Assembly (NCBI GenBank): GCA_017453285.1
Contig: JAFTKL010000027.1
Location: forward strand, 1-46,548
Length of the DNA: 46,548 bases
Source of the DNA: Clostridia bacterium
GTDB taxonomy: Bacteria > Bacillota > Clostridia > Oscillospirales > CAG-272
Direction of reading: 5' to 3'
The notes under the pieces were generated by a model that was not told where the DNA came from, did not search any database, and was given only the letters and a program-made list of their open reading frames with translations. The position numbers and the translations under genes are program-made. This document shows, in pieces, positions 1-46,548 of this stretch (positions within the stretch are counted from its first letter, which is position 1; the number at the start of each line of letters is the position of its first letter).

Positions 1-52
1 AGATATTGGTCGGGATAAAGATAATATGGCATAATCAGACGCGCGCCGAACC

Positions 53-260
53 TTTTTTGACGGGGTAGTCAAAAAAAGGCGAGGTAGTGGCTTGACCACG
101 AACCGAGGGATCTACAAAAAGATTATATGTAACCCAACACGACACAATATGTTACTTTTAAGCCAAAAGGACCATATAGATCCACGTAGATCCCGAAAAT
201 TGTCTTGACAATTTTCGCTTTTGGATTTATTCGCTATATTACCGCTCACAAATCCAAAAG
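53..260. repeat. Cluster of short perfect hairpins and inverted repeats in non-coding DNA
   Basis: ttttttgac/gtcaaaaaa (53-76); gggatctac (107-115) vs gtagatccc (186-194); gaaaattgtc/gacaattttc (195-216); cttttggattt/aaatccaaaag (218-260). Confidence 0.6.
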
Positions 261-331
261 TTCGACGCGCAACTTCGTTGCTTGCTCAGGATGACACGCT
301 TAAGGGGCTTTTGCGAGAACCCCGAACAAAC

Positions 332-565
332 GGGCGAACACAGTTCGCCCCTACGGACGAGATAAAGATTTTTTGTTTTATCGCATACGGAAGTTCATTT
401 TTAACCGTTACGACCTTGGACCGCCGGGGACGTCGGTCTCTACAGATTTTTATAGAATTTTTTTGTTTAATCGACAGACCAAACAAAGATATAAATCAAA
501 CAACGGGAGGAGCAAGCCCCTCCCCTACCGTCAGAGATAAGAAACCGAGGTCTTTTCTACAGACC
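332..565 (-). repeat. Array of GTAG-tagged REP-like palindromic units (array A)
   Basis: GC-rich imperfect palindromes are each followed on the + strand by CTAC, which is a GTAG head on the - strand: 332-354, 418-443, 505-528 and 549-565. They share agagataa-type tails. A conserved block acggaagttcatttttaaccg (387-407) recurs at 41678 and 41888. Confidence 0.65.
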
Positions 566-578
566 AAACAGAGATTTT

Positions 579-807
579 TATCTCACTCTTCACAATCAAA
601 AATCAAAGAAACACGCGGTAGCGAGCTGTCCGCGTGTTTCCACTTCGCATTTAAACAGAAGTGCCGTCTGTTATGTTGCTACCCTCACAAACATCCCAAA
701 CTTCGATCGAGGTAGGCATAACGATTACGCACTTACCCTACACCAACACCACAGGAAGTTCTTTTGGTTCTTTTCTTTCAAGAAAAGAACAAGAAACTCG
801 CATCCCC
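579..807 (-). ncRNA. Conserved ~225-nt structured element, copy A (candidate 3'-UTR-derived or independent small RNA, or a miniature mobile element)
   Basis: Begins (ggggatgcg on the - strand) 10 nt after the spoVAE stop codon. It has an internal hairpin at 768-789 and conserved blocks ccaaaagaac and gtttgggat. It ends in a GC-rich hairpin (608-640) followed by a T-tract on the - strand, then the conserved attgtgaagagtga. Homologous copies lie at 42144-42368 and 45825-46047. Confidence 0.45.
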
Positions 808-816
808 GCGTCCCAT

Positions 817-1170
817 CTACTTTCTTCTCCCTTTGAACACGAGAGACGCCAGAAAGCCGAAGCAGAGTGCCGCGGTCGTGCCGATGGCTGCGGCTGAGAG
901 AGGTCCTGCGAGCGCGCCGAGGAGTCCTTTTTCGTCGACCGACTCGCGCACGCCCTTTGATATCAGATACCCAAATCCCGTCAGCGGTGTCAGCGCGCCC
1001 GCACCCGCGATATATACCAACCGTTCGTAGACCCCGATCGCGCCGAGAAATACTCCCACGACCACGTATGCGACGAGTATCCGCGCAGGCGACAGTTTGG
1101 TTTTATCAAGCAATATCTGCGCCACCACGCAGAGCGCGCCTCCGACCACAAACGCCCAGATATAATTCAT
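817..1170 (-). CDS. spoVAE: Stage V sporulation protein AE (SpoVAEB-type, 117 aa membrane protein)
   Basis: ORF translation MNYIWAFVVGGALCVVAQILLD...AGAGALTPLTGFG matches the SpoVAE family pattern. Its start overlaps the spoVAD stop by 4 nt (1167-1170). Confidence 0.85.
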   Translation of the reverse strand: MNYIWAFVVGGALCVVAQILLDKTKLSPARILVAYVVVGVFLGAIGVYERLVYIAGAGALTPLTGFGYLISKGVRESVDEKGLLGALAGPLSAAAIGTTAALCFGFLASLVFKGRRK

Positions 1171-2201
1171 ATGCCGCCCTCCTCTGACGAAAGCGCGATG
1201 AGGTGCGCTATCGCCGGTATCGCCTGCCCCTGCTGAATGCTCGCAGGGCTCATCATCGCGCCCGTGCCGACCACGAGAATATTCCGAAGTTCACCACGTT
1301 CGAGCCTCGGTATAAGATAGGACGCAAGCACCACGGCAGAGCATCCGCAGCCCGAGCCGCCCGCGTGCTTGTCCTGACGCTCAAGATCGTAGATCATAAC
1401 GCCGCAGTCGCGGTGATTTTTTCTTATGTCTATCCCCTCCGAGAGCAAGAGCTCGCAGAGAATATCTCCGCCCTCGCGCCCGAGATCTCCCGTGACTATC
1501 ATATCGAACTCGTCGGGAGAGCGTCGACTCTCAGAAAAATATCTCTTCAGCGTGTCAGCCGCGGCAGGTGCCATAGCCGCGCCCATATTCGACGCGTCGC
1601 TGATGCCCATTTCCACCACGATGCCAACGAGTGCCTCACGTACCCTCACGCGCCCCTCGGGACAGATCATAAACGCGCCTGCACCCGTGACCGTCCACTG
1701 AGCTGTGGGTGAACGCTGAGCACCGTATTCTATCGGAGTGCGGTACTGCCGCTCTGCCGCACAGTAGTGCGACGACGTTACCGCCGCCGCAGTGCCGAAA
1801 TATCCCGCGTTCACCATCGCCGAGGCGAGCGCGATGCCCTCGACTGCGGTCGAACAAGCACCGTAGAGCCCGAAATACGGAATGTCAAAGTTGAGAAGTC
1901 CGTAGGCAGAGCTCACGCATTGGTTGAGTAGATCCCCCGCAAAAAGCGCGTCCACGTCGCGCTCGTCGCGCGCGAGCTTCGCGAGAGATGTGTTGAACGC
2001 AAGCCGCTGCATCTCGCTCTCGGCAAGCTCCCAGGTGTTCATTCCGAACTTATCTGTCGGGTCAGAGAGGTCAAAGTACTCTCCGAGAGGTCCGTCGTGT
2101 TCGTCCTTTCCGACTACCGATGCCGAGGCGACGATCGCGGCATTGTCGAATTTTAGGATCATTTTTTGCATTTTTATTACCGTCCTTGATCTTTCTGTCA
2201 T
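1167..2201 (-). CDS. spoVAD: Stage V sporulation protein AD (thiolase-fold)
   Basis: The 344-aa ORF has a SpoVAD-like N-terminus (VGKDEHDGPLGEYFD) and thiolase-like Gly/Cys-rich segments. The true start may be the ATG at 2171, which has an aaggacgg RBS 8 nt upstream. Confidence 0.85.
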   Translation of the reverse strand: MTERSRTVIKMQKMILKFDNAAIVASASVVGKDEHDGPLGEYFDLSDPTDKFGMNTWELAESEMQRLAFNTSLAKLARDERDVDALFAGDLLNQCVSSAYGLLNFDIPYFGLYGACSTAVEGIALASAMVNAGYFGTAAAVTSSHYCAAERQYRTPIEYGAQRSPTAQWTVTGAGAFMICPEGRVRVREALVGIVVEMGISDASNMGAAMAPAAADTLKRYFSESRRSPDEFDMIVTGDLGREGGDILCELLLSEGIDIRKNHRDCGVMIYDLERQDKHAGGSGCGCSAVVLASYLIPRLERGELRNILVVGTGAMMSPASIQQGQAIPAIAHLIALSSEEGGI

Positions 2202-2288
2202 TATTGTTTGACAAAAACTTAGGTTTATACTTGACTTTTTCGTTATATGTTGTTAAAATAATAATAGATCCATACAGGAGGTACAATT

Positions 2289-3065
2289 ATGCTTAAGACT
2301 GATGAAAAGCAATATCATATAGGTGTGTCGCGCGGTGAGATAGGCAAGTACTGCATTCTCCCCGGTGACCCCGGCAGATGCGAGCAGATCGCATCCTATC
2401 TCGATAACCCCGTGCACGTGGGAATGAACAGAGAATACAACATCTGGAACGGATATATCGACGGCGAGCTCGTCAGCGTTTGCTCGACGGGTATCGGGGG
2501 ACCTTCGACCGCAATCGCGGCTGAGGAGCTTTGCGCCTGCGGAGCTACCACGCTGATCAGAATAGGCACCTGCGGCGGCATCAGCACCAAGGTATGCCCG
2601 GGAGACGTAGTCATCGCGAGCGGCGCGGTCAGACAGGACGGTACCTCGCACGAGTACGCGCCCCCCGCGTTCCCCGCAGTGCCTGATTCCGAGACTCTCT
2701 TCGCGCTCGCAAGAGCGGCAAAGAAGCTCGGATATTCAAATCACGTCGGAGTAGTGCAGAGCAAGGACTCCTTCTACGGTCAGCACTCGCCCGCAAGAAT
2801 GCCCGTAGCAAGCGACCTGCAGGAGAAATGGGAGGCTTGGAAGAGACTCGGCGTGCTTGCAAGCGAGATGGAAGCATCCACGCTCTTCACGGTCGGCGCG
2901 GCACTTGGTATAGCGACGGGAGCGGCTTTCTGCGTGGTCTGGAATCAGGAGAGATTTCTCTTGGGACTTGACAAGCAGGAGGACGAGGTACACGACACGG
3001 CACGCGCGATAGAGACGGTCGTCGAGGCGATCAGAATACTCATTGAAGAGTCGAAGCAGGGTTGA
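2289..3065 (+). CDS. udp: Uridine phosphorylase (PNP/UDP-1 family nucleoside phosphorylase)
   Basis: LPGDPGR, VCSTGIGGPSTAIAAEEL and RIGTCGG motifs are colinear with Udp. RBS aggagg lies 7 nt upstream. Confidence 0.85.
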   Translation: MLKTDEKQYHIGVSRGEIGKYCILPGDPGRCEQIASYLDNPVHVGMNREYNIWNGYIDGELVSVCSTGIGGPSTAIAAEELCACGATTLIRIGTCGGISTKVCPGDVVIASGAVRQDGTSHEYAPPAFPAVPDSETLFALARAAKKLGYSNHVGVVQSKDSFYGQHSPARMPVASDLQEKWEAWKRLGVLASEMEASTLFTVGAALGIATGAAFCVVWNQERFLLGLDKQEDEVHDTARAIETVVEAIRILIEESKQG

Positions 3066-3119
3066 GTTCTTATTATAATATATATTTATAAAATATTATA
3101 AAAAAATAGAAATTTACCC

Positions 3120-3149
3120 TTGACACAGCTATGTGTAGTATGGTATAAT
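3120..3149 (+). promoter_or_regulatory. sigA-type promoter for the SH3 lipoprotein gene
   Basis: TTGACA (3120-3125), 18-nt spacer, TATAAT (3144-3149). Confidence 0.6.
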
Positions 3150-3240
3150 AAAATGTGTATACGAACGGAGCCGATGCCGTTCTGCTGAACAGTAAAAAAT
3201 TTCAAAAATATAGATTTTAAAAACTTAAGGAGAATGAAAA

Positions 3241-4038
3241 ATGAAAAAGACACTTGCCCTTTTGCTCGCACTTATTATGATGCTCTCGATGACTATGGTT
3301 TCCTGTAATAAGGAAGAACCCGACGAGACCGACGATGACGATTTTGGCTTCAACTTTGAAGATCCTACCGGGGACGCTACCGGCGACTCCACAGGCGACT
3401 CCACCGACGAGAACGGTGAAAACAATAATAACGGCGATTTTGTAGCGGCAAGCGGAACTTCTTACATTCTCCATCCCGTAAAGGTTCGCAAGGAAGCTAA
3501 GAAGTCCTCCTCCACCATTGGCGTTGCAGCTTGGGGCTCTGCAGTTGAGCTCGTAGAGAGAAGCACCCTCTGGACCAAGGTAAAGTTCACCGACGCTGAC
3601 AGCGGAGCTAAGCTTGAAGGTTACATCCGTAACGAGCTTCTCACCGCAGATAAGAAGCAGGTAACTCTCGTTGAGCTTGAGGCTCCCGTAGCGGCTAAGA
3701 TCAACGGACTCGGAACCAAGGAAGACGGAAGCGCATACACCCTCAACGTACGTACAACCCCCTGGAACTGCTCTCAGAGCGAGGAATATCCCAACGTAAA
3801 CGTTCTCGCTAACATCGGCAACGAGAAGTATCAGGTCAAGGACGGTGACGAGGTTGAAAAGCTCGGAGCGACCGAGGACGGTAAGTGGGTATACATCAGA
3901 TTTGTAAAGACTGTTGACGACGCAGAGAAGGTTGAGTACGGTTGGTGCTCGGCAGAGTTTGTAAAGGTTGAAGGCGAAGAGACTCCCGATAATCCCGTAG
4001 ATACTCCCGATGCTCCTCCCGCAATCGATCCCGTATAA
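3241..4038 (+). CDS. Lipoprotein with bacterial SH3-like repeats
   Basis: Lipobox signal peptide (LSMTMVSC) and an acidic low-complexity linker. Two SH3b-like segments follow (VKVRKEAKKSS..GYIRNELL and LNVRTTP..GWCSAEFV). Confidence 0.7.
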   Translation: MKKTLALLLALIMMLSMTMVSCNKEEPDETDDDDFGFNFEDPTGDATGDSTGDSTDENGENNNNGDFVAASGTSYILHPVKVRKEAKKSSSTIGVAAWGSAVELVERSTLWTKVKFTDADSGAKLEGYIRNELLTADKKQVTLVELEAPVAAKINGLGTKEDGSAYTLNVRTTPWNCSQSEEYPNVNVLANIGNEKYQVKDGDEVEKLGATEDGKWVYIRFVKTVDDAEKVEYGWCSAEFVKVEGEETPDNPVDTPDAPPAIDPV

Positions 4039-4061
4039 TTGAGAGATCAAATTTAAGATAT

Positions 4062-4097
4062 AAAAATAACACCGCACGAACGTGCGGTGTTATTTTT
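4062..4097. terminator. Bidirectional intrinsic terminator between convergent genes
   Basis: aaaaataacaccgcac-gaa-cgtgcggtgttattttt: a perfect stem flanked by A- and T-tracts. Confidence 0.8.
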
Positions 4098-4100
4098 GTC

Positions 4101-5705
4101 TTACTTATTTATCTTCTTAAGCAGATCTCTAAACTCGGTTTTTTCCTTGTCAAGCTCGAGGTCGTGGATCGTATCTATCAGTTCGCGGAGCGATCTGTTT
4201 GCTTTGTTGTACGCGCTGTCGCGGATGAGCATCGAGAACTCGATCACCGTGCTTGCAAATACGAAATCCTCGTCGGGATCACTCGTGAGCTGAGCCTCTC
4301 CGAGATCTATCTCGCGAAGCTCGCTAACCTCTGAGTCGATCTCTTTGTAGCGGATAGAGAGCTTGATCCAATTGGTCTGCTCGTCGTTTTCCGTGCCGCT
4401 TTCTTCATCTGTCGTGTCGAGAGCCGCATCGGTGAGCTTGAGCTCGTAGCAGACAGTCAGCGTGTGTCCCGCGCCGACCTCGCCTGCGTCCTTGGTGTCG
4501 TCGTCAAAATCTTCGTTGTCGAGGAGTCTGTTTTCGTAGCCGATCAGTCTGTACTCGGATACGTAATCCTTGTCGAACTTGAGCTGGAACTTTACGTCCT
4601 TGGCTACCGTGTAGATGGTGGAGAGCAGCGATGTCGCGAATATGCGTTCAGCCTCAGCCGCAGAGTCGATATAGTGGTAAACGCCGTTGCCGGTCTGCGC
4701 GATCGCGCTCATATTGTCGTCGCGGAAGTTGCCGCTTCCAAATCCGAGCACCGAGAGGAATACGCCGCTCTTGCGCTTGTTTTCAACAAGCTTTTCGAGC
4801 TGTTCGGGATCGCGGATGCCTACGTTAAGATCGCCGTCGGATGCGATGATGATACGGTTGTTGCCGTCGTGCTTGAAGTTCGCCTCTGCGATCTCGTAAG
4901 CCTTGACGATGCCTGCCTCGCCGTTGGTCGAGCCACCCGAGGAAAGATCGTTGATCGCGGCAAGGATGATCTCCTTCTTGTTGCCGGGCGTTCCCTCGAG
5001 CACTACGCGCTCGTTGCCTGCGTAGGTGACGATAGATACCGTGTCGTTCTCGTCAAGCTGATCGACGAGATAGGAGAAAGCCTGCTTGAGAAGCGGGAGC
5101 TTGTCGTCCGCGTTCATCGAGCCCGAAACGTCGATGAGGAATACGAGGTTGTTTGCCGTTCTGGTCTCAAGCTCCTTTGCCTTGAGTCCGAGCATCAGAA
5201 GGTAGGTGTCCTCGTTCCAGGGCGAGCGCGCGATCGTCGCCTTGGTGCCGAACATCTCGCCCTCGGGCGCGCTTGCGTAGGAATAGTTGAAGTAGTTGAC
5301 CATCTCTTCGGTGCGTATCACGTTTGCGCGTGCGATGTCCTTGAGCTCCTCAAAGGAGTAGCCCGAGTTTATCATCTTGCGCAGGAAAGTGTAGGATGCC
5401 GTGTCAACGTCGGCTGAGAAGGTCGAGGTGTCCATTGTCTCTACCTTTACAAAGGGATTTTCGAATATCTTGTTTACGTTCTCGCTCGGCTTATCCTCTA
5501 TCGGCGCGTCGGGAACGGCGCCTTCCTCGACGGGCGGTTCACCGTAGATATCTCCGGGAGCGTTCGGAGCATTACCTGCCGCACCGTTCATTCCGTCCAT
5601 TCCGTCGGCGTTGCCCATCGCTTCGTCCATCTTGCTGCAGGACGCGAAGCAGAGAAGTGAAAGTATTGCTATCAGGGTTATCAGAATAAGTTGCGCTTTT
5701 TTCAT
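4101..5705 (-). CDS. von Willebrand factor type A domain lipoprotein (YfbK-like)
   Basis: Lipobox (LLCFASC) and MIDAS motif DVSGSM in NLVFLIDVSGSMNADDKLPLLK. It has the N-terminal vWA-associated region (FSADVDTASY) and a C-terminal extension. It is the third gene of the sigma operon. Confidence 0.85.
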   Translation of the reverse strand: MKKAQLILITLIAILSLLCFASCSKMDEAMGNADGMDGMNGAAGNAPNAPGDIYGEPPVEEGAVPDAPIEDKPSENVNKIFENPFVKVETMDTSTFSADVDTASYTFLRKMINSGYSFEELKDIARANVIRTEEMVNYFNYSYASAPEGEMFGTKATIARSPWNEDTYLLMLGLKAKELETRTANNLVFLIDVSGSMNADDKLPLLKQAFSYLVDQLDENDTVSIVTYAGNERVVLEGTPGNKKEIILAAINDLSSGGSTNGEAGIVKAYEIAEANFKHDGNNRIIIASDGDLNVGIRDPEQLEKLVENKRKSGVFLSVLGFGSGNFRDDNMSAIAQTGNGVYHYIDSAAEAERIFATSLLSTIYTVAKDVKFQLKFDKDYVSEYRLIGYENRLLDNEDFDDDTKDAGEVGAGHTLTVCYELKLTDAALDTTDEESGTENDEQTNWIKLSIRYKEIDSEVSELREIDLGEAQLTSDPDEDFVFASTVIEFSMLIRDSAYNKANRSLRELIDTIHDLELDKEKTEFRDLLKKINK

Positions 5706-5733
5706 AACAGTTCTCCTTTTTTAATAAAAGATT

Positions 5734-6387
5734 TCAGTTTGCGTTCTCGATTGCGTTTGTGATAAGCTCGATGAAGTACTGCGACGGCTCAAGCTCGGGG
5801 TCGTAGTCGAAGAGCTGACCGTAGCCGATATTTCCGTTCGAGTTCTCAAGATAAGGTGTGTAGACCAGACCGTCGCCAAAGCAGATCCAGAAGCCCTCAA
5901 GCTCGCCAAGATCATACTCGGCATCCGTGCGGACAAATCCGTTTTTCTCTGCAAGCGCGGTCTTTATCCTTCTTGCATCGCGGTCGGACAGCGTGCAGAT
6001 ACGGTAGTCCTCCTCGTCCTCGTACTGCCAGATGAGCAGCGTCTCGCCCTCAAAGAGCATCTCACGCTCAAGCGGTGAGGCAAAGCTCTGCGTCTCTGTC
6101 TTCATCCCGATAAGCGTGTCGGCAAAATGGCTGTCGGTGACGGGCGGCTCCGTGTTTCCTACGTGGTCCTCTTGCCCGGGAGCTTCGCTGTTCTTTTGCG
6201 AGAACAGTCCGACAAGCAGCGAGAGTGTGAGCGACATCACGAGCACCGTGCAGGCGCAAAGCGCGAGCACGCGGCGCAGGGGAGCGTATCTTTTCTTTGG
6301 CAGAGCGACCTGCGCTTCAAAGATAAATCTGTCGTCGATCGAGCCGATGGCATCCATCAGAAGCTCGCCGCGTTTGTTTTCTCTCAT
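5734..6387 (-). CDS. Single-pass membrane protein, putative anti-sigma partner (module 1)
   Basis: ATGA start/stop overlap with the upstream sigma gene. The N-terminal motif LLMDAIGSIDDRFIFEA is shared with the ORFs at 40136 and 44477. A basic stretch and one TM helix (VLALCACTVLVMSLTLSLLVGLF) follow. Confidence 0.7.
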   Translation of the reverse strand: MRENKRGELLMDAIGSIDDRFIFEAQVALPKKRYAPLRRVLALCACTVLVMSLTLSLLVGLFSQKNSEAPGQEDHVGNTEPPVTDSHFADTLIGMKTETQSFASPLEREMLFEGETLLIWQYEDEEDYRICTLSDRDARRIKTALAEKNGFVRTDAEYDLGELEGFWICFGDGLVYTPYLENSNGNIGYGQLFDYDPELEPSQYFIELITNAIENAN

Positions 6388-6938
6388 AGCGTCACGTCCT
6401 CCTCTCCAAGCACTCTCCGCAGCTCCTCACGGGTGCGGTGAAGGGATGTCTTGACCTTGGAGACGCTGATGCCGAGCCTCTTCGCTATAACGTCGACGGG
6501 GTCGGAGAAGAAATATCTGCGCACGAATATCACGCGTTTTTCTTCCTCGAGCTCGCCAAGAAAGCGATTTATGATCTCTGTCAGCCGTCCGCTCTGGTAT
6601 TGTTCCTCGATACTGCAGCTATCGGGGATACATTCGTCAAGCTCGGAGCATAGATTTTCAAATCCTCCTCGCTTTTGACGGTGCTGTGAGCGAAATCTGC
6701 TGATCGACAGCGCGCGGATGATCTTCGAGAGATATGCACCCAGATAAATCGGGCGGTCGGTGGGCATCTGATTCCAAGCTCTGAGATAGGTGTCGTTGAC
6801 ACACTCATCGGCATCCTCTTGCGAGTTGAGTAAGGAATATGAAATACCCGACAGCATTCTCTCGTATTTGTGGCGCGTTTCGACTATCGCGTCCTCCGAG
6901 CGCTCCCAATACAGATCTACGATCTTGTAGTCCTCCAT
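6384..6938 (-). CDS. RNA polymerase sigma factor, sigma-70 family (ECF-like), paralog 1
   Basis: 184 aa. Region 2 (DECVNDTYLRAW) and a region 4 HTH (VIAKRLGISVSKVKTSLHRTREEL) are present. It is paralogous to 39586..40143 and 43926..44480. Confidence 0.85.
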   Translation of the reverse strand: MEDYKIVDLYWERSEDAIVETRHKYERMLSGISYSLLNSQEDADECVNDTYLRAWNQMPTDRPIYLGAYLSKIIRALSISRFRSQHRQKRGGFENLCSELDECIPDSCSIEEQYQSGRLTEIINRFLGELEEEKRVIFVRRYFFSDPVDVIAKRLGISVSKVKTSLHRTREELRRVLGEEDVTL

Positions 6939-6962
6939 GGTCTGCCTTCCTTTCTTTTTTGT

Positions 6963-7004
6963 GCCTTCACCCTATATGTCGCCAAACGTAGCGGTTTGGT
7001 TACA
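6963..7004 (-). promoter_or_regulatory. Conserved upstream motif of the sigma paralogs (candidate autoregulated promoter), copy 1
   Basis: The - strand reads tgtaac-N20-catata-gggtgaaggc, ending 24 nt before the start codon. The same architecture occurs at 39519-39561 and 43834-43877. Confidence 0.4.
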
Positions 7005-7256
7005 ACATTTTTGAAAAAATTTTAAAAAAAGCGCAAAATTTTAAAAAATTTCAAAAAACGAGTGAATTTCTATATAAATTATAGTGTTATTTCTGCCGTT
7101 TGTCAATAAAAATATAGTATTTTAGCGATCTTTGAGAAAAAAAGCAAAAATATTTAAAAATCCTCTTGATTTTTCTTCTCGTTTATGATACAATGTTAAG
7201 GCTAACGACTATTTTGGCTCATTTTGAGCGTTTAAACAGTTTTTTGGAGGTTTAGT

Positions 7257-7499
7257 ATGGAATACGTACTTGGTATTTTGTTGGTAGTTCTCGCAGCAGC
7301 TTTGATTGCTTGCGTACTTATGCAGTCGGGTAAGGGCAAGAAGCTTTCGAGCACCATCACCGGCTCGTCTGACACCTTCTTCTCTAAGGGCAAGGCTAAG
7401 ACCAACGAAAAGAAGCTCAGCATGATAACTACTATCCTTGCGGTAGCTTTCGTTATTCTTACTCTCGTTGCAGTTATCGTTATTACGGTTATTATCTAA
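7257..7499 (+). CDS. secG: Preprotein translocase subunit SecG
   Basis: 80 aa with two TM helices around the typical LMQSGKG..L loop. RBS ggagg is upstream. Confidence 0.85.
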   Translation: MEYVLGILLVVLAAALIACVLMQSGKGKKLSSTITGSSDTFFSKGKAKTNEKKLSMITTILAVAFVILTLVAVIVITVII

Positions 7500-7594
7500 G
7501 ACAACAGAGAGAAATAAGAGTGCGCCTATGCGCGACGGACAGAGGTGGGTAACTCCACCTCTTTTCCTTTTGTATTTGTTTTGGAGGTATCTAT

Positions 7595-8383
7595 ATGAAT
7601 GAAAAAGAGCTTTCGGTTTTAAATTCTATCAAGGAGCAGATGTCAGCGATAGAGGGACATCTCGGACTTTACTATAAAAATCTTATCACGGGAGAAGAAT
7701 TCTCGGTCGGTGCGGACGAGACCTATTTTGCCGCAAGCGTTATAAAGTTTCCTCTTTTTCTGCACGTTCTGCGCGAGTGCGAGGCTGGCAGGATCTCGCT
7801 TGACGACAGACTCGTTACAGAGGATAGCGACAAGGTGCCGAGCTGTGGCGCGCTGAATATGTTCACGGGAAGCGTGGAATGCGACGTGCGCACGCTTTGC
7901 AGACTTATGATATGTATCAGCGACAACACCGCCACAAATCGCATCATCCGTCGCTTTGGAATGGACGACATCGAGCGTGGCTTTGGTGAGATGGGAATGG
8001 AGATCACGCGAATTCGCCGCCTGCTCTTTGACCGCGAGGCATCAAAGAGGGGAATACAGAACACCATCTGCCCGCGTGAGATAGGCAGACTGCTCGAGTT
8101 GCTCTGGAGAGGTGAGTTCATCAGCCGCGAGGTCAGCGACTACGCGATAAGCGTTCTGCTTGAACAGCAGATCGGACACAAGCTCGACGGAAAGCTTTGC
8201 GAGGAGATACCGATCGCGCATAAGACGGGCGAAGACTCGGGACTTAGCAACGACGTCGGCATTGTCTACGCAAAAGAACCCTTTGTTATCTGCTTTGCAG
8301 GTCACGACACCGACGTTTATCGCTGGGAGGATCTCATACGCCGCTCGACCTACGACCTCGTAAGAGCGATCGAGAGCAAATAA
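7595..8383 (+). CDS. Class A beta-lactamase-fold serine hydrolase, no signal peptide
   Basis: The SxxK (SVIK), SDN (ISDNTATN) and KTG (HKTGED) motifs occur in the correct order. The N-terminus is hydrophilic. Confidence 0.75.
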   Translation: MNEKELSVLNSIKEQMSAIEGHLGLYYKNLITGEEFSVGADETYFAASVIKFPLFLHVLRECEAGRISLDDRLVTEDSDKVPSCGALNMFTGSVECDVRTLCRLMICISDNTATNRIIRRFGMDDIERGFGEMGMEITRIRRLLFDREASKRGIQNTICPREIGRLLELLWRGEFISREVSDYAISVLLEQQIGHKLDGKLCEEIPIAHKTGEDSGLSNDVGIVYAKEPFVICFAGHDTDVYRWEDLIRRSTYDLVRAIESK

Positions 8384-8467
8384 GTGCGAACGATTTTCTC
8401 AAAACAGTTGATTTTGAGAGATAAATATGTTATCATATATTCAGAAGATCACGTTTAGGAGGAACTT

Positions 8468-10249
8468 ATGAAAACAGTACTCAGATCTATTGCACTGATT
8501 ATCCTGCTGTCGATGTGTCTGTCACTTCTCGTTGCCTGCAACGGTGCAGAGGATGCGACCGAGCCGACAGCGACCGACGCTCCTACAGAGACGCCGACCG
8601 AGGCTCCTACCGACAAGCCCACGGAGAAGCCTACCGAACCCGTAGAACTTATGGATAAGAGCAGATTTAACCTTTTATATAAGAAAAAATGCGTTTGCGC
8701 TATCGTCATCCCTGACAACAGTACCGAGGAAGAGAAGGCAGTTGCAGAGAAGCTTGCCGCTCTCTTTTTGAATAAGGTCAAAAAGGCGACTGTCATACGC
8801 AAGGAAAGCAAGCTTACCGACGACCTGCCCTATACTATATTTATTGGTAACACAAATCAATCGGGCTCTAAGGATGCCATCGCCGCACTCGGCGAGCGCG
8901 AGGCGACTATCACTTCGAATGGAAATTCGCTCTTTTTGGTGTTTGATAACTACGCAGGCGGACGCGACGTAGTTGAGATCCTTGTTGATAGCATTAAGAA
9001 GGATAAGCAGGGGGAGAACGCTTGGCTGCCTCTCGACTACAGCCTTAAATACAAAGCGCCCCCAGAGATCGACGCATTCCCCGCATATGACGAAGGCACG
9101 GTTACGAATATGGATTCGGGATACAACACCGAGCTTCTTATTGCTGAATCCGTAACAACGAAAGGCTTTGAAGAATATTGCAATACTGTCGAGGCGGCAG
9201 GCTTCAAGCGCGATTTCGACAGAACCGAGGCAGACAACCGCTTTGTTACCTTCCTTGCGGCAAATCATTATATCTACATCTACCGCACAGCATATAACGG
9301 TCAGATGAGAGTAGTAAGCGGACCTATCGAGCAGTATGCTCGCCCTGACTACACCGAGGAGGACCGTAAGGAGAATACTATCCCTTATATTGCCTCTATT
9401 CCTCAGCCGGGCGACGGAGAGGGATATATATTCCGCCTGACAGACGGCAGATTTATTATTTTTGATAGTGGATACAAGGGAGACGACAGAGTTTATAAGA
9501 CTCTGCGCGAGCTTGAAAAGGGCGAGATCGTTATAGCCGCGTGGTTTATCTCTCATCCTCACGGCGACCACTATCCCGCATTCCTCAACTTCGTCAAGGA
9601 TCACGGATATGACCGCAGTATCACGATCCAGCGCGTGATGCACAATTACACCCATGCCGACAGATATAATATCAACGGCTCGGCAGGTCTTGACGAAGCA
9701 GGGAAGAACGTTACGGAGTTTTACAACGTGCTTGAAGAATATCTTCCCGACGTTCCTGTTATCAAGGTCCACACAGGACAGGTGATCAATTTTGGCGACA
9801 CCGAAGTAGAAATACTCTACACCGTCGAGGATATTATGCCGAAGAAGCTTCCCAATAACAACGATTCCTCGCTCGTTATCAGACTTCACATAGCCGATCA
9901 GTCGATAATCCTTCTTGCCGACACCTGCTATGACTCAGGACCTATTATGAATAAGATCTGGGGCTCTTATCTCAAGTCGGATATTATGCAGATCGCGCAC
10001 CACGGTATGTGGCCGTCGGTTGCCGAAATATATCACAGCATTCAGGCTGAGGTCGTTCTGTTCCCGTCTATGACCAAGAACGTAAAGAATTGGGTGGTCG
10101 ACAGCAGATGGGCGGCGGTAATGCAGGTGGTTCTTGATTACGCAGAGGATATCTACATCTCAGGCGACGCACTTACGGTGATCGAGCTTCCGCTCTGGCT
10201 TGAGTATAACAAGAATGACGTTCTCGAAATGCTCGCTGAACTCAGATAA
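8468..10249 (+). CDS. Lipoprotein with C-terminal metallo-beta-lactamase-fold domain
   Basis: Lipobox (LSLLVAC), a Thr/Pro/Glu linker, the HxHxDH motif (SHPHGDHY) and a later HHG. Confidence 0.75.
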   Translation: MKTVLRSIALIILLSMCLSLLVACNGAEDATEPTATDAPTETPTEAPTDKPTEKPTEPVELMDKSRFNLLYKKKCVCAIVIPDNSTEEEKAVAEKLAALFLNKVKKATVIRKESKLTDDLPYTIFIGNTNQSGSKDAIAALGEREATITSNGNSLFLVFDNYAGGRDVVEILVDSIKKDKQGENAWLPLDYSLKYKAPPEIDAFPAYDEGTVTNMDSGYNTELLIAESVTTKGFEEYCNTVEAAGFKRDFDRTEADNRFVTFLAANHYIYIYRTAYNGQMRVVSGPIEQYARPDYTEEDRKENTIPYIASIPQPGDGEGYIFRLTDGRFIIFDSGYKGDDRVYKTLRELEKGEIVIAAWFISHPHGDHYPAFLNFVKDHGYDRSITIQRVMHNYTHADRYNINGSAGLDEAGKNVTEFYNVLEEYLPDVPVIKVHTGQVINFGDTEVEILYTVEDIMPKKLPNNNDSSLVIRLHIADQSIILLADTCYDSGPIMNKIWGSYLKSDIMQIAHHGMWPSVAEIYHSIQAEVVLFPSMTKNVKNWVVDSRWAAVMQVVLDYAEDIYISGDALTVIELPLWLEYNKNDVLEMLAELR

Positions 10250-10337
10250 AGACAGAAATCTTTCTTTTCATAGTGTTCCTATGAAACCGGCGATAAAGCA
10301 AAAGAATAAATACGAATTTACTTGAAAGGAGAAAAGT

Positions 10338-10661
10338 ATGTTTTCGCTATTTTCAAAAAAAGTTATGGACGAAAAAGCAGCAAAAGATTTTTGGGCATGG
10401 TTTGAAGAACAAGAAGAATGGATTATAAATTGTCTAGCTAATCACGATTCTGCTTTTATTTGGGCAATTGATGAACGTTTAAAACCTGTATTTCCTTATT
10501 TTAAGAAAGAACTTGAATTCCAATTAGGGTATAACGAAGGAAAAGGTGAATTCTTTTTCTTCCACTTTGGAAATCAAAATCTGATCAAAGATGCTGATTC
10601 TCTTTCTAAAATGATGCCTGAAAATATTTCTGAACATTGGTCATTTATAGCCGAAAAATAA
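10338..10661 (+). CDS. Small hypothetical protein (low-GC islet)
   Basis: 107-aa ORF with RBS aaggag upstream and an intrinsic terminator directly downstream. No motif recognised. Confidence 0.55.
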   Translation: MFSLFSKKVMDEKAAKDFWAWFEEQEEWIINCLANHDSAFIWAIDERLKPVFPYFKKELEFQLGYNEGKGEFFFFHFGNQNLIKDADSLSKMMPENISEHWSFIAEK

Positions 10662-10668
10662 CAACAAG

Positions 10669-10697
10669 CCCCGACAGATTTTCAAGATCTGTCGGGG
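10669..10697. terminator. Bidirectional terminator shared by two convergent small genes
   Basis: ccccgacagat-tttcaag-atctgtcgggg. Confidence 0.75.
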
Positions 10698-10713
10698 TAT
10701 CTTTTAAGAAGTA

Positions 10714-10950
10714 TTATTCGTATTTCGGCTTCAGTAGCAGATGAGTGTCTAAATCAATTGTGTAGTCAATGCGAATGTCATCTGAATATGCTATCTCTTC
10801 ATATTGATAGAGAGAACAAAAAGCACAAACGAAATTTTCCTCGTTCACCGTTTTCAATGTCTCATCTATTGCACTTTTCAATTTATTCATATCGAGATGT
10901 CTTCCGTGGATTATCTTGTCCCCATATACAGATTCAATTTCTATCAGCAT
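10714..10950 (-). CDS. Small hypothetical protein (low-GC islet)
   Basis: 78-aa ORF convergent with 10338..10661, in the same AT-rich composition. No motif recognised. Confidence 0.5.
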   Translation of the reverse strand: MLIEIESVYGDKIIHGRHLDMNKLKSAIDETLKTVNEENFVCAFCSLYQYEEIAYSDDIRIDYTIDLDTHLLLKPKYE

Positions 10951-11037
10951 TTTTACCTCTGTTCATATATCGTTTTGTTTATCGTAAGTTTCGCCTTTGT
11001 ATTACAAAGACTTCGGGCAAAGCCCATACCCCTTTAT

Positions 11038-11112
11038 GTAGGGCGGGGGTTTACTCCCGCCGTTACTTCAATCTAAACTGTTTGTTGCGGCGGGAGCAAG
11101 CCCCCGCCCTAC
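11038..11112. repeat. REPIN-like doublet: two GTAG-tagged REP palindromes in inverted orientation
   Basis: gtagggcgggggtttactcccgccg (11038-11062) and cggcgggagcaagcccccgccctac (11088-11112) are reverse complements at 23 of 25 positions. Each half is itself a ggcggg/cccgcc hairpin. Confidence 0.7.
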
Positions 11113-11135
11113 GCTGTAACCTCATTATAACACAA

Positions 11136-11165
11136 ATCGGCAGAGAAAACAAGTTCTCTGCCGAT
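11136..11165 (-). terminator. Probable truB terminator
   Basis: atcggcagagaa-aacaag-ttctctgccgat hairpin. The T-tract on the - strand (ttgtgtt) is weak. Confidence 0.5.
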
Positions 11166-11219
11166 ATTCTTGTGCCTGCCAATTCTCCGCTAAGGATGCA
11201 GAGAGAAGAGAAAGCTTTT

Positions 11220-12122
11220 TTAAATATCAAACAGTTTTATTGACTTGATCGCTAAGCCGTTTTCGTACTCGCGCACCTCGCCGAGTGCGAAAAAGCTGCC
11301 GTCTGCCGAGCAGAGACGAACCCTTGCGGCGAGTGGGTGCGAGGTCTTGATCTTTGACTGATAGATCTCACAGCCGCTTCTTGCGAGCTTTTCGTAAAAG
11401 GTGGGAAGTCGCACCTCGGGCAGAGAAGAGAAGAGCGAGACTGTCGGCAGAAGAAGCGAGAGTCTCTCGTCCTCGCTCATAGCTTCGAGCTCTTCAAGTG
11501 TATGCGCTCCCGAAATGTCGAAGTCGCCCGCTCTCGTTCGGCACAGCGTTGCCATCGCGCCGCCGCAGGCGAGCTTGGCACCGATGTCGGCACAAAGCGT
11601 GCGGATGTACGTGCCCGACGAGCAGGATACCTCAAGGATATAGTCCGAGTCGCGCTCGGTAGGCTCAGAGACGAGCGAATGTATCGTTATCGGTCTTGCC
11701 TCGCGCTCGATCTCGATTCCCTCGCGCGCAAGCTCGTAAAGCTTCTTGCCGCCTACCTTGAGTGCGCTGTACATCGGCGGAGTCTGCATAATGTCGCCCA
11801 CAAAGCTCTGCACGACTGACTCAACCTCGTCACGCGAGGGGAGCGCGTCGCTCTTTGTGAGTATCTTTCCCGTTACGTCCTCGGTGTCGGTCGTAATTCC
11901 GAGTCTGAGCGTGGCTCTGTAGCCCTTTGTGTCAGCCGTGAGATATTCAGCCGCCTTTGCCGCTCTGCCGACAAGAATTACCAGCACTCCCGTCGCCATA
12001 GGGTCAAGCGTGCCCGTGTGGCCGACTCTTTTGGTGTTGTAGAGCCTTCGTATTCTGTTTACCACGTCGTGAGAGGTCATCCCCTCCGACTTGTTGACCG
12101 TAAGTACGCCCGACGGCTCCAT
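11220..12122 (-). CDS. truB: tRNA pseudouridine(55) synthase TruB
   Basis: GVLTVNKSEGMTSHDVV and the catalytic-Asp motif GHTGTLDPMATGVL. Confidence 0.9.
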   Translation of the reverse strand: MEPSGVLTVNKSEGMTSHDVVNRIRRLYNTKRVGHTGTLDPMATGVLVILVGRAAKAAEYLTADTKGYRATLRLGITTDTEDVTGKILTKSDALPSRDEVESVVQSFVGDIMQTPPMYSALKVGGKKLYELAREGIEIEREARPITIHSLVSEPTERDSDYILEVSCSSGTYIRTLCADIGAKLACGGAMATLCRTRAGDFDISGAHTLEELEAMSEDERLSLLLPTVSLFSSLPEVRLPTFYEKLARSGCEIYQSKIKTSHPLAARVRLCSADGSFFALGEVREYENGLAIKSIKLFDI

Positions 12123-12135
12123 AGCTACCTCTTTA

Positions 12136-12789
12136 TCAGTTGAATTTTACGTGAGCCGAGCAGATCGAAAAGCCTTTCTCCGAGAAGTTCTTTTCGTATT
12201 CTGTCATCACGTTGTCAGCATTCTTCTCGCTCGCGTGCAGATCTCTCGTCTGCCAGAGCACAGTCGCGCCGACAGCCTCAAATTCCTCAAGGCTGAAGTC
12301 AAAGAGACCTACGTTGTCGGTCTTGAGACGGAGAATTCCGTCGTCCGTGAGGAGATTTTTGTATATCTCAAGAAATCCTCTGTGCGTCAGCCTGCGCTTT
12401 GCGTGTCCCTTCTTGGGCCACGGGTCGCTGAAGGTGAGATAAATGCAGTCAAGCGAGTGCGGCTTTACATTCTCGGCGAGTATCTTCGCGTCACCGATAA
12501 GGAAACGCAGATTGTCGCTCTCGCGCTCGTCAGCCGCCGCCTTTGCTTTCTCAAGCGCGATACAGCAAACGTCGGCAACGCGCTCGACGGCGATAAAGTT
12601 TACGTCGGGGTACTTCTTTGCCATTCCGCAAGCGAAGTTTCCCTTGCCGCAACCGATCTCCATATGTACGGGACGATCGTTGCCGAATATTTTGTCAAAC
12701 CCTTTGAGCATAGTCGCGGGATCTGCAATTCTCAGCTCGGCGCAAGCTTCAATTCGCTCCGCGCCGTGCTTTTTCTTTCTCATTCTCAT
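12136..12789 (-). CDS. trmB: tRNA (guanine-N7)-methyltransferase TrmB
   Basis: SAM-binding EIGCGKGNF and FSDPWPKK motifs, 217 aa. Confidence 0.9.
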   Translation of the reverse strand: MRMRKKKHGAERIEACAELRIADPATMLKGFDKIFGNDRPVHMEIGCGKGNFACGMAKKYPDVNFIAVERVADVCCIALEKAKAAADERESDNLRFLIGDAKILAENVKPHSLDCIYLTFSDPWPKKGHAKRRLTHRGFLEIYKNLLTDDGILRLKTDNVGLFDFSLEEFEAVGATVLWQTRDLHASEKNADNVMTEYEKNFSEKGFSICSAHVKFN

Positions 12790-12802
12790 AAAGTAACCTC
12801 TA

Positions 12803-13897
12803 TCAGACGTTGAAGCGGAAGAGAACGATGTCTCCGTCCTTCATAACGTATTCCTTACCCTCACTTCGATAAAGACCTGCCTCCTTGACAGCCGCCATCG
12901 AGCCGTACTTTACTAAGTCGTCAAACGAAACGATCTCAGCGCGGATAAATCCTCTCTCGAAGTCGCTGTGTATCTTTCCTGCCGCACCGGGAGCCTTGGT
13001 TCCCTTGGTGATGGTCCACGCGCGGACCTCCTGAGGTCCTGCGGTGAGATAGCTGATAAGTCCGAGGAGCGAGTAGCTTGCTTTGATAAGTCTGTCAAGT
13101 CCGCTCTCTGCAATTCCGAGGTCCTCAAGGAAGAGAGCCTTTTCCTCTGCGTCAAGCTCTGCGATCTCAGCCTCGAGCTGAGCACAGATAGAGATCACCT
13201 GCGAGTGCTCGCGCTCTGCCTGCGCTTTGAGCGCGTCGTAGTTAGCGTTGCCCACGGGCTCGCCGCCAGCCTCGTCCTCGCTCAGATTTGCAACGTAGAT
13301 GACCGGCTTCATAGAGAGCAGGGGAGTGTCGTAGAGGCACTCGAGCTCGCTCTCGTCAAGCTCTACCTCGCGGGCACACTTGCCCTCGGAGAGAGCCGCG
13401 TGGAGCTTTTCAAATACTGCAAGCTCGCCTGCGAGAGTCTTATCACCCTTCATCGCCTTCTTGGTGCGGTCGATGCGGCGCTCTACCATCTCGATATCCG
13501 AGAAGATGAGCTCAAGGTTGATGGTCTCGAGGTCGCGGAGCGCGTTGATCGAGCCGTCAACGTGGATTATATTGTCGTCCTCAAAGCAACGGACGACGTG
13601 AAGTATCGCGTCTACCTCGCGGATGTGAGAGAGGAACTTGTTTCCAAGACCTTCGCCGCGGGACGCGCCCTTAACGAGACCTGCGATGTCAACGAATTCG
13701 ATGACAGCGGGAGTGTATTTTTCGGGATTGTGCATTTTTGCAAGATAGTCGAGTCGCGAATCCGGAACTGCAACAACGCCGACGTTCGGCTCGATAGTGC
13801 AGAAGGGGTAGTTTGCGGATTCCGCGCCTGCATTAGTAAGCGCGTTGAAAAGCGTGCTTTTTCCTACGTTAGGAAGTCCAACGATACCAAGTTTCAT
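12803..13897 (-). CDS. ychF: Redox-regulated ATPase YchF (Obg-like)
   Basis: MKLGIVGLPNVGKSTLFNALT P-loop N-terminus with a C-terminal TGS/YchF domain. The ORF extends to 13960, but the conserved N-terminus and family length favour the ATG at 13897. Confidence 0.9.
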   Translation of the reverse strand: MKLGIVGLPNVGKSTLFNALTNAGAESANYPFCTIEPNVGVVAVPDSRLDYLAKMHNPEKYTPAVIEFVDIAGLVKGASRGEGLGNKFLSHIREVDAILHVVRCFEDDNIIHVDGSINALRDLETINLELIFSDIEMVERRIDRTKKAMKGDKTLAGELAVFEKLHAALSEGKCAREVELDESELECLYDTPLLSMKPVIYVANLSEDEAGGEPVGNANYDALKAQAEREHSQVISICAQLEAEIAELDAEEKALFLEDLGIAESGLDRLIKASYSLLGLISYLTAGPQEVRAWTITKGTKAPGAAGKIHSDFERGFIRAEIVSFDDLVKYGSMAAVKEAGLYRSEGKEYVMKDGDIVLFRFNV

Positions 13898-14194
13898 TTT
13901 TTTGTATCTCCTTTGTTTTAGAGGAATTTCGGCGGGATATCCTGCCGAAAAAGTTAACATAATTCATTATATTATATCACAAATCCAAAGCTTTTTCAAT
14001 AGCTCTTTTTAATTTATCGGTATATTTTTCTTATATCGCTCAACAAAATTGCGGCGGTATTTTGAGAGAAATCATTCTTATGATACGTCTGTGGCTGGTA
14101 ATGCTAAAAGGATACCGTTTTTTCTGAATTTATATTGACTTTTTATTTTCGTTGTGCTAAACTTTTAATGACGTTACAAAAGGGGGAGAGAGAC

Positions 14195-15229
14195 ATGAGC
14201 TTTTACGATGCAAAGGAGCTTTGGCGACCAACCGAAGAGTACTCAAACCACAGAATTCCGGGAATGCTGGTCACAAATTGCGGCACGTTGCTCGTATATT
14301 GCGAGGCGAGGCGCACGGCAAGCGATTGGGCGACCATGGATATTTTGCTTCAACGCTCGACCGACGGCGGCGCAAGCTTTAGCTCGCCGTACAAGCTCGC
14401 CGAGGGCAACGAGACGCACAAAACTGTCAACAACCCCGTGATGATGCAGGACAAGAACGGACGCATCCATTTTCTTTACTGCGAGGATTATACCGTTTGC
14501 GGCGGACGCGCACTCAGACGCTACAGTGACGATGACGGAATCAGCTGGAGCGAGCCGATAGACGTTTCGGAAGCGACTCAGCCCGAATATCACAATGCAT
14601 TTGCCTTTGGTCCGGGGCACGGTATCACAGCACCCGACGGAACGCTGATCGTTCCCGTGTGGATGGTGCCGAGATCCTTCAAAGCACCTATCCGCTCACA
14701 CGACCCTTCGGTGATAAGCACCTTCTACAGCAAGGATAACGGCGAGAGCTGGTTGCTTGGAGATATTCTTCAGACGACTGCCGAGATCATATGCCCAAAC
14801 GAGACCGTCGCCGCGCTCACGTCGGGCGGTGAGGTCTACCTGAATATTCGTTTCAAGGGCTATTGCCGCGCGAGAGCGTACAGTAAGAACGGTTATTCGG
14901 ATTGGCGAGGCTATCTTCCGGATTATCATCTGCCCGATCCGCAGTGCTTTGGCTCTGTCGCGGCATATAACGACGGCAAGCATCCGTACACGCTGATCTT
15001 TGCCAACTGTGCCACAAAGGAAGGAAGAAGCAACGTGACGGTACGCGCGAGCTTTGATGACGGCTTGACCTATCCTGTCTCAAGGCTGATAGATCGCGAG
15101 CGCGGCGGATACGTCGAGGTGGCGGTCGATAACGTGGCAGGCGTCATTTACCTGCTTTACGAGGATAAATTCGGAACGACCGATCATCTCGTCAGATTTG
15201 ATTACGAATGGCTTTGCGAAAACCAATAG
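14195..15229 (+). CDS. GH33 sialidase-like BNR-repeat protein, no signal peptide
   Basis: RIP motif (NHRIPGM) and four Asp-boxes (STDGGASF, SDDDGISW, SKDNGESW, SFDDGLTY). The start at 14195 follows RBS gggggagag; the ORF-track start at 14135 has no RBS. Confidence 0.8.
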   Translation: MSFYDAKELWRPTEEYSNHRIPGMLVTNCGTLLVYCEARRTASDWATMDILLQRSTDGGASFSSPYKLAEGNETHKTVNNPVMMQDKNGRIHFLYCEDYTVCGGRALRRYSDDDGISWSEPIDVSEATQPEYHNAFAFGPGHGITAPDGTLIVPVWMVPRSFKAPIRSHDPSVISTFYSKDNGESWLLGDILQTTAEIICPNETVAALTSGGEVYLNIRFKGYCRARAYSKNGYSDWRGYLPDYHLPDPQCFGSVAAYNDGKHPYTLIFANCATKEGRSNVTVRASFDDGLTYPVSRLIDRERGGYVEVAVDNVAGVIYLLYEDKFGTTDHLVRFDYEWLCENQ

Positions 15230-15273
15230 ATCTGATAAGTAAATTATTCTATCATAACAAAAAGGAGAAAGCA

Positions 15274-16281
15274 GTGGAGTACAGAGTACTTGGCAAAACA
15301 GGACTTGAAATTTCGAGATTGGGCTTTGGCGGAATACCGATCCAGAAGATAGATGCTGAGGGCACGAGAGTGCTCGTCGGTGAGCTTGTGAAAAAGGGAA
15401 TAAACTTCATCGACACCGCGCGCGGATATACCGTGAGCGAGGAGTATCTCGGTTACGCGCTTGAGGGCGTGAGAGATAAATTCGTGCTTGCGACAAAGAG
15501 TATGGCGCGCACGAAGGAGAAGATGGCGGCCGACGTTGAAATCAGCCTTCGCAATCTTCGCACGGATCATATCGATCTTTATCAGATACATAACCCGAGT
15601 GCCGCGGATCTTGATACAGTAACGGCAGAGGGCGGCGCGCTTGAAGCGCTTTTAGAGGCAAAGGCGGCAGGAAAGATCGGTCATATTGGAATTACACTTC
15701 ATTCGGTCGAGCTTTTCAGACGCGCTATCGAGCTTGATTGGGTAGAAACGGTGATGTTTCCGTATAACGTCGTTGAGACGCAGGGCGAGGAGCTGATAGC
15801 CGAGTGTGTCCGCAAAAATATCGGATTTATTTGTATGAAGCCTCTCGCGGGAGGTGCGATAGAGGATGCAGAGATCGCTATGAGATTTATTCTCGCCAAC
15901 GATGACGTCACCGTGGTCATTCCCGGAATGGCAGACGTTTGTGAGATCGAGCAGAACGCGGCGGTATGCTCGGACACGTCTCCTCTTTCGGAGGGCGAGC
16001 TTGATAAGATAGAGCAAATAAAAGCCGAGCTTGGCACGAATTTCTGCAGACGGTGCAATTATTGTGCGCCCTGCTCGGTGGGAATAAATATTTCTGCGGT
16101 ATTTCTCTTCGAGGGGTACTACAGCCGCTATGATCTCAAGGATTGGGCGGCTGACCGTTACTCGAGCCTCTCGAAAGTCGCTTCGGATTGTATCGGATGC
16201 GGCATCTGCGAGAGCCGTTGCCCGTACAGCCTGCCGATCAGGCAGATGCTCAAGCGTGCGGCAGAGGTAATGGGAAGATAA
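15274..16281 (+). CDS. Aldo/keto reductase with C-terminal 4Fe-4S cluster-binding domain
   Basis: AKR N-terminus YRVLGKTGLEISRLGFGG. Two Cys clusters are present (CRRCNYCAPC and CIGCGICESRCP). A GTG start at 15274 follows RBS aaaggaga. Confidence 0.8.
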   Translation: MEYRVLGKTGLEISRLGFGGIPIQKIDAEGTRVLVGELVKKGINFIDTARGYTVSEEYLGYALEGVRDKFVLATKSMARTKEKMAADVEISLRNLRTDHIDLYQIHNPSAADLDTVTAEGGALEALLEAKAAGKIGHIGITLHSVELFRRAIELDWVETVMFPYNVVETQGEELIAECVRKNIGFICMKPLAGGAIEDAEIAMRFILANDDVTVVIPGMADVCEIEQNAAVCSDTSPLSEGELDKIEQIKAELGTNFCRRCNYCAPCSVGINISAVFLFEGYYSRYDLKDWAADRYSSLSKVASDCIGCGICESRCPYSLPIRQMLKRAAEVMGR

Positions 16282-16288
16282 GGGAGAG

Positions 16289-16840
16289 ATGGATATGACG
16301 AAAAATTTATACGAGCAGGCGAGACTGACAATAGCTGAGATCATAGAAAAGGCGGAGCTCAAGACGGGAGATATTCTCGTTGTAGGTTGCTCGACGAGCG
16401 AGATCATCGGCGCGAGAATAGGAAGCGACTCAGCTCCTGAGGTCGCCGCAGAGGTGTTTGACGCACTTTATGCCTCGGCAAAGGAGAAGGGCGTGTACCT
16501 TGCATTTCAGTGCTGTGAGCATCTCAACCGCGCCATAGTTATTGAACGCGAGGCGGCAGCGGGGCTCGAGATAGTAAATGCCGTTCCGCAGCCCAAGGCA
16601 GGTGGCTCGATGGCGACGAAGGCGTATGCGAGCTTTAGTGATCCCGTGGTAGTTGAGCAGATAAAGGCGGACGCAGGCATCGATATAGGGCTTACGCTTA
16701 TCGGAATGCACCTCAAGAGAGTAGCGGTTCCCGTAAGGCTTGAGAACGACCGCATCGGCGAGGCGATCGTTGTGGCGGCGCGCACGCGACCGAAGTTTAT
16801 CGGCGGTGCAAGAGCCGTGTACGATGAAAAAATGCTTTGA
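16289..16840 (+). CDS. TIGR01440/UPF0340 (YwlG-like) family protein
   Basis: GDILVVGCSTSEI and CCEHLNRA motifs typical of the family. The second ATG at 16295 has better RBS spacing. Confidence 0.7.
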   Translation: MDMTKNLYEQARLTIAEIIEKAELKTGDILVVGCSTSEIIGARIGSDSAPEVAAEVFDALYASAKEKGVYLAFQCCEHLNRAIVIEREAAAGLEIVNAVPQPKAGGSMATKAYASFSDPVVVEQIKADAGIDIGLTLIGMHLKRVAVPVRLENDRIGEAIVVAARTRPKFIGGARAVYDEKML

Positions 16841-17083
16841 TCTTCCTTACCGAGCAGCTTTTTTTCAAGACTTTTGCTCTCAGAACTGATTAAGACCGTG
16901 GGCGCAGGGCATTTTTGACTCTGCGCCTCGCGTTTTTTTGTTACGAAGATGGAGCTTTTGTGAAAAAAGAGTATAGTTTTTGCGAAAAATACGACATTTC
17001 TGTAAAAAAAACAAAAAAGTATTTGCAAAATAGTAAAATATATGTTATAATGGAAAGGTAAGAAGTAATTGCTTCGGAGGTAA

Positions 17084-17779
17084 ATGATGCTGGATACAAA
17101 AATTCTCATTGTTGACGATGATACCAATATATGCGATCTGCTCAAGCTCTATTTTGAAAACGAGGGCTACGCAGTAAAAAGTGCAAACGACGGAGTTGAG
17201 GGACTCAACTTTTTCAAGATCTACGACCCCGATATCGTTCTGCTCGATATAATGCTTCCCAAAAAGGACGGCTGGCAGGTCTGCCGCGAGATCCGCGAGA
17301 TCTCCTCGAAGCCTATCATTATGATCACCGCAAAGGGCGAGGTGTTCGACAAGGTGCTCGGACTTGAACTCGGCGCTGACGACTTCGTCGTAAAGCCCTT
17401 CGATATGAAGGAGCTGAGCGCGAGAGTCAAGGCGGTGCTTCGCCGCTATCAGTCGCACTCCACGCAGAACGACGAAGACGTTATCAAGTTTGATAACATA
17501 GAGATAAGCCACCAGAAGTACGAGCTGAAGCTCTGCGGAAAGCCTGTTGACGTTCCGCCCAAGGAGCTCGAGCTGCTCTATTTCCTCGCGTCAAACTCCA
17601 ACCGCGTCTTCACACGCGATCAGCTTCTTGACAAGGTCTGGGGATTTGATTACCTCGGCGACTCGAGAACTGTCGACGTTCACGTAAAGCGTCTGCGCGA
17701 GAAGCTTGACGGAGTGTCGGATAAGTGGTCGCTCAAGACTGTCTGGGGCGTTGGATACAAATTTGAAGTTTTAGGCTGA
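17084..17779 (+). CDS. OmpR-family response regulator
   Basis: Receiver domain (ILIVDDD, phospho-acceptor context LLDIMLP, K in VVKPF) and a winged-helix C-terminus (VWG..RTVDVHVKRLREKL). Confidence 0.9.
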   Translation: MMLDTKILIVDDDTNICDLLKLYFENEGYAVKSANDGVEGLNFFKIYDPDIVLLDIMLPKKDGWQVCREIREISSKPIIMITAKGEVFDKVLGLELGADDFVVKPFDMKELSARVKAVLRRYQSHSTQNDEDVIKFDNIEISHQKYELKLCGKPVDVPPKELELLYFLASNSNRVFTRDQLLDKVWGFDYLGDSRTVDVHVKRLREKLDGVSDKWSLKTVWGVGYKFEVLG

Positions 17780-17845
17780 TATCAGCCGCAAAAAAGGCTG
17801 TTTGCTTGCAAACGGCCTTTTATTTGATCTTTTTTTGGAGAGACT

Positions 17846-19294
17846 ATGTTTAAGAGTATTTTTTCAAAATACGTTTCGGCATTTATGCTGATAATAATAC
17901 TCAGCTTCGCCGTCGTCGTGGTGACTACCGTGTCTGTGGTCGGAAACTACGCGACAGCCGCAAAGAAGGACGGAATGGACAACTGCGCATCGCTCGCAAG
18001 TGCCTACGTTGACGCGGTGATGAGAAGCGCGGACGGTGAGGGGCTTGAGCGTGTGATGGATCGCGATCGAGAGAAGATCACCGACGCGCTCACGAAAAGC
18101 AGCTTCGGGCTTGACCGTGTGACTATGCTCGTGTGCGATAAGGATGGCAAGATCTTGCTTGTGAGCGGTGATAGCGACAAAATAGACAGCTCGCTGATGC
18201 TACCGCAGGAGCTGACCGATAGACTTGCATCTGAGGGCAGAGCATCGGGGATAGGAGTAGGCAAGGGCGCGCTTGGCAATATGAAGCTCTCCGAGGCGGT
18301 CGCGCTTGTCGATGAGAACGGCGAGATCTACGGCTCTGTCGTAGCTTGTTCGGACAGTCTGATGATCGGCGAGCTTCTCAACGTGATCATCCGCATCGTC
18401 AGCGGCTCGATACTCTGGGTGCTGCTTGCCGCGCTCATAGCGGTCTATTTCATCAGCGAGCGAGTGATCGCGCCTCTGCGTGAGATCAGCTCGGCGGCAA
18501 AGAAGTTCGCATCAGGAAAGTTCGACGTTCGCGTGCCCGTCAGAGGTAGTGACGAGGTTGCGGAGCTGGCGGCGACCTTCAATAATATGGCTGAGTCGCT
18601 CGATCACTATGACGATATGCGAAACAGCTTTATGTCGAACGTTTCGCACGACCTGAGAAGTCCGATGACATCGATCTCGGGATTTATCGACGGAATACTC
18701 GACGGAGTTATTCCGCCCGAACAGCATACCTACTATCTGCAGGTGGTCTCAAGTGAGATCAAGAGACTTTCGCGACTCGTCAATTCATTGCTCGATCTGT
18801 CGCGAATTCAGGCAGGCGAGCGAAAGTTCACGCCGATGCCCTTTGATATATGCGAGACCTCGAGACAGATACTTATCTCGTTTGAACAAAAGATAGACGC
18901 AAAGCGACTTGAGGTCGAATTTGAGTGTGAGGAAGAGCGTATGATCGCGCTTGCCGATCCCGATTCGATCTATCAGGTGCTCTACAACCTTTGCGACAAC
19001 GCGGTAAAATTTGCGAGCGAGGGCGGTCTGCTTGCTATAAGAGTGAAGCACGCGAAGGGAAAGAAGATCTCGGTCGAGGTCTTTAACGAAGGTCAGGGAA
19101 TTGCGCCAAGCGACGTAAATCTTGTATTTGAGCGTTTTTACAAGAGCGACAAGAGCCGCGGACTCAACAAAAACGGCGCGGGACTCGGGCTCTTTATCTC
19201 AAAAACCATCATCGACGCGCAGGACGGCGAGATCTGGGTAGAGAGCGAGTATGGCAAAAACTGTTGCTTTGGCTTCACGATCGCAAGTGAATAA
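17846..19294 (+). CDS. Sensor histidine kinase (two TM helices, HAMP, HisKA, HATPase_c)
   Basis: H-box FMSNVSHDLRSPMTS, N-box YNLCDNAVKF, and G-boxes EGQGI and GAGLGL. Confidence 0.9.
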   Translation: MFKSIFSKYVSAFMLIIILSFAVVVVTTVSVVGNYATAAKKDGMDNCASLASAYVDAVMRSADGEGLERVMDRDREKITDALTKSSFGLDRVTMLVCDKDGKILLVSGDSDKIDSSLMLPQELTDRLASEGRASGIGVGKGALGNMKLSEAVALVDENGEIYGSVVACSDSLMIGELLNVIIRIVSGSILWVLLAALIAVYFISERVIAPLREISSAAKKFASGKFDVRVPVRGSDEVAELAATFNNMAESLDHYDDMRNSFMSNVSHDLRSPMTSISGFIDGILDGVIPPEQHTYYLQVVSSEIKRLSRLVNSLLDLSRIQAGERKFTPMPFDICETSRQILISFEQKIDAKRLEVEFECEEERMIALADPDSIYQVLYNLCDNAVKFASEGGLLAIRVKHAKGKKISVEVFNEGQGIAPSDVNLVFERFYKSDKSRGLNKNGAGLGLFISKTIIDAQDGEIWVESEYGKNCCFGFTIASE

Positions 19295-19387
19295 AATATA
19301 AGCCTGATTGCAAAAAATATTTGCAGTATGCGCCGCGGTGATCGACAAAATCCTTCGCCGCGGCGCGTTTTTTGAGGTGGTTTATGT

Positions 19388-20236
19388 ATGTATAATGATA
19401 GAGAAGATCGCGAAGGGGAGAAGATCGTCTGCGTGGGCGAGGAGAAGCAGATAGTCAGAGTTGAGACACTTGACGGTGAGTGGGCAGAAGAGCGCACAGG
19501 GCGGCAATTCCGTGTCGGAATTGCGCTGATATGCGCCGTGAGTTTTCTGCTTTTGATTTATCTGCTAAGTACGCTTGCGGTAGGAAACAGCAGAGACGAA
19601 AGCGACGGTGAAAGTGCGACCGAGCTACAAAGTGAGTGGCGCGGCGCGTTTGATAGTAGTGAGATAAGTGAAGCAAGCATCTGCGCAAGCGTCGGAGTGC
19701 GAGCGGGAAGTGCAGGTGAGTACGGCGCGCCGTCGGCGAGCGGATTTGTAATAGACGGTAGCGGTTGGGTGGCTACCTCGTCCTCTGTCCTTACGGGCGC
19801 ACCGAGAGGACGGATATACGTTATAGACAGCGAGGGTGAGACACACGCGGTGAGCGCAATTTTTGCCGATAAGGCAAGCGGATTGGCATTTCTGCGCGTC
19901 GGGGAGGGCGAGCTTGCCGCCGCCCGCGCTCTTGGTTCTGACGGTCTGTGTATGGGCGAGAAGCTGATCGCAGTTTCCTCAAGCGGTGCACCCGAGCATA
20001 GCGTAAAGCTCAGCGTTGGTAGCTTTGGCGCAAAGGAATGTACCGTGTGGCTCGAAGATAATATCGGGCGGCGCGAGGGGCAGATGTACACCGATATGTA
20101 TTTTGAAGACAGCGCGCTCGGTAGCCCCGTGTTTGACTCAAGCGGACGGATAGTAGCCATGGCTCTGATCGCGAATAGCGGCTACGTCACACCGATAGAG
20201 CAGATCGTCGAGAGCTTTCGTGGAATACTTGAATAA
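19388..20236 (+). CDS. Membrane-anchored trypsin/HtrA-fold protein, catalytic triad apparently substituted
   Basis: One TM helix (VGIALICAVSFLLLIYLL) followed by an S1C-like fold. When aligned to HtrA motifs, TSSSVL replaces TNxHV, SGLAFLRV replaces DLAVL, and SALGSPVF replaces GNSGGPL. Confidence 0.65.
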   Translation: MYNDREDREGEKIVCVGEEKQIVRVETLDGEWAEERTGRQFRVGIALICAVSFLLLIYLLSTLAVGNSRDESDGESATELQSEWRGAFDSSEISEASICASVGVRAGSAGEYGAPSASGFVIDGSGWVATSSSVLTGAPRGRIYVIDSEGETHAVSAIFADKASGLAFLRVGEGELAAARALGSDGLCMGEKLIAVSSSGAPEHSVKLSVGSFGAKECTVWLEDNIGRREGQMYTDMYFEDSALGSPVFDSSGRIVAMALIANSGYVTPIEQIVESFRGILE

Positions 20237-20405
20237 CGAATACCGCCTGCCATCCTTTCGGCAGGCGGTGTTTATTTATGGACAATAAGTAAATTTAAAG
20301 TAAAATTCAAAATATACTTGCAAAAATTGCTCAAATGCGATATAATATAGTGATAGAGATCAATTTTGTGCAGGAGCGTATGCTTTTGCTAAGAAAGGGG
20401 AGACT

Positions 20406-21095
20406 ATGGCTTTTTGGGAGCTGCTCGTCCGTCTGCTCGTCGCGACCTTTTGCGGCGGTATCATCGGAATTGAGCGAGGAAAGAAAAACAGACCTGCGGG
20501 ATTTCGCACCTACATACTCGTCTGCGTTGGCGCAAGCCTTACGGTAATGCTCAGCCTCTACCTTGCGGCGATGGATCCCACCTGGAGAGAGATCGCGCCC
20601 TCGCTGCTCCGCTCCGACGTGTCGCGCTTCGGTGCGCAGGTCATCAACGGTATAGGTTTTCTCGGCGCAGGAACTATCATAATCACGGGTAACCAGCAGG
20701 TCAAGGGAATGACTACGGCGGCAGGCCTTTGGGCATCCGCGTGTATGGGCCTTGCGATCGGCGCGGGATTTTACACGGGCGCGCTCTTCGGATGCGTGCT
20801 TATCATCGCGACCACCGCGCTTTTCTCGAAGCTCGAGTCCTTTATTCTGGCTCGCTCGAGAAATATCAACCTCTACGTCGAGTTCGAGAAGACCGAGGAT
20901 CTGACAAAGATCACCACCTGCCTGCACGAGAGAAACGTTCGAATCTACGACGTTGAGCTCTCGAAGGCAAGACAGAACGACTCCAAATACCCCGGAGCGA
21001 TATTCTCGCTCAAGCTGCCAAAGAAGGTGTCGCACGCCGCTGTCGTTACCGAGATCGCCTCGATAAAGGCGGTACGAACGATAGAAGAGCTTTGA
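20406..21095 (+). CDS. MgtC/SapB family membrane protein (paralog 1)
   Basis: FCGGIIGIERGKKNRPAGFRTYILVC signature with a C-terminal ACT-like domain. Confidence 0.85.
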   Translation: MAFWELLVRLLVATFCGGIIGIERGKKNRPAGFRTYILVCVGASLTVMLSLYLAAMDPTWREIAPSLLRSDVSRFGAQVINGIGFLGAGTIIITGNQQVKGMTTAAGLWASACMGLAIGAGFYTGALFGCVLIIATTALFSKLESFILARSRNINLYVEFEKTEDLTKITTCLHERNVRIYDVELSKARQNDSKYPGAIFSLKLPKKVSHAAVVTEIASIKAVRTIEEL

Positions 21096-21120
21096 TAGGG
21101 CTTTACCAGGGAGGAAAGAA

Positions 21121-21816
21121 ATGCTTCAATTTTTAGATTTTCTGCGTACGGGAGAGATAGGCTGGCTGACGGTCGCCGTACGACTCGTGCTTGCGGTATT
21201 CTGCGGCGGATTTATTGGACTTGAGCGCGAGCGCAAGCGTCGTCCTGCAGGCTTCCGTACACATATACTTATTTGTCTCGGCGCGGCTATGACCACGCTG
21301 ACAAGCCAATTCCTCGCGCTCAACCTCGGTGCTAACACCGACACGGCGCGCCTGGGCGCTCAGGTCATCGCCGGCGTCGGCTTTATCGGTGCCGGAACGA
21401 TCATCGTTACCAAGCGCCGTCAGGTCAAGGGACTCACCACGGCGGCAGGACTCTGGACGGCGGCGATCGTCGGACTTTGCTGCGGCGCGGGATTTTTCGA
21501 GGGCGCGGTGATCGCGACGCTCATCATACTTATTGTAGAATTCGCATTCGTCAAGCTTGAATATTCGATATTCAACACCTCGCGCGCCTTTAACATTTTC
21601 GTTGAATACAGCGAGGCGCAAAATCTTGGTGTTATAGTTGACGTCATAAAGAAGAACGGCGGGTACATCAAGGATATTGAGATCACAAAGAGCAGCTCGG
21701 ACGGCACGAACGCATGTGCGATATTCTCGCTTAAAATGCCCAAAAAACAGCCCCACCAGATGCTGATGACCACGATAATGAACGTCGAGGGTGTGGCAAA
21801 CGTCGAGGAGCTTTAA
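21121..21816 (+). CDS. MgtC/SapB family membrane protein (paralog 2)
   Basis: FCGGFIGLERERKRRPAGFRTHILIC. It is a tandem paralog of the preceding gene. Confidence 0.85.
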   Translation: MLQFLDFLRTGEIGWLTVAVRLVLAVFCGGFIGLERERKRRPAGFRTHILICLGAAMTTLTSQFLALNLGANTDTARLGAQVIAGVGFIGAGTIIVTKRRQVKGLTTAAGLWTAAIVGLCCGAGFFEGAVIATLIILIVEFAFVKLEYSIFNTSRAFNIFVEYSEAQNLGVIVDVIKKNGGYIKDIEITKSSSDGTNACAIFSLKMPKKQPHQMLMTTIMNVEGVANVEEL

Positions 21817-22055
21817 TAAAAGGGGCTGCTTCATTTAGCGCAGAACAAAAACACACAAGAATAAAACAAATAGAAAACCGCTTTTGCTATCAAAAAGTCG
21901 ATAGTGAAAGCGGTTTTTTGTAGAATTTTTCGAGACAAAGCTTGGGGACTTCATTATTATGTGTGTTTTTTAGCCGCGTTCTTCGAATCACGCGTACCTT
22001 TGTACGCCGACGAAACGAAGAACACGACTTCTGCATCTAAATCAAGCAGCCCTCT

Positions 22056-23069
22056 TTAGTCAATCGTTGAAATAAGCTTTTTAACGTCCTCCTCGGTGGT
22101 CGAGAAGGTCGCCGTGATGCGAACGACCTTGCGATCGGAGTACCAATAGGTGAGGGAGAACTCGCTGTTCATCTTTTTAAGCGTTTTCTCGTCGAGGATG
22201 CAGAATACCATATTCGACTCCACCGGGAGATAGAGCTCGATGCCCCTTTGTGTGAGCTCTTGCGCGATAAGCTTTGCCATTTTGTTCGCGTTGGCGAAAT
22301 TCTTTATCCAGCGGTCGCCCTCAAAAAGACAGAGCATCTGCGCGCCGAGGAATTTCGATTTGTCGAGATGCTGCATCGACTGCTTGAGTATGTAGTCGCC
22401 CTCGATCAAGTCCTCGCCGTGTACGAATACTACAGCCTCGCCGAACATCGCGCCTGCTTTCGTGCCGCCCACCGTGAATACGTCGACTCCGGTGTCTGCT
22501 ATCATTTCTTTTAGTGTGACTCCGAGCGATGCCAGCGCAGAGCCGATGCGCGCGCCGTCGATAAATAGCTTCATTCCGTGTCCGTGCGCGTAGTCCGCAA
22601 GCGCGGATATCTCGTCAAGCGTATAGAGCGTGCCGAGCTCGGTCGGCTGAGTGATGACCACCACCTGAGGATGTAACTGCTGACCTGCTCGCGCGTCGAG
22701 CGCCTTTTGGATAGACTCGGGGGTGAGCTTCGCGTCGGACGAGGGCGCGGTGATGATCTTCGCGCCGGTATTGTACTCAAGCGCGCCGCACTCGTGTGTG
22801 TCGATGTGAGTCTGCTCGGCGCATACGACCGAGCCGTAGGGCGCGAGCATCGCCTTGAGTGCGACGATATTTGCCGCCGTTCCGTTGATGGTGTAGAGCA
22901 CCGATATTTTGTGCTCAAAAAAGGACTGCAGATACTCGGTCGCACGCGCCGTGTAGGAATCATTGCCGACCTTGCCGTCCACCGCCTCGCTATTTATTTT
23001 TACTATCTCAGATAATACCGCGTGGTCGATATTGTTCCAGACCTCGCCGCGAAAATCCTTTTTAGCCAT
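22056..23069 (-). CDS. Threonine aldolase / beta-eliminating lyase family PLP enzyme
   Basis: 337 aa, with GTAANIVALKAML and the putative PLP-lysine context TVGGTKAGAMFGEAVVF. Confidence 0.75.
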   Translation of the reverse strand: MAKKDFRGEVWNNIDHAVLSEIVKINSEAVDGKVGNDSYTARATEYLQSFFEHKISVLYTINGTAANIVALKAMLAPYGSVVCAEQTHIDTHECGALEYNTGAKIITAPSSDAKLTPESIQKALDARAGQQLHPQVVVITQPTELGTLYTLDEISALADYAHGHGMKLFIDGARIGSALASLGVTLKEMIADTGVDVFTVGGTKAGAMFGEAVVFVHGEDLIEGDYILKQSMQHLDKSKFLGAQMLCLFEGDRWIKNFANANKMAKLIAQELTQRGIELYLPVESNMVFCILDEKTLKKMNSEFSLTYWYSDRKVVRITATFSTTEEDVKKLISTID

Positions 23070-23219
23070 TTTTTCTCCTTTGGTGTAGAAGTGCTGTGTG
23101 CTTTATCTTTACTTATTATAGCGTATCAGCGCGGAAAAGTAAAGATATTATGCAAAAATAGTGAAAAAGTAAAGAAAAAAGCACACCGCGAGAGTGTGCT
23201 TGGCACTCCCAGCGAGAAG

Positions 23220-23661
23220 TTCGCCGTTGGCGAATATTTTTGCTCGCAGCTCCCTCGAGCGAGCTCAGGTCGCTTTGCTCGCAAAATGCGAACCCAATCT
23301 CGCGCGATGCGCGAGGAGAAGGTTTTCGTGAGGATGGCAAAAGGGGAGAGTCGCGAAGGGAATTTCGCCGTTGGCGAATATTTTTGCTCGCAGCTCCCTT
23401 GAGCGAGCTCAGGTCGCTTTGCTCGCAAAATGCGAACCCAATCTCGCGCGGTGCGCGAGGAGAAGGTTTTCGTGGGGATGTCAAAAAGGGAGAGCCGCAA
23501 CGGGAATTTCGCCGTTGGCGAATATACCCGCGTCCTTCGCCTGACAAGCGAGCTTGTCGATCTACGGACGGGGTATGCGAACCCAATCTCGCGCGATGCG
23601 CGAGGATGGGTTCTCTGTGCGGGTGCCAAAAGGGGAGAGTCGCTTCGCGACTCTCCCCTTT
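23220..23661 (-). repeat. Tandem repeat, about 3 units of 144 bp, immediately downstream of tRNA-Arg(CCT)
   Basis: ttcgccgttggcgaata recurs at 23220, 23364 and 23508, giving a 144-nt period. Units 1 and 2 are near-identical and unit 3 has diverged. The unit junctions copy the tRNA 3' end (ccgcaacgggaat, 23495-23507 vs 23668-23680) and the left half of the tRNA terminator. Confidence 0.85.
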
Positions 23662-23662
23662 T
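23627..23662 (-). terminator. Intrinsic terminator of tRNA-Arg(CCT)
   Basis: aaaaggggagagtcgc-ttcg-gcgactctcccctttt is a perfect hairpin directly after the CCA end. Confidence 0.8.
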
Positions 23663-23736
23663 GGCACCCGCAACGGGAATCGAACCCATAACTACCCCTT
23701 AGGAGGGGGTTATTATATCCATTTAACTATGCAGGC
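23662..23736 (-). tRNA. tRNA-Arg (anticodon CCT), 75 nt, CCA encoded
   Basis: Manual cloverleaf. Acceptor is GCCTGCA/TGCGGGT with two G-U pairs. D arm is GTTA-AATGGATA-TAAT. Anticodon arm is ACCCC-CTCCTAA-GGGGT. T arm is ATGGG-TTCGATT-CCCGT, followed by G73 and CCA. Confidence 0.7.
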
Positions 23737-23964
23737 GTGTGGAATTTATTATACCACAGATAGATGTATTTTTCAATAGTTATCCGAAAAAATACAATTT
23801 TTTTATCCCGAGAGGAGCAAAAGGGGCGCAGTACTTGACAAAAGCTCGAGTTGATGTTATAATTTAATTAAAAAAACAAAAAATTTTTGTAAAAGTGTAA
23901 TATTTTGAAATTTTTGTTGACTTATACTGTAAAAGGGTAACTTATCCTACATAAAGGAGGCTCT

Positions 23965-26055
23965 ATGAACGACGAAAACAAGAATATCGAATTTGAGAAT
24001 AATACTGATGCGACAAACGAGACGCGCGAGCAGTTGGCGCCCGAGGTGCCCGTCTCTGACACTCCGAGCACCGACGCGGAATTGAGTGAGGGCGAGCCCA
24101 CGATAGTCAGCGTGCGCCCTCGCGGCATAGGAAAGACCTTTTTGAAGGTGCTTATAGCTCTGCTTTCTTTTCTCGTGGTTTTCTCGCTCGTTGCGAGCGC
24201 GTCCTACGCGGCACTCAGTAACTACGTTCTGTTCCCGGATTTTGATGATGCGCTTGTAAACTCGCTTGAGAACAAATTCGACCTCGGCACAGAATTCGAC
24301 TTTGCGTCTCTCTCGGAGGCGGGAAAGATAGAACTCGAGATGTATCCGAGCGACGAGGAAGCTGAAGAGTCCGACATTGACAAGGTCATCGCCTCGATAT
24401 CCTACAAGGGTCTCGAGGAGGCTTCGATGAAGCTCATTGTCGGAGACGAGGTTGCAAATGCTTATATCAACGAGGACGCCATCGCGGCAAATATCGAGAA
24501 CTTCAAGGACGGTGCGTACTACGGCATCGCGCTCGAGGACATAGTCGATCGACTCGAAGGCTCTTTCTTTGATCCGGAGGAGGAGAGCGACTACGTACAG
24601 CTCACCGACGAGCAGTTTGACGAGCTTGTCGACACGCTTGAGACTATCGTTGAGATGAAAGAGAGCGAAAGGGAATACAAAAAGGACGCGGCTCTGCTTC
24701 TTGAAACGGTCAAGAAGGCTTTCAAGGACAGCAGCCTTTCGGAGCACGATGTCTCCTACGGCGGAATTAAGATCTTCGGCGAGGAGCGCTCCGCGAGATG
24801 CAAGCGCTACGACTTTGATCTTGACGATATTGCGGACTTCCTTGAGAAGCTGGCGGATGAATTCGATGATCCCTCGCAATCACTTGAGGATGCGGTCGAA
24901 AATCTATTTGACAACGATTCCTCTCCCTTGGCATCGCTTGTCAACGGCTACGATTGCGACGATATCGTCGACGAGATCGACTCCTTGGTGGACGAGATCG
25001 ACAGCCTTGACGAAGAGGTTGACTTTACCGTCATACTTGCGTATTCCGCAAACGCCTTTACTGCAATTCAGATAAAGGCTGAAGTCGAGGATGTGATGAG
25101 CCTTATCGCAACGATAGACTTTGGCGAATCGCCCACGAAGGACAAGGGGATTATAGTAAATGTTGACGTGACCGACGTTGCTCATAATAACGGAAAAATG
25201 AATATCAAGCTTGTCACCGCTCTTGAGGAGAGTGACGGCAAGAGCGAGGCAACTATGACGCTTTCGGTCGATCTTCCGGAGCAGAAGAACGAGATAGTGT
25301 TTAGCGCAGAGTTTGACAAAGAGGACGAGAAGGCTGTATTCAGCGCAAGAACGAGAAACGTTATCAAAGAGGGCACTGAGGAGCTTACCACCGAGTCGGG
25401 TGAGGAGGAGCTTTTCAAGTTCAGCTTTGATATGCTCGATACCAAGTCGAAGTTTTCGCTGACCGTCGACGAGCTGATCGCGAGTGACGGGAAGGCTGAG
25501 GGTGTTGACGGCAATATAATTCTCAGCTTCTACAAGAAACCCGACCGCACTCGCATGCCGCGCTTTGAGGACGTCGTGGATATGAAGGTCAGAAGCTTTG
25601 ACCGCCTTTGTGACGACCTTTCGGACTATCTTGATGATCTTGGAGAAGAGTATGAGTCTTTCTTTGATATCGACATTTCGGGCGTTATCCCCGAAATAGA
25701 TATCCCCGGAGTGCATCCGCAGCCCGATGACGACGGTATGGGAATTATCGGCGGAGAGGGCAACAGTAACAATAATAACAACTCGCTCCTGAATTCTATT
25801 GCCGACGGCGACTACTTTTATATCGACGCTGATGCAGGCTACAGCGAGAATTACAGATTTAGCGGCGACAGATACTATTTCACCGTATACGACTCGGAGG
25901 CAGAGGAGTATCTGTGGAAAGAGTCGGGCACGTACTATATGAACGGAAGCCAGAATATAGTCTTTTGCCCCGAGGGGAATGAAGAATACGAGGCTTTTAT
26001 ACGTATATACGCAGATAGGATAATTATGTTTGATATGGTATACGAAAAGACCTGA
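23965..26055 (+). CDS. Acidic single-pass membrane protein of unknown function (paralog 1, 696 aa)
   Basis: RBS aaaggagg. It has a hydrophilic N-terminus, one TM helix (FLKVLIALLSFLVVFSLVASA) and a large Asp/Glu-rich ectodomain. It is colinear with the next ORF. Confidence 0.75.
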   Translation: MNDENKNIEFENNTDATNETREQLAPEVPVSDTPSTDAELSEGEPTIVSVRPRGIGKTFLKVLIALLSFLVVFSLVASASYAALSNYVLFPDFDDALVNSLENKFDLGTEFDFASLSEAGKIELEMYPSDEEAEESDIDKVIASISYKGLEEASMKLIVGDEVANAYINEDAIAANIENFKDGAYYGIALEDIVDRLEGSFFDPEEESDYVQLTDEQFDELVDTLETIVEMKESEREYKKDAALLLETVKKAFKDSSLSEHDVSYGGIKIFGEERSARCKRYDFDLDDIADFLEKLADEFDDPSQSLEDAVENLFDNDSSPLASLVNGYDCDDIVDEIDSLVDEIDSLDEEVDFTVILAYSANAFTAIQIKAEVEDVMSLIATIDFGESPTKDKGIIVNVDVTDVAHNNGKMNIKLVTALEESDGKSEATMTLSVDLPEQKNEIVFSAEFDKEDEKAVFSARTRNVIKEGTEELTTESGEEELFKFSFDMLDTKSKFSLTVDELIASDGKAEGVDGNIILSFYKKPDRTRMPRFEDVVDMKVRSFDRLCDDLSDYLDDLGEEYESFFDIDISGVIPEIDIPGVHPQPDDDGMGIIGGEGNSNNNNNSLLNSIADGDYFYIDADAGYSENYRFSGDRYYFTVYDSEAEEYLWKESGTYYMNGSQNIVFCPEGNEEYEAFIRIYADRIIMFDMVYEKT

Positions 26056-26066
26056 GGTAGTGTGAT

Positions 26067-27722
26067 ATGGATAACGAAAATAACAATTTTAATGAAGAGG
26101 ATATAACCGAAACGACGGCGTCTGCGTCCGAAGAACCGTCCGTGGTCGTGACAAAGAAGAAAAAGAGATTTATCAAGCCGCTTATCATATGTGTCTCGAT
26201 CCTTGTCTCGCTTGCGATCGTTGGAGTCGCGGCATACGCGGTGCTTGCACATTTTCTGTTCTTTCCGAATTTTGCATCCGCGCTTGGCAATACGCTTGAG
26301 GCGAAGCTTGATATCGGCACTGAGTTCAGAGTCGATAAGCTGATTGACGGCGGAAAGATCACGCTCAAGGCTGAGGATATGGACGGTAAGACCGAGGATA
26401 TGAGCTTCACGCTTTCCTATAATAAAAACGGCTACGTCGCAAACGCTGCGCTTGATCGCTACAAGATAGATATAGCGATGACCGATAAGGGAATGGCATA
26501 TAGCTCCAATAAGCTCAATGACGGCACTGCTTACGGTATTTCGTTTGATAATATTGAAGAGGCGCTTGAGAATTCCGCACTCTACTACAGAAATGACGGC
26601 GATTATGCGCTGACCAAGGATGAATTCAAGGCAAAGCTCAAGACACTTGAGGCACTTGCTGAGGATGACGGGCGCATAAAGAAGGACCTGCTCATTCTTT
26701 ATTCCGAATTCTCAAAGGTATTTGAGGAGAGCGCGCTGTCGGAATATGACGTTGCGTACGGCGGCATCAAGGTCGATGGTGAGAAGAGAAATGCGAGAGC
26801 GCAGATATACGGCTTTACTGTAAAGGATCTTACTCGCTTCCTCTCGGATGCAGCGGAGAGATTTGAAGATCCCTCGCCTAAGGTCGAGGATGCGGTCGAA
26901 CGGCTTGCGAAGACCGAGGCGGCGGTGCTTATCGGTGACTATCTCGGATACAGAGTTTCGGACTGTGACGATCTTAGCGAGCTTCTGGACAAGATTGCAG
27001 ACTCTCTCGAGGCAAATTTTGATGGTGCGAAGTTCGATATCGTTGTGGGATACGTCGGAAGAGCGGTAAGTGTGATCCAATTCAAGATCACCAAGGACGA
27101 AAATCCGACCATCATTATGATAGATTTTGGCGCAGACCCCACTCGCGAGTACAAAATAGACCTTACGGTTGAGTCTAAGATCAAAAACGAAGCTACTAAG
27201 GTGCATCTTGGATATAACGTGACAAACACCGAAGATGGCTTGAGAGCAAAGGTCAGAGTTGGAAATTATATCTACTCCGACGTCAGAAACGGATATTATG
27301 AAATGAACGGTAGCGAGATCTATCTCGATTTTAACCACAAGGACGGTGAGGTGGCCTTAGTGAGTGAGACGGTAGAGGAACGCTTTGGCGAGGGACTTGA
27401 TAAGGCTGCCGTTTGGAAAACGGTTGAAAATGAGGCTTTGTTTGAGTACACCGACAGCAAGAATGAGCTGACGCTCGAACTCAAGAAGGTGACCGAGGGA
27501 GGCAAGGATACGACTCCGAAGGGTGATTACAGAATAATTATCAGCACAAAGCCCGATAGCGTTAAGCTTCCGAAATATGAAAAGGTATTCAATATGTCAG
27601 AGCGAGATTACGAGGATTATCGCGACGATGTCGCAGATTTTCTTAAGGATCTCAAGACCGACGAGTACGAGGGAATGGAAATGATCCCCGAGGAGTTCGA
27701 CCTTTCTAAATACTTCAAATAA
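26067..27722 (+). CDS. Acidic single-pass membrane protein of unknown function (paralog 2, 551 aa)
   Basis: Same architecture as paralog 1. Shared blocks include FPNFASALGNTLEAKLDIGTEF and DVAYGGIKVDGEKRNARAQIYGF..FEDPSPKVEDAVERL. Confidence 0.75.
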   Translation: MDNENNNFNEEDITETTASASEEPSVVVTKKKKRFIKPLIICVSILVSLAIVGVAAYAVLAHFLFFPNFASALGNTLEAKLDIGTEFRVDKLIDGGKITLKAEDMDGKTEDMSFTLSYNKNGYVANAALDRYKIDIAMTDKGMAYSSNKLNDGTAYGISFDNIEEALENSALYYRNDGDYALTKDEFKAKLKTLEALAEDDGRIKKDLLILYSEFSKVFEESALSEYDVAYGGIKVDGEKRNARAQIYGFTVKDLTRFLSDAAERFEDPSPKVEDAVERLAKTEAAVLIGDYLGYRVSDCDDLSELLDKIADSLEANFDGAKFDIVVGYVGRAVSVIQFKITKDENPTIIMIDFGADPTREYKIDLTVESKIKNEATKVHLGYNVTNTEDGLRAKVRVGNYIYSDVRNGYYEMNGSEIYLDFNHKDGEVALVSETVEERFGEGLDKAAVWKTVENEALFEYTDSKNELTLELKKVTEGGKDTTPKGDYRIIISTKPDSVKLPKYEKVFNMSERDYEDYRDDVADFLKDLKTDEYEGMEMIPEEFDLSKYFK

Positions 27723-27728
27723 GCAAAT

Positions 27729-27762
27729 CAAAGATCCCCGAGCTCTTTGGGGATCTTTTTTT
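27729..27762 (+). terminator. Intrinsic terminator after the acidic-protein pair
   Basis: aaagatccccgagctctttggggatcttttttt. Confidence 0.8.
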
Positions 27763-28184
27763 GTGAGCTATAATATAATAAATAATTCAATGATGCTTGA
27801 TTTTAAAAGAAATAGCAAAAATGATAACGTGACGATTTTTACAATCGATAAAACACGCCTGAAAGTACAGAAAAACTGCATGCGATCCAAAATATGAAAA
27901 ATAAGCACAAAAGTATTTGGAAAACACCTTGAAAATACTTGATGCTTGTTTTAAATATTATATTATTCGACACGGATTTTGCGAATGAGTGGGAGCTTTT
28001 TGCAAAAAAGTGCTCATAGAGCGGTTTAAAGCACCCTCAAGAAAGATATGGAAAAAGCGTGGCTGTCGGAGAACAAAAATGCATATTTTGCAATTTGTAC
28101 GGTATAAATTTTCAAAATTTACCTTTTTTCTGAGTGTTTTGTGAGAAAAAAGTGAATTTTTTTATATTTATTGTGAAAAAAGTG

Positions 28185-28213
28185 TTGACAAAACTTGCAT
28201 TTCCGAGTATAAT
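28185..28213 (+). promoter_or_regulatory. sigA-type promoter of the liv-type operon
   Basis: TTGACA (28185-28190), 17-nt spacer, TATAAT (28208-28213). Confidence 0.65.
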
Positions 28214-28270
28214 TTATACATTAAGCATTAAGATGCTAAATTTTCACTATTTTCACGAAGGAGAAAGATC

Positions 28271-29479
28271 ATGAAACTTTCAACCAAACTTTTTGCTCTT
28301 GTTCTTTCTATCGTTATGATCCTTGGTGTTTTCAGCCTTACTTCTTGTAACGCTGACAATCCCGCAAAGGACAACGAGAAGATCAAGATCGGTCTTACCG
28401 GACCTCTTACCGGTGGCGCTTCCATCTACGGAATCGCAGTTAAGAACGCAGCTAAGCTCGCAGTTGACGAGATCAACAAGGCAGGCGGTCTTGACGGTAT
28501 CCTCTTCGAGCTCGAGATGCTCGACGACAAGCACGATGCTACTACTGTTGAAAACCTTTACGCAGAGCTCTACGAGGGCGGTATGCAGGTTTCTCTCGGA
28601 ACCGTAACCACTGCTCCCGGTCTTAACTACAAGAGCTTCGCTAACGAGGACAACGTATTCTTCATCACCCCCTCCGCAACCGGTGACGCTATCCCCGAGT
28701 TCGCAAACGGCTACCAGATGTGCTTTGCAGACTCCAACCAGGGTACTGCTGCTGCTAAGTTCTTCAACGAGAACTACCAGGGCAAGAAGATCGGCGTATT
28801 CTACAAGACCGACGACGAGTACTCCGTAGGCATCTACAACAACTTCAAGAAGACTCTTGACGCATCCTTTGGTGACATCTCCGCAACCACCGCTTCTTTC
28901 AACGGTGACGCTTCCACCTTCGACTCTCAGATCCAGATCCTCAAGGACTGTGATGTCGTATTTATGCCTATCTACTACACCCCCGCTTCTCAGTTCATGA
29001 CTCAGGCTAACGGCGTAGAGAACAGCATCAAGGTTTACTACGGATGCGACGGCTTCGACGGCATTGACGCTATCGAGGGCTTTGACATCGCTACCGTTCC
29101 TCAGGAAGTTTCTTATCTCTCTCACTTCAACTCCACCGCTACCGAGGGTCCCGCTGCTGACTTCATCGCTAAGTACAACGATGCTTACGATGAGGAGAAG
29201 GAGCCCCTCAACCAGTTCGGCGCTGCTGCTTACGACTGCGTATACGCAATCTTCGAGGCTCTCAAGGTTGCTAAGGCTAACGGCAAGGACGTAGCTGCTA
29301 ACACCTCCGCTTCCGATCTCTGCGAGATCCTTAAGGAAGTATTCAACAGCGATTCCTTTGAGTTCAGAGGCATCACAGGTAAGACTGAGGGTAACGAGAA
29401 GTCCCACATCACCTGGAGCGCTGACGGTACTGTTCAGAAGGAAGCTATCAAGTACATTGTAAAGGAAGCTAACTCCTGA
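28271..29479 (+). CDS. Branched-chain amino-acid ABC transporter substrate-binding lipoprotein (LivJ/K-like)
   Basis: Lipobox (FSLTSC). IKIGLTGPLTGGASIYG and DDKHD are typical of the Peripla_BP_6 family. It is followed by livHMGF. Confidence 0.85.
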   Translation: MKLSTKLFALVLSIVMILGVFSLTSCNADNPAKDNEKIKIGLTGPLTGGASIYGIAVKNAAKLAVDEINKAGGLDGILFELEMLDDKHDATTVENLYAELYEGGMQVSLGTVTTAPGLNYKSFANEDNVFFITPSATGDAIPEFANGYQMCFADSNQGTAAAKFFNENYQGKKIGVFYKTDDEYSVGIYNNFKKTLDASFGDISATTASFNGDASTFDSQIQILKDCDVVFMPIYYTPASQFMTQANGVENSIKVYYGCDGFDGIDAIEGFDIATVPQEVSYLSHFNSTATEGPAADFIAKYNDAYDEEKEPLNQFGAAAYDCVYAIFEALKVAKANGKDVAANTSASDLCEILKEVFNSDSFEFRGITGKTEGNEKSHITWSADGTVQKEAIKYIVKEANS

Positions 29480-29577
29480 TAGGCTTGTAAGATAAGCTAT
29501 TCGATCAAAACCTTTTAACGATTGCCGATGCTTTTGCATTGGCAATCGTTTGTTAAGGTAACGAAGAAGGATTTAAT

Positions 29578-30444
29578 ATGGAACTTTTAATCACGTTCGT
29601 AAACGGTCTGAGTCTTGGCGGCATCTACGCGATGATCGCACTCGGATACACGATGGTTTACGGTATCGCAAAAATGCTTAACTTCGCACACGGCGACGTA
29701 ATAATGGTCGGCGGATATATGATCCTGCTCTTTTTGCCGATCAACCCGATCGTAGCTATAATCGCGGCGATCATCTTCTGTACCGTCGTGGGCATAGTAA
29801 TAGAAAAGGTAGCATACAAGCCGCTTCGTGGCGCATCGCCACTTGCGGTCCTTATCACAGCTATCGGTGTAAGCTACCTGCTTCAGAGCGTGGCGCAGAT
29901 CGCGTTCGGCTCTGCCTCGAGATTCGTCGTTATCGCAAATCTCGGCACTCTCAAGATCGGCAGCCTTGCAATAGGCTACAGCACTATCATAACCCTTATC
30001 TGCTCTATGATCGTAATGATCGGACTCAACCTTTTCGTTAAGTTCTCCAAGACCGGACGCGCGATGATCGCGGTTTCCGAGGACAAGGGAGCTGCGCAGC
30101 TTATGGGTATCAACGTCAATAATATAATAATGATAACTTTCGCCATCGGATCAGCACTTGCGGCACTTGCAAGCCTTTTCTTCTTGCTCAAGGCTCCCAG
30201 CATCACGCCCACCTTTGGTGCACTTCCCGGAATTAAGGCGTTCACTGCTGCGGTTATCGGCGGTATCGGCTCTATCCCCGGTGCGATGGTCGGAGGACTC
30301 TTACTCGGAGTTATCGAGTGCTTTGCGCAGTCTGTTCCAGCAATTGCGCCTTATACCGATGCAATCGAGTTTTCCATACTCATTATAATTCTCCTTGTTA
30401 AGCCCACGGGCTTGCTTGGTAAGAAGAGAAGGGAGAAGGTATAA
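29578..30444 (+). CDS. livH: Branched-chain amino-acid ABC transporter permease LivH
   Basis: 288 aa polytopic protein with GLSLGGIYAMIALGYTMVYG and NFAHGD motifs. Confidence 0.85.
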   Translation: MELLITFVNGLSLGGIYAMIALGYTMVYGIAKMLNFAHGDVIMVGGYMILLFLPINPIVAIIAAIIFCTVVGIVIEKVAYKPLRGASPLAVLITAIGVSYLLQSVAQIAFGSASRFVVIANLGTLKIGSLAIGYSTIITLICSMIVMIGLNLFVKFSKTGRAMIAVSEDKGAAQLMGINVNNIIMITFAIGSALAALASLFFLLKAPSITPTFGALPGIKAFTAAVIGGIGSIPGAMVGGLLLGVIECFAQSVPAIAPYTDAIEFSILIIILLVKPTGLLGKKRREKV

Positions 30445-31568
30445 TGAAAAACATCAAGTGGAAACATTATATAAACTACATTCTCGTCGGCATAGTCACG
30501 CTGATATTTACGATACTTGCATTTTGTGGCGCGCTCGAGAGATCCCTTCAGGTAAATCTTGAGCAGATCGCGATCGCGATGATGCTTGCGGTATCTCTCA
30601 GCCTCGTAGTAGGCTTCCTCGGTGAGCTTTCGATCGGTCACGCAGGATTTATGTGCGTGGGCGCGTACCTTGGAGGAAAGATATCCTCGATCCTCGTTCC
30701 GATACTCGGCAACGGACTTCTTGCTCTCGCCGCCTCTTTGCTTGTCGGCGGACTTTGCGCAGGTATCTGCGGATTTATCATCGGTCTTCCCGCACTCAGA
30801 CTCAAGGGCGACTATCTTGCTATCACCACTCTCGCGTTCGGCGAGATCGTCCGCGTGCTCTTCCTCAACTCGAGCTCGGAGAGCTTCGGTGGAGCTCTCG
30901 GTCTGCCGACTCCGAGATTTGACAGAAAGTATCTCTTCATCATCTGCTTCTTGATGGTGCTTCTCACGCTCTTCGTCGTGCAGAATCTTATCAGAAGTAA
31001 GCACGGACGCGCTATTACTGCTATCCGCGACAACGAGATAGCTGCAAGAGCAACAGGTATTAACGTTACAAAGTACAAGCTCGTGGGCTTTATAGTGGCG
31101 GCTATATTCGCAGGATTTGCGGGTGTGTTGTTCAGCTATACACAGCCTAATGTAAGCAGCATCACATTTAACTATAACTACTCTATCGAGATGCTCGTTA
31201 TTGTAGTTCTCGGAGGAATGGGTAACCTCACCGGCTCTCTTATCGCGGCTGCCGCTGTTACTCTCATCAACTCCTTCCTTCAGGCAAAGCTTCCCGGAGA
31301 CCTTGCAGTGCTCAAGGATCTGCTTTATGCGCTCATCCTTATCGTAGTCGTTGTCTACAGCAACTCGCCCGCACTCAAGAACTTCAGAGATAAGTACAAT
31401 CTCCGCAATCTCTTTGCCAAGTTCAGCAAGAATAAGCACGATTCCGACGACTCTACCCGTTGGGACGTCGTTCCTACCAAGATCAAGATGGATGCTATCC
31501 TCTCGACCGATATCGTAGTCAACGATCCTCAGGCAGACAAGGCGGATAAGCCAAAGGGGGATAAGTAA
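30444..31568 (+). CDS. livM: Branched-chain amino-acid ABC transporter permease LivM
   Basis: TAATG overlap with livH. It has GELSIGHAGFMCVGAY and LRLKGDYLAITTLAFGEI motifs, plus an unusual ~60-aa hydrophilic C-terminal tail. Confidence 0.85.
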   Translation: MKNIKWKHYINYILVGIVTLIFTILAFCGALERSLQVNLEQIAIAMMLAVSLSLVVGFLGELSIGHAGFMCVGAYLGGKISSILVPILGNGLLALAASLLVGGLCAGICGFIIGLPALRLKGDYLAITTLAFGEIVRVLFLNSSSESFGGALGLPTPRFDRKYLFIICFLMVLLTLFVVQNLIRSKHGRAITAIRDNEIAARATGINVTKYKLVGFIVAAIFAGFAGVLFSYTQPNVSSITFNYNYSIEMLVIVVLGGMGNLTGSLIAAAAVTLINSFLQAKLPGDLAVLKDLLYALILIVVVVYSNSPALKNFRDKYNLRNLFAKFSKNKHDSDDSTRWDVVPTKIKMDAILSTDIVVNDPQADKADKPKGDK

Positions 31569-32338
31569 TGAGTGAATTTGTACTTGAAACAAAAAATCTC
31601 GGAATATCCTTCGGCGGACTCAAGGCTGTAAATGACGTCAACCTGCAGATAAAGCAGGGCGAGATCTACGGACTTATCGGACCTAACGGCGCGGGTAAGA
31701 CCACCGTGTTCAATATTCTCACGGGCGTTTATCAGCCTACGGAGGGAACCTTCTACCTCAACGGACGCGAGCTCCGCAAGCTCCCTCAGGAGAAGATCAA
31801 CCACGCGGGTATCGCGAGAACCTTCCAGAACATCAGACTTTTTAACAATATGACCGTCCGCCGTAACGTAATGGTCGGACTTCATAACAGACCCGAGTTC
31901 AAATGCACTATGCTTGAGAGTATGCTCAGACTCCCCAGACACTTCAAGTGCGAGAGAGAGATGAAGAAAAAGGCTGTCGAGATACTTGAGATATTCGGAC
32001 TTGCAGACGAGAGGAACACGCTTGCGTGCAATCTCCCCTACGGAAAGCAGAGAAAGCTTGAGATCGCGAGAGCACTCGCGACCGAGCCTAAGCTCCTGCT
32101 CCTCGACGAGCCTGCGGCAGGTATGAACCCTCACGAGACCGAGGACCTTCGCCAGACCGTCAAGCTTCTGCGCGAGAAGTACGATATTACCATTCTGCTT
32201 ATCGAGCACGACCTCAAGTTCGTTTCGGGAATTTGTGACCGCATAACCGTTCTCAATTTCGGAACGGTCATCGCGTCGGGCAATACCAAGGATGCGCTCA
32301 GCGACCCCGAGGTCGTAAGAGCATACATCGGAAAGTGA
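31568..32338 (+). CDS. livG: Branched-chain amino-acid ABC transporter ATP-binding protein LivG
   Basis: Walker A GPNGAGKTT, signature-like LPYGKQRKLEIARAL, Walker B LLLLDEP. Confidence 0.9.
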   Translation: MSEFVLETKNLGISFGGLKAVNDVNLQIKQGEIYGLIGPNGAGKTTVFNILTGVYQPTEGTFYLNGRELRKLPQEKINHAGIARTFQNIRLFNNMTVRRNVMVGLHNRPEFKCTMLESMLRLPRHFKCEREMKKKAVEILEIFGLADERNTLACNLPYGKQRKLEIARALATEPKLLLLDEPAAGMNPHETEDLRQTVKLLREKYDITILLIEHDLKFVSGICDRITVLNFGTVIASGNTKDALSDPEVVRAYIGK

Positions 32339-32345
32339 GGACGCT

Positions 32346-33056
32346 ATGGCACTTCTTGAAGTAAAGAATATAGAGGTATACTACGGCGTTATCAACGCGC
32401 TCAAGGGCATCTCGTTTGAAGTAAACGAGGGCGAGATCGTTACTCTTATCGGTGCTAACGGCGCGGGTAAGACTACCACGATGAACAGCATTATGGGATT
32501 TATTCATCCCAAGGCGGGCGAGATCCTCTTTGAAGGTAAGAATATCGTCGGAACTCCCACGCATAAGATCATGCGTGGCGGACTTACACAGGTTCCCGAG
32601 GGACGACGCGTATTTGCAGAGCTCAACGTCTATGAAAATCTTATGATGGGGGCGTATACGTCCAAGGACAGAAGCTCGGTAAAGAAGGATCTTGACAATA
32701 TCTATTCGCTTTTCCCCAGGCTCGAGGAGAGAAAAAATCAGATGGCAGGAATGCTTTCGGGCGGCGAGCAGCAGATGCTCGCGATGGGCAGAGCTATGAT
32801 GAGCCACCCCAAGCTTCTGATGCTTGACGAGCCCTCGATGGGACTTGCGCCTATCCTTGTCTCTCAAGTATTTGATATGATCAAGCACCTCAACGAGACC
32901 GGAACTACCATTCTTCTCGTTGAACAGAACGCGGAAAAGGCACTTGCTATCGCAGACAGAGCTTACGTTATGGAGACCGGTGCGATCACGCTTTCGGGCA
33001 CTGGCGCAGAGCTCGCGGCAAGCGAGAAGGTAAGAGAAGCGTATCTCGGCGGTTGA
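32346..33056 (+). CDS. livF: Branched-chain amino-acid ABC transporter ATP-binding protein LivF
   Basis: Walker A GANGAGKTT, signature LSGGEQQML, Walker B LLMLDEP. Confidence 0.9.
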   Translation: MALLEVKNIEVYYGVINALKGISFEVNEGEIVTLIGANGAGKTTTMNSIMGFIHPKAGEILFEGKNIVGTPTHKIMRGGLTQVPEGRRVFAELNVYENLMMGAYTSKDRSSVKKDLDNIYSLFPRLEERKNQMAGMLSGGEQQMLAMGRAMMSHPKLLMLDEPSMGLAPILVSQVFDMIKHLNETGTTILLVEQNAEKALAIADRAYVMETGAITLSGTGAELAASEKVREAYLGG

Positions 33057-33077
33057 TCTGCCTAAAACAGAAAGATA

Positions 33078-33107
33078 AAAAGAGGCTGAAATTCAGCCTC
33101 TTTTTGT
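33078..33107 (+). terminator. Intrinsic terminator of the liv operon
   Basis: aaaaagaggctgaaattcagcctcttttt. Confidence 0.8.
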
Positions 33108-33216
33108 TTTGTGAAAAGTGCTGAAATTGTAAAAAGATAGGTAAAATGCTTGACAAGAACAGGAAAATGCTATACAATTTAATTGTAATATACCCGTAGC
33201 GGTAAAGGAGGAGACT

Positions 33217-35256
33217 ATGAAAAGATCTATAAGTGCGGCGATCGTGATCGCGCTCCTTTTGGGAACGGCACTGGCAATTATTCCCGCAAGCGCGGCAGAA
33301 CCCAAGCTTTCCACGAACAAAGAGACCTACACTCCCGGTGAGGCAATTCTCGTCAGCGCATCGAGTGAGAACAAATCGGGCAAGGATTGGATAGGAATTG
33401 CGCCCAAGGAGCTTACCACGGGCGGAACTATCGCGTGGGAATACGTTAGCAAGATAGTAGAGAATTACGATATAACCTGCGCGCCCAACAGAGGAAGCAG
33501 CGACGTGCTCGTTCCATATATGAATTTCCCTGCGGGAGATTACGTGGTTTATCTTATTCCCGACGATCTGACGCTCTCAAAGGCGCGCGATCAGGGAAAG
33601 ATACTCGCATCTGTCCAGATCAGCATAGTTGACGATCCGAATGCTTCGCTCAAGTCGCCGACAGCGGTGACGTATCAGCTTGACGACGCGACGAGCGGAC
33701 TCGCAGACGGCACACTGAGCATCACTCTGCCCGAGTCACACTACGCGGACGATATCTATATGTGGTGGGCAAACGATGATGGCATCCTTGAGGATTACAC
33801 CAGACTAGCGCGCTTCAAGGTACCGAGCAGAGAGACAACAGAATTTACACACAGAATGACGCCCAACACGCTTATTCCCGCTGAGGCTACAAAGCTTTTG
33901 GTCTACACCTACAGCGACAGATTTGGAATGAGTGAGGAATGCGTTGAGGTCAAGCTCCCCGAGGGCGCGGGATACGATTTCCCGACAGAAGCGCCGATCA
34001 TAGAATTTCAGTCGGTGAGTGACATACACATTGGAAGAAGCGAGTCGGCCGAGCATTTCAAACTGATGCTCGAGGACATCGTCAAGAACAGCCCGAATTC
34101 GAGCGGAATTTTTGCTAACGGTGACCTTATCGACGCGGGTAGCAATACTTCTCTTTGGGCAGAGCTTTGGTCGCTCTACGATGGCGTAGAGAACGCGCCC
34201 GATTTCTTCCCCGGAATTGGTAACCACGAATACGCTGGAATGAACTACGCCGGCGGACTTGAGAGCTTCCTTAGTAATATCCGTATGCCCGAGGGATATG
34301 CAAAGCCCGACGGAACGCAGTATTACGACGTGTGGGTAGACGGCTATCATTTTATCTTCCTTGCAGACGCTAAAACGAGCGGATGCGACATCGGAGACGA
34401 GCAGTACGATTGGCTCGAGGCTCGTCTTGCAGAGAAAAAGGACGATCGCCCCGTATTCCTTTTCTTCCATCAGCCGATGAAAAACACGGTTGCGGGAAGT
34501 ATGGAGAGCGAGGGCTGGTGGGCACTGAAGGACGACAAGAGAATGCGCGAGATCCTTGCCGAGCACCCCGAGATATTCTTCTTTAACGGACATACTCACT
34601 GGATACTCGACTCCTACAACACGATGTACGGCGGTGGTGACGAGGCGGCGATATTCAATACCTCTTCTGTAAGCTACCTCTGGCAGTCCTACGACGTGCC
34701 CACGGGCGTATATCAGGAGGGAAGTGAAGGCTTCTACGTAAAGGTCTATGAGGACAAAGTGCTCCTGCTCGGTCGCGACTTTGCGAACGGCAAGTGGGTA
34801 TCCTCGGCGCAGTTCGTCGTAAACGATAGACACACGACGCTTGAGGGTGCGAACGTGAACACCTCGGCACTCGAGGCACTTATCGGCGAGGTCGAAAAGC
34901 TCAACGAGGTAGATTATACCGAGGAGAGCTGGAGCGCACTTGCTAAGGCCCTTGAGGGCGCAAAGGCGGTGCTCGATGCCGAGACTCAGGAGGAGATAAA
35001 TTCCGCAAAGGACGCACTTGACGCGGCAGTAAAGGCACTTATCACGAAGCCCGTCGACGAGGATAAGGGTGAGGACGAAAAGCCTACCGCAAAGCCTACC
35101 GATAAGGCTGAGGACAAGACCGACGAACCTACAGAGCCTGAAGCGACCGATCCTCCGCTCAAGGACAAGAGCGGATGCGGCTCGAGCTTCTCGGCACCCG
35201 GAGTTCTGCTTTCCTGCATCGCAGCTGCGGCTCTCGTGTTCAAAAAGCGCAAATAA
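33217..35256 (+). CDS. Secreted calcineurin-like metallophosphoesterase with FIVAR-like helix domain and C-terminal Cys-motif membrane anchor (paralog 1)
   Basis: Signal peptide, then MPE motifs (SDIHIG, GDLID, GNHE, GHTH). A helical YTEESWSAL..AKDALDAAVKAL segment and a Pro/Glu/Thr linker follow. The C-terminus is GCGSSFSAPGVLLSCIAAAALVFKKRK. Confidence 0.8.
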   Translation: MKRSISAAIVIALLLGTALAIIPASAAEPKLSTNKETYTPGEAILVSASSENKSGKDWIGIAPKELTTGGTIAWEYVSKIVENYDITCAPNRGSSDVLVPYMNFPAGDYVVYLIPDDLTLSKARDQGKILASVQISIVDDPNASLKSPTAVTYQLDDATSGLADGTLSITLPESHYADDIYMWWANDDGILEDYTRLARFKVPSRETTEFTHRMTPNTLIPAEATKLLVYTYSDRFGMSEECVEVKLPEGAGYDFPTEAPIIEFQSVSDIHIGRSESAEHFKLMLEDIVKNSPNSSGIFANGDLIDAGSNTSLWAELWSLYDGVENAPDFFPGIGNHEYAGMNYAGGLESFLSNIRMPEGYAKPDGTQYYDVWVDGYHFIFLADAKTSGCDIGDEQYDWLEARLAEKKDDRPVFLFFHQPMKNTVAGSMESEGWWALKDDKRMREILAEHPEIFFFNGHTHWILDSYNTMYGGGDEAAIFNTSSVSYLWQSYDVPTGVYQEGSEGFYVKVYEDKVLLLGRDFANGKWVSSAQFVVNDRHTTLEGANVNTSALEALIGEVEKLNEVDYTEESWSALAKALEGAKAVLDAETQEEINSAKDALDAAVKALITKPVDEDKGEDEKPTAKPTDKAEDKTDEPTEPEATDPPLKDKSGCGSSFSAPGVLLSCIAAAALVFKKRK

Positions 35257-35295
35257 TTTTAAAACAGTATCAAGGAAACAAAAGGGAGAACTTTT

Positions 35296-37302
35296 GTGAG
35301 ACGAACAGCTTCAATTCTGATAATAACGGCGATGCTCCTCGCAGTACTTTTGTCGCTGACGACCGCATCCGCCGCAGAACCGAAATTTTCTACGGATAAA
35401 ACTGTGTACAAGGTCGGAGAGCCGATAATGGTCACCGCATCGAGCGACAACGCGGGCGGTACAGATTGGGTCGGCATCACACCAAAGGACAAAAAGGACC
35501 TCGGAAATCTTACCTGGATATACACCAAGGACACCTCCACAACCTTTGACATACGCAAAGCACCCAATTGGACGACCAACAAAACGCTTATCAAGTACGA
35601 GACCTTCCCCGCAGGCGAATACCTCGTGTATTTTATGCCGAACGACCTCAATTTCAAAGGCAATGAGGATAAGGCACTCGGAGTGATAGAAATAGTTATA
35701 GAGAACGACGACAGATACCCCGTAAAAGCGCCGATCGACGCGAACTATTATATATATGACCTCGATAGCGGCATCTCGGACGGCGTTATCAATATAACGC
35801 TCCCCGCAGAGCACGGCGCGGACGATATAGAGGTCTGGTGGGGCGACGAAAACGGCAGACTCGCAGGCTACACTATGCTCGCGCGATTCAAGGCGCCCAC
35901 GAAGAACGGACCTGTGAAGTTCTACTACGAGCTTGACCGCCGCACCTTTATTCCCGCAGGTGCGACCAGACTTATGATCTACAGCTGCAGCGACGAGCAC
36001 GGCGAGAGCGAGGTAGTTTACTCTGTGCCGCTCGGCAACGCGCAGAGCTACGGCTTTCCCGAGGGCGAGCCTCTGCTCGAGTTCGAGGTCATCAGCGACA
36101 CCCACGTTCACGACGAGACGAGCGCGGCGAATTTCAAGAACGCGCTCAAGGATATCGCACTCAACAGCCCGAACTCCGCAGGCATCTTCCTTGTCGGAGA
36201 TATGGTAGAGAACGGCGGAGATCCTGCTCAGTGGGAGCAGTTCTGGGATACTTATGACTCGGTCGGAGCGGCACCCGAGATATATCTCGGTATAGGTGAT
36301 CACGATCTTCTTGATTACGCAAGCTATGGCGAGGCGGTCGAGAGCTTTATATCTCAGATACGTATGCCCGAGGGTGCCGATCGTACCGACGGCGTGCCAT
36401 ACTACGACCTCTGGCTTGGCGACTACCACTTCATAGTTCTCGGCGACGCCGACGGACTTGCGGAGGGTGAGACCGCGCGCATAGGTGAGGCGCAGTACGA
36501 TTGGCTTGAAGAAAAGCTTTCGGAGGATAACAATTCCCGTCCCGTCTTCCTCTTTATGCATCAGTCGCTCAAAGCTACCGTCGCGGGAAGCGCGGTAAAC
36601 GCAGGCAGATGGGGAATTGAGGACGGCGAGAGACTGCAGAAAATACTCGACTCTCACCCCGAGATCGTGATGTTCAACGGTCACTCGCATTGGACGCTTG
36701 ACGCGGATAATAGCATATACGCGCCCAAAAACAGCGCGGCGATATTCAACACCGCGTCGGTAAGCTATCTGTGGCAGTCCTACGATCTGCCAACGGGCGA
36801 GAGACTTGAGGGAAGTCAGGGTTACTACGTCAAGGTCTATAAGGATAGCGTTGTAGTGCTCGGGCGTGATTTTGCAAATGGTAAATGGGTGTCCTCGGCA
36901 CAGTTCGTGCTTGAAGATAAGACAACGCCCGAGAAGATAGATACGAACGAGCTCGAAAAGCTTATCAAAGACGCTGAGGCTATAGATAAGACCAAGTACA
37001 CAGAGAAGAGTTACAACGCGCTTGCGGTAGTGCTTGAGGGCGCGAAAAAGGCACTCTCGGCAACAGCGCAGACCGAGATCGACGGCGCGGAAAAGTCGCT
37101 CGCGGCGGCGATCGGCGCGCTTGAAGAGATAAAGACAAACGGCGACGGGGAAGAGACTGCTCCGCCCGAGACACCAAAGCCTACCGAAGAGAGCACTACA
37201 GCTCCCGAGGATAAGGGCGGCTGCGGATCGAGCTTCTCAGCCCTCGGCGTGCTTCTCGTATGCACAGCGGGCGCAAGCCTTGTGCTCAAAAAGAGAAGAT
37301 AA
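35296..37302 (+). CDS. Secreted calcineurin-like metallophosphoesterase, tandem paralog 2
   Basis: GTG start. It is colinear with paralog 1 (SDTHVH, GDMVE, GDHD, GHSH) and has a FIVAR-like segment. The C-terminus is GCGSSFSALGVLLVCTAGASLVLKKRR. Confidence 0.8.
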   Translation: MRRTASILIITAMLLAVLLSLTTASAAEPKFSTDKTVYKVGEPIMVTASSDNAGGTDWVGITPKDKKDLGNLTWIYTKDTSTTFDIRKAPNWTTNKTLIKYETFPAGEYLVYFMPNDLNFKGNEDKALGVIEIVIENDDRYPVKAPIDANYYIYDLDSGISDGVINITLPAEHGADDIEVWWGDENGRLAGYTMLARFKAPTKNGPVKFYYELDRRTFIPAGATRLMIYSCSDEHGESEVVYSVPLGNAQSYGFPEGEPLLEFEVISDTHVHDETSAANFKNALKDIALNSPNSAGIFLVGDMVENGGDPAQWEQFWDTYDSVGAAPEIYLGIGDHDLLDYASYGEAVESFISQIRMPEGADRTDGVPYYDLWLGDYHFIVLGDADGLAEGETARIGEAQYDWLEEKLSEDNNSRPVFLFMHQSLKATVAGSAVNAGRWGIEDGERLQKILDSHPEIVMFNGHSHWTLDADNSIYAPKNSAAIFNTASVSYLWQSYDLPTGERLEGSQGYYVKVYKDSVVVLGRDFANGKWVSSAQFVLEDKTTPEKIDTNELEKLIKDAEAIDKTKYTEKSYNALAVVLEGAKKALSATAQTEIDGAEKSLAAAIGALEEIKTNGDGEETAPPETPKPTEESTTAPEDKGGCGSSFSALGVLLVCTAGASLVLKKRR

Positions 37303-37351
37303 ATAGAATTATTTGTTTATAGTATCGTAAAATGTGATTATTGATACATAA

Positions 37352-37391
37352 GAAAACTCCATCACAGACCTTCGTCCATGATGGAGTTTTC
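37352..37391. terminator. Bidirectional terminator between convergent genes
   Basis: gaaaactccatca...tgatggagttttc. Confidence 0.75.
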
Positions 37392-37447
37392 TCGTCCTAT
37401 TCGGTTTTTAGTGATTTCTCCGATAAGAACATCACACTTTTCGTTCG

Positions 37448-38317
37448 CTATTTTTTATTGATGCCCAAATTGAGTTCGTTGAGCAGTGCAGAGCCGAGGA
37501 TGAGGATTCCGCCGATGATCTCGAACGGCGAGATAGGCTCTTGCAGGATGGCGACCGAGGCTATCACCGCGACGAGCGGGTCGATATAGCTCATTACGGC
37601 GACCTCCTGACCGCGCATATCCTTGAGCGAGCTGAAATAAAGGCAATACGCGACGCCGGTGTGGATGAGTCCGACCGTCAGAAGCAGGAAAAGTCCGCTC
37701 ATTTGCAGGGAAGTGAGGTGAAATCCGCCCGTGAGCGCGACGTATGGGATCAGCACTATTGCCGCCGCCGAAAACTGCAGGAGCGTGCGCAGAATTCCGT
37801 CGATCTGCCCGATATATTTGTTGATCAGCACGACGGTTGCGTAAAGGCAAGCCGCGCCGAGTCCGAGAAGCACGCCGACCGTGCTCGTGCCGCCCGAGCC
37901 GATACCCGTGATCAGAAGCACGCCGAGCGTCGAGAATATAAAGCAGAGCCACTGCTTTGCCCTCATTTTTTCCTTGAAGAGAACGAGAGAGAGCAGAGTG
38001 ACGAGCACGGGCGCGAAATAATAGGCGAGCGTCGCGCTGGAGATGGTGGTGTAGCGGTAAGCCTCGAATAGAAGTATCCAATTAAATCCGAGCGCCGCGC
38101 CCGACAGAAAGAGCAGGGGGAGCGCGCGGCGGATGCTCTGCTTAGCGCCCGTGTTATCCTTCTTTCGCACAAGCATAAACGCGCCGACAAGAATTATAGC
38201 TAAGAGCGAGCGGTAGAGCGCGATCTCCGCGGCAGAGAGAGCTATTCCGCGCACGAAAAGACCGATCGTGCCGAAAATGACCATTGACGATATCAAAAAT
38301 ATCCGTGAGCGACCCAT
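37448..38317 (-). CDS. EamA/DMT-family transporter
   Basis: Ten predicted TM segments forming two EamA repeats. The start at 38317 follows RBS aaaggaggg. The upstream part of the longer ORF overlaps the promoter at 38346-38374. Confidence 0.8.
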   Translation of the reverse strand: MGRSRIFLISSMVIFGTIGLFVRGIALSAAEIALYRSLLAIILVGAFMLVRKKDNTGAKQSIRRALPLLFLSGAALGFNWILLFEAYRYTTISSATLAYYFAPVLVTLLSLVLFKEKMRAKQWLCFIFSTLGVLLITGIGSGGTSTVGVLLGLGAACLYATVVLINKYIGQIDGILRTLLQFSAAAIVLIPYVALTGGFHLTSLQMSGLFLLLTVGLIHTGVAYCLYFSSLKDMRGQEVAVMSYIDPLVAVIASVAILQEPISPFEIIGGILILGSALLNELNLGINKK

Positions 38318-38345
38318 ATCCGCCCTCCTTTTGTATGATGGGATA

Positions 38346-38374
38346 ATTATACCATAGAAATGTGCGTATTTCAA
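38346..38374 (-). promoter_or_regulatory. sigA-type promoter of the EamA gene
   Basis: - strand: TTGAAA (38369-38374), 17-nt spacer, TATAAT (38346-38351). Confidence 0.6.
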
Positions 38375-38415
38375 TATAAAAACAAAAAACAGACGGCATA
38401 TACCGTCTGTTTTTA

Positions 38416-38436
38416 TGGCACGGCGTAAGGGATTCG
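38416..38436 (-). repeat. Exact 21-nt copy of the 3' end of tRNA-Arg(ACG), with a copy of its terminator alongside
   Basis: tggcacggcgtaagggattcg at 38416-38436 equals 38599-38619. The flanking hairpins cagacgg..ccgtctg (38390-38410) and ccagacag..ctgtctgg (38571-38592) are also paralogous. Confidence 0.8.
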
Positions 38437-38598
38437 TTCTTGATTTTTGCTCGATGTTTCGGATTTGATCAAGGTAACATCTCGCAAAAATCTTTGGTCA
38501 CCGTTCACAAAACAACTCACAGGGTTGTTTTGTTCACTGCGTTAGAACCCCTCTTGTTGAAATAAAAAACCAGACAGTAGATACTGTCTGGTTTTTTA

Positions 38599-38675
38599 TG
38601 GCACGGCGTAAGGGATTCGAACCCCCGACCTTTTGGTTCGTAGCCAAACACTCTATCCAGCTGAGCTAACGCCGC
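38599..38675 (-). tRNA. tRNA-Arg (anticodon ACG), 77 nt, CCA encoded
   Basis: Manual cloverleaf. Acceptor is GCGGCGT/ACGCCGT. D arm is GCTC-AGCTGGATA-GAGT. Anticodon arm is TTTGG-CTACGAA-CCAAA. T arm is GGGGG-TTCGAAT-CCCTT. It closely resembles Firmicute Arg-ACG tRNAs. Confidence 0.85.
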
Positions 38676-38844
38676 ATGTGCGCTTTCGGAGTACTCTCTC
38701 AATCACGCCCGAATATTTTAACACATTTTTGTGCGTTTGTCAAGAGCTTTTTGAAAAATATTTTGGAAATCGAAAAAATATTTCAATCTGTTGAAAGACT
38801 TGCGTTAATGTGATATAATAAAGAAAAAGCTTAAAGGAGAAAAT

Positions 38845-39492
38845 ATGGCGACCTATCTGTTTGATTTCGACGGTACGCTGGTTGACTCGATGCCGACATA
38901 CGTGGCGGCGGTCTTGCGCGTGCTTGACGATCAGAATATAAAATACGACAAAAAGGCTTTGATCAAGACCATCACGCCGCTCGGCTTTGGCGGTACGGCG
39001 CGCTACTACATAGAGCAGTTTGGACTGACGCTCAGCATCGAGGAAATAGTGGCGCAGATGCACAAAAACGCGCTTGAGGGCTATCTTTATTCCGTGCCCG
39101 CAAAGCAAAATGTTATCAAGACCTTGCGCGCGCTCAGAGATCGCGGCGACGATCTGAGCGTTCTGACCGCGAGTCCGCACGCTACGCTCGATCCCTGCCT
39201 TCGTCGGCTAGGAATATACGATCTTTTTTCTAACGTGTGGTCCTGCGAGGATTTTGCCACCACTAAAGCCGACGTCAACATCTATCTGATGGCGGCAGAA
39301 AAGTTGGGTGTGGCGGTCGGCGAGATGATCTTCCTTGATGACAACTACAACGCAGATCTGACGGCAAAGCGCGCGGGCGCGAAGGTCGTGGGCGTCTACG
39401 ACGAATCCTCGGCAGAGTACGAGAGCGAGATCCGCGGTATTTGCGACGCGTATATCCGCGATTTTTATGAGCTTATCGACCTGAAATTATAA
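38845..39492 (+). CDS. HAD-superfamily hydrolase (subfamily IA phosphatase)
   Basis: Motif I FDFDGTLVDS, motif II LTAS, motif IV FLDDN. Confidence 0.85.
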   Translation: MATYLFDFDGTLVDSMPTYVAAVLRVLDDQNIKYDKKALIKTITPLGFGGTARYYIEQFGLTLSIEEIVAQMHKNALEGYLYSVPAKQNVIKTLRALRDRGDDLSVLTASPHATLDPCLRRLGIYDLFSNVWSCEDFATTKADVNIYLMAAEKLGVAVGEMIFLDDNYNADLTAKRAGAKVVGVYDESSAEYESEIRGICDAYIRDFYELIDLKL

Positions 39493-39518
39493 ATTTTTCA
39501 ACTTTTTTTGCAGGGAAG

Positions 39519-39561
39519 TGTAATAATCGGGCATATTTTTCTGTCTATTAGGGTGAAGGGC
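39519..39561 (+). promoter_or_regulatory. Conserved upstream motif of the sigma paralogs, copy 2
   Basis: tgtaat-N20-ctatta-gggtgaagggc, ending 25 nt before the ATG. Confidence 0.4.
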
Positions 39562-39585
39562 AATCTTTAGAGAGGAGTTTGGACT

Positions 39586-40143
39586 ATGGAAGACAAAAGA
39601 ATAGTGGATCTCTATTGGATGCGCTCCGAGAGTGCGATCAGCGAGACCGACAAGAAATACGGCAAATATTGCCGCTACATAGCCGAGCGCATACTCGAGA
39701 GCGAGGAGGACGCGCACGAGGTGCAGAATGACACCTATCTTCAAGTATGGAACACCGTGCCGCCAAATCGCCCCGATCCGCTCAAACCGTATGTAGGCGC
39801 GATCAGCCGAAATCTCTCGCTCAATCGCTACGAGGCGAAACACGCGCAGAAGCGAGAAGGAGTGCTTGGTGAGGCACTCGAGGAGCTGTCCGAGTGTATT
39901 GCGCAGAAAGATGACATCCCTACCGAGCGTGAAGAGCGACTTGGCGAGCTTCTCGATAGCTTCCTTGCGACACTTCCCAAGCGCACGAGAAGGGTATTTC
40001 TGCGCAGATATTGGTACGCGAGCAGTATAGAGGAGATCGCAAAGGACTACGGAATGAGCGAGAACCACGTGACCGTAATGCTTTGCAGAACCAGAAAAGC
40101 TCTGGCAGATATCTTGCAAAAGGAGGGATTTCTCAATGAATGA
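39586..40143 (+). CDS. RNA polymerase sigma factor, sigma-70 family (ECF-like), paralog 2
   Basis: MEDKRIVDLYWMRSESAISETDKKYG...EVQNDTYLQVW (region 2) and IAKDYGMSENHVTVMLCRTRKAL (region 4). Confidence 0.85.
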   Translation: MEDKRIVDLYWMRSESAISETDKKYGKYCRYIAERILESEEDAHEVQNDTYLQVWNTVPPNRPDPLKPYVGAISRNLSLNRYEAKHAQKREGVLGEALEELSECIAQKDDIPTEREERLGELLDSFLATLPKRTRRVFLRRYWYASSIEEIAKDYGMSENHVTVMLCRTRKALADILQKEGFLNE

Positions 40144-41617
40144 AAAGGATATTTTGAGGGCTCTGGGCGGCGTAAGTCCGGAATTTATAGCCGATGCCGC
40201 ACCGAAAGAAAAGCTCAGACATAGAAACCCGATGCTCTTTCGCCTTATAGCCGCGCTGATCTCGGTGGCGATACTTATGGGCGCGCTCTTCGCGGCGATC
40301 GTAGTGCCCAAAATAGTAAACGAGATGTTCGTCCCCACGCCGTCGCCCTACGGCAGATACGTGCTCTCGCTTGCAAAGTACCCAGAGATGATGCAGATGC
40401 CGAAGAGAGAGGATTATGCGAGCTACAGTGAATATTCTGATGCCAAATACGATTGGCAACGAGCAACGGCAAAGCAATCCGGGTCAGGCTTGAATGGAGA
40501 GTCTGTTGCTAAGCTTTATCCGTTCTTCTCTGATTTTACAAGTGAAGCTTTGAAGACGGATAAAGACGAAAATCTGGTCGTTTCGCCGCTTACAATGTAT
40601 ATGCTTCTTTCTATGCTCGGAGAGATGACCGACGGAGAGACGCGAGAGCAGATATTTGACGTTCTGAACATTTCGACAATCGAGGAACTGCGCACTCTGG
40701 CGAGTGGAGTATGGAATAGTACGTATTGTGATAACGGTGGCTTTAAATCTGTACTTGCTAACTCGGTATGGTTGGATGAGAGCATCAGATTTAACAGAAA
40801 CGTTGCACATACTTTGTCTGAAATCTATTATGCTTCGTCATTTGAGGGCGATTTTTCCAAGAAGAAATACGTTAGTGAATACTGCAATTGGATGAATGAG
40901 AATACGGGAAATCTGTTTGGATTCTCTCCGGAAAATGCGTCCGTTGACGATCAAACCTTGATGAGCATTGTCAGCACGCTGTATTTTGAATCCGCATGGA
41001 GAGATGATAACTCCTTTAACTCAAATAACAACTACAACGATGTTTTCCATACGAATTCGGGTGACGTTGAAGTAACCTATATGAAGAGAATGATCGAACG
41101 TCATCTTTTTGGTTCGGAATACTTTTATGCGACATATCTTGAGCTTGGTAGCGACGGAAAAATGTGGATCTTTCTTCCCGATGAAGAAGACACTGTTGAG
41201 GACGTGTTGTCAAGTAAAGATTTTATGAACTTGGTAACCAAAGGAAACGGTGTTGAATGCAAGGAATATGAAATTACGCTATCCCTGCCAAAGTTTGATA
41301 TTACTTCACATGACAGCGCAGAAAAATATCTTGAAAGACTTGGAATAACCGATATCTTCGGCGCAAATGCTGACTTTTCACCCGTGACAGACAGTAATGT
41401 GGCTGTAGGAGAAATTCTGCAGGGAGCGCGCCTGAAAATAGACGAGGAAGGTGTTGTGGGCGGAGCGTATAGTGAAGCGGTGATTTATTACGGCGAACCA
41501 CTACCCCTTCAAAAGAATATCGATTTAGTAGTAAACCGTCCGTTTGTCGTTGCTATTACAACACGCGCAAACCTGCCGCTCTTTATCGGCGTCGTCAACG
41601 ATCCCACCAAAAATTGA
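40136..41617 (+). CDS. Single-pass membrane protein: anti-sigma-like N-terminus fused to an extracytoplasmic serpin domain
   Basis: 8-nt overlap with the sigma gene. It carries the shared N-motif DILRALGGVSPEFIADAAP and one TM helix. Serpin hallmarks occur in order: NLVVSPLTMYMLLSMLGEMTDGETREQI, NWMNENTGNLF, LPKFDI, LGITDIF, hinge KIDEEGVVGGAYS, NRPFVVAI. Confidence 0.8.
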   Translation: MNEKDILRALGGVSPEFIADAAPKEKLRHRNPMLFRLIAALISVAILMGALFAAIVVPKIVNEMFVPTPSPYGRYVLSLAKYPEMMQMPKREDYASYSEYSDAKYDWQRATAKQSGSGLNGESVAKLYPFFSDFTSEALKTDKDENLVVSPLTMYMLLSMLGEMTDGETREQIFDVLNISTIEELRTLASGVWNSTYCDNGGFKSVLANSVWLDESIRFNRNVAHTLSEIYYASSFEGDFSKKKYVSEYCNWMNENTGNLFGFSPENASVDDQTLMSIVSTLYFESAWRDDNSFNSNNNYNDVFHTNSGDVEVTYMKRMIERHLFGSEYFYATYLELGSDGKMWIFLPDEEDTVEDVLSSKDFMNLVTKGNGVECKEYEITLSLPKFDITSHDSAEKYLERLGITDIFGANADFSPVTDSNVAVGEILQGARLKIDEEGVVGGAYSEAVIYYGEPLPLQKNIDLVVNRPFVVAITTRANLPLFIGVVNDPTKN

Positions 41618-41631
41618 TATATTATCAAGAG

Positions 41632-41663
41632 ACCGCCTGCCGAGTTTTCGGCAGGCGGTTTTG
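41632..41663 (+). terminator. Intrinsic terminator; the identical sequence recurs at 45587
   Basis: accgcctgccgagttttcggcaggcggtttt. Confidence 0.85.
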
Positions 41664-41675
41664 TATTTGATGGAT

Positions 41676-42110
41676 GGACGGAAGTTCATTTTTAACCGAT
41701 ACGACATTGGACAGTCGAGGACGCCTGTCCCTACAAACAAGAGAGATAATCGCCGCGCGTTCGTCATTCAACACAACAACCTATTTCTATCTTGGCGGTA
41801 GGGGCGACCTGTGGTCGCCCGCTTTGAAACAAAAGTTACTTTGTGTCATACAACGGGCGAGATAGATGTTTTTTCTTTGGATTACAGACGGAAGTTCATT
41901 TTTTAACCGTAATGACTATTATCACCTCTCAGTCTGCATACAACTTCGTATCGAGTTTGCTTTGCAAACATCGGCAGACAGCTCTCCTCGAGGAGAGCCT
42001 TTAAGTATCATTGTTTTACGTTTTTTAGGACCGTCGGCAACTTGTTGCGCAACAAGTTGCGCAACAAGTTGCAGGGACGCACGGTCCCTACAATCAGAGA
42101 GATAATCCCC
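41676..42110. repeat. Array of GTAG-tagged REP-like palindromes and other hairpins (array B)
   Basis: Units at 41709-41734 (..cctgtcc-ctac), 41798-41820 (gtag-gggcgacc tgt ggtcgccc, opposite orientation) and 42028-42091 (ggaccgt...acggtcc-ctac). The block acggaagttcattttt(t)aaccg occurs at 41678 and 41888. Palindromes gtttgc/gcaaac and gctctcctcgaggagagc are also present. Confidence 0.65.
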
Positions 42111-42143
42111 ACGGTTTCGGTGGTCGACGGAACGTAAAATCTA

Positions 42144-42368
42144 TATCTCACTCTTCATAATAAAAAGAAACACGCGGTAGGTTGTCTGTCCGCGTGTTTC
42201 TACATCGCTATTAAATTAAACTCAGAAAGGGAATATCGTTATAGGTTACAGTATCCCAAACTTTCGTAGGGAATATCGTTACGAGTTATAACAAAACCCT
42301 TGACCAACCTCCATTCAAGTTCTTTGGCTCCACCTTTCTCGAAAGAAAGGTGGAAAAAACGCATCCCC
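42144..42368 (-). ncRNA. Conserved ~225-nt structured element, copy B
   Basis: Starts (ggggatgcg) 10 nt after the GH25 stop. Hairpin ccacctttc-tcgaaa-gaaaggtgg lies at 42330-42353. It carries the conserved ccaaagaacttgaa and gtttgggatactgtaa blocks. The terminator hairpin at 42167-42200 is followed by ttttt on the - strand, then attatgaagagtga. Confidence 0.45.
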
Positions 42369-42378
42369 AAAACTAACC

Positions 42379-43656
42379 TCAGAACCCGTTGAGTCCCCAT
42401 TTGATCATTATTTCTTTATAATTCTTGTATGCGTAGTTGAGGTCGAAAGAGCAGTTAAAGCCGTCGATCTTGCCCTCCTCGGAGTATTGCCACATACCGA
42501 GCTGCTTGCCGTACTTCTGCTCGTTCCAGGTCGGCTTTTCGGTGAGCGGGTAGCGCGCGTACCACACGTCGTAGAGCGTGAATATCTTCGCGCCGTCGAG
42601 GATGTAGGTCAGCCAATTGTGGTTGGAATAGAGCCCCGCATAGTAGCCCTCGGACTGAAGAAGCGTGATAAAACGCTCGCACATCTCGCTAAGGTAGTTC
42701 TTGCCGAGAGCCTCAAGTGAGGCATCCTCAAGGTCGAGATATATCGGGTACTCGAACTTCTTGCCCTCAAGATAGGAAAGCAGATCGCGCGCGTCCTTCT
42801 CGATGCCCTCAAGCGTGGTCGCATAGGTGTAGAAATAAACTCCGATCTCCAGTCCCGCGGCGCGCGCGCCCTCGTAGTCCATCTCAAATGTCGGCTCAAG
42901 TCCGCTCTTGGTGCTGCCTGCCTTCAGGATCACAAAATCAACACCCGAGTCGGCGATCTTCTTCCAATCGAGCGGCAGATAGTTGTCCTCTGTGTCGGTG
43001 CCGTGGTTCCAACGCGACACATCAATGCCGCTTGCCACCACCTCGGAGCTGCCCACGTAGGCATTCTCGAGAATGTCACTGTAGTAGACGTAATCGGCGG
43101 TGTAGGAAAACGAGCACTCGCAGACGTAGGTCGTGCATCCCGGCGTCGTCGCGGTCGGGCGCGTGGTGGTCACTTCAAAGCTGTGACCGAGTGAGTCGAT
43201 ATAGTCGGACGTGTATTCGTAGTCACACGCGCGGCAGGTGTAGTGCGTAAATCCCTCGGTCGTGCAGGTCGGTTCGGTTACTTCCTTTGCGAAGCTGTGC
43301 CCGTAGGGAGTCAGAAAATCCGAGTCGTACGCGTAGCCGCAGGCGCATTCGTAGTGCGTGTAGCCCTGAGCGGTGCAGGTGGGCGGATAGATAGACATAG
43401 TCGGCTTGTGCAGAGAGCAGGGAAGATCGCGCTCTACAACCTTGCCGCACTTCTTGCACGCGCTTTCCTCGGTTCCGAGGCGGTTGCACTCGGGCTCGAG
43501 CACCGTCTGCCACTCGCCAAACTCGTGCGCGCAGGGCAGACTCTCCTTTGGTATCTCAACATCGCCGTCGGGAGTATTGCTGCCGTCCGACGAGCAGGAG
43601 AGAAGAGAGAGCAAAAGAATAATGATAAATCCAAAAATAAATATTCTGGTCTTCAA
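42379..43656 (-). CDS. GH25 muramidase lipoprotein with N-terminal Cys-rich repeats
   Basis: TTG start with RBS ggagga and a lipobox (LSLLSC). There are about 4 Cys-rich modules. The GH25 signature is GIDVSRWNH...LDWKKIADSGVDFVILKAG...YFY...DLE...WQYS. Confidence 0.8.
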   Translation of the reverse strand: MKTRIFIFGFIIILLLSLLSCSSDGSNTPDGDVEIPKESLPCAHEFGEWQTVLEPECNRLGTEESACKKCGKVVERDLPCSLHKPTMSIYPPTCTAQGYTHYECACGYAYDSDFLTPYGHSFAKEVTEPTCTTEGFTHYTCRACDYEYTSDYIDSLGHSFEVTTTRPTATTPGCTTYVCECSFSYTADYVYYSDILENAYVGSSEVVASGIDVSRWNHGTDTEDNYLPLDWKKIADSGVDFVILKAGSTKSGLEPTFEMDYEGARAAGLEIGVYFYTYATTLEGIEKDARDLLSYLEGKKFEYPIYLDLEDASLEALGKNYLSEMCERFITLLQSEGYYAGLYSNHNWLTYILDGAKIFTLYDVWYARYPLTEKPTWNEQKYGKQLGMWQYSEEGKIDGFNCSFDLNYAYKNYKEIMIKWGLNGF

Positions 43657-43697
43657 AGAAATATCCTCCGAAAATGGTCATATATGCTAACGAGGAT

Positions 43698-43726
43698 ATT
43701 GTACCACAATTTGCCGCGCTTGTCAA
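43698..43726 (-). promoter_or_regulatory. sigA-type promoter of the GH25 gene
   Basis: - strand: TTGACA (43721-43726), 17-nt spacer, TACAAT (43698-43703) with an upstream TG. Confidence 0.6.
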
Positions 43727-43766
43727 TCCTATACGCACATCTGCCGCTTGGTAATATCTTCCGTGC

Positions 43767-43795
43767 TTGACGGAGGCGCGGCAGAGTGGTATAAT
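43767..43795 (+). promoter_or_regulatory. sigA-type promoter upstream of sigma paralog 3
   Basis: TTGACG (43767-43772), 17-nt spacer, TATAAT (43790-43795) with an upstream TG. Confidence 0.6.
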
Positions 43796-43833
43796 GAAAT
43801 AAATTTTAAAATTTTTAAAAAAATTTGAAATTT

Positions 43834-43877
43834 TGAAATATTCGCACATCGTTTTGCGTCTATATAGGTGAAAGGGC
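43834..43877 (+). promoter_or_regulatory. Conserved upstream motif of the sigma paralogs, copy 3
   Basis: tgaaat-N20-ctatat-aggtgaaagggc. Confidence 0.4.
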
Positions 43878-43925
43878 CTTTCAAATCTTTCGATTCTTTC
43901 AATCCACAATGAAAGGAGTGACGGT

Positions 43926-44480
43926 ATGGATGATAAGCAAATTGTAGAACTCTTTTGGGAACGTTCCGAGGATGCAATTGCCGAGACCGATAGAAAATAC
44001 GGCAGATATATTTTGTTCATAGCCCAAAACGTGCTTTCTGATGACGAGGACGCACGCGAGGTGCAGAATGACACCTATCTGCGCACTTGGGATAGCATTC
44101 CGCCCGAGCGACCGACTGCGCTGAGAGCCTACGTCGGCGCAATATGCCGAAATCTTGCGCTCAGCAGATACAGAAGAAAATATGCGGAGAAACGCCAAGG
44201 TTGCGTGGATACCGCGATCGACGAGCTTGCCGACTGCCTGCCCGACGGGAATGACGGCGACCGCGTTGCAAGCGAGAGGATAGGTGATGCGCTCAACAGA
44301 TTTTTAGAGGGGCTTGAGCCGAACGAGAGAAAGGTGATCGTGCTGAGGTATTGGTATATGTGCAGTATCGACCGCATCGCCGAGGAATGCTCGATGAACA
44401 AAAACACCGTCGCAACGGTGCTTTTCAGAAAAAGACGAGAGCTTAAAGCTTTCTTAGAAAAAGAGGGGGTAAACGTATGA
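43926..44480 (+). CDS. RNA polymerase sigma factor, sigma-70 family (ECF-like), paralog 3
   Basis: MDDKQIVELFWERSEDAIAETDRKYG...EVQNDTYLRTW and IAEECSMNKNTVATVLFRKRREL. Confidence 0.85.
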   Translation: MDDKQIVELFWERSEDAIAETDRKYGRYILFIAQNVLSDDEDAREVQNDTYLRTWDSIPPERPTALRAYVGAICRNLALSRYRRKYAEKRQGCVDTAIDELADCLPDGNDGDRVASERIGDALNRFLEGLEPNERKVIVLRYWYMCSIDRIAEECSMNKNTVATVLFRKRRELKAFLEKEGVNV

Positions 44481-45532
44481 AGAAAGAAGATATTTTCAAT
44501 GCCTTTGAAGAGCTTGACCCGAAGTTTATAGAGGAGGCAGCGCCGAAGATGAATAAAGTAAAAAAGAACACCTTTGTTTTGCGCATCGCCGCAGTTGCCG
44601 CGTGTGTCGCCCTGCTCGTAAGTGTCGTAGTGGTAAGCACGCTTATGCTTAACCGAGAGGATGAGGATCCACCCGACGTGCCGAGTGAGACGATCACGCC
44701 CGACGAAAAGGCAGAGTACATTATGTATATTGATGTCGGTATGGATGCAAATGCTCCTCCTTTGGAGACTGATAAATTCACCGTAAAAACGGATTCAGCA
44801 GAAGAACTGGACCTTTCGTGTTTGAATAGAATAGAGAAAGAAAGCGTGGAAAATACTACAAATCAAATATCACTTGATTTGTTAAATAACCATTGGAAAC
44901 TAGAATACAATAGGACATTCGAAAGAGGTCTTTATCATAGCGACAATTTTTCACATCTCGGTACCTATGATGAATATGTCTCAGATGATGCAGTGGTATA
45001 TATCAATAAAATCAATGGAGAACTGATGTTTTTATCAGACAAGGAAATCGATAGAACAGCAGAAGGTGATTTCAGCATAGAAGAAGGCAAACAAGCGGCG
45101 AAAGAGATACTTGCTATTCTGTATGGCGAAGAAGTTCTTGAATATTATGGAGAACCAATATTTAGCGATACAGTTTTGGAGAATAATCTCAGTCTTGGAC
45201 AGGAAGTCTTGATTAAAGTTGTTTATGAAAAGGCAGCCTTAGGGTACAGAACCGACGATAGAATTACCGTTAAATTCAATAGAGAAGGAAAGTTGGTTTC
45301 TATCAATGCTATGAAACGGAATACTATGACGCGTGTAGAAGAAGATATTACCAAGGAACAGACTGACAAAGCATTGAATGTGTTGAAGCAGCAATTTCCG
45401 AATGATAAAATAGAATCAGCAATAATATCTGTTGCCGCTGATGGAAAATATTATATAACAACTACTGTTATAAGATATCTTTCAATGCATCCTGTACGTT
45501 ACCCGCTGAAGTTAGCGATGAATATACAGTAA
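44477..45532 (+). CDS. Single-pass membrane protein, putative anti-sigma partner (module 3) with an unrecognised ectodomain
   Basis: ATGA overlap with the sigma gene, N-motif DIFNAFEELDPKFIEEAAP and a TM helix (IAAVAACVALLVSVVVVSTLML). The ~270-aa ectodomain is encoded by much more AT-rich DNA. Confidence 0.75.
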   Translation: MKKEDIFNAFEELDPKFIEEAAPKMNKVKKNTFVLRIAAVAACVALLVSVVVVSTLMLNREDEDPPDVPSETITPDEKAEYIMYIDVGMDANAPPLETDKFTVKTDSAEELDLSCLNRIEKESVENTTNQISLDLLNNHWKLEYNRTFERGLYHSDNFSHLGTYDEYVSDDAVVYINKINGELMFLSDKEIDRTAEGDFSIEEGKQAAKEILAILYGEEVLEYYGEPIFSDTVLENNLSLGQEVLIKVVYEKAALGYRTDDRITVKFNREGKLVSINAMKRNTMTRVEEDITKEQTDKALNVLKQQFPNDKIESAIISVAADGKYYITTTVIRYLSMHPVRYPLKLAMNIQ

Positions 45533-45586
45533 ACGTATTGCATACTCAAGCGTACGTTTGTGCGCTTGAGTATTATAATCTAACCA

Positions 45587-45618
45587 ACCGCCTGCCGAGT
45601 TTTCGGCAGGCGGTTTTT
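45587..45618 (+). terminator. Intrinsic terminator, identical to the one at 41632
   Basis: accgcctgccgagttttcggcaggcggttttt, preceded by a second hairpin atactcaagcg..cgcttgagtat (45543-45574). Confidence 0.85.
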
Positions 45619-45824
45619 GTGCGCTTATCGTTAAATACATCTTCACTTGTTATCCGCTTTTTCTTTTGACTCATAAGGTGCAAAAGAAAAAGCTACCAAA
45701 AAGAAAACACCGAAAAGGGTGTTTCGCTCGTTGCGACGAGCGACCGACGTTTCGCCGTCGGCACACGACAAACTTTTGAAAAAGTTTGATCAAAACTTTC
45801 CTGCGGCGCACCCCATGAGGTTTA

Positions 45825-46047
45825 GATGTCACTCTTCACAATAAAATAGCAACCCGTGGTAGCCTGCTGTCCACGGGTTGCTTCCTCGCATTGATACTAA
45901 ATCACACAGCGAGAATATCGCTTTGGTTTACAGTATCCCAAACATCTTTAGAGAATATCGGCTAGAGTCACGTACAAACTCTATAACAACCCTCATTCAA
46001 GTTCTTTTGGTTCTTTTCTCCGAAAGAAAAGAACGAAAATCGCATCC
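45825..46047 (-). ncRNA. Conserved ~225-nt structured element, copy C
   Basis: ggatgcg follows the partial GH25 stop codon directly. Hairpin ttcttttc..gaaaagaa lies at 46011-46033. The terminator hairpin gcaacccgtgg..ccacgggttgc (45849-45881) is followed by a T-rich tract on the - strand, then attgtgaagagtga. Confidence 0.45.
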
Positions 46048-46548
46048 TCAAAATCCATTCAAATTCCACTTTTGCATTATTTCCTTATAATCCTTATACG
46101 CATAGTTGAGGTCAAAGCTGCCCTCGAGCCCGTCGATCTCGCCGCTTTCGGTGTACTGCCACATTCCGAGCTGCTTGCCGTACTTTTCTTCATTCCAGGT
46201 CGGCTTCTCGGAGAGTGGGTAGCGCGCGTACCAAAGGTCAAAGAGCGTGACTATCCGCGCAGTATCGAGGATCGTCGTCAGCCAGGTGTGGTTGGTGTAG
46301 AGCCCCGCGTAGTAGCCGTTCTCCTGCAGAGTGCAGAGAAAGGTTTCACACATCGCGCTGAGATTATTCTTGCCGAGGGAAGAGAGCGAAGGATCCTCGA
46401 GGTCGAGATATATCGGATATTCAAATTTCTTTCCTTTTATATAAGAGAGCAGGTCGCGTGCGTCCTTCTCGATTCCCTCAAGCGTGGTCGAATAGGTGTA
46501 AAAATACGCGCCGACCTCGAGCCCCGCCGCGCGTGCGCCCTCGTAGTC
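46048..46548 (-). CDS. GH25 muramidase, C-terminal part (5' end lies outside the window)
   Basis: The frame is open to the window edge. The translation (..YFYTYSTTLEGIEKDARDLL..MWQYTESGEIDGLEGSFDLNYAYKDYKEIMQKWNLNGF) is colinear with the C-terminal third of 42379..43656. Confidence 0.8.
   Translation of the reverse strand, partial: DYEGARAAGLEVGAYFYTYSTTLEGIEKDARDLLSYIKGKKFEYPIYLDLEDPSLSSLGKNNLSAMCETFLCTLQENGYYAGLYTNHTWLTTILDTARIVTLFDLWYARYPLSEKPTWNEEKYGKQLGMWQYTESGEIDGLEGSFDLNYAYKDYKEIMQKWNLNGF

What the first reader, a model, noticed from the sequence alone, without database searches (positions are those of the whole stretch)
5734..6938. Family of three sigma/partner modules defined by a short shared N-terminal partner motif
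The three sigma paralogs (6384..6938 on the - strand, 39586..40143, 43926..44480) share the unusual N-terminus M-[ED]-D-x-x-I-V-[DE]-L-[YF]-W-x-R-S-E-x-A-I-x-E-T. Each overlaps by 4-8 nt (ATGA-type coupling) with a single-pass membrane protein. The partners share only about 20 N-terminal residues: LLMDAIGSIDDRFIFEA, ILRALGGVSPEFIADAAP and IFNAFEELDPKFIEEAAP. That is much shorter than classical zinc-binding (ZAS) or RsiW-type anti-sigma domains, and it contains no Cys or His. After the TM helix the ectodomains are unrelated: unknown, serpin, unknown. This points to a minimal anti-sigma peptide module that can be combined with arbitrary sensor domains.
Basis: partly seen in the sequence, partly recalled or inferred. 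Interest (0 to 1): 0.7.

Follow-up and report, generated by a model that had tools for sequence, protein, structure and literature searches.

The report
Minimal anti-sigma peptide module in Clostridia
Three small stress-type (ECF) sigma factor genes in this gut Clostridia genome are each coupled to a membrane protein; its first ~25 residues form a conserved, unannotated peptide that most likely holds the sigma factor inactive, and the same peptide heads at least 1,700 protein clusters with very different outer domains.

Summary
Three ECF sigma genes are each overlapped by 4, 8 or 4 nt by a single-pass membrane protein with an N-terminal motif, consensus [LI][LF]xx[ILM]Gx[IV][DS][DE]x[YFL][ILV]x[ED]A. 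A polybasic stretch and a TM helix with a conserved AA(C)L follow.

The link holds in both directions:
- 79/79 sigma-selected genome loci carry such a partner.
- 32/32 assessable motif-selected metagenome loci, and 6/6 sampled cluster representatives, have this sigma directly upstream.

The motif matches no Pfam or NCBIfam model and no solved anti-sigma chain. A 61-position profile finds 1,726 clusters (50% identity). In the 150 best-scoring (only these are listed) the match is almost always at residue 1. Their C-termini include serpin, beta-propeller, PepSY, RsgI_M, DUF4179 and many unknown domains.

Covariation over 98 pairs points to the first two helices of sigma region 4: sigma residue 139 L/M pairs with partner V/A in 33/33 cases, and V/I with I/L in 59/65. 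Each module has an ECF-type promoter (TGTAAC-N17-CGAC class).

Best reading: a very short membrane-tethered anti-sigma domain, probably released by intramembrane proteolysis. Binding and inhibition are inferred, not shown. I rate it a new variant of a known kind, of moderate interest.

The parts
7078..7106 (-). Housekeeping-type promoter-like site TTGACA-17-TATAAT (12/12) upstream of operon 1
6974..7004 (-). ECF-type promoter P1: TGTAAC-N17-CGAC followed by ATAT
   Evidence: The same architecture occurs in 59/81 family upstream regions, against about 6 expected in shuffles.
6964..6972 (-). Conserved GGGTGAAGG element just downstream of the -10 (role unknown)
   Evidence: It occurs only three times in the window, each time after one of the three promoters.
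6384..6938 (-). ECF sigma factor 1 (184 aa)
   Evidence: AF2 secondary structure puts region 4 helices at 118-129, 132-143, 148-155 and 159-179.
5734..6387 (-). Partner 1 (217 aa): putative membrane anti-sigma factor
   Evidence: all homologs named 'hypothetical', no Pfam. AF2: helix 7-14, TM helix 35-63, confident ectodomain 88-217.
6313..6363 (-). Partner 1 N-terminal motif LLMDAIGSIDDRFIFEA (residues 9-25)
6202..6276 (-). Partner 1 TM helix (about residues 38-62) with ALCAC
4101..5705 (-). YfbK-like vWA lipoprotein (vWF_A + VWA + YfbK_C), third gene of operon 1
   Evidence: Found directly downstream of the partner gene in 35 related loci, 31 nearly full-length and 3 cut by a contig end.
4060..4099 (-). 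Hairpin plus T-run terminator closing operon 1
39519..39548 (+). ECF-type promoter P2: TGTAAT-N17-TGTC, followed by TATTAGGGTGAAGG
39586..40143 (+). ECF sigma factor 2 (185 aa)
40136..41617 (+). Partner 2 (493 aa): motif at 40151-40198, TM helix, serpin ectodomain (residues 133-490)
   Evidence: Near-identical representative P0104.
41632..41662 (+). Terminator hairpin after partner 2
43834..43863 (+). ECF-type promoter P3: TGAAAT-N17-CGTC, followed by TATATAGGTGAAAGG
43926..44480 (+). ECF sigma factor 3 (184 aa)
44477..45532 (+). Partner 3 (351 aa): motif at 44492-44539, TM helix, ectodomain with no family match
45587..45617 (+). Terminator hairpin after partner 3, identical to the one after partner 2

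Best explanation
Each of the three loci is a self-contained ECF sigma / membrane anti-sigma signalling module.

Shown:
- The sigma and partner genes are translationally coupled (ATGA-type overlap).
- They sit behind an ECF-type promoter of the TG[TCA]AA[CT]-N16/17-CG[AT]C class.
- The partner is a single-pass membrane protein with about 33-38 residues before the TM helix. These carry the motif [LI][LF]xx[ILM]-G-x-[IV]-[DS]-[DE]-x-[YFL]-[ILV]-x-[ED]-A, then a Lys/Arg run, then a TM helix with conserved AA(C)L.
- The motif is found essentially only downstream of this sigma clade, and the reverse holds too.
- Motif positions covary with residues 123-145 of the sigma, which are the first two helices of region 4.

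Inferred:
- The N-terminus faces the cytoplasm (from the Lys/Arg run before the TM helix).
- The peptide folds on the sigma as a short helix, Gly turn and N-capped helix hairpin. It packs into the hydrophobic groove of region 4.1, the surface that binds the RNA polymerase beta-flap.
- This tethers the sigma to the membrane and keeps it off core polymerase.
- A signal at the variable ectodomain destabilises the partner. For partner 2 the signal could be a protease attacking the serpin loop. For partner 1 it could come from the co-encoded YfbK-like vWA lipoprotein.
- A site-2 protease then cuts in the Ala-rich TM helix. The released peptide is degraded from its Ala-rich end, as for B. subtilis RsiW (recalled from memory).
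- The freed sigma drives its own promoter, which also replenishes the partner and its ectodomain.
For: Gene arrangement and coupling.

Forward co-occurrence: in 79/79 sigma-selected loci the next ORF overlaps the sigma stop (72 times by 4 nt) and carries motif plus TM. The 80th locus is cut by a contig end but still shows the motif.

Specificity: no convincing motif hit in any other ORF in 611 kb, six frames.

Reverse co-occurrence: 32/32 assessable motif-selected metagenome loci and 6/6 sampled representatives have this sigma upstream.

Covariation over 98 pairs:
- Seven of the nine best motif-core pairs fall in sigma residues 123-145.
- The best pair is 139 with motif position 12 (Z 0.50; permutation maximum 0.19; TM-column control maximum 0.25).
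- Sigma 139 L/M goes with partner V/A in 33/33 pairs; V/I goes with I/L in 59/65.
- The switch recurs in at least 6 sigma clusters.
- Those residues lie in AF2 helices 118-129 and 132-143.

Promoters: (59/81 against about 6 by chance).

Family members carry ectodomains known from established anti-sigma factors, RsgI_M and DUF4179.

Position +1, a single TM helix and no Pfam match fit what the ECF re-classification calls putative group-specific anti-sigma factors (PMC7826278).
Against: - No binding or inhibition data exist, and co-folding could not be run.
- Modelled alone, the partner N-terminus has low confidence (pLDDT about 50; only residues 7-14 are helical). That is expected for a peptide that folds on binding, but it is not positive evidence.
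- The covariation rests on 98 related pairs (Neff 69). The permutation control breaks phylogeny, so part of the signal may be lineage structure.
- The proteolysis steps rest on analogy only. No site-2 protease or Clp gene was found among the window ORFs scanned.
- The signals sensed are unknown. The partner 1 ectodomain has no structural match.
Confidence: 0.7

Rival explanations
1. The partner is a positive regulator that binds the sigma (pro-sigma or co-sigma, as the FecR N-terminus is for FecI). The peptide would be needed for sigma folding, stability or activity, not for inhibition.
For: Co-occurrence and covariation show a partnership but not its sign. Translational coupling fits an obligate partner.
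Against: Membrane tethering of a sigma-binding peptide is the standard inhibitory layout. The covarying surface is the region 4.1 helix pair, which by established ECF structures contacts the beta-flap, so occupying it should block the holoenzyme. The sigmas have complete region 2 and region 4 domains and no sign of needing a second subunit.
Confidence: 0.1
2. The module is a strongly shortened member of an already defined anti-sigma domain class (class II, CnrY/NepR-like, or a degenerate class I). It would then not be a distinct domain.
For: Class II domains are also short peptides. CnrH is among the detectable PDB relatives of the sigma (4cxf, E 2.7e-6).
Against: The N-terminal profile hits no anti-sigma chain in the PDB, even at E<=10. 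None of the 6 + 77 + 31 partners scanned hits a Pfam or NCBIfam anti-sigma model. The 33-38 cytoplasmic residues cannot hold the four helices of class I. The strongest covariation is with region 4, whereas CnrY and NepR clasp both sigma domains (recalled from memory).
Confidence: 0.12
3. The partner is only a co-transcribed membrane or surface effector, such as a tethered serpin. The N-terminal motif would then be a membrane-insertion, sorting or turnover signal unrelated to the sigma.
For: The ectodomains look like effectors (serpin, beta-propeller). Motif plus basic stretch plus TM resembles a signal anchor. The N-terminus is not confidently folded alone.
Against: The motif is absent from all other ORFs in 611 kb of the same genomes. 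It always lies next to this sigma. It covaries with specific residues of sigma region 4 but not more than background with TM columns. A general sorting signal would not track one sigma clade.
Confidence: 0.06

Closest known systems
Class I anti-sigma domain pairs (B. subtilis SigW/RsiW, E. coli RpoE/RseA; ZAS type)
   Same: The anti-sigma gene lies directly downstream and is coupled to an autoregulated ECF sigma. The protein is single-pass and its short N-terminal segment is inferred to contact the sigma. Release by regulated intramembrane proteolysis plus Clp is likely. SigW is among the nearest solved sigmas (5wuq, E 2.4e-9).
   Different: Class I is a four-helix domain of about 80-90 residues, often with H-x3-C-x2-C. 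Here there are 33-38 cytoplasmic residues with a 16-residue conserved core and no Cys/His motif. There is no hit to zf-HC2, RskA, RseA_N or any other anti-sigma model.
Class II anti-sigma domains (CnrY of Cupriavidus, NepR of Alphaproteobacteria)
   Same: Very short peptide-like anti-sigma domains, which show that a small peptide can suffice.
   Different: No sequence similarity. CnrY is encoded at position -2 of ECF291 (PMC7826278). These are in Proteobacteria, not Clostridia. The strongest covariation here is with region 4.
SigI/RsgI modules of Clostridia and Bacilli
   Same: Many paralogous sigma/anti-sigma pairs per genome. One conserved N-terminal anti-sigma module is joined through one TM helix to very diverse extracellular sensor domains. 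One member of the present family even carries the RsgI_M central domain.
   Different: RsgI uses the RsgI_N domain and binds SigI, which is not a canonical ECF sigma (PMC6582324, PMC7826278). The partners scanned here returned no RsgI_N hit, and the sigmas here are canonical region 2 + region 4 ECFs.
B. subtilis SigX/RsiX
   Same: P1 (TGTAAC-N17-CGAC) matches the SigX promoter consensus as I recall it from memory.
   Different: Not orthologous: the NCBIfam SigX model scores 33.7 bits against a cut-off of 260.
ECF289-type anti-sigma factors with vWA + DUF3520 (YfbK_C) ectodomains (PMC7826278)
   Same: An ECF system is linked to a YfbK-like vWA/YfbK_C protein.
   Different: There the vWA/DUF3520 part belongs to the anti-sigma protein. 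Here it is a separate lipoprotein gene after the partner.

Membership tests
ECF (group 4) sigma-70 family | Regions 2 and 4 present, region 3 absent, about 180-200 aa | tested here: met
   Sigma70_r2 and Sigma70_r4_2 hits in all three. TIGR02937 scores 60-75 bits against a cut-off of 42.9. No significant region 3 hit.
ECF (group 4) sigma-70 family | Autoregulatory bipartite promoter (AAC-type -35, CGT/CGA-type -10) upstream of the sigma operon | tested here: met
   P1, P2 and P3 found. The architecture is in 59/81 family upstream regions against about 6 by chance. Use by this sigma is inferred.
ECF sigma group or subgroup of the ECF Hub classification | Assignment by the ECF Hub HMMs | not testable with these tools
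   The supplement with the group descriptions is not held. No NCBIfam equivalog reaches its cut-off.
Class I anti-sigma domain (ZAS / RsiW / RseA / RskA type) | Match to zf-HC2, RskA, RseA_N or related models | tested here: not met
   No family at E<=1 for partners 1 and 2. Partner 3 has only two non-anti-sigma hits, both below cut-off. None among 77 + 31 further partners. No PDB anti-sigma chain at E<=10.
Class I anti-sigma domain (ZAS / RsiW / RseA / RskA type) | Cytoplasmic four-helix domain of about 80-90 residues; H-x3-C-x2-C in the ZAS subclass | tested here: not met
   The TM helix starts at residues 28-52 in 79/79 partners, and the conserved core is 16 residues. No Cys or His in the motif.
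Class II anti-sigma domain (CnrY / NepR) | Sequence or structural similarity to CnrY or NepR | tested here: inconclusive
   No sequence match to PDB chains. Structural similarity of a bound peptide cannot be judged without a complex model.
Anti-sigma factor (functional definition) | Binds the cognate sigma and inhibits its transcription | not testable with these tools
   Only indirect support: strict co-occurrence and covariation with sigma residues 123-145.
Regulated intramembrane proteolysis substrates | Cleavage by a site-2 protease within the TM helix, then Clp degradation | not testable with these tools
   Only the conserved AA(C)L in the TM helix is seen (63/81 and 70/81 Ala), which resembles the Ala-rich tag of RsiW as I recall it.
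RsgI anti-sigma-I family | RsgI_N domain and a SigI partner | tested here: not met
   The Pfam scans returned no RsgI_N hit. The sigma is a canonical ECF. One relative has RsgI_M in its ectodomain only.
Serpin (partner 2 ectodomain) | Full-length match to the serpin fold model | tested here: met
   PF00079, 5.6e-56, residues 133-490, profile positions 9-370 of 370. Inhibitory competence of the loop hinge (DEEGVVGGAYSEAV) was not assessed beyond reading the sequence.

The most novel reading that the evidence does not exclude
The motif is a fourth structural class of anti-sigma domain. It would be a peptide of about 25 residues (helix, Gly turn, helix) that inhibits an ECF sigma by plugging only the beta-flap-binding groove of region 4.1. 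Gut Clostridia would use it as a universal adaptor, with at least 1,700 clusters at 50% identity. In the serpin-fused members the ectodomain would act as a suicide bait: attack by an external protease consumes the serpin, triggers loss of the anti-sigma factor, and induces more serpin.
Probability: 0.3. Interest if true: 0.65.

Novelty: new variant of a known kind. Interest (0 to 1): 0.5.

Why it matters
ECF sigma/anti-sigma pairs are a major route by which bacteria sense their surroundings, and they are prized as orthogonal parts for synthetic circuits. This work defines a large, unannotated family of partner proteins in gut and rumen Clostridia. It gives:
- a 16-residue signature;
- a predicted contact (sigma residue 139 with motif position 12, plus neighbours);
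- a promoter consensus.

A sigma-inhibiting peptide of about 25 residues would be the smallest transferable anti-sigma unit, and it is easy to test and engineer. The family would give a function to the N-termini of the 'hypothetical' membrane proteins seen here. It also points to what these bacteria may sense, for example proteases through serpin ectodomains.

Tried and rejected
- Searching the 5.8-billion-protein set with the 60-residue N-terminal profile gave only 17 short fragments and no names. The short profile is too weak for that database size. Genome context and the representative search were used instead.
It was redone with 11 closer sequences.
- The supplement of the ECF re-classification, which describes each group, is not held. 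The sigma could therefore not be assigned to an ECF group.
- Foldseek of the partner 1 model against the PDB gave nothing below E 0.2. The ectodomain fold remains unassigned.
- The conserved element after the -10 was tested as an RNA structure. The three leaders fold no better than shuffles, and Rfam finds only two tRNAs in the window.
- I looked for natural sigma-partner fusions that could serve as a covalently linked complex for structure prediction. None is among the best 120 sigma relatives or the best 150 motif matches.
- The two top motif hits, P0086 and P0087, are tandem-repeat proteins without a TM helix. Their score is the sum of 11-13 weak matches, so I rejected them as unrelated.
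- Literature searches for serpin plus anti-sigma, YfbK plus sigma, and Rsi24C gave no description of this motif.
Full report
**1. What is in the window**

The three gene pairs exist as described.
- Sigma 1 (6384-6938, minus strand) is overlapped by 4 nt (ATGA) by partner 1 (5734-6387).
- Sigma 2 (39586-40143) is overlapped by 8 nt by partner 2 (40136-41617).
- Sigma 3 (43926-44480) is overlapped by 4 nt by partner 3 (44477-45532). The junctions were read.

All three sigmas are canonical ECF proteins. They hit Sigma70_r2 and Sigma70_r4_2 and pass the TIGR02937 cut-off, but reach no equivalog model. Sigmas 2 and 3 are each 42% identical to sigma 1, and all three share the N-terminus M-[ED]-D-x-x-I-V-[DE]-L-[YF]-W-x-R-S-E-x-A-I-x-E-T.

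The partners align only over their first ~60 residues. That stretch holds a motif, a basic linker and one TM helix. After the TM helix, partner 2 is a full-length serpin (PF00079, 5.6e-56). Partners 1 and 3 match nothing in Pfam or NCBIfam. A regex for the partner motif hits exactly three times in the six-frame translation of the window, always at a partner N-terminus.

**2. Is the association real? Forward test**

I scanned one genome per species (GTDB) with the sigma alignment. It found 262 relatives, and the best 80 loci were kept. All are Clostridia, mostly gut and rumen MAGs. L001, a water-deer rectum MAG, is 99% identical to the window.
- In all 79 loci with DNA downstream, the next ORF overlaps the sigma stop: by 4 nt in 72, by 7 in five, by 8 in one and by 14 in one.
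- All 79 have a TM helix starting at residues 28-52.
- By eye, the N-terminal motif is present throughout.
- The 80th locus is cut by the contig end, but the motif is still detected.

Column statistics give the core as [LI][LF][DRE][AE][ILM]-G-x-[IV]-[DS]-[DE]-x-[YFL]-[ILV]-x-[ED]-A. Gly is present in 65/81 sequences and the final Ala in 76/81. A run of Lys/Arg follows, often with W-R-[RK]-x-W, and then a TM helix with a conserved AA(C)L (Ala in 63/81 and 70/81).

An HMM of the 22 motif columns was searched against all 5,626 six-frame ORF segments of the loci and the window (611 kb). It recovered the 82 partners, the cut partner in L063, and only one other hit, at 6.9 bits. The motif is therefore not a common sequence.

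**3. Reverse test**

A metagenome scan with the pattern [LI][LF]DAIGx[IV]DD returned 33 confirmed loci, several of them copies of the same gene. In 32 of them a sigma of this clade lies directly upstream (HMM E-values 1e-29 to 1e-87), mostly with the 4-nt overlap. The 33rd starts 106 nt before the partner, so it cannot be assessed.

A 61-position profile of the module was then run against 1.84 billion cluster representatives.
- It found 1,726 proteins at E<=0.001.
- Almost all of the best 150 match at residues 1 to ~60. Their lengths range from 41 to 817 residues.
- The two top hits are unrelated tandem-repeat proteins whose score is the sum of many weak matches.

I looked up six long representatives in their contigs. 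All six have an upstream gene overlapping by ATGA or GTGA that matches the sigma HMM; two of these are cut by a contig end.

**4. What follows the TM helix**
- Of 77 full-length partners from the genome loci, only five match any Pfam family at E<=0.001: Beta_propel 2, Serpin 2, DUF4349 1. Two weaker hits, FlgA_N and FG-GAP_3, were not assigned to particular members.
- Of 31 long representatives: Beta_propel 5, Serpin 2, PepSY 2, RsgI_M 1, DUF4179 1, FG-GAP 1.
- RsgI_M and DUF4179 are domains of established Firmicutes anti-sigma factors. This fits the N-terminal module being interchangeable with other anti-sigma heads.
- Homologs of partner 1 are all named 'hypothetical protein' and have no Pfam domain.
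- The AF2 model of partner 1 shows a short helix at residues 7-14, a low-confidence stretch, a TM helix at 35-63, and a confident alpha/beta ectodomain at 88-217 (pLDDT about 90).
- That model has no match in the PDB below E 0.2.

**5. Operon and promoter anatomy**

Pair 1 belongs to a conserved three-gene cassette. A YfbK-like lipoprotein (vWF_A + VWA + YfbK_C; window 4101-5705) follows the partner gene in 35 related loci. A hairpin terminator lies at 4060-4099.

Upstream of the sigma genes is a conserved bipartite promoter.
- P1: TGTAAC-N17-CGAC (7004-6974, minus strand).
- P2: TGTAAT-N17-TGTC (39519-39548).
- P3: TGAAAT-N17-CGTC (43834-43863).
- The same layout occurs in 59 of 81 family upstream regions, against about 6 (maximum 12) in shuffles.
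- P1 matches the B. subtilis SigX consensus as I recall it. The sigma is not a SigX ortholog, however (33.7 bits against a cut-off of 260).

Each promoter is followed by a conserved TATAGGGTGAAGG-like element. It occurs only three times in the window. It is not a stable RNA structure and remains unexplained. Operon 1 also has a perfect TTGACA-17-TATAAT site about 100 nt further upstream.

**6. Does the peptide touch the sigma?**

Co-folding is not available here, so I used covariation on 98 non-redundant pairs (Neff 69).
- With MI and APC correction, seven of the nine best pairs involving the motif core fall in sigma residues 123-145. They are 139 with motif position 12, 145 with 6, 140 with 21, 135 with 19, 128 with 16, 124 with 13, and 123 with 8.
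- The best pair scores 0.50. The maximum over 20 permutations is 0.19. The maximum for the TM columns, used as a non-contact control, is 0.25, and that control's top pairs are scattered along the sigma.
- The leading pair is volume-compensating. Sigma 139 = L/M goes with partner V/A in 33/33 pairs. Sigma 139 = V/I goes with I/L in 59/65.
- The switch recurs in at least six sigma clusters and also within clusters.
- In the AF2 model of sigma 1, residues 118-129 and 132-143 are the first two helices of region 4. They precede the helix-turn-helix at 148-155 and 159-179.
- From established ECF holoenzyme and anti-sigma structures, that helix pair forms the beta-flap-binding surface that anti-sigma factors occlude.

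This is suggestive evidence for direct contact, not proof. The sample is small, and the permutation control does not preserve phylogeny.

**7. Mechanism proposed**

Shown: coupled genes, an ECF-type promoter, a conserved N-terminal peptide followed by a basic anchor and a TM helix, strict two-way linkage, and covariation with region 4.

Inferred:
- The N-terminus faces the cytoplasm, as the basic stretch before the TM helix suggests.
- The peptide folds on sigma region 4.1 as helix, Gly turn and N-capped helix. It tethers the sigma to the membrane and keeps it off core polymerase.
- An ectodomain event leads to intramembrane cleavage in the Ala-rich TM helix and degradation of the released peptide.
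- The free sigma then transcribes its own operon.
- For partner 2, an attractive but untested idea is that the serpin acts as a bait: attack by a protease would both neutralise the protease and induce more serpin.

**8. Comparison with what is known**

The kind of system is known. The ECF re-classification states that 114 of 157 groups have a putative anti-sigma factor, usually at position +1, usually with one TM helix, mostly without a Pfam match and mostly group-specific. It also notes a group (ECF289) whose anti-sigma factor carries vWA + DUF3520 (PMC7826278).

What is not documented in anything I could search is this particular motif.
- There is no Pfam (2025) or NCBIfam (2026) model for it.
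- No PDB anti-sigma chain matches, even at E<=10.
- No paper describes it.

It fails the tests for class I (length, models, zinc motif) and for RsgI. Class II cannot be excluded structurally. The ECF Hub may already hold a group-specific HMM for it, which I could not check.

**9. Verdict**

I rate it a new variant of a known kind: a very short, very widespread anti-sigma head in Clostridia, with a specific and testable contact prediction. Interest 0.5.

Noticed in passing
window 7078-7106 (-): A perfect housekeeping-type promoter match (TTGACA-17-TATAAT, 12/12) lies about 100 nt upstream of the ECF-type promoter P1. Operon 1 may therefore have a basal and an inducible promoter.
   Followed up: no
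window 6964-6972 (-), 39551-39559 (+), 43866-43874 (+); also most of L001-L080: A conserved [AT]TA[TA]AGGGTGAAGG-like element directly follows the -10 of the family promoters. It occurs only at these three places in the window. It is not a stable RNA fold (z-scores near 0). Its role (discriminator, start site, or a binding site) is unexplained.
   Followed up: partly
window 41632-41662 and 45587-45617; 42377-42676 and 46046-46345: An identical 31-nt terminator hairpin follows both partner 2 and partner 3. Each is followed by a convergent GH25 muramidase gene whose 3' ends are 74% identical. This suggests a segmental duplication of a sigma / partner / GH25 block.
   Followed up: partly
window 4101-5705 (-); L001-L036, L104, L108: A YfbK-like vWA lipoprotein (vWF_A + VWA + YfbK_C) is the conserved third gene of the pair 1 subfamily, in 35 loci. 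In other phyla the same domains are fused to the anti-sigma factor itself (ECF289).
   Followed up: partly
window 40532-41605 (+); L076 4783-5985; L004 7109-8158: [quoted passage not shown] In L004 a separate serpin gene lies downstream of a pair 1-type operon. No paper linking serpins and anti-sigma factors was found.
   Followed up: partly
window 5734-6123 (-) (partner 1 residues 88-217): The partner 1 ectodomain is modelled with high confidence (pLDDT about 90) and has invariant W, Y, F, G and P positions across homologs. It has no PDB structural match below E 0.2, so it may be an undescribed small sensor fold.
   Followed up: partly
partner TM helices, e.g. window 6202-6276 (-): The TM helix carries a conserved AA(C)L (Ala in 63/81 and 70/81 sequences), preceded by a Lys/Arg run and W-R-[RK]-x-W. 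That is unusual conservation for a membrane anchor, and may be a protease or degradation determinant.
   Followed up: no
L068 1680-3577 (same MAG as L001): A further sigma/partner pair (448-aa partner, motif FELIEDEFIEEA) sits on another contig of the MAG closest to the window. It matches none of the three window pairs, so this organism probably has at least four such modules.
   Followed up: no
P0086, P0087 (representative search): Two proteins of about 700 aa are built from 11-13 tandem ~55-residue repeats, each containing L[ML]QA[IL]GEVEPE[DE]. They topped the motif search by summed weak matches. They have no TM helix and look unrelated; their origin is unknown.
   Followed up: partly
window 17084-20236 (+), 20406-21816 (+), 23665-23736 (-), 38602-38675 (-): The remaining genes scanned in the window look like ordinary chromosomal context: an OmpR-type two-component system followed by a trypsin-like (HtrA-type) protease, two tandem MgtC-family genes, two tRNA genes, and SpoVAD, SecG, TruB and YchF elsewhere.
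   Followed up: no

What the first reader, a model, noticed from the sequence alone, without database searches (positions are those of the whole stretch)
40136..41617. Serpin domain fused to an anti-sigma-like membrane anchor and translationally coupled to an ECF-like sigma factor
The ORF overlaps the stop of sigma paralog 2 by 8 nt. It opens with the ~20-aa cytoplasmic motif shared by the partners of the two other sigma paralogs and has a single TM helix. The remaining ~390 aa contain the ordered serpin hallmarks: NLVVSPLT..GETREQI, NWMNENTG, LPKF, LGITDIF, the hinge EEGVVGGAYS and NRPFVVAI. Two pieces of established knowledge are relevant. Inhibitory serpins are suicide substrates that rearrange drastically when their reactive-centre loop is cut. 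Many anti-sigma factors are inactivated by a first extracytoplasmic cleavage followed by intramembrane proteolysis. My inference is that this protein could act as a protease bait, wiring exposure to an extracellular (host or competitor) protease directly to sigma factor release. I am not aware of such a signalling architecture having been characterised.
Basis: partly seen in the sequence, partly recalled or inferred. Interest (0 to 1): 0.8.

Follow-up and report, generated by a model that had tools for sequence, protein, structure and literature searches.

The report
Serpin fused to an anti-sigma anchor
A gut Clostridia gene joins a membrane-anchored protease inhibitor (serpin) to the short tail that normally holds a sigma factor in check, an arrangement found in many gut species, so consumption of the inhibitor by proteases may switch on its own resupply.

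Summary
ORF 40136-41617 (+) encodes 493 aa and overlaps the stop codon of an ECF-type sigma gene (39586-40143) by 8 nt. It has a about 31-aa cytoplasmic two-helix segment, one N-in transmembrane helix, an ordered about 70-aa extension and a full serpin domain (Pfam E = 5.6e-56).

The fusion is a large family, not a one-off. In 80 loci from gut and rumen Clostridia, all 53 serpins with a cytoplasmic motif directly follow an ECF sigma gene. None of the 30 with lipoprotein or plain signal sequences do. Two different sigma/N-terminal-motif classes carry the same serpin module. The same N-terminal module sits on non-serpin ectodomains that also follow sigma genes. The reactive-loop hinge is the most conserved stretch and the specificity region is variable, as in inhibitory serpins. 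A conserved ECF-type promoter precedes sigma, and a terminator follows the serpin.

Best reading: an autoregulated sigma plus serpin-anti-sigma module that links protease attack at the cell surface to transcription, at least of more serpin. Sigma binding, inhibition and signal transfer are all inferred. Reactive-loop cleavage alone cannot be the classical site-1 cut. I found no published description. I rate it a new variant of known kinds, with interest 0.72.

The parts
39519..39560 (+). ECF-type promoter upstream of the sigma gene: -35 TGTAAT (39519-39524), 17-nt spacer, -10 TGTCTA (39542-39547), then the conserved TAGGGTGAAGGG
   Evidence: The same motif lies upstream of all three sigma paralogs in the window. 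The consensus tGTAAC(c)-N16-GCGTCTaTATAGGTGAAAGG was built from the 42 of 54 sigma upstream regions that could be anchored on the downstream GTGAA-like element, most of which fit it by eye; no significance test was run on this set.
39586..40143 (+). ECF-type sigma factor, 185 aa (sigma paralog 2)
   Evidence: TIGR02937 scores 61.3 bits against a cut-off of 42.9. Sigma70_r4_2 gives 8.8e-12. Sigma70_r2 scores 23.5 bits, just under its cut-off of 24. The closest solved structures are ECF SigE chains.
40120..40143 (+). Coupling junction: RBS AAGGAGG (40120-40126), serpin start ATG at 40136, sigma stop TGA at 40141-40143 (8-nt overlap)
   Evidence: Read directly from the sequence. In homologous loci the modal arrangement is a 4-nt ATGA overlap, seen in 25 of 50.
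40136..40228 (+). Cytoplasmic anti-sigma-like module, residues 1-31: two short helices (3-9 and 15-21) followed by a K/R cluster
   Evidence: AF2 secondary structure. The motif is shared with the partners of sigma 1 and sigma 3. It co-occurs strictly with an upstream ECF sigma. A profile of it matches 6068 cluster representatives, always at the N-terminus. It has no Pfam match.
40244..40309 (+). Single transmembrane span (uncharged residues 37-58; AF2 helix 32-63), oriented N-in / C-out
   Evidence: Hydropathy and the positive-inside count; AF2 helix.
40310..40531 (+). Extracytoplasmic tether (residues 59-74, low pLDDT) and ordered pre-serpin extension (residues 75-132, containing the family motif YPEMxxxP...Y.W)
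   Evidence: pLDDT is below 50 at residues 64-68 and 84-96 over residues 71-130. The extension is conserved in both the anti-sigma-fused and the lipoprotein forms. Tether length varies from 55 to 124 aa across the family.
40532..41605 (+). Serpin domain, residues 133-490
   Evidence: Pfam PF00079 E = 5.6e-56. PDB sequence matches to Serpin-ZX, conserpin, tengpin, PAI-1 and alpha-1-antitrypsin. Foldseek E about 1e-29 to serpins.
41444..41506 (+). Reactive-centre loop, residues 437-457: EEGVVGGAYSEAVIYYGEPLP. G439 is P15. P1 is ambiguous (G453 or E454), with Y451/Y452 as alternative scissile sites
   Evidence: Alignment to the family and to the alpha-1-antitrypsin PPE anchor. AF2 models residues 439-450 as a strand inserted next to s5A.
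41629..41662 (+). Intrinsic terminator that ends the two-gene operon
   Evidence: 15-bp stem with 9 GC pairs, followed by a T-run.
43834..45532 (+). Paralogous module 3: ECF promoter (43834-43862), sigma 3 (43926-44480), and a partner with the same N-terminal motif and an unrelated 351-aa body (44477-45532)
   Evidence: In a strain about 94% identical at the nucleotide level, sigma 3 plus the first 24 codons of this partner are joined to the serpin body.
5734..7004 (-). Paralogous module 1: ECF promoter (7004-6976), sigma 1 (6938-6384), and a partner with the N-terminal motif (6387-5734)

Best explanation
The gene encodes a single-pass membrane protein. Its first about 30 residues face the cytoplasm and act as the anti-sigma partner of the ECF sigma factor encoded just upstream. 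Its extracytoplasmic part is a loop-insertion-competent, probably inhibitory, serpin.

Sigma and the serpin-anti-sigma are made together from an ECF-type promoter that sigma itself probably recognises. This forms a closed loop. While intact serpin-anti-sigma is in the membrane, sigma is sequestered.

The ectodomain or its tether is then removed. The remaining stub is degraded, presumably by a site-2 protease and cytoplasmic proteases. Sigma is freed and transcribes the operon again, and possibly other genes elsewhere in the genome.

The module would therefore be a demand-driven resupply circuit for a single-use inhibitor, and a protease sensor.

Shown here: the architecture, the topology prediction, the serpin fold, the conservation pattern of the reactive loop, the strict genomic coupling to sigma, and the conserved promoter and terminator.

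Inferred: sigma binding by residues 1-30, protease inhibition, which proteases are sensed, and every step of signal transfer.
For: 1. Serpin domain and fold: Pfam 5.6e-56, PDB sequence matches, AF2 pLDDT 84.8 with Foldseek matches around 1e-29.

2. Topology: N-in/C-out by the positive-inside count, 5.9 against 1.5 K/R, in 100 of 100 sequences.

3. Coupling to sigma: of 83 serpin ORFs in 80 loci, 50 have the N-terminal motif and the same sigma type directly upstream, usually with a 4-nt overlap. Three have a second motif (MxRYxKANExIHxP) and a different ECF sigma upstream. Thirty have lipoprotein or plain signal sequences and no sigma. Fisher p is about 1e-19.

4. The N-terminal module is generic. 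A profile of it matches 6068 cluster representatives, always at residues 1-55. Non-serpin carriers (one with DUF4367, one with RHS/YD repeats) also follow an ECF sigma with a 4-nt overlap. The three window paralogs show the same pattern.

5. Natural swap: in a strain about 94% identical at the nucleotide level, sigma 3 and the first 24 codons of its partner are joined to the serpin body. The N-terminus stays with its own sigma.

6. Co-variation: distances between N-terminal segments track sigma distances (rho 0.42, partial 0.34) better than they track distances between serpin domains on the same chain (rho 0.32, partial 0.18). This is weak support.

7. Reactive loop: the hinge P17-P8 is the most conserved stretch (0.89 bits against 1.71 for the serpin core). 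P7-P2' is variable (2.3 bits, up to 3.4). The hinge is the same in sigma-coupled and lipoprotein forms.

8. Self-contained operon: a conserved ECF promoter upstream of sigma, seen in three window copies and in most of the 42 (of 54) sigma upstream regions that could be anchored and aligned, judged by eye; a terminator directly after the serpin; and no other conserved neighbour in 80 loci.

9. Precedents: bifidobacterial serpin genes are induced by proteases and autoregulated through a two-component system (PMC8201313). RsiV is an anti-sigma factor that is the direct receptor of a host enzyme (PMC4183432 and PMC5014341).
Against: - No known anti-sigma domain model matches the N-terminus. At about 25-30 residues and without a zinc motif, it is shorter than characterised anti-sigma domains.
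- Reactive-loop cleavage leaves almost the whole ectodomain attached, so the link to intramembrane proteolysis is missing.
- The tether is variable in length and partly disordered (55-124 aa). This argues against rigid conformational transmission and raises the question of why proteases would not cut it constitutively.
- AF2 places the loop in the inserted (latent-like) state, which would be non-inhibitory if it were the resting state.
- The window protein's own loop is atypical: hinge GVVGGAY, and a P1 of Gly or Glu followed by Pro.
- No regulon beyond the operon was identified.
Confidence: 0.55

Rival explanations
1. Set-point loop without sensing. The anti-sigma anchor only gives negative feedback on an autoregulated operon, so that the cell keeps a fixed density of membrane-anchored serpin. 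Sigma is freed by ordinary turnover or dilution of the protein, not by a protease signal.
For: The only conserved components are sigma and the serpin-anti-sigma, with an autoregulatory promoter and a terminator. No step that transfers a signal from the loop to the membrane is evident. The tether is variable and flexible.
Against: Lipoprotein-anchored members of the same serpin family do without any sigma, so anchoring alone does not need this wiring. Two distinct sigma/anti-sigma classes have acquired the same serpin module. The same N-terminal module carries many other ectodomains, as expected of sensor domains. Consumption by proteases is itself turnover, so this model merges with the main one whenever proteases are present.
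Confidence: 0.2
2. Non-inhibitory serpin as a binding or conformational sensor. The serpin fold serves as a ligand-binding or metastable switch domain, as in hormone-binding globulins or ovalbumin-like serpins. It senses something other than protease activity.
For: AF2 models the loop as already inserted. The window protein's loop is atypical. No inhibition data exist for this family.
Against: The hinge fits the inhibitory pattern (P15 Gly, small P12-P10) and is the most conserved stretch. The specificity region varies as in inhibitory serpins. The nearest sequence relatives with solved structures are inhibitors. Characterised gut bacterial serpins inhibit elastase-like proteases (PMC5127057, PMC8201313, PMC13376542).
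Confidence: 0.1
3. Ordinary exported serpin. The N-terminus is only an unusually long signal or anchor sequence. The neighbouring sigma merely drives expression and is controlled in some other way.
For: The N-terminal motif matches no anti-sigma model. A published serpin survey notes membrane-anchored prokaryotic serpins without any regulatory link (PMC8233489).
Against: A conserved 25-residue cytoplasmic motif precedes the K/R cluster. It occurs only when a sigma gene lies directly upstream (53 of 53 against 0 of 30). It travels with its sigma in a natural recombinant. It is found on unrelated ectodomains that also follow sigma genes. The window protein has no signal-peptidase-type site near the hydrophobic span (and the sequence itself).
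Confidence: 0.07
4. Sensor of the cell's own or competitors' secreted proteases rather than host proteases. For example, it could guard surface proteins against subtilisin-like enzymes, as proposed for cellulosomal serpins.
For: Clostridial dockerin-fused serpins inhibit subtilisins (PMC8201313). The family is also common in rumen organisms. The window loop has aromatic residues (Y451, Y452) that would suit chymotrypsin- or subtilisin-like enzymes.
Against: The family consensus P2-P1-P1' is Gly-Ala-Ala. From general knowledge of protease specificity, this fits elastase-type enzymes better. This rival is a variant of the main model (a different protease source), not an alternative mechanism.
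Confidence: 0.25

Closest known systems
SigmaV-RsiV (Bacillus subtilis, Clostridioides difficile)
   Same: A single-pass N-in anti-sigma factor is cotranscribed with an ECF sigma. Its ectodomain is the direct receptor of a host defence enzyme. Activation is by regulated intramembrane proteolysis, and the operon is autoregulated (PMC4183432, PMC5014341, PMC6066255, PMC9044953).
   Different: RsiV's ectodomain is not a serpin, and it binds lysozyme non-covalently. Its site-1 cut is made by signal peptidase close to the membrane. Here the N-terminal module is much shorter and matches no known model, the ligand would be captured covalently, and no site-1 site or protease is identified.
SigmaI-RsgI systems of cellulolytic clostridia
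   Same: Several paralogous sigma/anti-sigma pairs occur in one clostridial genome. Each anti-sigma factor has a conserved short N-terminal cytoplasmic module and an interchangeable extracellular sensor domain (mentioned in PMC7826278).
   Different: SigmaI is not a canonical ECF sigma, and RsgI has its own RsgI_N domain. Its sensors bind polysaccharides, not proteases. The sigma here has standard sigma-2 and sigma-4 regions.
Bifidobacterial serpin operon controlled by a two-component system
   Same: This is a gut commensal serpin whose transcription is induced by proteases and is autoregulated (PMC8201313, its references 135 and 138).
   Different: Sensing is by a separate histidine kinase and the serpin is a separate exported protein. 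Here the sensor and the inhibitor would be one polypeptide, and the regulator is an ECF sigma.
Tengpin (Thermoanaerobacter tengcongensis serpin)
   Same: It is a bacterial serpin from the Firmicutes with an N-terminal extension ahead of the serpin domain. It is the best structural match (2vh4, 2pef). Its extension controls the transition from the native to the latent state (PMC1905895).
   Different: No sigma link has been reported for tengpin. The extension here shows no detected sequence similarity to tengpin's, since the match starts at residue 131. Whether it docks on the serpin body in a state-dependent way is untested.
Siropins, miropin, BMG-1 and other host-associated bacterial serpins
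   Same: They are exported serpins of gut or oral bacteria that inhibit host elastase-like proteases (PMC5127057, PMC13376542).
   Different: They are described as soluble, signal-peptide-bearing or intracellular inhibitors, with no transcriptional role.
BlaR1/MecR1 beta-lactam sensors (comparison from general knowledge)
   Same: An extracellular domain derived from a resistance or target protein is covalently modified by the threat it detects, and this triggers proteolysis-dependent gene induction.
   Different: The folds differ and the signal transducer is a zinc protease domain. The output is cleavage of a repressor, not release of a sigma factor.

Membership tests
Serpin superfamily (PF00079) | Significant match to the family profile over the whole domain | tested here: met
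   E = 5.6e-56, 190.8 bits against a cut-off of 27. Residues 133-490 cover model positions 9-370 of 370.
Serpin superfamily (PF00079) | Serpin fold (three sheets, helices A-I, C-terminal reactive loop) | tested here: met
   AF2 pLDDT 84.8 and pTM 0.79. Foldseek finds 415 PDB matches at E <= 0.001, and the listed top matches (best 50 shown) are serpins, with TM-score up to 0.87 normalised to the target.
Inhibitory serpins | Hinge consensus that permits loop insertion: P17 Glu, P15 Gly, P14 small or non-charged, P12-P9 short side chains | tested here: met
   In the window protein: E437, G439, V440, then G442-G443-A444-Y445. In the family: E-E-G-V/C-x-A-A-A-Y/F-T, with P12-P10 mostly Ala (about 80-90% in the largest class). 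P14 is Val or Cys rather than the usual Thr or Ser. This is the most conserved stretch of the alignment.
Inhibitory serpins | Forms a covalent, SDS-stable complex with a target protease and inhibits it | not testable with these tools
   This needs biochemistry. AF2 models the loop as inserted. That shows compatibility with insertion but says nothing about the resting state.
ECF (group 4) sigma factors (the upstream gene) | Only sigma-2 and sigma-4 regions, about 160-200 aa, and a match to the ECF superfamily model | tested here: met
   185 aa. TIGR02937 scores 61.3 bits against a cut-off of 42.9. Sigma70_r4_2 passes its cut-off, while Sigma70_r2 is borderline (23.5 against 24).
ECF (group 4) sigma factors (the upstream gene) | Autoregulated promoter with an AAC-type -35 and a CGT-type -10 | tested here: inconclusive
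   A conserved motif of this type, TGTAAC-N16-(G)CGTCT, lies upstream of all three window paralogs and fits most of the 42 (of 54) sigma upstream regions that could be anchored and aligned, judged by eye. A stricter pattern written first matched only 4 of 51 upstream regions, against 0.6 in shuffles. Whether this sigma uses the promoter was not tested.
Membrane-bound anti-sigma factors | Encoded directly downstream of, and cotranscribed with, the sigma gene | tested here: met
   8-nt overlap in the window. In the homologous loci, 53 of 53 motif-bearing serpins follow a sigma, and the modal overlap is 4 nt.
Membrane-bound anti-sigma factors | Cytoplasmic N-terminus, one transmembrane helix, extracytoplasmic C-terminal domain | tested here: met
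   Hydropathy and the positive-inside count; AF2 helix at residues 32-63. This is a prediction only.
Membrane-bound anti-sigma factors | Recognisable anti-sigma domain (class I four-helix/ZAS HxxxCxxC, RskA, zf-HC2, DUF4179 and similar) | tested here: not met
   Neither Pfam nor NCBIfam matches residues 1-132, even at E <= 10. There is no Cys/His motif. Only two short helices are predicted. If this is an anti-sigma module, it belongs to an undescribed, very short type.
Membrane-bound anti-sigma factors | Binds and inhibits its cognate sigma | not testable with these tools
Indirect support comes from strict co-occurrence, the natural swap and weak co-variation.
Anti-sigma factors controlled by regulated intramembrane proteolysis | Site-1 cleavage of the ectodomain followed by site-2 intramembrane cleavage | not testable with these tools
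   I identified no cleavage site or protease. The reactive loop is too far from the membrane in sequence terms to serve as site 1. Tether length varies from 55 to 124 aa.

The most novel reading that the evidence does not exclude
A suicide-substrate protease inhibitor has been recruited as the extracellular receptor of a transmembrane signalling protein. Covalent capture of, or attack by, a host or competitor serine protease on the serpin ectodomain leads to destruction of the anti-sigma anchor and release of an ECF sigma factor. On this reading, gut Clostridia read luminal protease activity directly and answer with more inhibitor, and possibly a wider regulon. The solution has been assembled on at least two different sigma/anti-sigma classes and is present in genomes from many gut and rumen Clostridia.
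Probability: 0.45. Interest if true: 0.85.

Novelty: new variant of a known kind. Interest (0 to 1): 0.72.

Why it matters
Luminal and neutrophil serine proteases are major effectors in gut physiology and inflammation, and bacterial serpins are being explored as therapeutics. It is not known how commensal Clostridia sense protease load.

This family would provide a direct, genetically compact protease-to-transcription switch: two genes, one promoter and a defined loop. It occurs in species-representative genomes of many gut and rumen Clostridia, including cultured strains such as Hominifimenecus sp. rT4P-3 and Pseudoflavonifractor phocaeensis An507.

It would add a new sensing principle, covalent capture by a suicide inhibitor, to ECF signalling. 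It would define a very short, undescribed anti-sigma module present in thousands of protein clusters. It could also be re-engineered as a protease biosensor by swapping the reactive loop.

If protease sensing is not confirmed, the finding still shows how a single-use inhibitor can be kept at a set level by fusing it to its own repressor module.

Tried and rejected
- Complex modelling. I tried to model the sigma/N-terminus complex with a linker fusion.
- Word-indexed profile search. A search with the N-terminal profile returned only 14 short fragments. The exhaustive search was needed to see the 6068 matches.
- Strict promoter pattern. A regular expression copied from the window matched only 4 of 51 sigma upstream regions. 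Re-anchoring on the downstream GTGAA element showed the motif is conserved but degenerate.
- Signal-peptidase site. I considered the conserved A-x-A-x-A-x-YP stretch after the membrane helix as a cryptic, RsiV-like signal-peptidase site. I downgraded this because the same stretch is present in the lipoprotein forms. It also lies 10 to more than 70 residues from the helix, too far for signal peptidase in many members. It looks like part of the ordered pre-serpin extension.
- Published gut serpins. I could not test whether siropins or BMG-1 belong to this family, because their sequences are not in the held papers.
- Literature. Searches for serpin with anti-sigma, with ECF sigma, and 'bacterial serpins' with sigma factor found no description of the fusion. 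The ECF re-classification paper does not mention serpins, and its supplements were not held.
- Extra regulon members. A search of the window found only the three sigma promoters and one weak match at 23896.
- Conserved partner genes. Neighbour clustering over 80 loci found no conserved partner such as a protease or transporter.
- RNA families. An Rfam scan of 38000-46548 found only a tRNA.


Full report
**1. What is in the window**

ORF 40136-41617 (+) encodes 493 aa. The upstream ORF 39586-40143 ends ...AAT GAA TGA. The downstream ATG at 40136 lies inside it, so the two genes share 8 nt. An AAGGAGG ribosome-binding site lies 9 nt upstream of that ATG.

The upstream protein is an ECF-type sigma factor. 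TIGR02937 scores 61.3 bits against a cut-off of 42.9 and Sigma70_r4_2 passes its cut-off. Sigma70_r2 is borderline at 23.5 bits against 24.

The downstream protein matches Pfam Serpin over the whole model (E = 5.6e-56, residues 133-490). It also matches solved inhibitory serpins by sequence: Serpin-ZX at 2.5e-31, then conserpin, tengpin, PAI-1 and alpha-1-antitrypsin.

An intrinsic terminator (41629-41662) follows directly.

An ECF-type promoter motif (TGTAAT-N17-TGTCTA, then TAGGGTGAAGGG) lies at 39519-39560. Near-identical copies precede the two other sigma paralogs, at 43834-43862 and 7004-6976 on the minus strand.

Those paralogs are followed, with 4-nt overlaps, by proteins of 351 and 217 aa. 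These open with the same roughly 24-residue motif, a K/R cluster and one hydrophobic span, but have unrelated bodies.

**2. Anatomy of the protein**

AF2 was run with a 52-sequence alignment and gave mean pLDDT 84.8 and pTM 0.79. It predicts:
- two short helices at residues 3-9 and 15-21 (pLDDT about 60, as expected for a segment that folds on a partner);
- a long helix at 32-63;
- a low-confidence tether at 64-68;
- an ordered extension at about 70-132 (pLDDT 84-96);
- the serpin core.

Residues 37-58 form the uncharged span. In 100 family members the 15 residues before the span hold 5.9 K/R on average and the 15 after it hold 1.5. The 'before' count is higher in every case. The N-terminus is therefore predicted to be cytoplasmic and the serpin outside.

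The window protein has no AxA-type signal-peptidase site near the span. The 31-residue conserved segment ahead of the K/R cluster does not look like the N-region of a signal peptide.

**3. The reactive loop**

With G439 as P15, the hinge reads E-E-G-V-V-G-G-A-Y-S. The family consensus is E-E-G-V/C-x-A-A-A-Y/F-T, followed by a variable stretch and then G-A-A-M-P-P-E. The P-P-E lines up with P3'-P5' of alpha-1-antitrypsin, so P1 is mostly Ala.

Column entropy is lowest in the hinge (0.89 bits, against 1.71 for the serpin core). It is high in P7-P2' (2.3 bits, peaking at 3.4). This is the pattern known for inhibitory serpins. It is the same in sigma-coupled and lipoprotein-anchored members.

The window protein and its closest relatives are atypical. 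They have Gly-Gly at P12-P11, a one-residue insertion, and a P1 that is formally Gly or Glu followed by Pro, with Tyr-Tyr just before. The target specificity of this particular protein is therefore open.

AF2 models residues 439-450 as a strand next to s5A. The best Foldseek matches are latent or cleaved serpins: tengpin 2vh4 and 2pef, latent antithrombin, and latent conserpin. This shows the loop can be accommodated in sheet A. It does not show what the resting state is.

**4. The fusion is a family**

A search of about 5.8 billion proteins gave 514 relatives at E <= 1e-10. Of the best 120, about 100 have the N-terminal motif plus a hydrophobic span. About 15 have lipoprotein-type or plain signal sequences instead.

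The 80 best loci come from Oscillospiraceae, Acutalibacteraceae, Ruminococcus and Lachnospiraceae. The hosts are human, mouse, chicken, rabbit and ruminant guts. Cultured strains are included.

I translated all ORFs in these loci. I searched them with a profile of the three window sigmas, a profile of the N-terminal 76 alignment columns, and the serpin domain. Of 83 serpin ORFs:
- 50 have the N-terminal motif and an ECF sigma ORF directly upstream on the same strand, with a modal 4-nt ATGA overlap;
- 30 have neither, and most of these have an L-x-A-C lipobox;
- 3 looked discordant.

Those 3 have a different N-terminal motif (MxRYxKANExIHxPxxLK) and a different, shorter ECF sigma upstream (Pfam r2, r4_2 and Sigma70_ECF). 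The true count is therefore 53 of 53 against 0 of 30. The same serpin module, including its pre-serpin extension, has been joined to two sigma/anti-sigma classes.

Clustering of all neighbours showed that sigma is the only conserved partner.

After anchoring on a downstream GTGAA-like element, 42 of the 54 sigma upstream regions could be aligned. They give the consensus tGTAAC(c)-N16-GCGTCTaTATAGGTGAAAGG, and most fit it by eye.

**5. Is the N-terminus an anti-sigma module?**

No Pfam or NCBIfam model matches it. It has no zinc motif and is very short. The case for an anti-sigma role is comparative.

- Co-occurrence with sigma is strict, as shown above.
- An exhaustive profile search of 1.84 billion cluster representatives found 6068 proteins at E <= 0.001. 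In the listed best matches the hit is at residues 1-55 in all but one.
- Among the best 145 of these, 52 carry a serpin. Others carry unrelated bodies of 160-708 aa, including DUF4367, RHS/YD repeats and many with no known domain.
- Two of the non-serpin carriers were looked up. Each follows a 186-aa ECF sigma with a 4-nt overlap.
- A contig from a strain about 94% identical at the nucleotide level carries GH25, sigma 3, and then a hybrid gene. The first 24 codons of that gene are those of the window's sigma-3 partner and the rest is the serpin. The crossover lies within the roughly 15 nt that encode the shared ...EAAPK motif. The short N-terminal segment stayed with its own sigma while the membrane helix and ectodomain were exchanged. 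This rests on a single metagenomic contig. However, a 15-nt overlap is an unlikely source of an assembly chimera at k = 141.
- Over 49 pairs, N-terminal distances follow sigma distances somewhat better than they follow distances between serpin domains on the same chain. This is weak support, and the pairs are not independent.

**6. How it most likely works**

Shown: the architecture, topology, fold, conservation pattern, coupling and promoter.

Inferred from established knowledge of ECF systems: residues 1-30 sequester sigma, and removal of the anti-sigma factor frees sigma to transcribe its own operon.

Inferred from serpin biology: the ectodomain is consumed one-for-one by target proteases.

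Together these give a demand-driven loop in which protease attack leads to more serpin. The two-gene operon with its own promoter and terminator, and the lack of other conserved neighbours, fit a module whose minimal output is itself.

The weak point is signal transfer. Loop cleavage occurs about 40 residues from the C-terminus and leaves a hyperstable body of about 390 residues on the membrane helix. It cannot be the ectodomain-trimming site-1 event. Three routes remain, and none was tested:
- (a) After loop insertion, the ordered extension is released and becomes cleavable. The analogy is tengpin, whose N-terminal region docks on the serpin body to trap the native state (PMC1905895).
- (b) The anchored serpin protects its own flexible tether until the local inhibitor is exhausted. 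Free protease then cuts the tether.
- (c) The serpin-protease complex is recognised and cleared.

The variable tether, often long and low in complexity (55-124 aa), argues against rigid conformational transmission and for a proteolytic step.

**7. Comparison with what is known**

The closest functional analogue is sigmaV-RsiV. There, an anti-sigma ectodomain is the receptor of a host enzyme and the signal passes by regulated proteolysis.

The closest regulatory analogue for serpins is the protease-induced, autoregulated bifidobacterial serpin operon, which uses a two-component system.

Modular clostridial anti-sigma factors with interchangeable sensors are known from sigmaI-RsgI. Modular serpin fusions are known from dockerin-bearing cellulosomal serpins.

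A serpin phylogeny paper notes membrane-anchored prokaryotic serpins but no regulatory link.

Searches for serpin together with anti-sigma, with ECF sigma, and 'bacterial serpins' with sigma factor found no description of the fusion. The ECF re-classification paper does not mention serpins in its main text. The paper library is incomplete, so prior description elsewhere cannot be excluded.

**8. Verdict**

- The architectural interpretation is supported and generalised.
- Novelty: a new variant of known kinds. It combines an ECF/anti-sigma system with a new sensor type and an undescribed minimal anti-sigma module, and it gives a bacterial serpin a regulatory role.
- Interest is 0.72. The most novel reading not excluded is a serpin acting as a covalent protease receptor. 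I give that reading probability 0.45 and interest 0.85 if true.

Noticed in passing
window 386-402, 41677-41693, 41887-41903 (+), extending about 60-110 nt: A repeated intergenic element with the core GACGGAAGTTCATTTTTAACCG.TACGAC.TTGGAC...GTC.CTACA occurs three times, against 0.02 expected by chance. Two copies lie in the 760-nt non-coding gap between the serpin terminator and the GH25 gene. It has no Rfam match.
   Followed up: partly
L083 (ENA ERZ27316686 k141_281374) compared with window 42136-44548 and 40193-41642: A related strain (about 94% nucleotide identity) carries a hybrid locus: GH25, sigma 3, and then the first 24 codons of the sigma-3 partner fused to the serpin body. This implies recombination within the shared N-terminal motif. 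It is seen on a single contig only.
   Followed up: yes
window 44477-45532 (+) and 6387-5734 (-): The partners of sigma 3 (351 aa) and sigma 1 (217 aa) share the N-terminal module, but their extracytoplasmic bodies match no Pfam or NCBIfam family. The sigma-1 pair is followed by a vWA-domain lipoprotein at 5705-4101 (-).
   Followed up: partly
window 42379-43656 (-) and 46048-46353 (-): A lipoprotein with Cys-rich repeats and a GH25 muramidase domain (PF01183, 2.2e-27) lies divergent from sigma 3. A second ORF ending in a very similar C-terminal sequence, apparently a shorter paralog, lies near the window end.
   Followed up: no
window 33217-35256 and 35296-37302 (+): Two tandem paralogous proteins of about 670 aa lie here. 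Each has a signal peptide, a metallophosphoesterase-like core (judged by eye from the sequence) and a C-terminal GCGSSFSA-plus-hydrophobic tail, suggesting surface anchoring. No domain search was run on them.
   Followed up: no
window 23896-23923 (+): A weak match to the ECF promoter pattern (TGTAAT-N16-TGACTT) lies upstream of the 696-aa ORF 23965-26055. That ORF has a paralog at 26067-27722. It is possibly a regulon member and possibly chance.
   Followed up: no
L023, L041, L076 and proteins P0014, P0015, P0023, P0050, P0077, P0081, P0083, P0085: A second class of sigma-coupled serpins has the N-terminal motif MxRYxKANExIHxPxxLK. Its ECF sigma is a distinct type of about 160 aa beginning ...ERWGDLVWRLA.
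   Followed up: partly
P0135 (681 aa): The top hit of the N-terminal profile matches in 11 separate stretches, not at the N-terminus. It looks like a repetitive or mis-called protein rather than a family member.
   Followed up: no

What the first reader, a model, noticed from the sequence alone, without database searches (positions are those of the whole stretch)
42144..42368. Unassigned ~225-nt structured element (copy B) filling the space between a stop codon and an intrinsic terminator
Read on the - strand, the element starts with GGGGATGCG 10 nt after the GH25 stop. Next comes a hairpin (ccacctttc/gaaaggtgg), then the conserved single-stranded blocks CCAAAGAACTTGAA and GTTTGGGATACTGTAA. 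The second block is flanked by a direct repeat, aacgatattccc, occurring twice. The element ends in a strong hairpin (gaaacacgcgg/ccgcgtgtttc) plus TTTTT, and the conserved box ATTRTGAAGAGTGA lies just past the T-tract. There is no ATG on the + strand, and the only short - strand ORF is not conserved between copies. Three copies exist in 46 kb (579-807, 42144-42368, 45825-46047). I cannot match it to any RNA family I know. It could be a 3'-UTR-derived or stand-alone sRNA, a cis-acting mRNA stability or localisation element, or a miniature mobile element. The mobile-element idea fits because conservation extends beyond the terminator.
Basis: seen in the sequence. Interest (0 to 1): 0.7.

Follow-up and report, generated by a model that had tools for sequence, protein, structure and literature searches.

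The report
Mosaic intergenic repeat ending in terminator
The ~230-base non-coding element found after three genes of an uncultured rumen Clostridia genome is real, but it is best read as a patchwork of small dispersed repeat modules ending in a transcription terminator, like the pneumococcal BOX/SPRITE or enterobacterial REP/BIME repeats, and not as a new regulatory RNA.

Summary
Three co-oriented copies lie on the minus strand (575-808, 42144-42368, 45821-46048). They are 61-70% identical pairwise, and each starts 0-10 nt after a stop codon. No Rfam family matches and no ORF is conserved.

I recovered four more nucleotide copies from related ruminant-gut assemblies. Translated traces in spurious ORFs point to about six more.

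The copies are mosaics of modules that occur in different combinations:
- a 5' hairpin plus a CAAAAGAACTT tail
- a G-rich/pyrimidine-rich centre with an internal duplication
- a terminator hairpin, U-tract and post-terminator box

The 5' module also occurs alone, in both orientations, including a 42-nt identical stretch in a GC-rich prophage-like contig. Orthologous sites in relatives are either empty (simple terminators, 42-52 nt spacers) or hold a decayed copy.

Only the two terminal hairpins show compensatory changes. The proposed central helices do no better than shuffled controls. No terminal inverted repeats, target-site duplications, promoter or nearby transposase were found.

Best reading: a lineage-specific BOX/SPRITE/BIME-like interspersed repeat, co-transcribed as 3' UTR, that supplies the upstream gene's intrinsic terminator. 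A functional 3'-UTR RNA is not excluded. Interest is modest; this is a new member of a known kind.

The parts
42144..42368 (-). Copy B of the composite repeat, as given in the finding
   Evidence: nhmmer E = 2e-67. It lies between the GH25-B stop codon (42379-42381) and further intergenic repeats. GC is 40%, against 49.8% for the window.
42330..42353 (-). Module 1 hairpin P1 of copy B (ccacctttct-ttcg-agaaaggtgg)
   Evidence: Folds as a perfect hairpin, 12 bp as folded, -17.1 kcal/mol. The outer stem differs from GTTCTTTTCT/AGAAAAGAAC of copies A, C, L145 and L150 by four paired double changes.
42314..42327 (-). Tail of module 1, CCAAAGAACTTGAA. The core AAGAACTT is invariant in all 7 nucleotide copies.
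   Evidence: Invariant columns.
42269..42280 (-). Direct repeat R1 (aacgatattccc), the pyrimidine-rich arm of the central module
   Evidence: The L128 copy has lost the segment between R1 and R2.
42246..42261 (-). Central block GTTTGGGATACTGTAA
   Evidence: GTTTGGGAT is exact in A, B and C and in L150. It is GGGCT in L145 and L133 and is deleted in L128.
42229..42240 (-). Direct repeat R2 (aacgatattccc)
42162..42200 (-). Module 3: terminator-like hairpin (11-12 bp stem, internal loop, 2-3 bp inner stem) plus TTTTT
   Evidence: -19.2 kcal/mol. All pair cells are paired across 7 copies. Four pairs carry compensatory double changes, and 0/500 shuffles reach that value.
42148..42161 (-). Post-terminator box ATTATGAAGAGTGA
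   Evidence: TGAAGAGTGA is exact only in the three copies within the window. It is kept in L145, differs by one base in L150, and is only partly kept in L133 and L128.
575..808 (-). Copy A, starting 9 nt after the spoVAEB stop codon (817-819). P1 is at 767-790, the terminator hairpin at 608-640 and the box at 583-596.
   Evidence: An orthologous copy is present in L145.
45821..46048 (-). Copy C, abutting the GH25-C stop codon (46048-46050). P1 is at 46010-46034, the terminator hairpin at 45849-45881 and the box at 45829-45842.
   Evidence: Three compensatory changes in the terminator stem come from this copy.
42379..43656 (-). GH25 muramidase lipoprotein gene B. The element forms its 3' UTR.
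   Evidence: Pfam PF01183, E = 2e-27.
817..1170 (-). spoVAEB, last gene of the spoVA operon. Copy A forms its 3' UTR.
   Evidence: Pfam PF03862, E = 4e-32.

Best explanation
The element is one arrangement of a lineage-specific family of interspersed, modular intergenic repeats in uncultured ruminant-gut Clostridia (Oscillospiraceae/Ruminococcaceae-like).

It is built from at least three modules:
1. A ~45-nt hairpin with a CAAAAGAACTT tail.
2. A G-rich/pyrimidine-rich centre carrying an internal imperfect duplication.
3. A long GC-rich hairpin with a U-tract and a short conserved box after it.

It sits just 3' of a stop codon and is co-oriented with the upstream gene, so it is transcribed as 3' UTR. 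Inferred: module 3 acts as that gene's intrinsic terminator, and the hairpins may protect the 3' end.

Shown:
- It is multi-copy.
- Copies are mosaics.
- Modules occur separately.
- It is present or absent at orthologous sites.
- A copy can decay without loss of the flanking gene.

Inferred: it spreads and is reshuffled at the DNA level, by recombination between copies or by an unidentified mobilising enzyme. The terminator part is what the host keeps.
For: Multi-copy family:
- Three copies lie in the window.
- Four further nucleotide copies were found in related assemblies: L145, L128/L129, L133 and L150.
- Seven spurious-ORF representatives contain translated pieces of the element. One of them is L150, which leaves about six additional copies.
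- Copies tend to sit near contig ends.

Mosaicism:
- L133 and L150 combine A-like and B/C-like segments.
- L145, the positional ortholog of A, has a B/C-like centre.
- L133 and P0252 replace module 1 with a different 5' segment.

Modules occurring alone:
- Module 1 sits after an adh_short gene in L147.
- Three module-1 copies occur in the prophage-like contig L153. One is 100% identical over 42 nt. They occur in both orientations relative to the genes.

Presence/absence at orthologous sites:
- The GH25-C ortholog in L135 is 96% identical over the 166 C-terminal residues, yet has a 44-nt spacer with a plain bidirectional terminator.
- L134 has a 42-nt spacer.
- The GH25 gene beside the serpin in L128 has a 52-nt spacer.
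- The spoVAEB 3' region in relatives L146-L149 has no element.

Decay: the syntenic ortholog of copy B in L128 has lost the 39 nt between the direct repeats and the GGATGCG start, and has a mismatch in P1. It keeps a perfect terminator hairpin.

Terminator:
- The hairpin has an 11-12 bp GC-rich stem and folds at -19 to -26 kcal/mol. A U-rich tract follows only on the sense strand.
- All pair cells are paired and 4 pairs covary.
- In copy B, the simple terminator scan found no other terminator on that strand between the element and the serpin gene's terminator.

Composition: the element is AT-rich, 40-44% GC against 49.8% for the window and 55-58% for the two neighbouring genes measured, GH25-B and spoVAD.

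Precedent: pneumococcal BOX is modular, and SPRITE is a terminator-like repeat enriched close to 3' ends of CDSs and between convergent genes (PMC3049150).
Against: - No terminal inverted repeats or target-site duplications were seen, and no transposase lies in the window. The mode of spread is therefore unknown.
- In all five loci where the upstream gene is known, the element is co-oriented and starts within about 25 nt of the stop codon. That regularity could also reflect an RNA-level function.
- Module 1 and module 3 are 85-95% identical between the window and L145. Four-fold codon sites between the same two genomes are only 46-48% identical. These parts are therefore constrained or homogenised, not neutral junk.
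- The total copy number per genome is unknown.
- The GTDB representative scan found only chance hits and the JGI metagenome scan found one copy. The family may be small.
- Terminator activity has not been tested. A simple consensus scan did not call the hairpin, because its loop exceeds the scan's 8-nt limit.
Confidence: 0.62

Rival explanations
1. It is a functional structured RNA. It could be a cis-acting 3'-UTR element (stability, localisation or protein binding) or a 3'-UTR-derived sRNA family. In that case the invariant unpaired blocks AAGAACUU and GUUUGGGAU would be the recognition or seed sequences, and the copies would serve sporulation and cell-wall genes (the spoVA operon and GH25 muramidases).
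For: - Orientation is fixed and the element starts 0-25 nt after the stop codon in all five loci with a known upstream gene.
- AAGAACTT is invariant in 7 of 7 copies.
- The hairpins carry compensatory changes.
- Module 1 and module 3 are far more conserved than synonymous sites between species.
- Folding energies are significantly low: z = -1.9 to -5.5 on the sense strand.
Against: - The central helices show no covariation beyond shuffles (251/500), and copy A folds its centre differently.
- The antisense strand folds as significantly as the sense strand.
- Orthologous sites in close relatives lack the element or carry a decayed copy.
- Module 1, with its AAGAACTT tail, occurs in the opposite orientation relative to transcription in L153.
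- Conservation continues past the U-tract into sequence that a terminated RNA would not contain.
- No shared promoter lies upstream.
Confidence: 0.17
2. It is an actively transposing non-autonomous element, either MITE-like or an IS200/IS605/RAYT-type single-strand element. It would be mobilised in trans, recognised through its two subterminal hairpins, and would insert just downstream of genes.
For: - There are subterminal hairpins at both ends whose structure, not sequence, is conserved.
- Orthologous sites are filled in some genomes and empty in others.
- Co-oriented 'GTAG + hairpin' REP-like units lie directly downstream of copies A, B, L145, L133 and L150. REP and REPIN elements are mobilised by RAYT transposases (PMC3116915 and PMC3337134).
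- A 42-nt stretch of module 1 is identical in an unrelated GC-rich prophage-like contig.
Against: - No terminal inverted repeats and no target-site duplication were seen at the A/B boundaries.
- The two hairpins are unrelated in sequence.
- Filled sites differ from empty sites by about 500-700 nt of mixed repeats or by replaced segments, not by a clean 225-nt insertion.
- No transposase or RAYT gene was seen in the window or in the related loci fetched.
- Few copies were detectable in public collections.
Confidence: 0.15
3. There is no repeat family. The similarity is only a by-product of the local GH25 segmental duplication, and the region is ordinary 3' UTR.
For: B and C follow paralogous GH25 genes whose last 300 nt are 74% identical. 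B and C are 70% identical over the element.
Against: - Copy A and L145 follow spoVAEB, which is unrelated to GH25.
- L133 and L150 have other flanks.
- The GH25-C ortholog in L135 lacks the element.
Confidence: 0.02
4. It encodes a small protein.
For: Copy B has a 43/53-aa ORF on the minus strand.
Against: - The frame and stop positions are not conserved. The ORFs are 21 aa in A and 25/33 aa in C, with frame-shifting indels.
- The hairpin carries compensatory changes.
- There is no ATG on the + strand.
Confidence: 0.01

Closest known systems
[quoted passage not shown] 2011, PMC3049150)
   Same: Both are interspersed, AT-rich, non-coding repeats whose core is a long stem followed by a U-rich tract. 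Both lie close to the 3' ends of CDSs, often between convergent genes, and are plausibly co-opted as terminators. For both, the mobility mechanism and target-site duplications are unresolved.
   Different: There is no sequence relationship and the host is in a different class. This element is longer (~230 nt). It carries two extra upstream modules and a conserved box beyond the U-tract. Its copy number is unknown.
BOX elements of pneumococcus and BOX-type repeats of S. suis (modular boxA-boxB-boxC)
   Same: Both are composite repeats made of ~45-60-nt modules that occur in different permutations. Both are predicted to fold into stem-loops when transcribed, and both vary between strains.
   Different: BOX has terminal inverted repeats and causes target-site duplications. 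Neither was seen here. BOX lacks a terminator module.
REP/BIME clusters and REPINs with RAYT transposases (E. coli, Pseudomonas; PMC3116915, PMC3337134)
   Same: Both form mosaic clusters of short palindromic units in 3' intergenic regions. Here, 'GTAG + hairpin' units directly follow the element. In E. coli, transcribed hairpins of this kind can stabilise upstream mRNA (established knowledge, not tested here).
   Different: The element itself is not a simple GTAG palindrome pair. No RAYT gene was seen. REP/REPIN systems are described mainly in Proteobacteria.
ERIC/IRU and Correia (CREE) elements, which are transcribed MITE-like repeats
   Same: All are 100-250-nt intergenic repeats that are co-transcribed with flanking genes and form RNA hairpins (from my own knowledge).
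   Different: ERIC and Correia elements are long imperfect palindromes with terminal inverted repeats, and Correia makes TA duplications. This element is not an overall palindrome and has no terminal inverted repeats.
3'-UTR-derived sRNAs that share the terminator of the parent mRNA
   Same: The position matches: from the stop codon to the intrinsic terminator. There are also conserved, possibly unpaired blocks.
   Different: Such sRNAs are normally single-locus and conserved with their parent gene. This element is multi-locus and mosaic, and it is absent or decayed at orthologous sites.

Membership tests
Any Rfam 15 family | Score at or above the family's gathering threshold with its covariance model | tested here: not met
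   The whole window at gathering thresholds gives only two tRNAs. The region 41800-42500 at E <= 10 gives a best hit of E = 0.35 (a plant miRNA model, 20 bits against a 75-bit threshold, and located outside the element). Within the element, matches have E of about 4-10.
Interspersed intergenic repeat (BOX/SPRITE/REP-BIME kind) | Multiple non-coding copies at unrelated loci within a genome or lineage | tested here: met
   Copies follow spoVAEB and GH25 genes and occur with other flanks. There are 7 nucleotide copies, plus 7 spurious-ORF representatives, one of which is L150. The copy number per complete genome is not known.
Interspersed intergenic repeat (BOX/SPRITE/REP-BIME kind) | Presence/absence polymorphism at orthologous sites | tested here: met
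   Empty sites are seen in L135, L134, beside the L128 serpin gene, and in L146-L149. L128 holds a decayed copy.
BOX-type modular repeat | Built from sub-modules that occur in different permutations or alone | tested here: met
   Module 1 occurs alone in L147 and L153. L133 and P0252 carry an alternative 5' module. L133, L145 and L150 have mosaic centres.
BOX-type modular repeat / MITE | Terminal inverted repeats and target-site duplication | tested here: not met
   The element ends share no reverse-complement similarity. No duplicated flank is visible at copies A and B. Filled and empty sites differ by complex segments.
SPRITE-like terminator repeat | Long stem plus U-rich tract, close to the 3' end of a co-oriented CDS | tested here: met
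   The stem is 11-12 bp with an inner stem, folds at -19 to -26 kcal/mol and is followed by a U-rich tail. The element starts 0-25 nt after the stop codon in five loci. Termination activity itself was not tested.
REP/REPIN-RAYT system | GTAG-flanked palindromes, and a RAYT (Y1 transposase) gene in the genome | tested here: inconclusive
   GTAG + hairpin units lie downstream of the element and form an inverted pair in L153. The element is not itself such a unit. No RAYT gene was seen in about 200 kb of window and related loci, but the whole genome is not available.
Structured ncRNA family (riboswitch or sRNA-like) | One conserved secondary structure supported by covariation across the whole element | tested here: not met
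   The terminator hairpin covaries, and P1 has compensated stem variants. The central helices P2/P2a reach 82.6% paired, against 82.1% in shuffles (251/500), with no excess covariation. Per-copy minimum-free-energy folds of the centre disagree.
Stand-alone sRNA gene | Own promoter conserved upstream of each copy | tested here: not met
   No sigma-70-like site lies in or before copies A and B. The sites in or before C are no more than shuffles give. Upstream sequences are unrelated coding regions. Alternative sigma-factor promoters are not covered by the scan.

The most novel reading that the evidence does not exclude
The element is a previously undescribed class of functional 3'-UTR RNA cassette in sporulating gut Clostridia. 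In this reading a mobile unit installs, immediately after stop codons and in a fixed orientation, a protective 5' hairpin, conserved unpaired AAGAACUU and GUUUGGGAU recognition motifs, and a strong terminator. The host would use the cassette to control the stability or fate of sporulation and cell-wall mRNAs (the spoVA operon and GH25 muramidases).
Probability: 0.12. Interest if true: 0.6.

Novelty: new member of a known kind. Interest (0 to 1): 0.3.

Why it matters
If the reading is right, the element adds an example from uncultured rumen Clostridia to the short list of modular, terminator-bearing interspersed repeats such as BOX, SPRITE and REP/BIME. These are poorly catalogued outside a few model pathogens.

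It matters in practice in three ways:
- Such repeats break metagenome assemblies. Copies here sit near contig ends.
- They seed spurious ORF calls. At least 15 representative 'proteins' in public databases are translations of this repeat region.
- They mark sites of rearrangement and cassette replacement around the ECF-sigma/GH25 loci.

It would matter more if the fixed position just after stop codons and the invariant motifs turn out to reflect an RNA-level function.

Tried and rejected
- **Rfam** was searched at gathering and permissive thresholds. Nothing credible was found.
- **GTDB representative genomes** were scanned with GGATGCG..AAAGAACTT..GTTTGGGAT. The only two hits were chance matches, in a gammaproteobacterium and in Parabacteroides.
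- **JGI metagenomes** were scanned with the terminator stem. One real copy was found, L133.
- **Viral contigs** were scanned with two-block patterns. The hits were chance only, and the profile matched none of them. The terminator pattern gave 0 hits.
- **Plasmids and phages** were searched with blastn. No match.
- **A synthetic six-frame 'protein' query**, intended to fish out spurious ORFs, scored nothing. That search was wasted.
- **Small-protein reading:** rejected, because frames are not conserved.
- **Integron attC, IS200/IS605 ends, group II intron, retron, and DGR template or variable repeat:** considered from memory and rejected. I found no R'/R'' core sites, no similar left and right hairpins, no Rfam intron hit, and no RT, integrase or transposase nearby.
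- **AAGAACTT as an ECF-sigma -35 element:** considered, but no CGT-type -10 element lies at the right spacing.
- **The post-terminator box as a Rex or cre operator:** only a half-site resemblance.
- **Long-range pairing of the 5' GGGGAUG with R2, and of AGGG with R1:** attractive when comparing B with C, but not kept in A, L150 or L133.
- **P2/P2a helices:** these failed the shuffle control.
- **Strand asymmetry of folding:** none was found.

Full report
**Observation**

- The GH25 stop codon is at 42381-42379.
- GGGGATGCG lies 10 nt later, at 42368-42360.
- A perfect hairpin is at 42353-42330.
- CCAAAGAACTTGAA is at 42327-42314.
- The direct repeat aacgatattccc is at 42280-42269 and 42240-42229, flanking GTTTGGGATACTGTAA at 42261-42246.
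- The hairpin gaaacacgcgg/ccgcgtgtttc is at 42200-42167, followed by TTTTT.
- The box ATTATGAAGAGTGA is at 42161-42148.

Copies A (575-808) and C (45821-46048) align with B at 78% mean column identity. A profile built from the three copies scores each of them at E = 1e-65 to 1e-68 and finds nothing else in the window. There is no ATG on the + strand of copy B. The short minus-strand ORFs differ in frame and length between copies. Rfam gives only two tRNAs for the window and no credible weak hit in the region.

**Context**

The window is ordinary chromosome of a spore-forming Clostridia. It carries SpoVAD/SpoVAEB, TruB, TrmB, YchF, an ABC transporter, three ECF sigma genes, a serpin and GH25 muramidases. 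There is no transposase, integrase or RT.

Identical sequence occurs in ENA ruminant-gut assemblies. Named homologues are Ruminococcaceae, Oscillospiraceae or Clostridia MAGs.

Copy A starts 9 nt after the spoVAEB stop codon. Copies B and C follow paralogous GH25 lipoprotein genes, each transcribed divergently from an ECF sigma/anti-sigma pair. The element is AT-rich: 40-44% GC, against 49.8% for the window and 55-58% for the two neighbouring genes measured.

**More copies elsewhere**

Pattern scans found little:
- The GTDB species representatives gave only two chance hits.
- The JGI metagenomes gave one real copy, L133.
- Viral contigs, plasmids and phages gave no whole element.

Walking through homologues of the flanking proteins was more productive:
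- L145, a relative with SpoVAD 88-89% identical, has a copy after spoVAEB.
- L128/L129, whose GH25 is 86% identical and whose sigma/anti-sigma pair is syntenic, has a copy after the GH25-B ortholog.

A phmmer search used the spurious + strand ORF that overlaps copy A and its downstream region. It hit 15 cluster representatives. Seven of these contain translated pieces of the element itself, in sense or antisense. One of them gave L150, a seventh nucleotide copy. The family is therefore multi-copy but confined, as far as can be seen, to a narrow lineage. Pairwise identity among the seven nucleotide copies is 60-78%.

**Mosaic and modular nature**

The copies are not variants of one linear sequence.
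- L145, the positional ortholog of A, has a B/C-like centre.
- L133 and L150 join A-like and B/C-like segments.
- L133 and P0252 have a different 5' segment in place of the first hairpin.
- L128 has lost the 39 nt between the two direct repeats, has lost the GGATGCG start and carries a mismatch in the first hairpin. It keeps a perfect terminator hairpin.

Module 1 (the hairpin plus the CAAAAGAACTT tail) also occurs on its own.
- It follows an adh_short gene in L147.
- It occurs three times in a GC-rich prophage-like contig, L153. One of these is 100% identical to copy A over 42 nt. Another has a third compensated stem variant (CCAGCTTTCTT/AAGAAAGCTGG). They occur in both orientations relative to the genes.

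Downstream of copies A, B, L145, L133 and L150 lie co-oriented 'GTAG + hairpin' REP-like units and other shared motifs. The 320 nt downstream of A and the corresponding stretch of L150 are 87% identical, and A has about 190 nt of extra repeat units between.

**Presence and absence**

Several orthologous or syntenic sites in relatives are empty:
- The GH25-C ortholog in L135, 96% identical over the 166 C-terminal residues, is followed by 44 nt holding a plain bidirectional terminator.
- The L134 GH25 is followed by 42 nt.
- The GH25 gene next to the serpin in L128 is followed by 52 nt.
- spoVAEB in relatives with SpoVAD 82-83% identical is followed by a simple hairpin and no element.

The filled sites differ from the empty ones by 500-700 nt of mixed repeats or by replaced segments. 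For example, the anti-sigma C-terminal domain next to copy C is different in L135. They do not differ by a clean 225-nt insertion. I saw no terminal inverted repeats or target-site duplications.

**Structure**

The terminator hairpin is fully paired in all seven copies. Four pairs carry compensatory double changes, and 0 of 500 shuffles reach that value. It folds at -19 to -26 kcal/mol and is followed by a U-rich tract on the sense strand only.

Hairpin P1 is perfect or near-perfect in six copies. It has three compensated stem variants in all, two among those six copies and a third in an isolated module in L153.

The centre contains several G-rich segments that can pair with the two pyrimidine-rich repeats, so many alternative helices can be drawn. 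The best consensus helices I could define are 82.6% paired, but they are no better than column shuffles (251/500) and show no excess covariation. Per-copy minimum-free-energy folds of the centre disagree, and copy A pairs R1 with R2 instead. Folding z-scores are as strong on the antisense strand as on the sense strand.

I therefore regard the two terminal hairpins as real structures and a single conserved 225-nt fold as unsupported.

**Constraint**

Between the window and L145, four-fold codon positions are only 46-48% identical. Module 1 and the terminator-plus-box segment are about 85-95% identical between the same two genomes, and the centre is close to the neutral level. The end modules are therefore kept, whether by selection, by exchange between copies or by recent spread. 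This pattern fits a repeat whose ends matter. It also fits an RNA with two functional hairpins.

**Interpretation**

The most economical reading is a lineage-specific, modular interspersed repeat of the BOX/SPRITE/REP-BIME kind. It sits in 3' intergenic DNA and is co-transcribed with the upstream gene. Its last module serves as that gene's intrinsic terminator.

In the pneumococcus, BOX is a modular composite. SPRITE is a terminator-like repeat enriched close to 3' ends of CDSs and between convergent genes, possibly co-opted as a terminator, and with no established target-site duplication (PMC3049150). REP and REPIN units with a GTAG motif are mobilised by RAYT transposases (PMC3116915 and PMC3337134). 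The GTAG hairpins next to the element hint at such a system, but no RAYT gene was seen.

Steps that are shown:
- The element is multi-copy.
- Copies are mosaic and modular.
- It is present or absent at orthologous sites.
- Both hairpins carry compensatory changes.

Steps that are inferred:
- The element is transcribed as 3' UTR.
- Module 3 has terminator activity.
- The mechanism by which it spreads.

**Rivals**

A functional 3'-UTR RNA or 3'-derived sRNA remains possible (about 0.17). This is because of the fixed orientation, the start within about 25 nt of the stop codon in all five loci with a known upstream gene, and the invariant AAGAACTT.

An actively transposing non-autonomous element is also possible (about 0.15), but it lacks the classical hallmarks.

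The pure-paralogy and small-protein readings are rejected.

**Verdict**

The feature is real and correctly described. It is not in Rfam. It is best classed as a new member of a known kind, an interspersed modular intergenic repeat with a terminator. Interest is modest at 0.3. There is about a 0.12 chance that it is a genuinely new functional 3'-UTR RNA cassette.

Noticed in passing
window 505-528, 419-443, 332-354, 42074-42091 and 41709-41735 (all on the minus strand); also L133, L145, L150 and L153:5075-5185: There are REP-like units, each a GTAG(G) motif followed by a GC-rich palindrome. They are co-oriented and clustered just downstream of the element copies. In L153 two of them form an inverted, REPIN-like pair. 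This suggests a RAYT-type system in these Clostridia, but no RAYT gene was seen.
   Followed up: partly
window 387-412, 41678-41703 and 41868-41893 (minus strand); twice in L133: The motif CGTAACGGTTAAAAATGAACTTCCGT is repeated. It reads like an ECF-sigma promoter (GTAAC-N17-CGT). It also shares GAACTTCC with the AAGAACTTCC block of copies A, L133 and L150. It lies near ECF sigma genes, but no downstream gene is evident in the window.
   Followed up: partly
window about 1-330 (minus strand), continuing in L150 1-480: A long non-coding unit downstream of copy A is itself multi-copy. Its + strand translation (...AQDDTLKGLLREPRTNGR..APTDEIKIFCFIAYG...) hits 11 representative 'proteins' at E <= 1e-10. 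These database entries are very likely spurious ORFs across a repeat. The window contig ends inside this unit.
   Followed up: partly
L153 4057-4101, 5003-5044 and 5203-5247; L147 7964-8006: Module 1 of the element (the hairpin plus CAAAAGAACTT) occurs alone. One instance in a GC-rich prophage-like contig carrying holin and lysin genes is 100% identical over 42 nt. The L153 instances occur in both orientations, some directly upstream of a ribosome-binding site and start codon.
   Followed up: partly
window 41632-41662, 45587-45617 and 20242-20272: The serpin gene and the anti-sigma gene are followed by an identical 31-nt terminator hairpin, ACCGCCTGCCGAGTTTTCGGCAGGCGGTTTT. A third copy is 84% identical. 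The flanks are otherwise unrelated, so terminator hairpins also seem to be shared as repeats in this genome.
   Followed up: no
window 23216-23643, next to tRNA-Arg(CCT) at 23662-23736: There are three tandem copies of a 144-nt unit (83-94% matches) directly abutting a tRNA gene. An ORF called across the array (23126-23689) is probably spurious.
   Followed up: no
window 38410-38436 and 38593-38619: A 27-nt stretch is exactly duplicated and includes the 3' end of tRNA-Arg(ACG) at 38599-38675. This looks like an att-site remnant of an integrative element. L128 also has a partial duplicate of this tRNA 3' end.
   Followed up: no
window 39586-43656 and 43926-46548; L128, L132 and L135: Units of ECF sigma, anti-sigma and a divergently transcribed GH25 lipoprotein gene are repeated. 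The extracytoplasmic domain of the anti-sigma factor is swapped between close relatives (351 aa here, against 632 aa with a beta-propeller in L135). One unit has a 493-aa serpin fusion in the anti-sigma position. Gene order around the repeats is rearranged between the window and L128.
   Followed up: partly
window 45704-45725 (minus strand): A second terminator-like hairpin lies downstream of copy C, GAAACACCCTTTTCGGTGTTTTCTTTTT. Its arms begin with the same GAAACAC as the element's terminator. This may be a coincidence or a degenerate relative.
   Followed up: no

What the first reader, a model, noticed from the sequence alone, without database searches (positions are those of the whole stretch)
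44477..45532. Sharp compositional break inside the partner gene suggests ectodomain cassette swapping between conserved flanks
The first ~250 nt (N-motif plus TM helix) are GC-rich: I counted 38 G+C in the 60-nt line starting at 44581. The ectodomain-coding part is very AT-rich: 16 G+C in the line starting at 44821. The serpin gene shows the same kind of drop, with 33 of 60 at 40261 against 21 of 60 at 40981. On the 3' side both genes are followed by an identical 28-nt terminator stem, accgcctgccgagttttcggcaggcggt (41632 and 45587). So conserved left flanks (sigma plus anchor) and right flanks (terminator, REPs, structured element, GH25) bracket unrelated ectodomain sequences of foreign-looking composition.
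Basis: seen in the sequence. Interest (0 to 1): 0.65.

Follow-up and report, generated by a model that had tools for sequence, protein, structure and literature searches.

The report
Swappable sensor cassettes on anti-sigma anchors
The sudden drop in G+C inside this membrane-protein gene marks the exact spot where uncultured ruminant-gut Clostridia swap the outer (sensor) part of an anti-sigma-like protein by recombination, while the sigma factor gene and the membrane anchor stay in place.

Summary
All four base counts are exact. GC3 falls from 0.59 to 0.31 near codon 83 of the partner gene (permutation p about 0.0005), the second-largest high-to-low step among 1064 genes. The serpin gene steps from 0.66 to 0.44 near codon 97. 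The shared terminator is real.

- The sister species G014 is syntenic, with flanking proteins 95-98% identical. Yet its serpin ectodomain is 49% identical, and the partner here is replaced by an unrelated beta-propeller ectodomain.
- Similarity to the window collapses at 44688-44690 (…PDVPSE|) in four metagenome contigs and a paralogue.
- A second junction lies after codon 24 (…AAPK|). Contig L119 joins sig2 and this N-motif to the serpin cassette there.
- All six orthologous sigma/partner loci between the two species differ this way. Synonymous sites are saturated inside the blocks and dS is about 0.1-0.4 outside them.
- Near-identical ectodomains sit on three N-motif types.

Corrections:
- The right arm is a conserved terminator hairpin, not the REPs or GH25.
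- The cassette pool looks endemic to the genus; no low-GC donor was found.
- Why the cassettes are AT-rich remains only partly explained.

The parts
43926..44480 (+). ECF-type sigma factor gene sig2. It is backbone and overlaps the partner's start codon by 4 nt.
   Evidence: Pfam Sigma70_r2 and Sigma70_r4_2. NCBIfam TIGR02937 scores 60 bits against a cut-off of 42.9. It is 86% aa identical to the syntenic G014 gene. GC3 is 0.58.
44477..44548 (+). N-motif of the partner (aa 1-24, MKKEDIFNAFEELDPKFIEEAAPK). It stays with its sigma, and junction 1 lies at its 3' end.
   Evidence: Similarity to G014 ends at 44547 and to L119 at 44548. L109 carries a different N-motif with the same ectodomain, matching from 44560 onward. 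N-motif types A-D go with different sigma paralogues wherever the encoding locus was examined.
44549..44689 (+). TM helix plus juxtamembrane linker (aa 25-71, ending NREDEDPPDVPSE). This is the left homology arm, and junction 2 lies at 44688-44690.
   Evidence: Identity of 85-100% collapses to about 25% at 44688-44690 in L110, L111, L020, L112 and paralogue C62. pS is 0.31 here between paralogues C12b and C62, against 0.71-0.78 in sigma, N-motif and ectodomain. AF2 predicts a helix at residues 27-59.
44690..45532 (+). AT-rich ectodomain cassette (aa 72-351), with a tandem PepSY-like fold.
   Evidence: GC is 0.36 and GC3 about 0.31. There are no Pfam or NCBIfam hits. The AF2 model has pLDDT above 80 for most of residues 100-351, and the top Foldseek match is the YpeB C-terminal PepSY domains (5boi, E 8.5e-5). 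Other alleles are 88%, 83% and 65% identical, down to 31%.
45542..45573 (+). First 3' hairpin (atactcaagcg…cgcttgagtat), directly after the stop codon.
   Evidence: The same hairpin follows the very different P0025 allele in L111 and L112. Similarity to L111 resumes at 45542.
45587..45617 (+). Conserved terminator hairpin, the right junction or arm.
   Evidence: It is 31/31 nt identical to 41632-41662. The stem CGCCTGCCG…CGGCAGGCG has 8 copies in the genome, at least seven of them directly downstream of low-GC3 exported-protein genes. It is also found after partner genes in G014, G018 and metagenome contigs. The crossover in L112 lies within it.
39586..40143 (+). ECF-type sigma factor gene sig1 (backbone of the upstream module).
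   Evidence: Pfam hits. It is 95% aa identical to G014.
40136..40444 (+). Anchor of the serpin partner (N-motif, TM and juxtamembrane part, aa 1-103), with backbone composition.
   Evidence: It is 99% aa identical to G014 over aa 1-75, and dS is 0.12 over aa 1-100. The 95.7% nt block ends at 40444. GC3 is 0.66 up to codon 97.
40445..41579 (+). Serpin ectodomain cassette (AT-richer).
   Evidence: Pfam Serpin E 5.6e-56. It is 49% aa identical to G014, with pS 0.76, which is saturated. Similarity resumes at 41580. The same cassette sits behind sig2 in L119.
41632..41662 (+). Conserved terminator hairpin of the serpin operon.
42379..43656 (-). GH25 muramidase lipoprotein gene (conserved flank between the two modules).
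   Evidence: Pfam Glyco_hydro_25. It is 97% aa identical to G014.
46048..46548 (-). Second GH25 gene, cut by the window end (conserved right flank).
   Evidence: Pfam hit. It is 97% aa identical to G014 and 79% to the first GH25.

Best explanation
The G+C step marks the boundary between two kinds of DNA inside one gene.

The backbone is the ECF sigma gene, the partner's 24-residue N-motif (presumed to bind sigma), and its TM helix with the juxtamembrane linker. It is inherited with the chromosome and has genome-typical composition.

The ectodomain is a cassette. It comes from an old, highly diverged, AT-rich pool of alleles and domain types: PepSY-like, serpin and beta-propeller. Cassettes are exchanged between strains, species and paralogous sigma/partner slots of this genus.

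Exchange most likely uses ordinary homologous recombination through short conserved arms. On the left these are just after …EEAAPK (codon 24) or at …NREDExxPDVPSE (codons 70-71). On the right it is a conserved terminator hairpin (stem CGCCTGCCG/CGGCAGGCG), or a point inside homologous alleles. Both left junctions lie downstream of the N-motif, so each sigma keeps its cognate binding motif while its sensor changes.

Shown: the breakpoints, the block-wise saturation of synonymous sites, the incongruent trees, and the same cassette in different slots.

Inferred: that general recombination rather than a dedicated recombinase does the exchange; that diversifying or balancing selection on the exposed sensor or bait domain maintains the diversity; and that the low G+C arises inside the cassette pool, where GC-to-AT changes are accepted about 1.8 times more often than in the flanks, rather than from a low-GC donor.
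For: 1. Synteny with replacement. G014 contig C129 has EamA 97.7%, HAD 98%, sig1 95%, GH25a 97%, sig2 86% and GH25b 97% aa identity. Its serpin ectodomain is 49% identical, and the p2 ectodomain is replaced by an unrelated 633-aa beta-propeller protein. The nt blocks end at 40444 and resume at 41580; the next block ends at 44547 and similarity resumes at 46051.

2. Recurrent breakpoint. The breakpoint at 44688-44690 recurs in L110, L111, L020, L112 and paralogue C62. L109 shows the converse, a different N-motif with the same ectodomain at 91% nt. Logan unitigs also end at 44688 in run X3 and begin at 44685 in run X11.

3. Serpin at the sig2 slot. L119 reads GH25a, sig2, N-motif A, then the serpin TM and ectodomain, with the junction right after AAPK.

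4. Family-wide pattern. In six of six G000/G014 orthologous loci the sigma is 86-99% identical and the ectodomain 21-67%. About seven of nine partner genes in the genome show the same GC3 step.

5. Imported old alleles, not fast in-place evolution. For C72 against G014 C30, dS is 0.09-0.14 in sigma and anchor and pS is 0.46-1.2 (mostly 0.7-1.0) over aa 61-270. pS then falls back to 0.05-0.17 over aa 271-339, and dN/dS in the block is about 0.12.

6. Incongruence. The C64 ectodomain is 81% identical to G018 (sigma 83%) but 48% to G014 (sigma 98%). The ectodomain tree needs 10 changes of N-motif type against a minimum of 3. Near-identical ectodomains carry types A, B and C.

7. Homogenised arm. 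pS is 0.31 in the TM/linker against about 0.75 on both sides between paralogues C12b and C62 (binomial p about 7e-8 on rounded counts).

8. Terminator association. The stem has 8 copies in the genome, at least seven of them directly downstream of low-GC3 exported-protein genes, and it also follows partner genes in relatives.

9. Control without swapping. Homologous sigma/partner pairs with a conserved 178-aa partner (Oscillibacter-like) show no GC3 step, 0.74/0.73/0.73. Partner C12c (217 aa, GC3 0.71) shows none either.

10. Independent assembly. L019, from another sample, is 99.8% identical across both junctions.
Against: - No within-species set of complete genomes exists. All comparisons rest on MAGs and short metagenome contigs, so event rates and directions cannot be estimated.
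- The GC change-point (codon 83) lies about 12 codons 3' of the mapped junction (codons 70-71). Relative to G014 the junction is at codon 24, so the GC step is a property of the cassette type rather than the scar of one particular event.
- The cause of the AT-richness is not settled. The polarised-substitution test rests on 33 against 54 GC-to-AT changes and on distant outgroups.
- The invariant hairpin stem could point to a sequence-specific mechanism that was not identified.
- Sigma binding by the 24-residue N-motif is assumed, not shown, and no anti-sigma Pfam domain is detected.
Confidence: 0.85

Rival explanations
1. The ectodomains diverged in place by ordinary vertical descent, under positive or relaxed selection. 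The GC drop simply reflects the amino-acid make-up of a hydrophilic ectodomain against a hydrophobic TM helix.
For: GC1 and GC2 also fall in the ectodomain, which is rich in N, K, E, I and Y. Recent GC-to-AT substitutions are accepted more often in the ectodomain.
Against: - The step is as large at third positions.
- Synonymous sites are saturated inside the blocks and low outside them, with dN/dS about 0.12.
- Several replacements are non-homologous: PepSY-like against beta-propeller against serpin.
- The trees are incongruent.
- Conserved-partner relatives show no step.
Confidence: 0.04
2. The cassettes were recently acquired from unrelated low-GC organisms (classical horizontal transfer), and their composition is that of the donor.
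For: Ectodomain GC is 0.36 in a 50% GC genome, and whole-gene GC3 is below the genome's 1st percentile. Distribution within the genus is patchy: 3 of 24 species.
Against: - No donor was found. The p2-type ectodomain is absent from 399 of 400 other genomes sampled across the order.
- The only long-range matches among 38 proteins from a 5.8-billion-protein search carry this family's anchors, apart from one probable chimera.
- Alleles reassort among paralogous slots of the same clade.
- The same low GC3 marks this genome's lipoprotein genes.
- Recent substitutions within the cassette are themselves strongly AT-biased.
Confidence: 0.07
3. A dedicated site-specific system moves the cassettes, like an integron or shufflon. 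The invariant hairpin would serve as an attC-like recombination site.
For: The hairpin stem is invariant at 8 loci in this genome and at about 10 in relatives, while the loops vary and the adjacent coding DNA is saturated. The left linker and the hairpin share the 8-mer TGCCGAGT, read directly from the sequence.
Against: - The assembly contains a single tyrosine recombinase, on another contig (C42) and not next to any sigma/partner locus.
- Junctions occur at two or more left positions and also inside homologous alleles, as expected for homologous recombination.
- The hairpin is followed by a T-run, like an ordinary intrinsic terminator.
- The assembly is only 68% complete, so a recombinase could have been missed.
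Confidence: 0.06
4. The mosaic structures are metagenome mis-assemblies across short repeats.
For: All evidence comes from MAGs and metagenome contigs. The region is flanked by dispersed repeats that fragment the assembly.
Against: - The shared sequence at the junctions (about 12-50 nt) is far shorter than the final k-mer of the k141 contigs.
- The same arrangements recur in independent samples: P0025 on 7 contigs, P0005 on 15 and P0036 on 2.
- L019 reproduces the window across both junctions at 99.8%.
- L111 and L112 differ by 1.5%, so they are distinct molecules.
Confidence: 0.03

Closest known systems
Rhs and CDI (CdiA-CT) polymorphic toxin loci, which have a GC-rich conserved core and swappable AT-rich C-terminal tips demarcated by a short motif (PxxxxDPxGL or VENN). 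Cited from my own knowledge of that literature.
   Same: A conserved N-terminal part and a variable C-terminal part are separated by a short conserved peptide motif. There is a sharp G+C drop at that motif. Tips are exchanged by recombination, and the same tips are found on different cores.
   Different: There is no toxin or immunity pair here. The variable part is the extracytoplasmic domain of a signalling protein coupled to an ECF sigma factor. The right-hand boundary is a conserved terminator hairpin. The resemblance is in how it evolves, not in membership.
Mosaic surface-protein genes with conserved ends and recombining hypervariable middles, such as Salmonella/E. coli flagellin fliC, pneumococcal PspA/CbpA and streptococcal emm. 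Cited from my own knowledge.
   Same: Old, highly diverged alleles are maintained in the population and moved by homologous recombination in conserved flanks. dS is saturated in the variable block. The variable part often has atypical, lower G+C.
   Different: Here non-homologous domain types (serpin, PepSY-like, beta-propeller) alternate at one slot. Exchange also occurs between paralogous loci, and the protein is a putative regulator rather than a structural antigen.
Modular anti-sigma factors with diverse sensor ectodomains: SigI/RsgI of Clostridium thermocellum (CBM, GH and PA14 sensors) and SigV/RsiV (lysozyme receptor). Cited from my own knowledge; cellulosome papers mentioning both anti-sigma factors and serpins appear.
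   Same: An alternative sigma gene (ECF-type here and for SigV; SigI is a separate sigma-70 family) is followed by a single-pass membrane partner with a short cytoplasmic N-terminus and a ligand-binding ectodomain. Multiple paralogous pairs carry different sensors in one genome.
   Different: In those systems the sensor diversity is described between paralogues and over long evolutionary distances. Here the sensors are exchanged between near-identical backbones of sister species or strains at defined junctions. The N-terminal motif is only about 24 residues and matches no anti-sigma Pfam family.
YpeB C-terminal domain (tandem PepSY domains, PDB 5boi)
   Same: It is the best and only significant structural match of the modelled p2 ectodomain (Foldseek E 8.5e-5, probability 1.00). 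YpeB also partners a cell-wall lytic enzyme (SleB), and GH25 muramidase genes flank the locus here.
   Different: The TM-scores are low (0.26 and 0.37), sequence identity is 12%, and there is no Pfam PepSY hit. A functional link to GH25 is speculation.

Membership tests
Recombinational mosaic gene (cassette between conserved arms) | Sharp breakpoints between highly similar flanks and a divergent or unrelated internal segment in close relatives | tested here: met
   Nucleotide identity of 85-100% falls to about 25% at 44688-44690 in five comparisons. The G014 blocks end at 40444 and 44547.
Recombinational mosaic gene (cassette between conserved arms) | Synonymous divergence is block-wise: low in the flanks and saturated in the block | tested here: met
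   dS is 0.09-0.21 in sigma and anchor, against pS 0.7-1.0 in the ectodomain. In the C72/G014 C30 pair pS returns to 0.05-0.17 at the 3' end.
Recombinational mosaic gene (cassette between conserved arms) | Phylogenetic incongruence between arm and cassette, with the same cassette in different contexts | tested here: met
   The ectodomain tree needs 10 changes of N-motif type, against a minimum of 3 and a shuffled mean of 17.5. The serpin cassette sits at the sig2 slot in L119. P0025 occurs in two genomic slots.
ECF sigma / membrane anti-sigma pair | ECF-type sigma (regions 2 and 4 only) | tested here: met
   Pfam Sigma70_r2 and Sigma70_r4_2. TIGR02937 scores above its cut-off.
ECF sigma / membrane anti-sigma pair | Partner gene directly downstream and translationally coupled, single-pass membrane topology | tested here: met
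   The ATGA overlap at 44477-44480 is read from the sequence. There is a hydrophobic helix at residues 27-59. The same layout holds at 9 loci.
ECF sigma / membrane anti-sigma pair | Recognisable anti-sigma domain (ASD / zf-HC2 / RsgI_N) in the cytoplasmic N-terminus | tested here: not met
   There are no Pfam or NCBIfam hits for the partner. The cytoplasmic part is only about 24-30 residues. The protein is therefore called 'anti-sigma-like'.
ECF sigma / membrane anti-sigma pair | Physical binding and inhibition of the cognate sigma, released by regulated proteolysis | not testable with these tools
   The evidence is indirect only. N-motif types co-vary with sigma paralogues, and both recombination junctions lie 3' of the motif.
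PepSY domain proteins | Match to the PepSY sequence family or fold | tested here: inconclusive
   There is no Pfam hit at E <= 0.01. The top Foldseek hit is YpeB C-terminal PepSY repeats (E 8.5e-5), but with TM-scores of 0.26 and 0.37.
Integron-like or site-specific cassette system | Dedicated recombinase associated with the cassette array | tested here: not met
   The assembly holds one PF00589 gene, on contig C42, away from all sigma/partner loci. The assembly is 68% complete.
Integron-like or site-specific cassette system | Conserved folded recombination site at each cassette end | tested here: inconclusive
   An invariant hairpin stem with variable loops follows many cassettes. It also looks like an ordinary intrinsic terminator.
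Rhs/CDI polymorphic toxins | C-terminal toxin domain with an adjacent immunity gene | tested here: not met
   The ectodomains are serpin, PepSY-like or beta-propeller. No small immunity-like ORF follows; the optional downstream gene is a 486-489-aa secreted protein, whose L104/L105 copy gives weak Big_2 and RicinB lectin Pfam hits.

The most novel reading that the evidence does not exclude
This genus may run a combinatorial, population-level repertoire of sensor or bait cassettes. Protease-inhibitor-like and ligand-binding ectodomains (serpin, PepSY-like, beta-propeller) would be plugged onto a fixed set of ECF sigma/anchor chassis. The plug points would be purpose-conserved recombination arms, namely the PDVPSE linker and an invariant hairpin. 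This would be a receptor-swapping counterpart of polymorphic-toxin tip swapping, driven by an arms race with proteases, lytic enzymes, phages or host immunity. The AT-richness would be the long-term signature of cassettes that recombine as whole units and so escape GC-biased gene conversion.
Probability: 0.4. Interest if true: 0.8.

Novelty: new variant of a known kind. Interest (0 to 1): 0.68.

Why it matters
Modularity of anti-sigma sensor domains is known from comparisons of distant paralogues. Here it is caught at the scale of strains and sister species, with base-pair-resolved junctions and a recurring set of arms. That gives a natural design rule for where a sensor can be exchanged without breaking the sigma/anti-sigma pairing.

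It also identifies the ectodomains as the fastest-turning-over part of these gut bacteria's envelope signalling. They are therefore candidates for arms-race targets.

Finally, it offers a clean natural case for asking why recombining accessory segments are AT-rich, by comparing the arms with the cassettes within one gene. For annotation, it warns that a compositional break inside a gene can mark an allelic cassette rather than a foreign island.

Tried and rejected
- Rfam scan of 38000-46548 found only the tRNA at 38602-38675, so no known RNA explains the 3' elements.
- Pfam and NCBIfam gave nothing for the p2 partner.
- The search for a donor of the p2 ectodomain found it absent from 399 of 400 other genomes sampled across the order. 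It was present in only 3 of 24 congeneric species.
- The metagenome-contig scan with sig2 returned mostly distant Oscillibacter-like homologues at 45-48% identity. These were useless for strain comparison but served as a no-step control.
- An exact-protein look-up of sig1 found nothing.
- Laying Logan contigs of four runs gave only short unitigs. They were informative only in that unitigs break at 44685-44688; the listed 'joints' have sides under 30 nt and were disregarded.
- Literature searches for recombining or hypervariable anti-sigma ectodomains found nothing relevant.
- The idea that the two window modules are a recent duplication with one swapped cassette was rejected. The sigmas are 49% identical and both modules are already present in G014.
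- My crude codon-score gene caller dropped several AT-rich partner genes and produced false low-to-high steps at wrong ORF starts. The ranks quoted therefore use the high-to-low direction only.
Full report
**1. Observation**

The 28-mer terminator occurs at 41632 and 45587, and the identity extends to 31 nt.

The window is contig C12 of a 1.67-Mb, 101-contig, 50.4% G+C MAG that is 68% complete. It was assembled from a gut metagenome whose record name points to a ruminant-gut MAG study. A second sample gives 99.8% identical sequence over 43307-45535.

The gene at 44477-45532 (351 aa, called p2 here) overlaps the stop of an ECF-type sigma gene (43926-44480) by 4 nt. The serpin gene (40136-41617) does the same with a paralogous sigma gene at 39586-40143.

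The step is not just amino-acid usage, because it shows at third codon positions.

| Gene | GC3 before the step | GC3 after the step |
|---|---|---|
| p2 | about 0.60 (codons 1-80) | about 0.30 |
| serpin | 0.73-0.83 (around codons 31-90) | about 0.42 |

A change-point test gives the following.

| Gene | Split after codon | GC3 change | z | Permutation p |
|---|---|---|---|---|
| p2 | 83 | 0.59 to 0.31 | 4.68 | about 0.0005 |
| serpin | 97 | 0.66 to 0.44 | 3.94 | 0.0015 |

Among 1064 genes of at least 200 aa, p2 has the second-largest high-to-low step and the serpin the tenth. The gene-wide GC3 of p2 is 0.37, below the genome's 1st percentile of 0.435; the median is 0.63. The 5' part is genome-typical rather than GC-rich. 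It is the ectodomain that is AT-rich (GC 0.36).

**2. The step is family-wide**

The genome holds nine sigma/partner pairs of this kind: three on C12, two on C13, and one each on C62, C64, C5 and C72.
- About seven of the nine partners show the same anchor-to-ectodomain GC3 step at codons 46-128.
- The exceptions are a short 217-aa partner (C12c, GC3 0.71 throughout) and C5, which is low throughout.
- The p2 ectodomain has paralogues in the same genome: C62 at about 41% aa, plus C13, C72 and a lipoprotein version on C74.
- The modelled fold is a beta-rich part followed by two helix-plus-sheet units. Its only significant match in the PDB is the YpeB C-terminal tandem PepSY domains.

**3. The decisive comparison: relatives**

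G014 is a water-deer rectum MAG, 'Clostridia bacterium RGIG9137'. Its contig C129 is collinear with window 37400-46548.

| Gene | aa identity to G014 |
|---|---|
| EamA | 97.7% |
| HAD | 98.1% |
| sig1 | 95% |
| GH25a | 97% |
| sig2 | 86% |
| GH25b | 97% |

The partner genes break this pattern.
- The serpin partner is 99% identical over its first 75 residues and 49% after that.
- The p2 partner shares only its first 24 residues with G014. It then continues as an unrelated 633-aa protein of the beta-propeller type.

At the DNA level:
- A 95.7% block ends at 40444 and similarity resumes at 41580.
- A 91.7% block (42136-44547) ends at 44547, and similarity resumes at about 46051.

Metagenome contigs add more alleles at the same slot.
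- L110, L111 and L020 are 84-94% identical up to 44688-44690 and then unrelated.
- L112 also breaks at 44690 but lies upstream of MreB, in another slot (see section 5).
- Paralogue C62 of the same genome loses similarity at the same point.
- A base-by-base display shows identity dropping from 85-100% to about 25% within a few bases of codon 70-71, …PDVPSE|.
- L109 (protein P0003) is the converse. It has a different N-motif (type C) and the same ectodomain, 91% nt identical from 44560 onward.
- L104 to L106 carry an 88% allele plus an extra 489-aa secreted-protein gene (weak Big_2 and RicinB hits, GC3 0.31) inserted just before the terminator. The paralogue C62 has the same gene at 9356-10816.

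The strongest single item is L119. It reads GH25a, sig2, the p2-type N-motif, then the serpin partner's TM helix and serpin domain (protein P0038). The junction lies immediately after the AAPK codons. The serpin and the PepSY-like domain are therefore alternative cassettes for the same sigma slot.

**4. Imported old alleles, not fast local evolution**

Across the six sigma/partner loci that are orthologous between G000 and G014, sigma identity is 86-99% and ectodomain identity is 21-67%.

Nei-Gojobori estimates show the divergence is block-wise.
- For C72 against G014 C30, dS is 0.09-0.14 in sigma and anchor.
- pS is 0.46-1.2 (mostly 0.7-1.0) over residues 61-270, then falls back to 0.05-0.17 over residues 271-339.
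- dN/dS in the block is about 0.12, which indicates purifying selection on an old allele.
- The serpin and C64 pairs behave the same way.

The C64 ectodomain is 81% identical to that of the more distant G018, but 48% identical to that of the sister G014. Their sigmas are 83% and 98% identical respectively.

In a maximum-likelihood tree of 32 p2-type ectodomains, the N-motif types are intermingled. The types are A (sig2), B (C62 sigma), C and D.
- The tree needs 10 changes of type, against a minimum of 3.
- One clade of near-identical ectodomains carries types A, B and C.

**5. The arms**

Left arm. Between the intragenomic paralogues C12b and C62, pS is as follows.

| Segment | pS |
|---|---|
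| sigma | 0.71 |
| N-motif | 0.78 |
| TM/linker (codons 25-71) | 0.31 |
| ectodomain | 0.75 |

The binomial p for the TM/linker value is about 7e-8, calculated on rounded counts. This is what is expected of a segment repeatedly used, and so homogenised, as a recombination arm.

Right arm. The terminator stem CGCCTGCCG…CGGCAGGCG has exactly eight copies in the assembly, with variable loops.
- Five copies follow sigma/partner operons.
- Two follow low-GC3 lipoprotein genes, one of which is the lipoprotein version of the p2 ectodomain.
- The eighth bounds the same small low-GC island on C74.
- The same stem follows partner genes in G014, G018 and several metagenome contigs.
- In L112 the switch from sig2-module homology to MreB-slot homology lies within it.

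Only one tyrosine recombinase gene is present, on another contig. General homologous recombination is therefore the economical mechanism, though a sequence-specific role for the invariant hairpin is not excluded.

**6. Why AT-rich?**

No low-GC donor was found.
- The p2-type ectodomain occurs in 3 of 24 congeneric species.
- It occurs in 1 of the 400 other genomes sampled across the order.
- In a 5.8-billion-protein search the only long-range matches carry this family's anchors, apart from one probable chimera, P0013.

Of the 40 genes with GC3 below 0.46, most encode sigma partners or lipoproteins. The composition therefore belongs to a class of exposed, variable proteins.

Homologous sigma/partner pairs with a conserved 178-aa partner in Oscillibacter-like gut bacteria have no step, 0.74/0.73/0.73. 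The step therefore goes with cassette turnover, not with the protein family as such.

Polarised recent substitutions point the same way.

| Change | Ectodomain, per site | Flanks, per site | Fisher p |
|---|---|---|---|
| GC to AT | 0.149 | 0.081 | 0.006 |
| AT to GC | 0.050 | 0.051 | 1.0 |

This fits cassettes evolving under a weaker GC-maintaining force. That force could be codon selection, or GC-biased gene conversion that cannot act inside alleles too diverged to recombine internally. The sample is small and the outgroups are distant, so I hold this at about even odds.

Cassette types also differ in degree. GC3 is about 0.29-0.35 for PepSY-like, 0.44-0.47 for serpin and 0.44-0.48 for beta-propeller ectodomains.

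**7. Verdict**

Three corrections apply.
- The arms are the AAPK motif, the PDVPSE linker and the terminator hairpin.
- The two tandem modules are old paralogues, both already present in the sister species.
- The 'foreign' composition reflects an endemic, old cassette pool rather than a demonstrable foreign donor.

In kind, this is recombinational mosaicism, as in Rhs/CDI tips or flagellin. Here it applies to the sensor domain of an ECF sigma/anti-sigma-like pair, for which I found no report. My results agree with both and add the population-level exchange.

Noticed in passing
G000 contig C74:28726-30347 (locus L011 covers part): Two copies of the conserved terminator stem, at 28726 and 30347, bracket a small low-GC island. 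The island holds a lipoprotein version of the p2-type ectodomain (28757-29653, GC3 0.29) and a 111-aa ORF (GC3 0.30). It looks like a cassette outside any sigma operon.
   Followed up: partly
G000 contig C72:6535-8135; L098 and L016 (G018): The slot RecD2, ComF-like, [sigma-partner], MreB holds different sigma/partner modules in different species (sigma below 60% identical while MreB is 94-96%). In L112 a sig2-type module sits before an MreB that is 100% identical to this genome's. Whole sigma-partner modules, not only ectodomains, seem to be replaced.
   Followed up: partly
L104:1153-2622, L105; G000 C62:9356-10816: A 486-489-aa secreted protein gene (GC3 0.31-0.32) lies between the partner gene and the conserved terminator in some strains and in paralogue C62. 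The L104/L105 copy gives weak Big_2 and RicinB lectin Pfam hits, and the C62 copy is 69% aa identical to it. The gene is absent at 45576 in the window, so the AT-rich payload of the operon can include a second gene.
   Followed up: partly
L014 (G018:C9): G018 has EamA, tRNA, GH25, sig2-like, a 607-aa beta-propeller partner and GH25. It lacks the HAD, sig1 and serpin module present in the window and in G014, so that module is itself an indel between species.
   Followed up: no
window 44677-44684 and 45593-45600: The left junction (GACGTGCCGAGTGAG) and the terminator stem/loop (CCTGCCGAGTTTTCGG) share the 8-mer TGCCGAGT. This may be chance, since the comparison was made after the fact.
   Followed up: no
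protein P0013 (376 aa): An EF-G-like GTPase N-terminus is joined to the C-terminal two-thirds of a p2-type ectodomain. It is probably a chimeric contig or gene call, and I did not use it as evidence.
   Followed up: no
window 44685-44688, runs X3 and X11: Logan unitigs end at 44688 in X3 and begin at 44685 in X11. X3 also holds two variants of 44932-45244, with 5 and 41 differences. This suggests several alleles or contexts coexist in single samples.
   Followed up: partly
whole genome G000: Of 40 genes with GC3 below 0.46, roughly a third are predicted lipoproteins (signal peptide plus Cys) and about seven are sigma partners. AT-richness appears to be a general mark of exposed envelope proteins in this organism.
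   Followed up: partly
window 41618-42378 and 45533-46047: The intergenic DNA downstream of both partner genes is built from repeat modules with dozens of copies genome-wide, many at contig ends. They probably cause the fragmentation of the assembly.
   Followed up: partly
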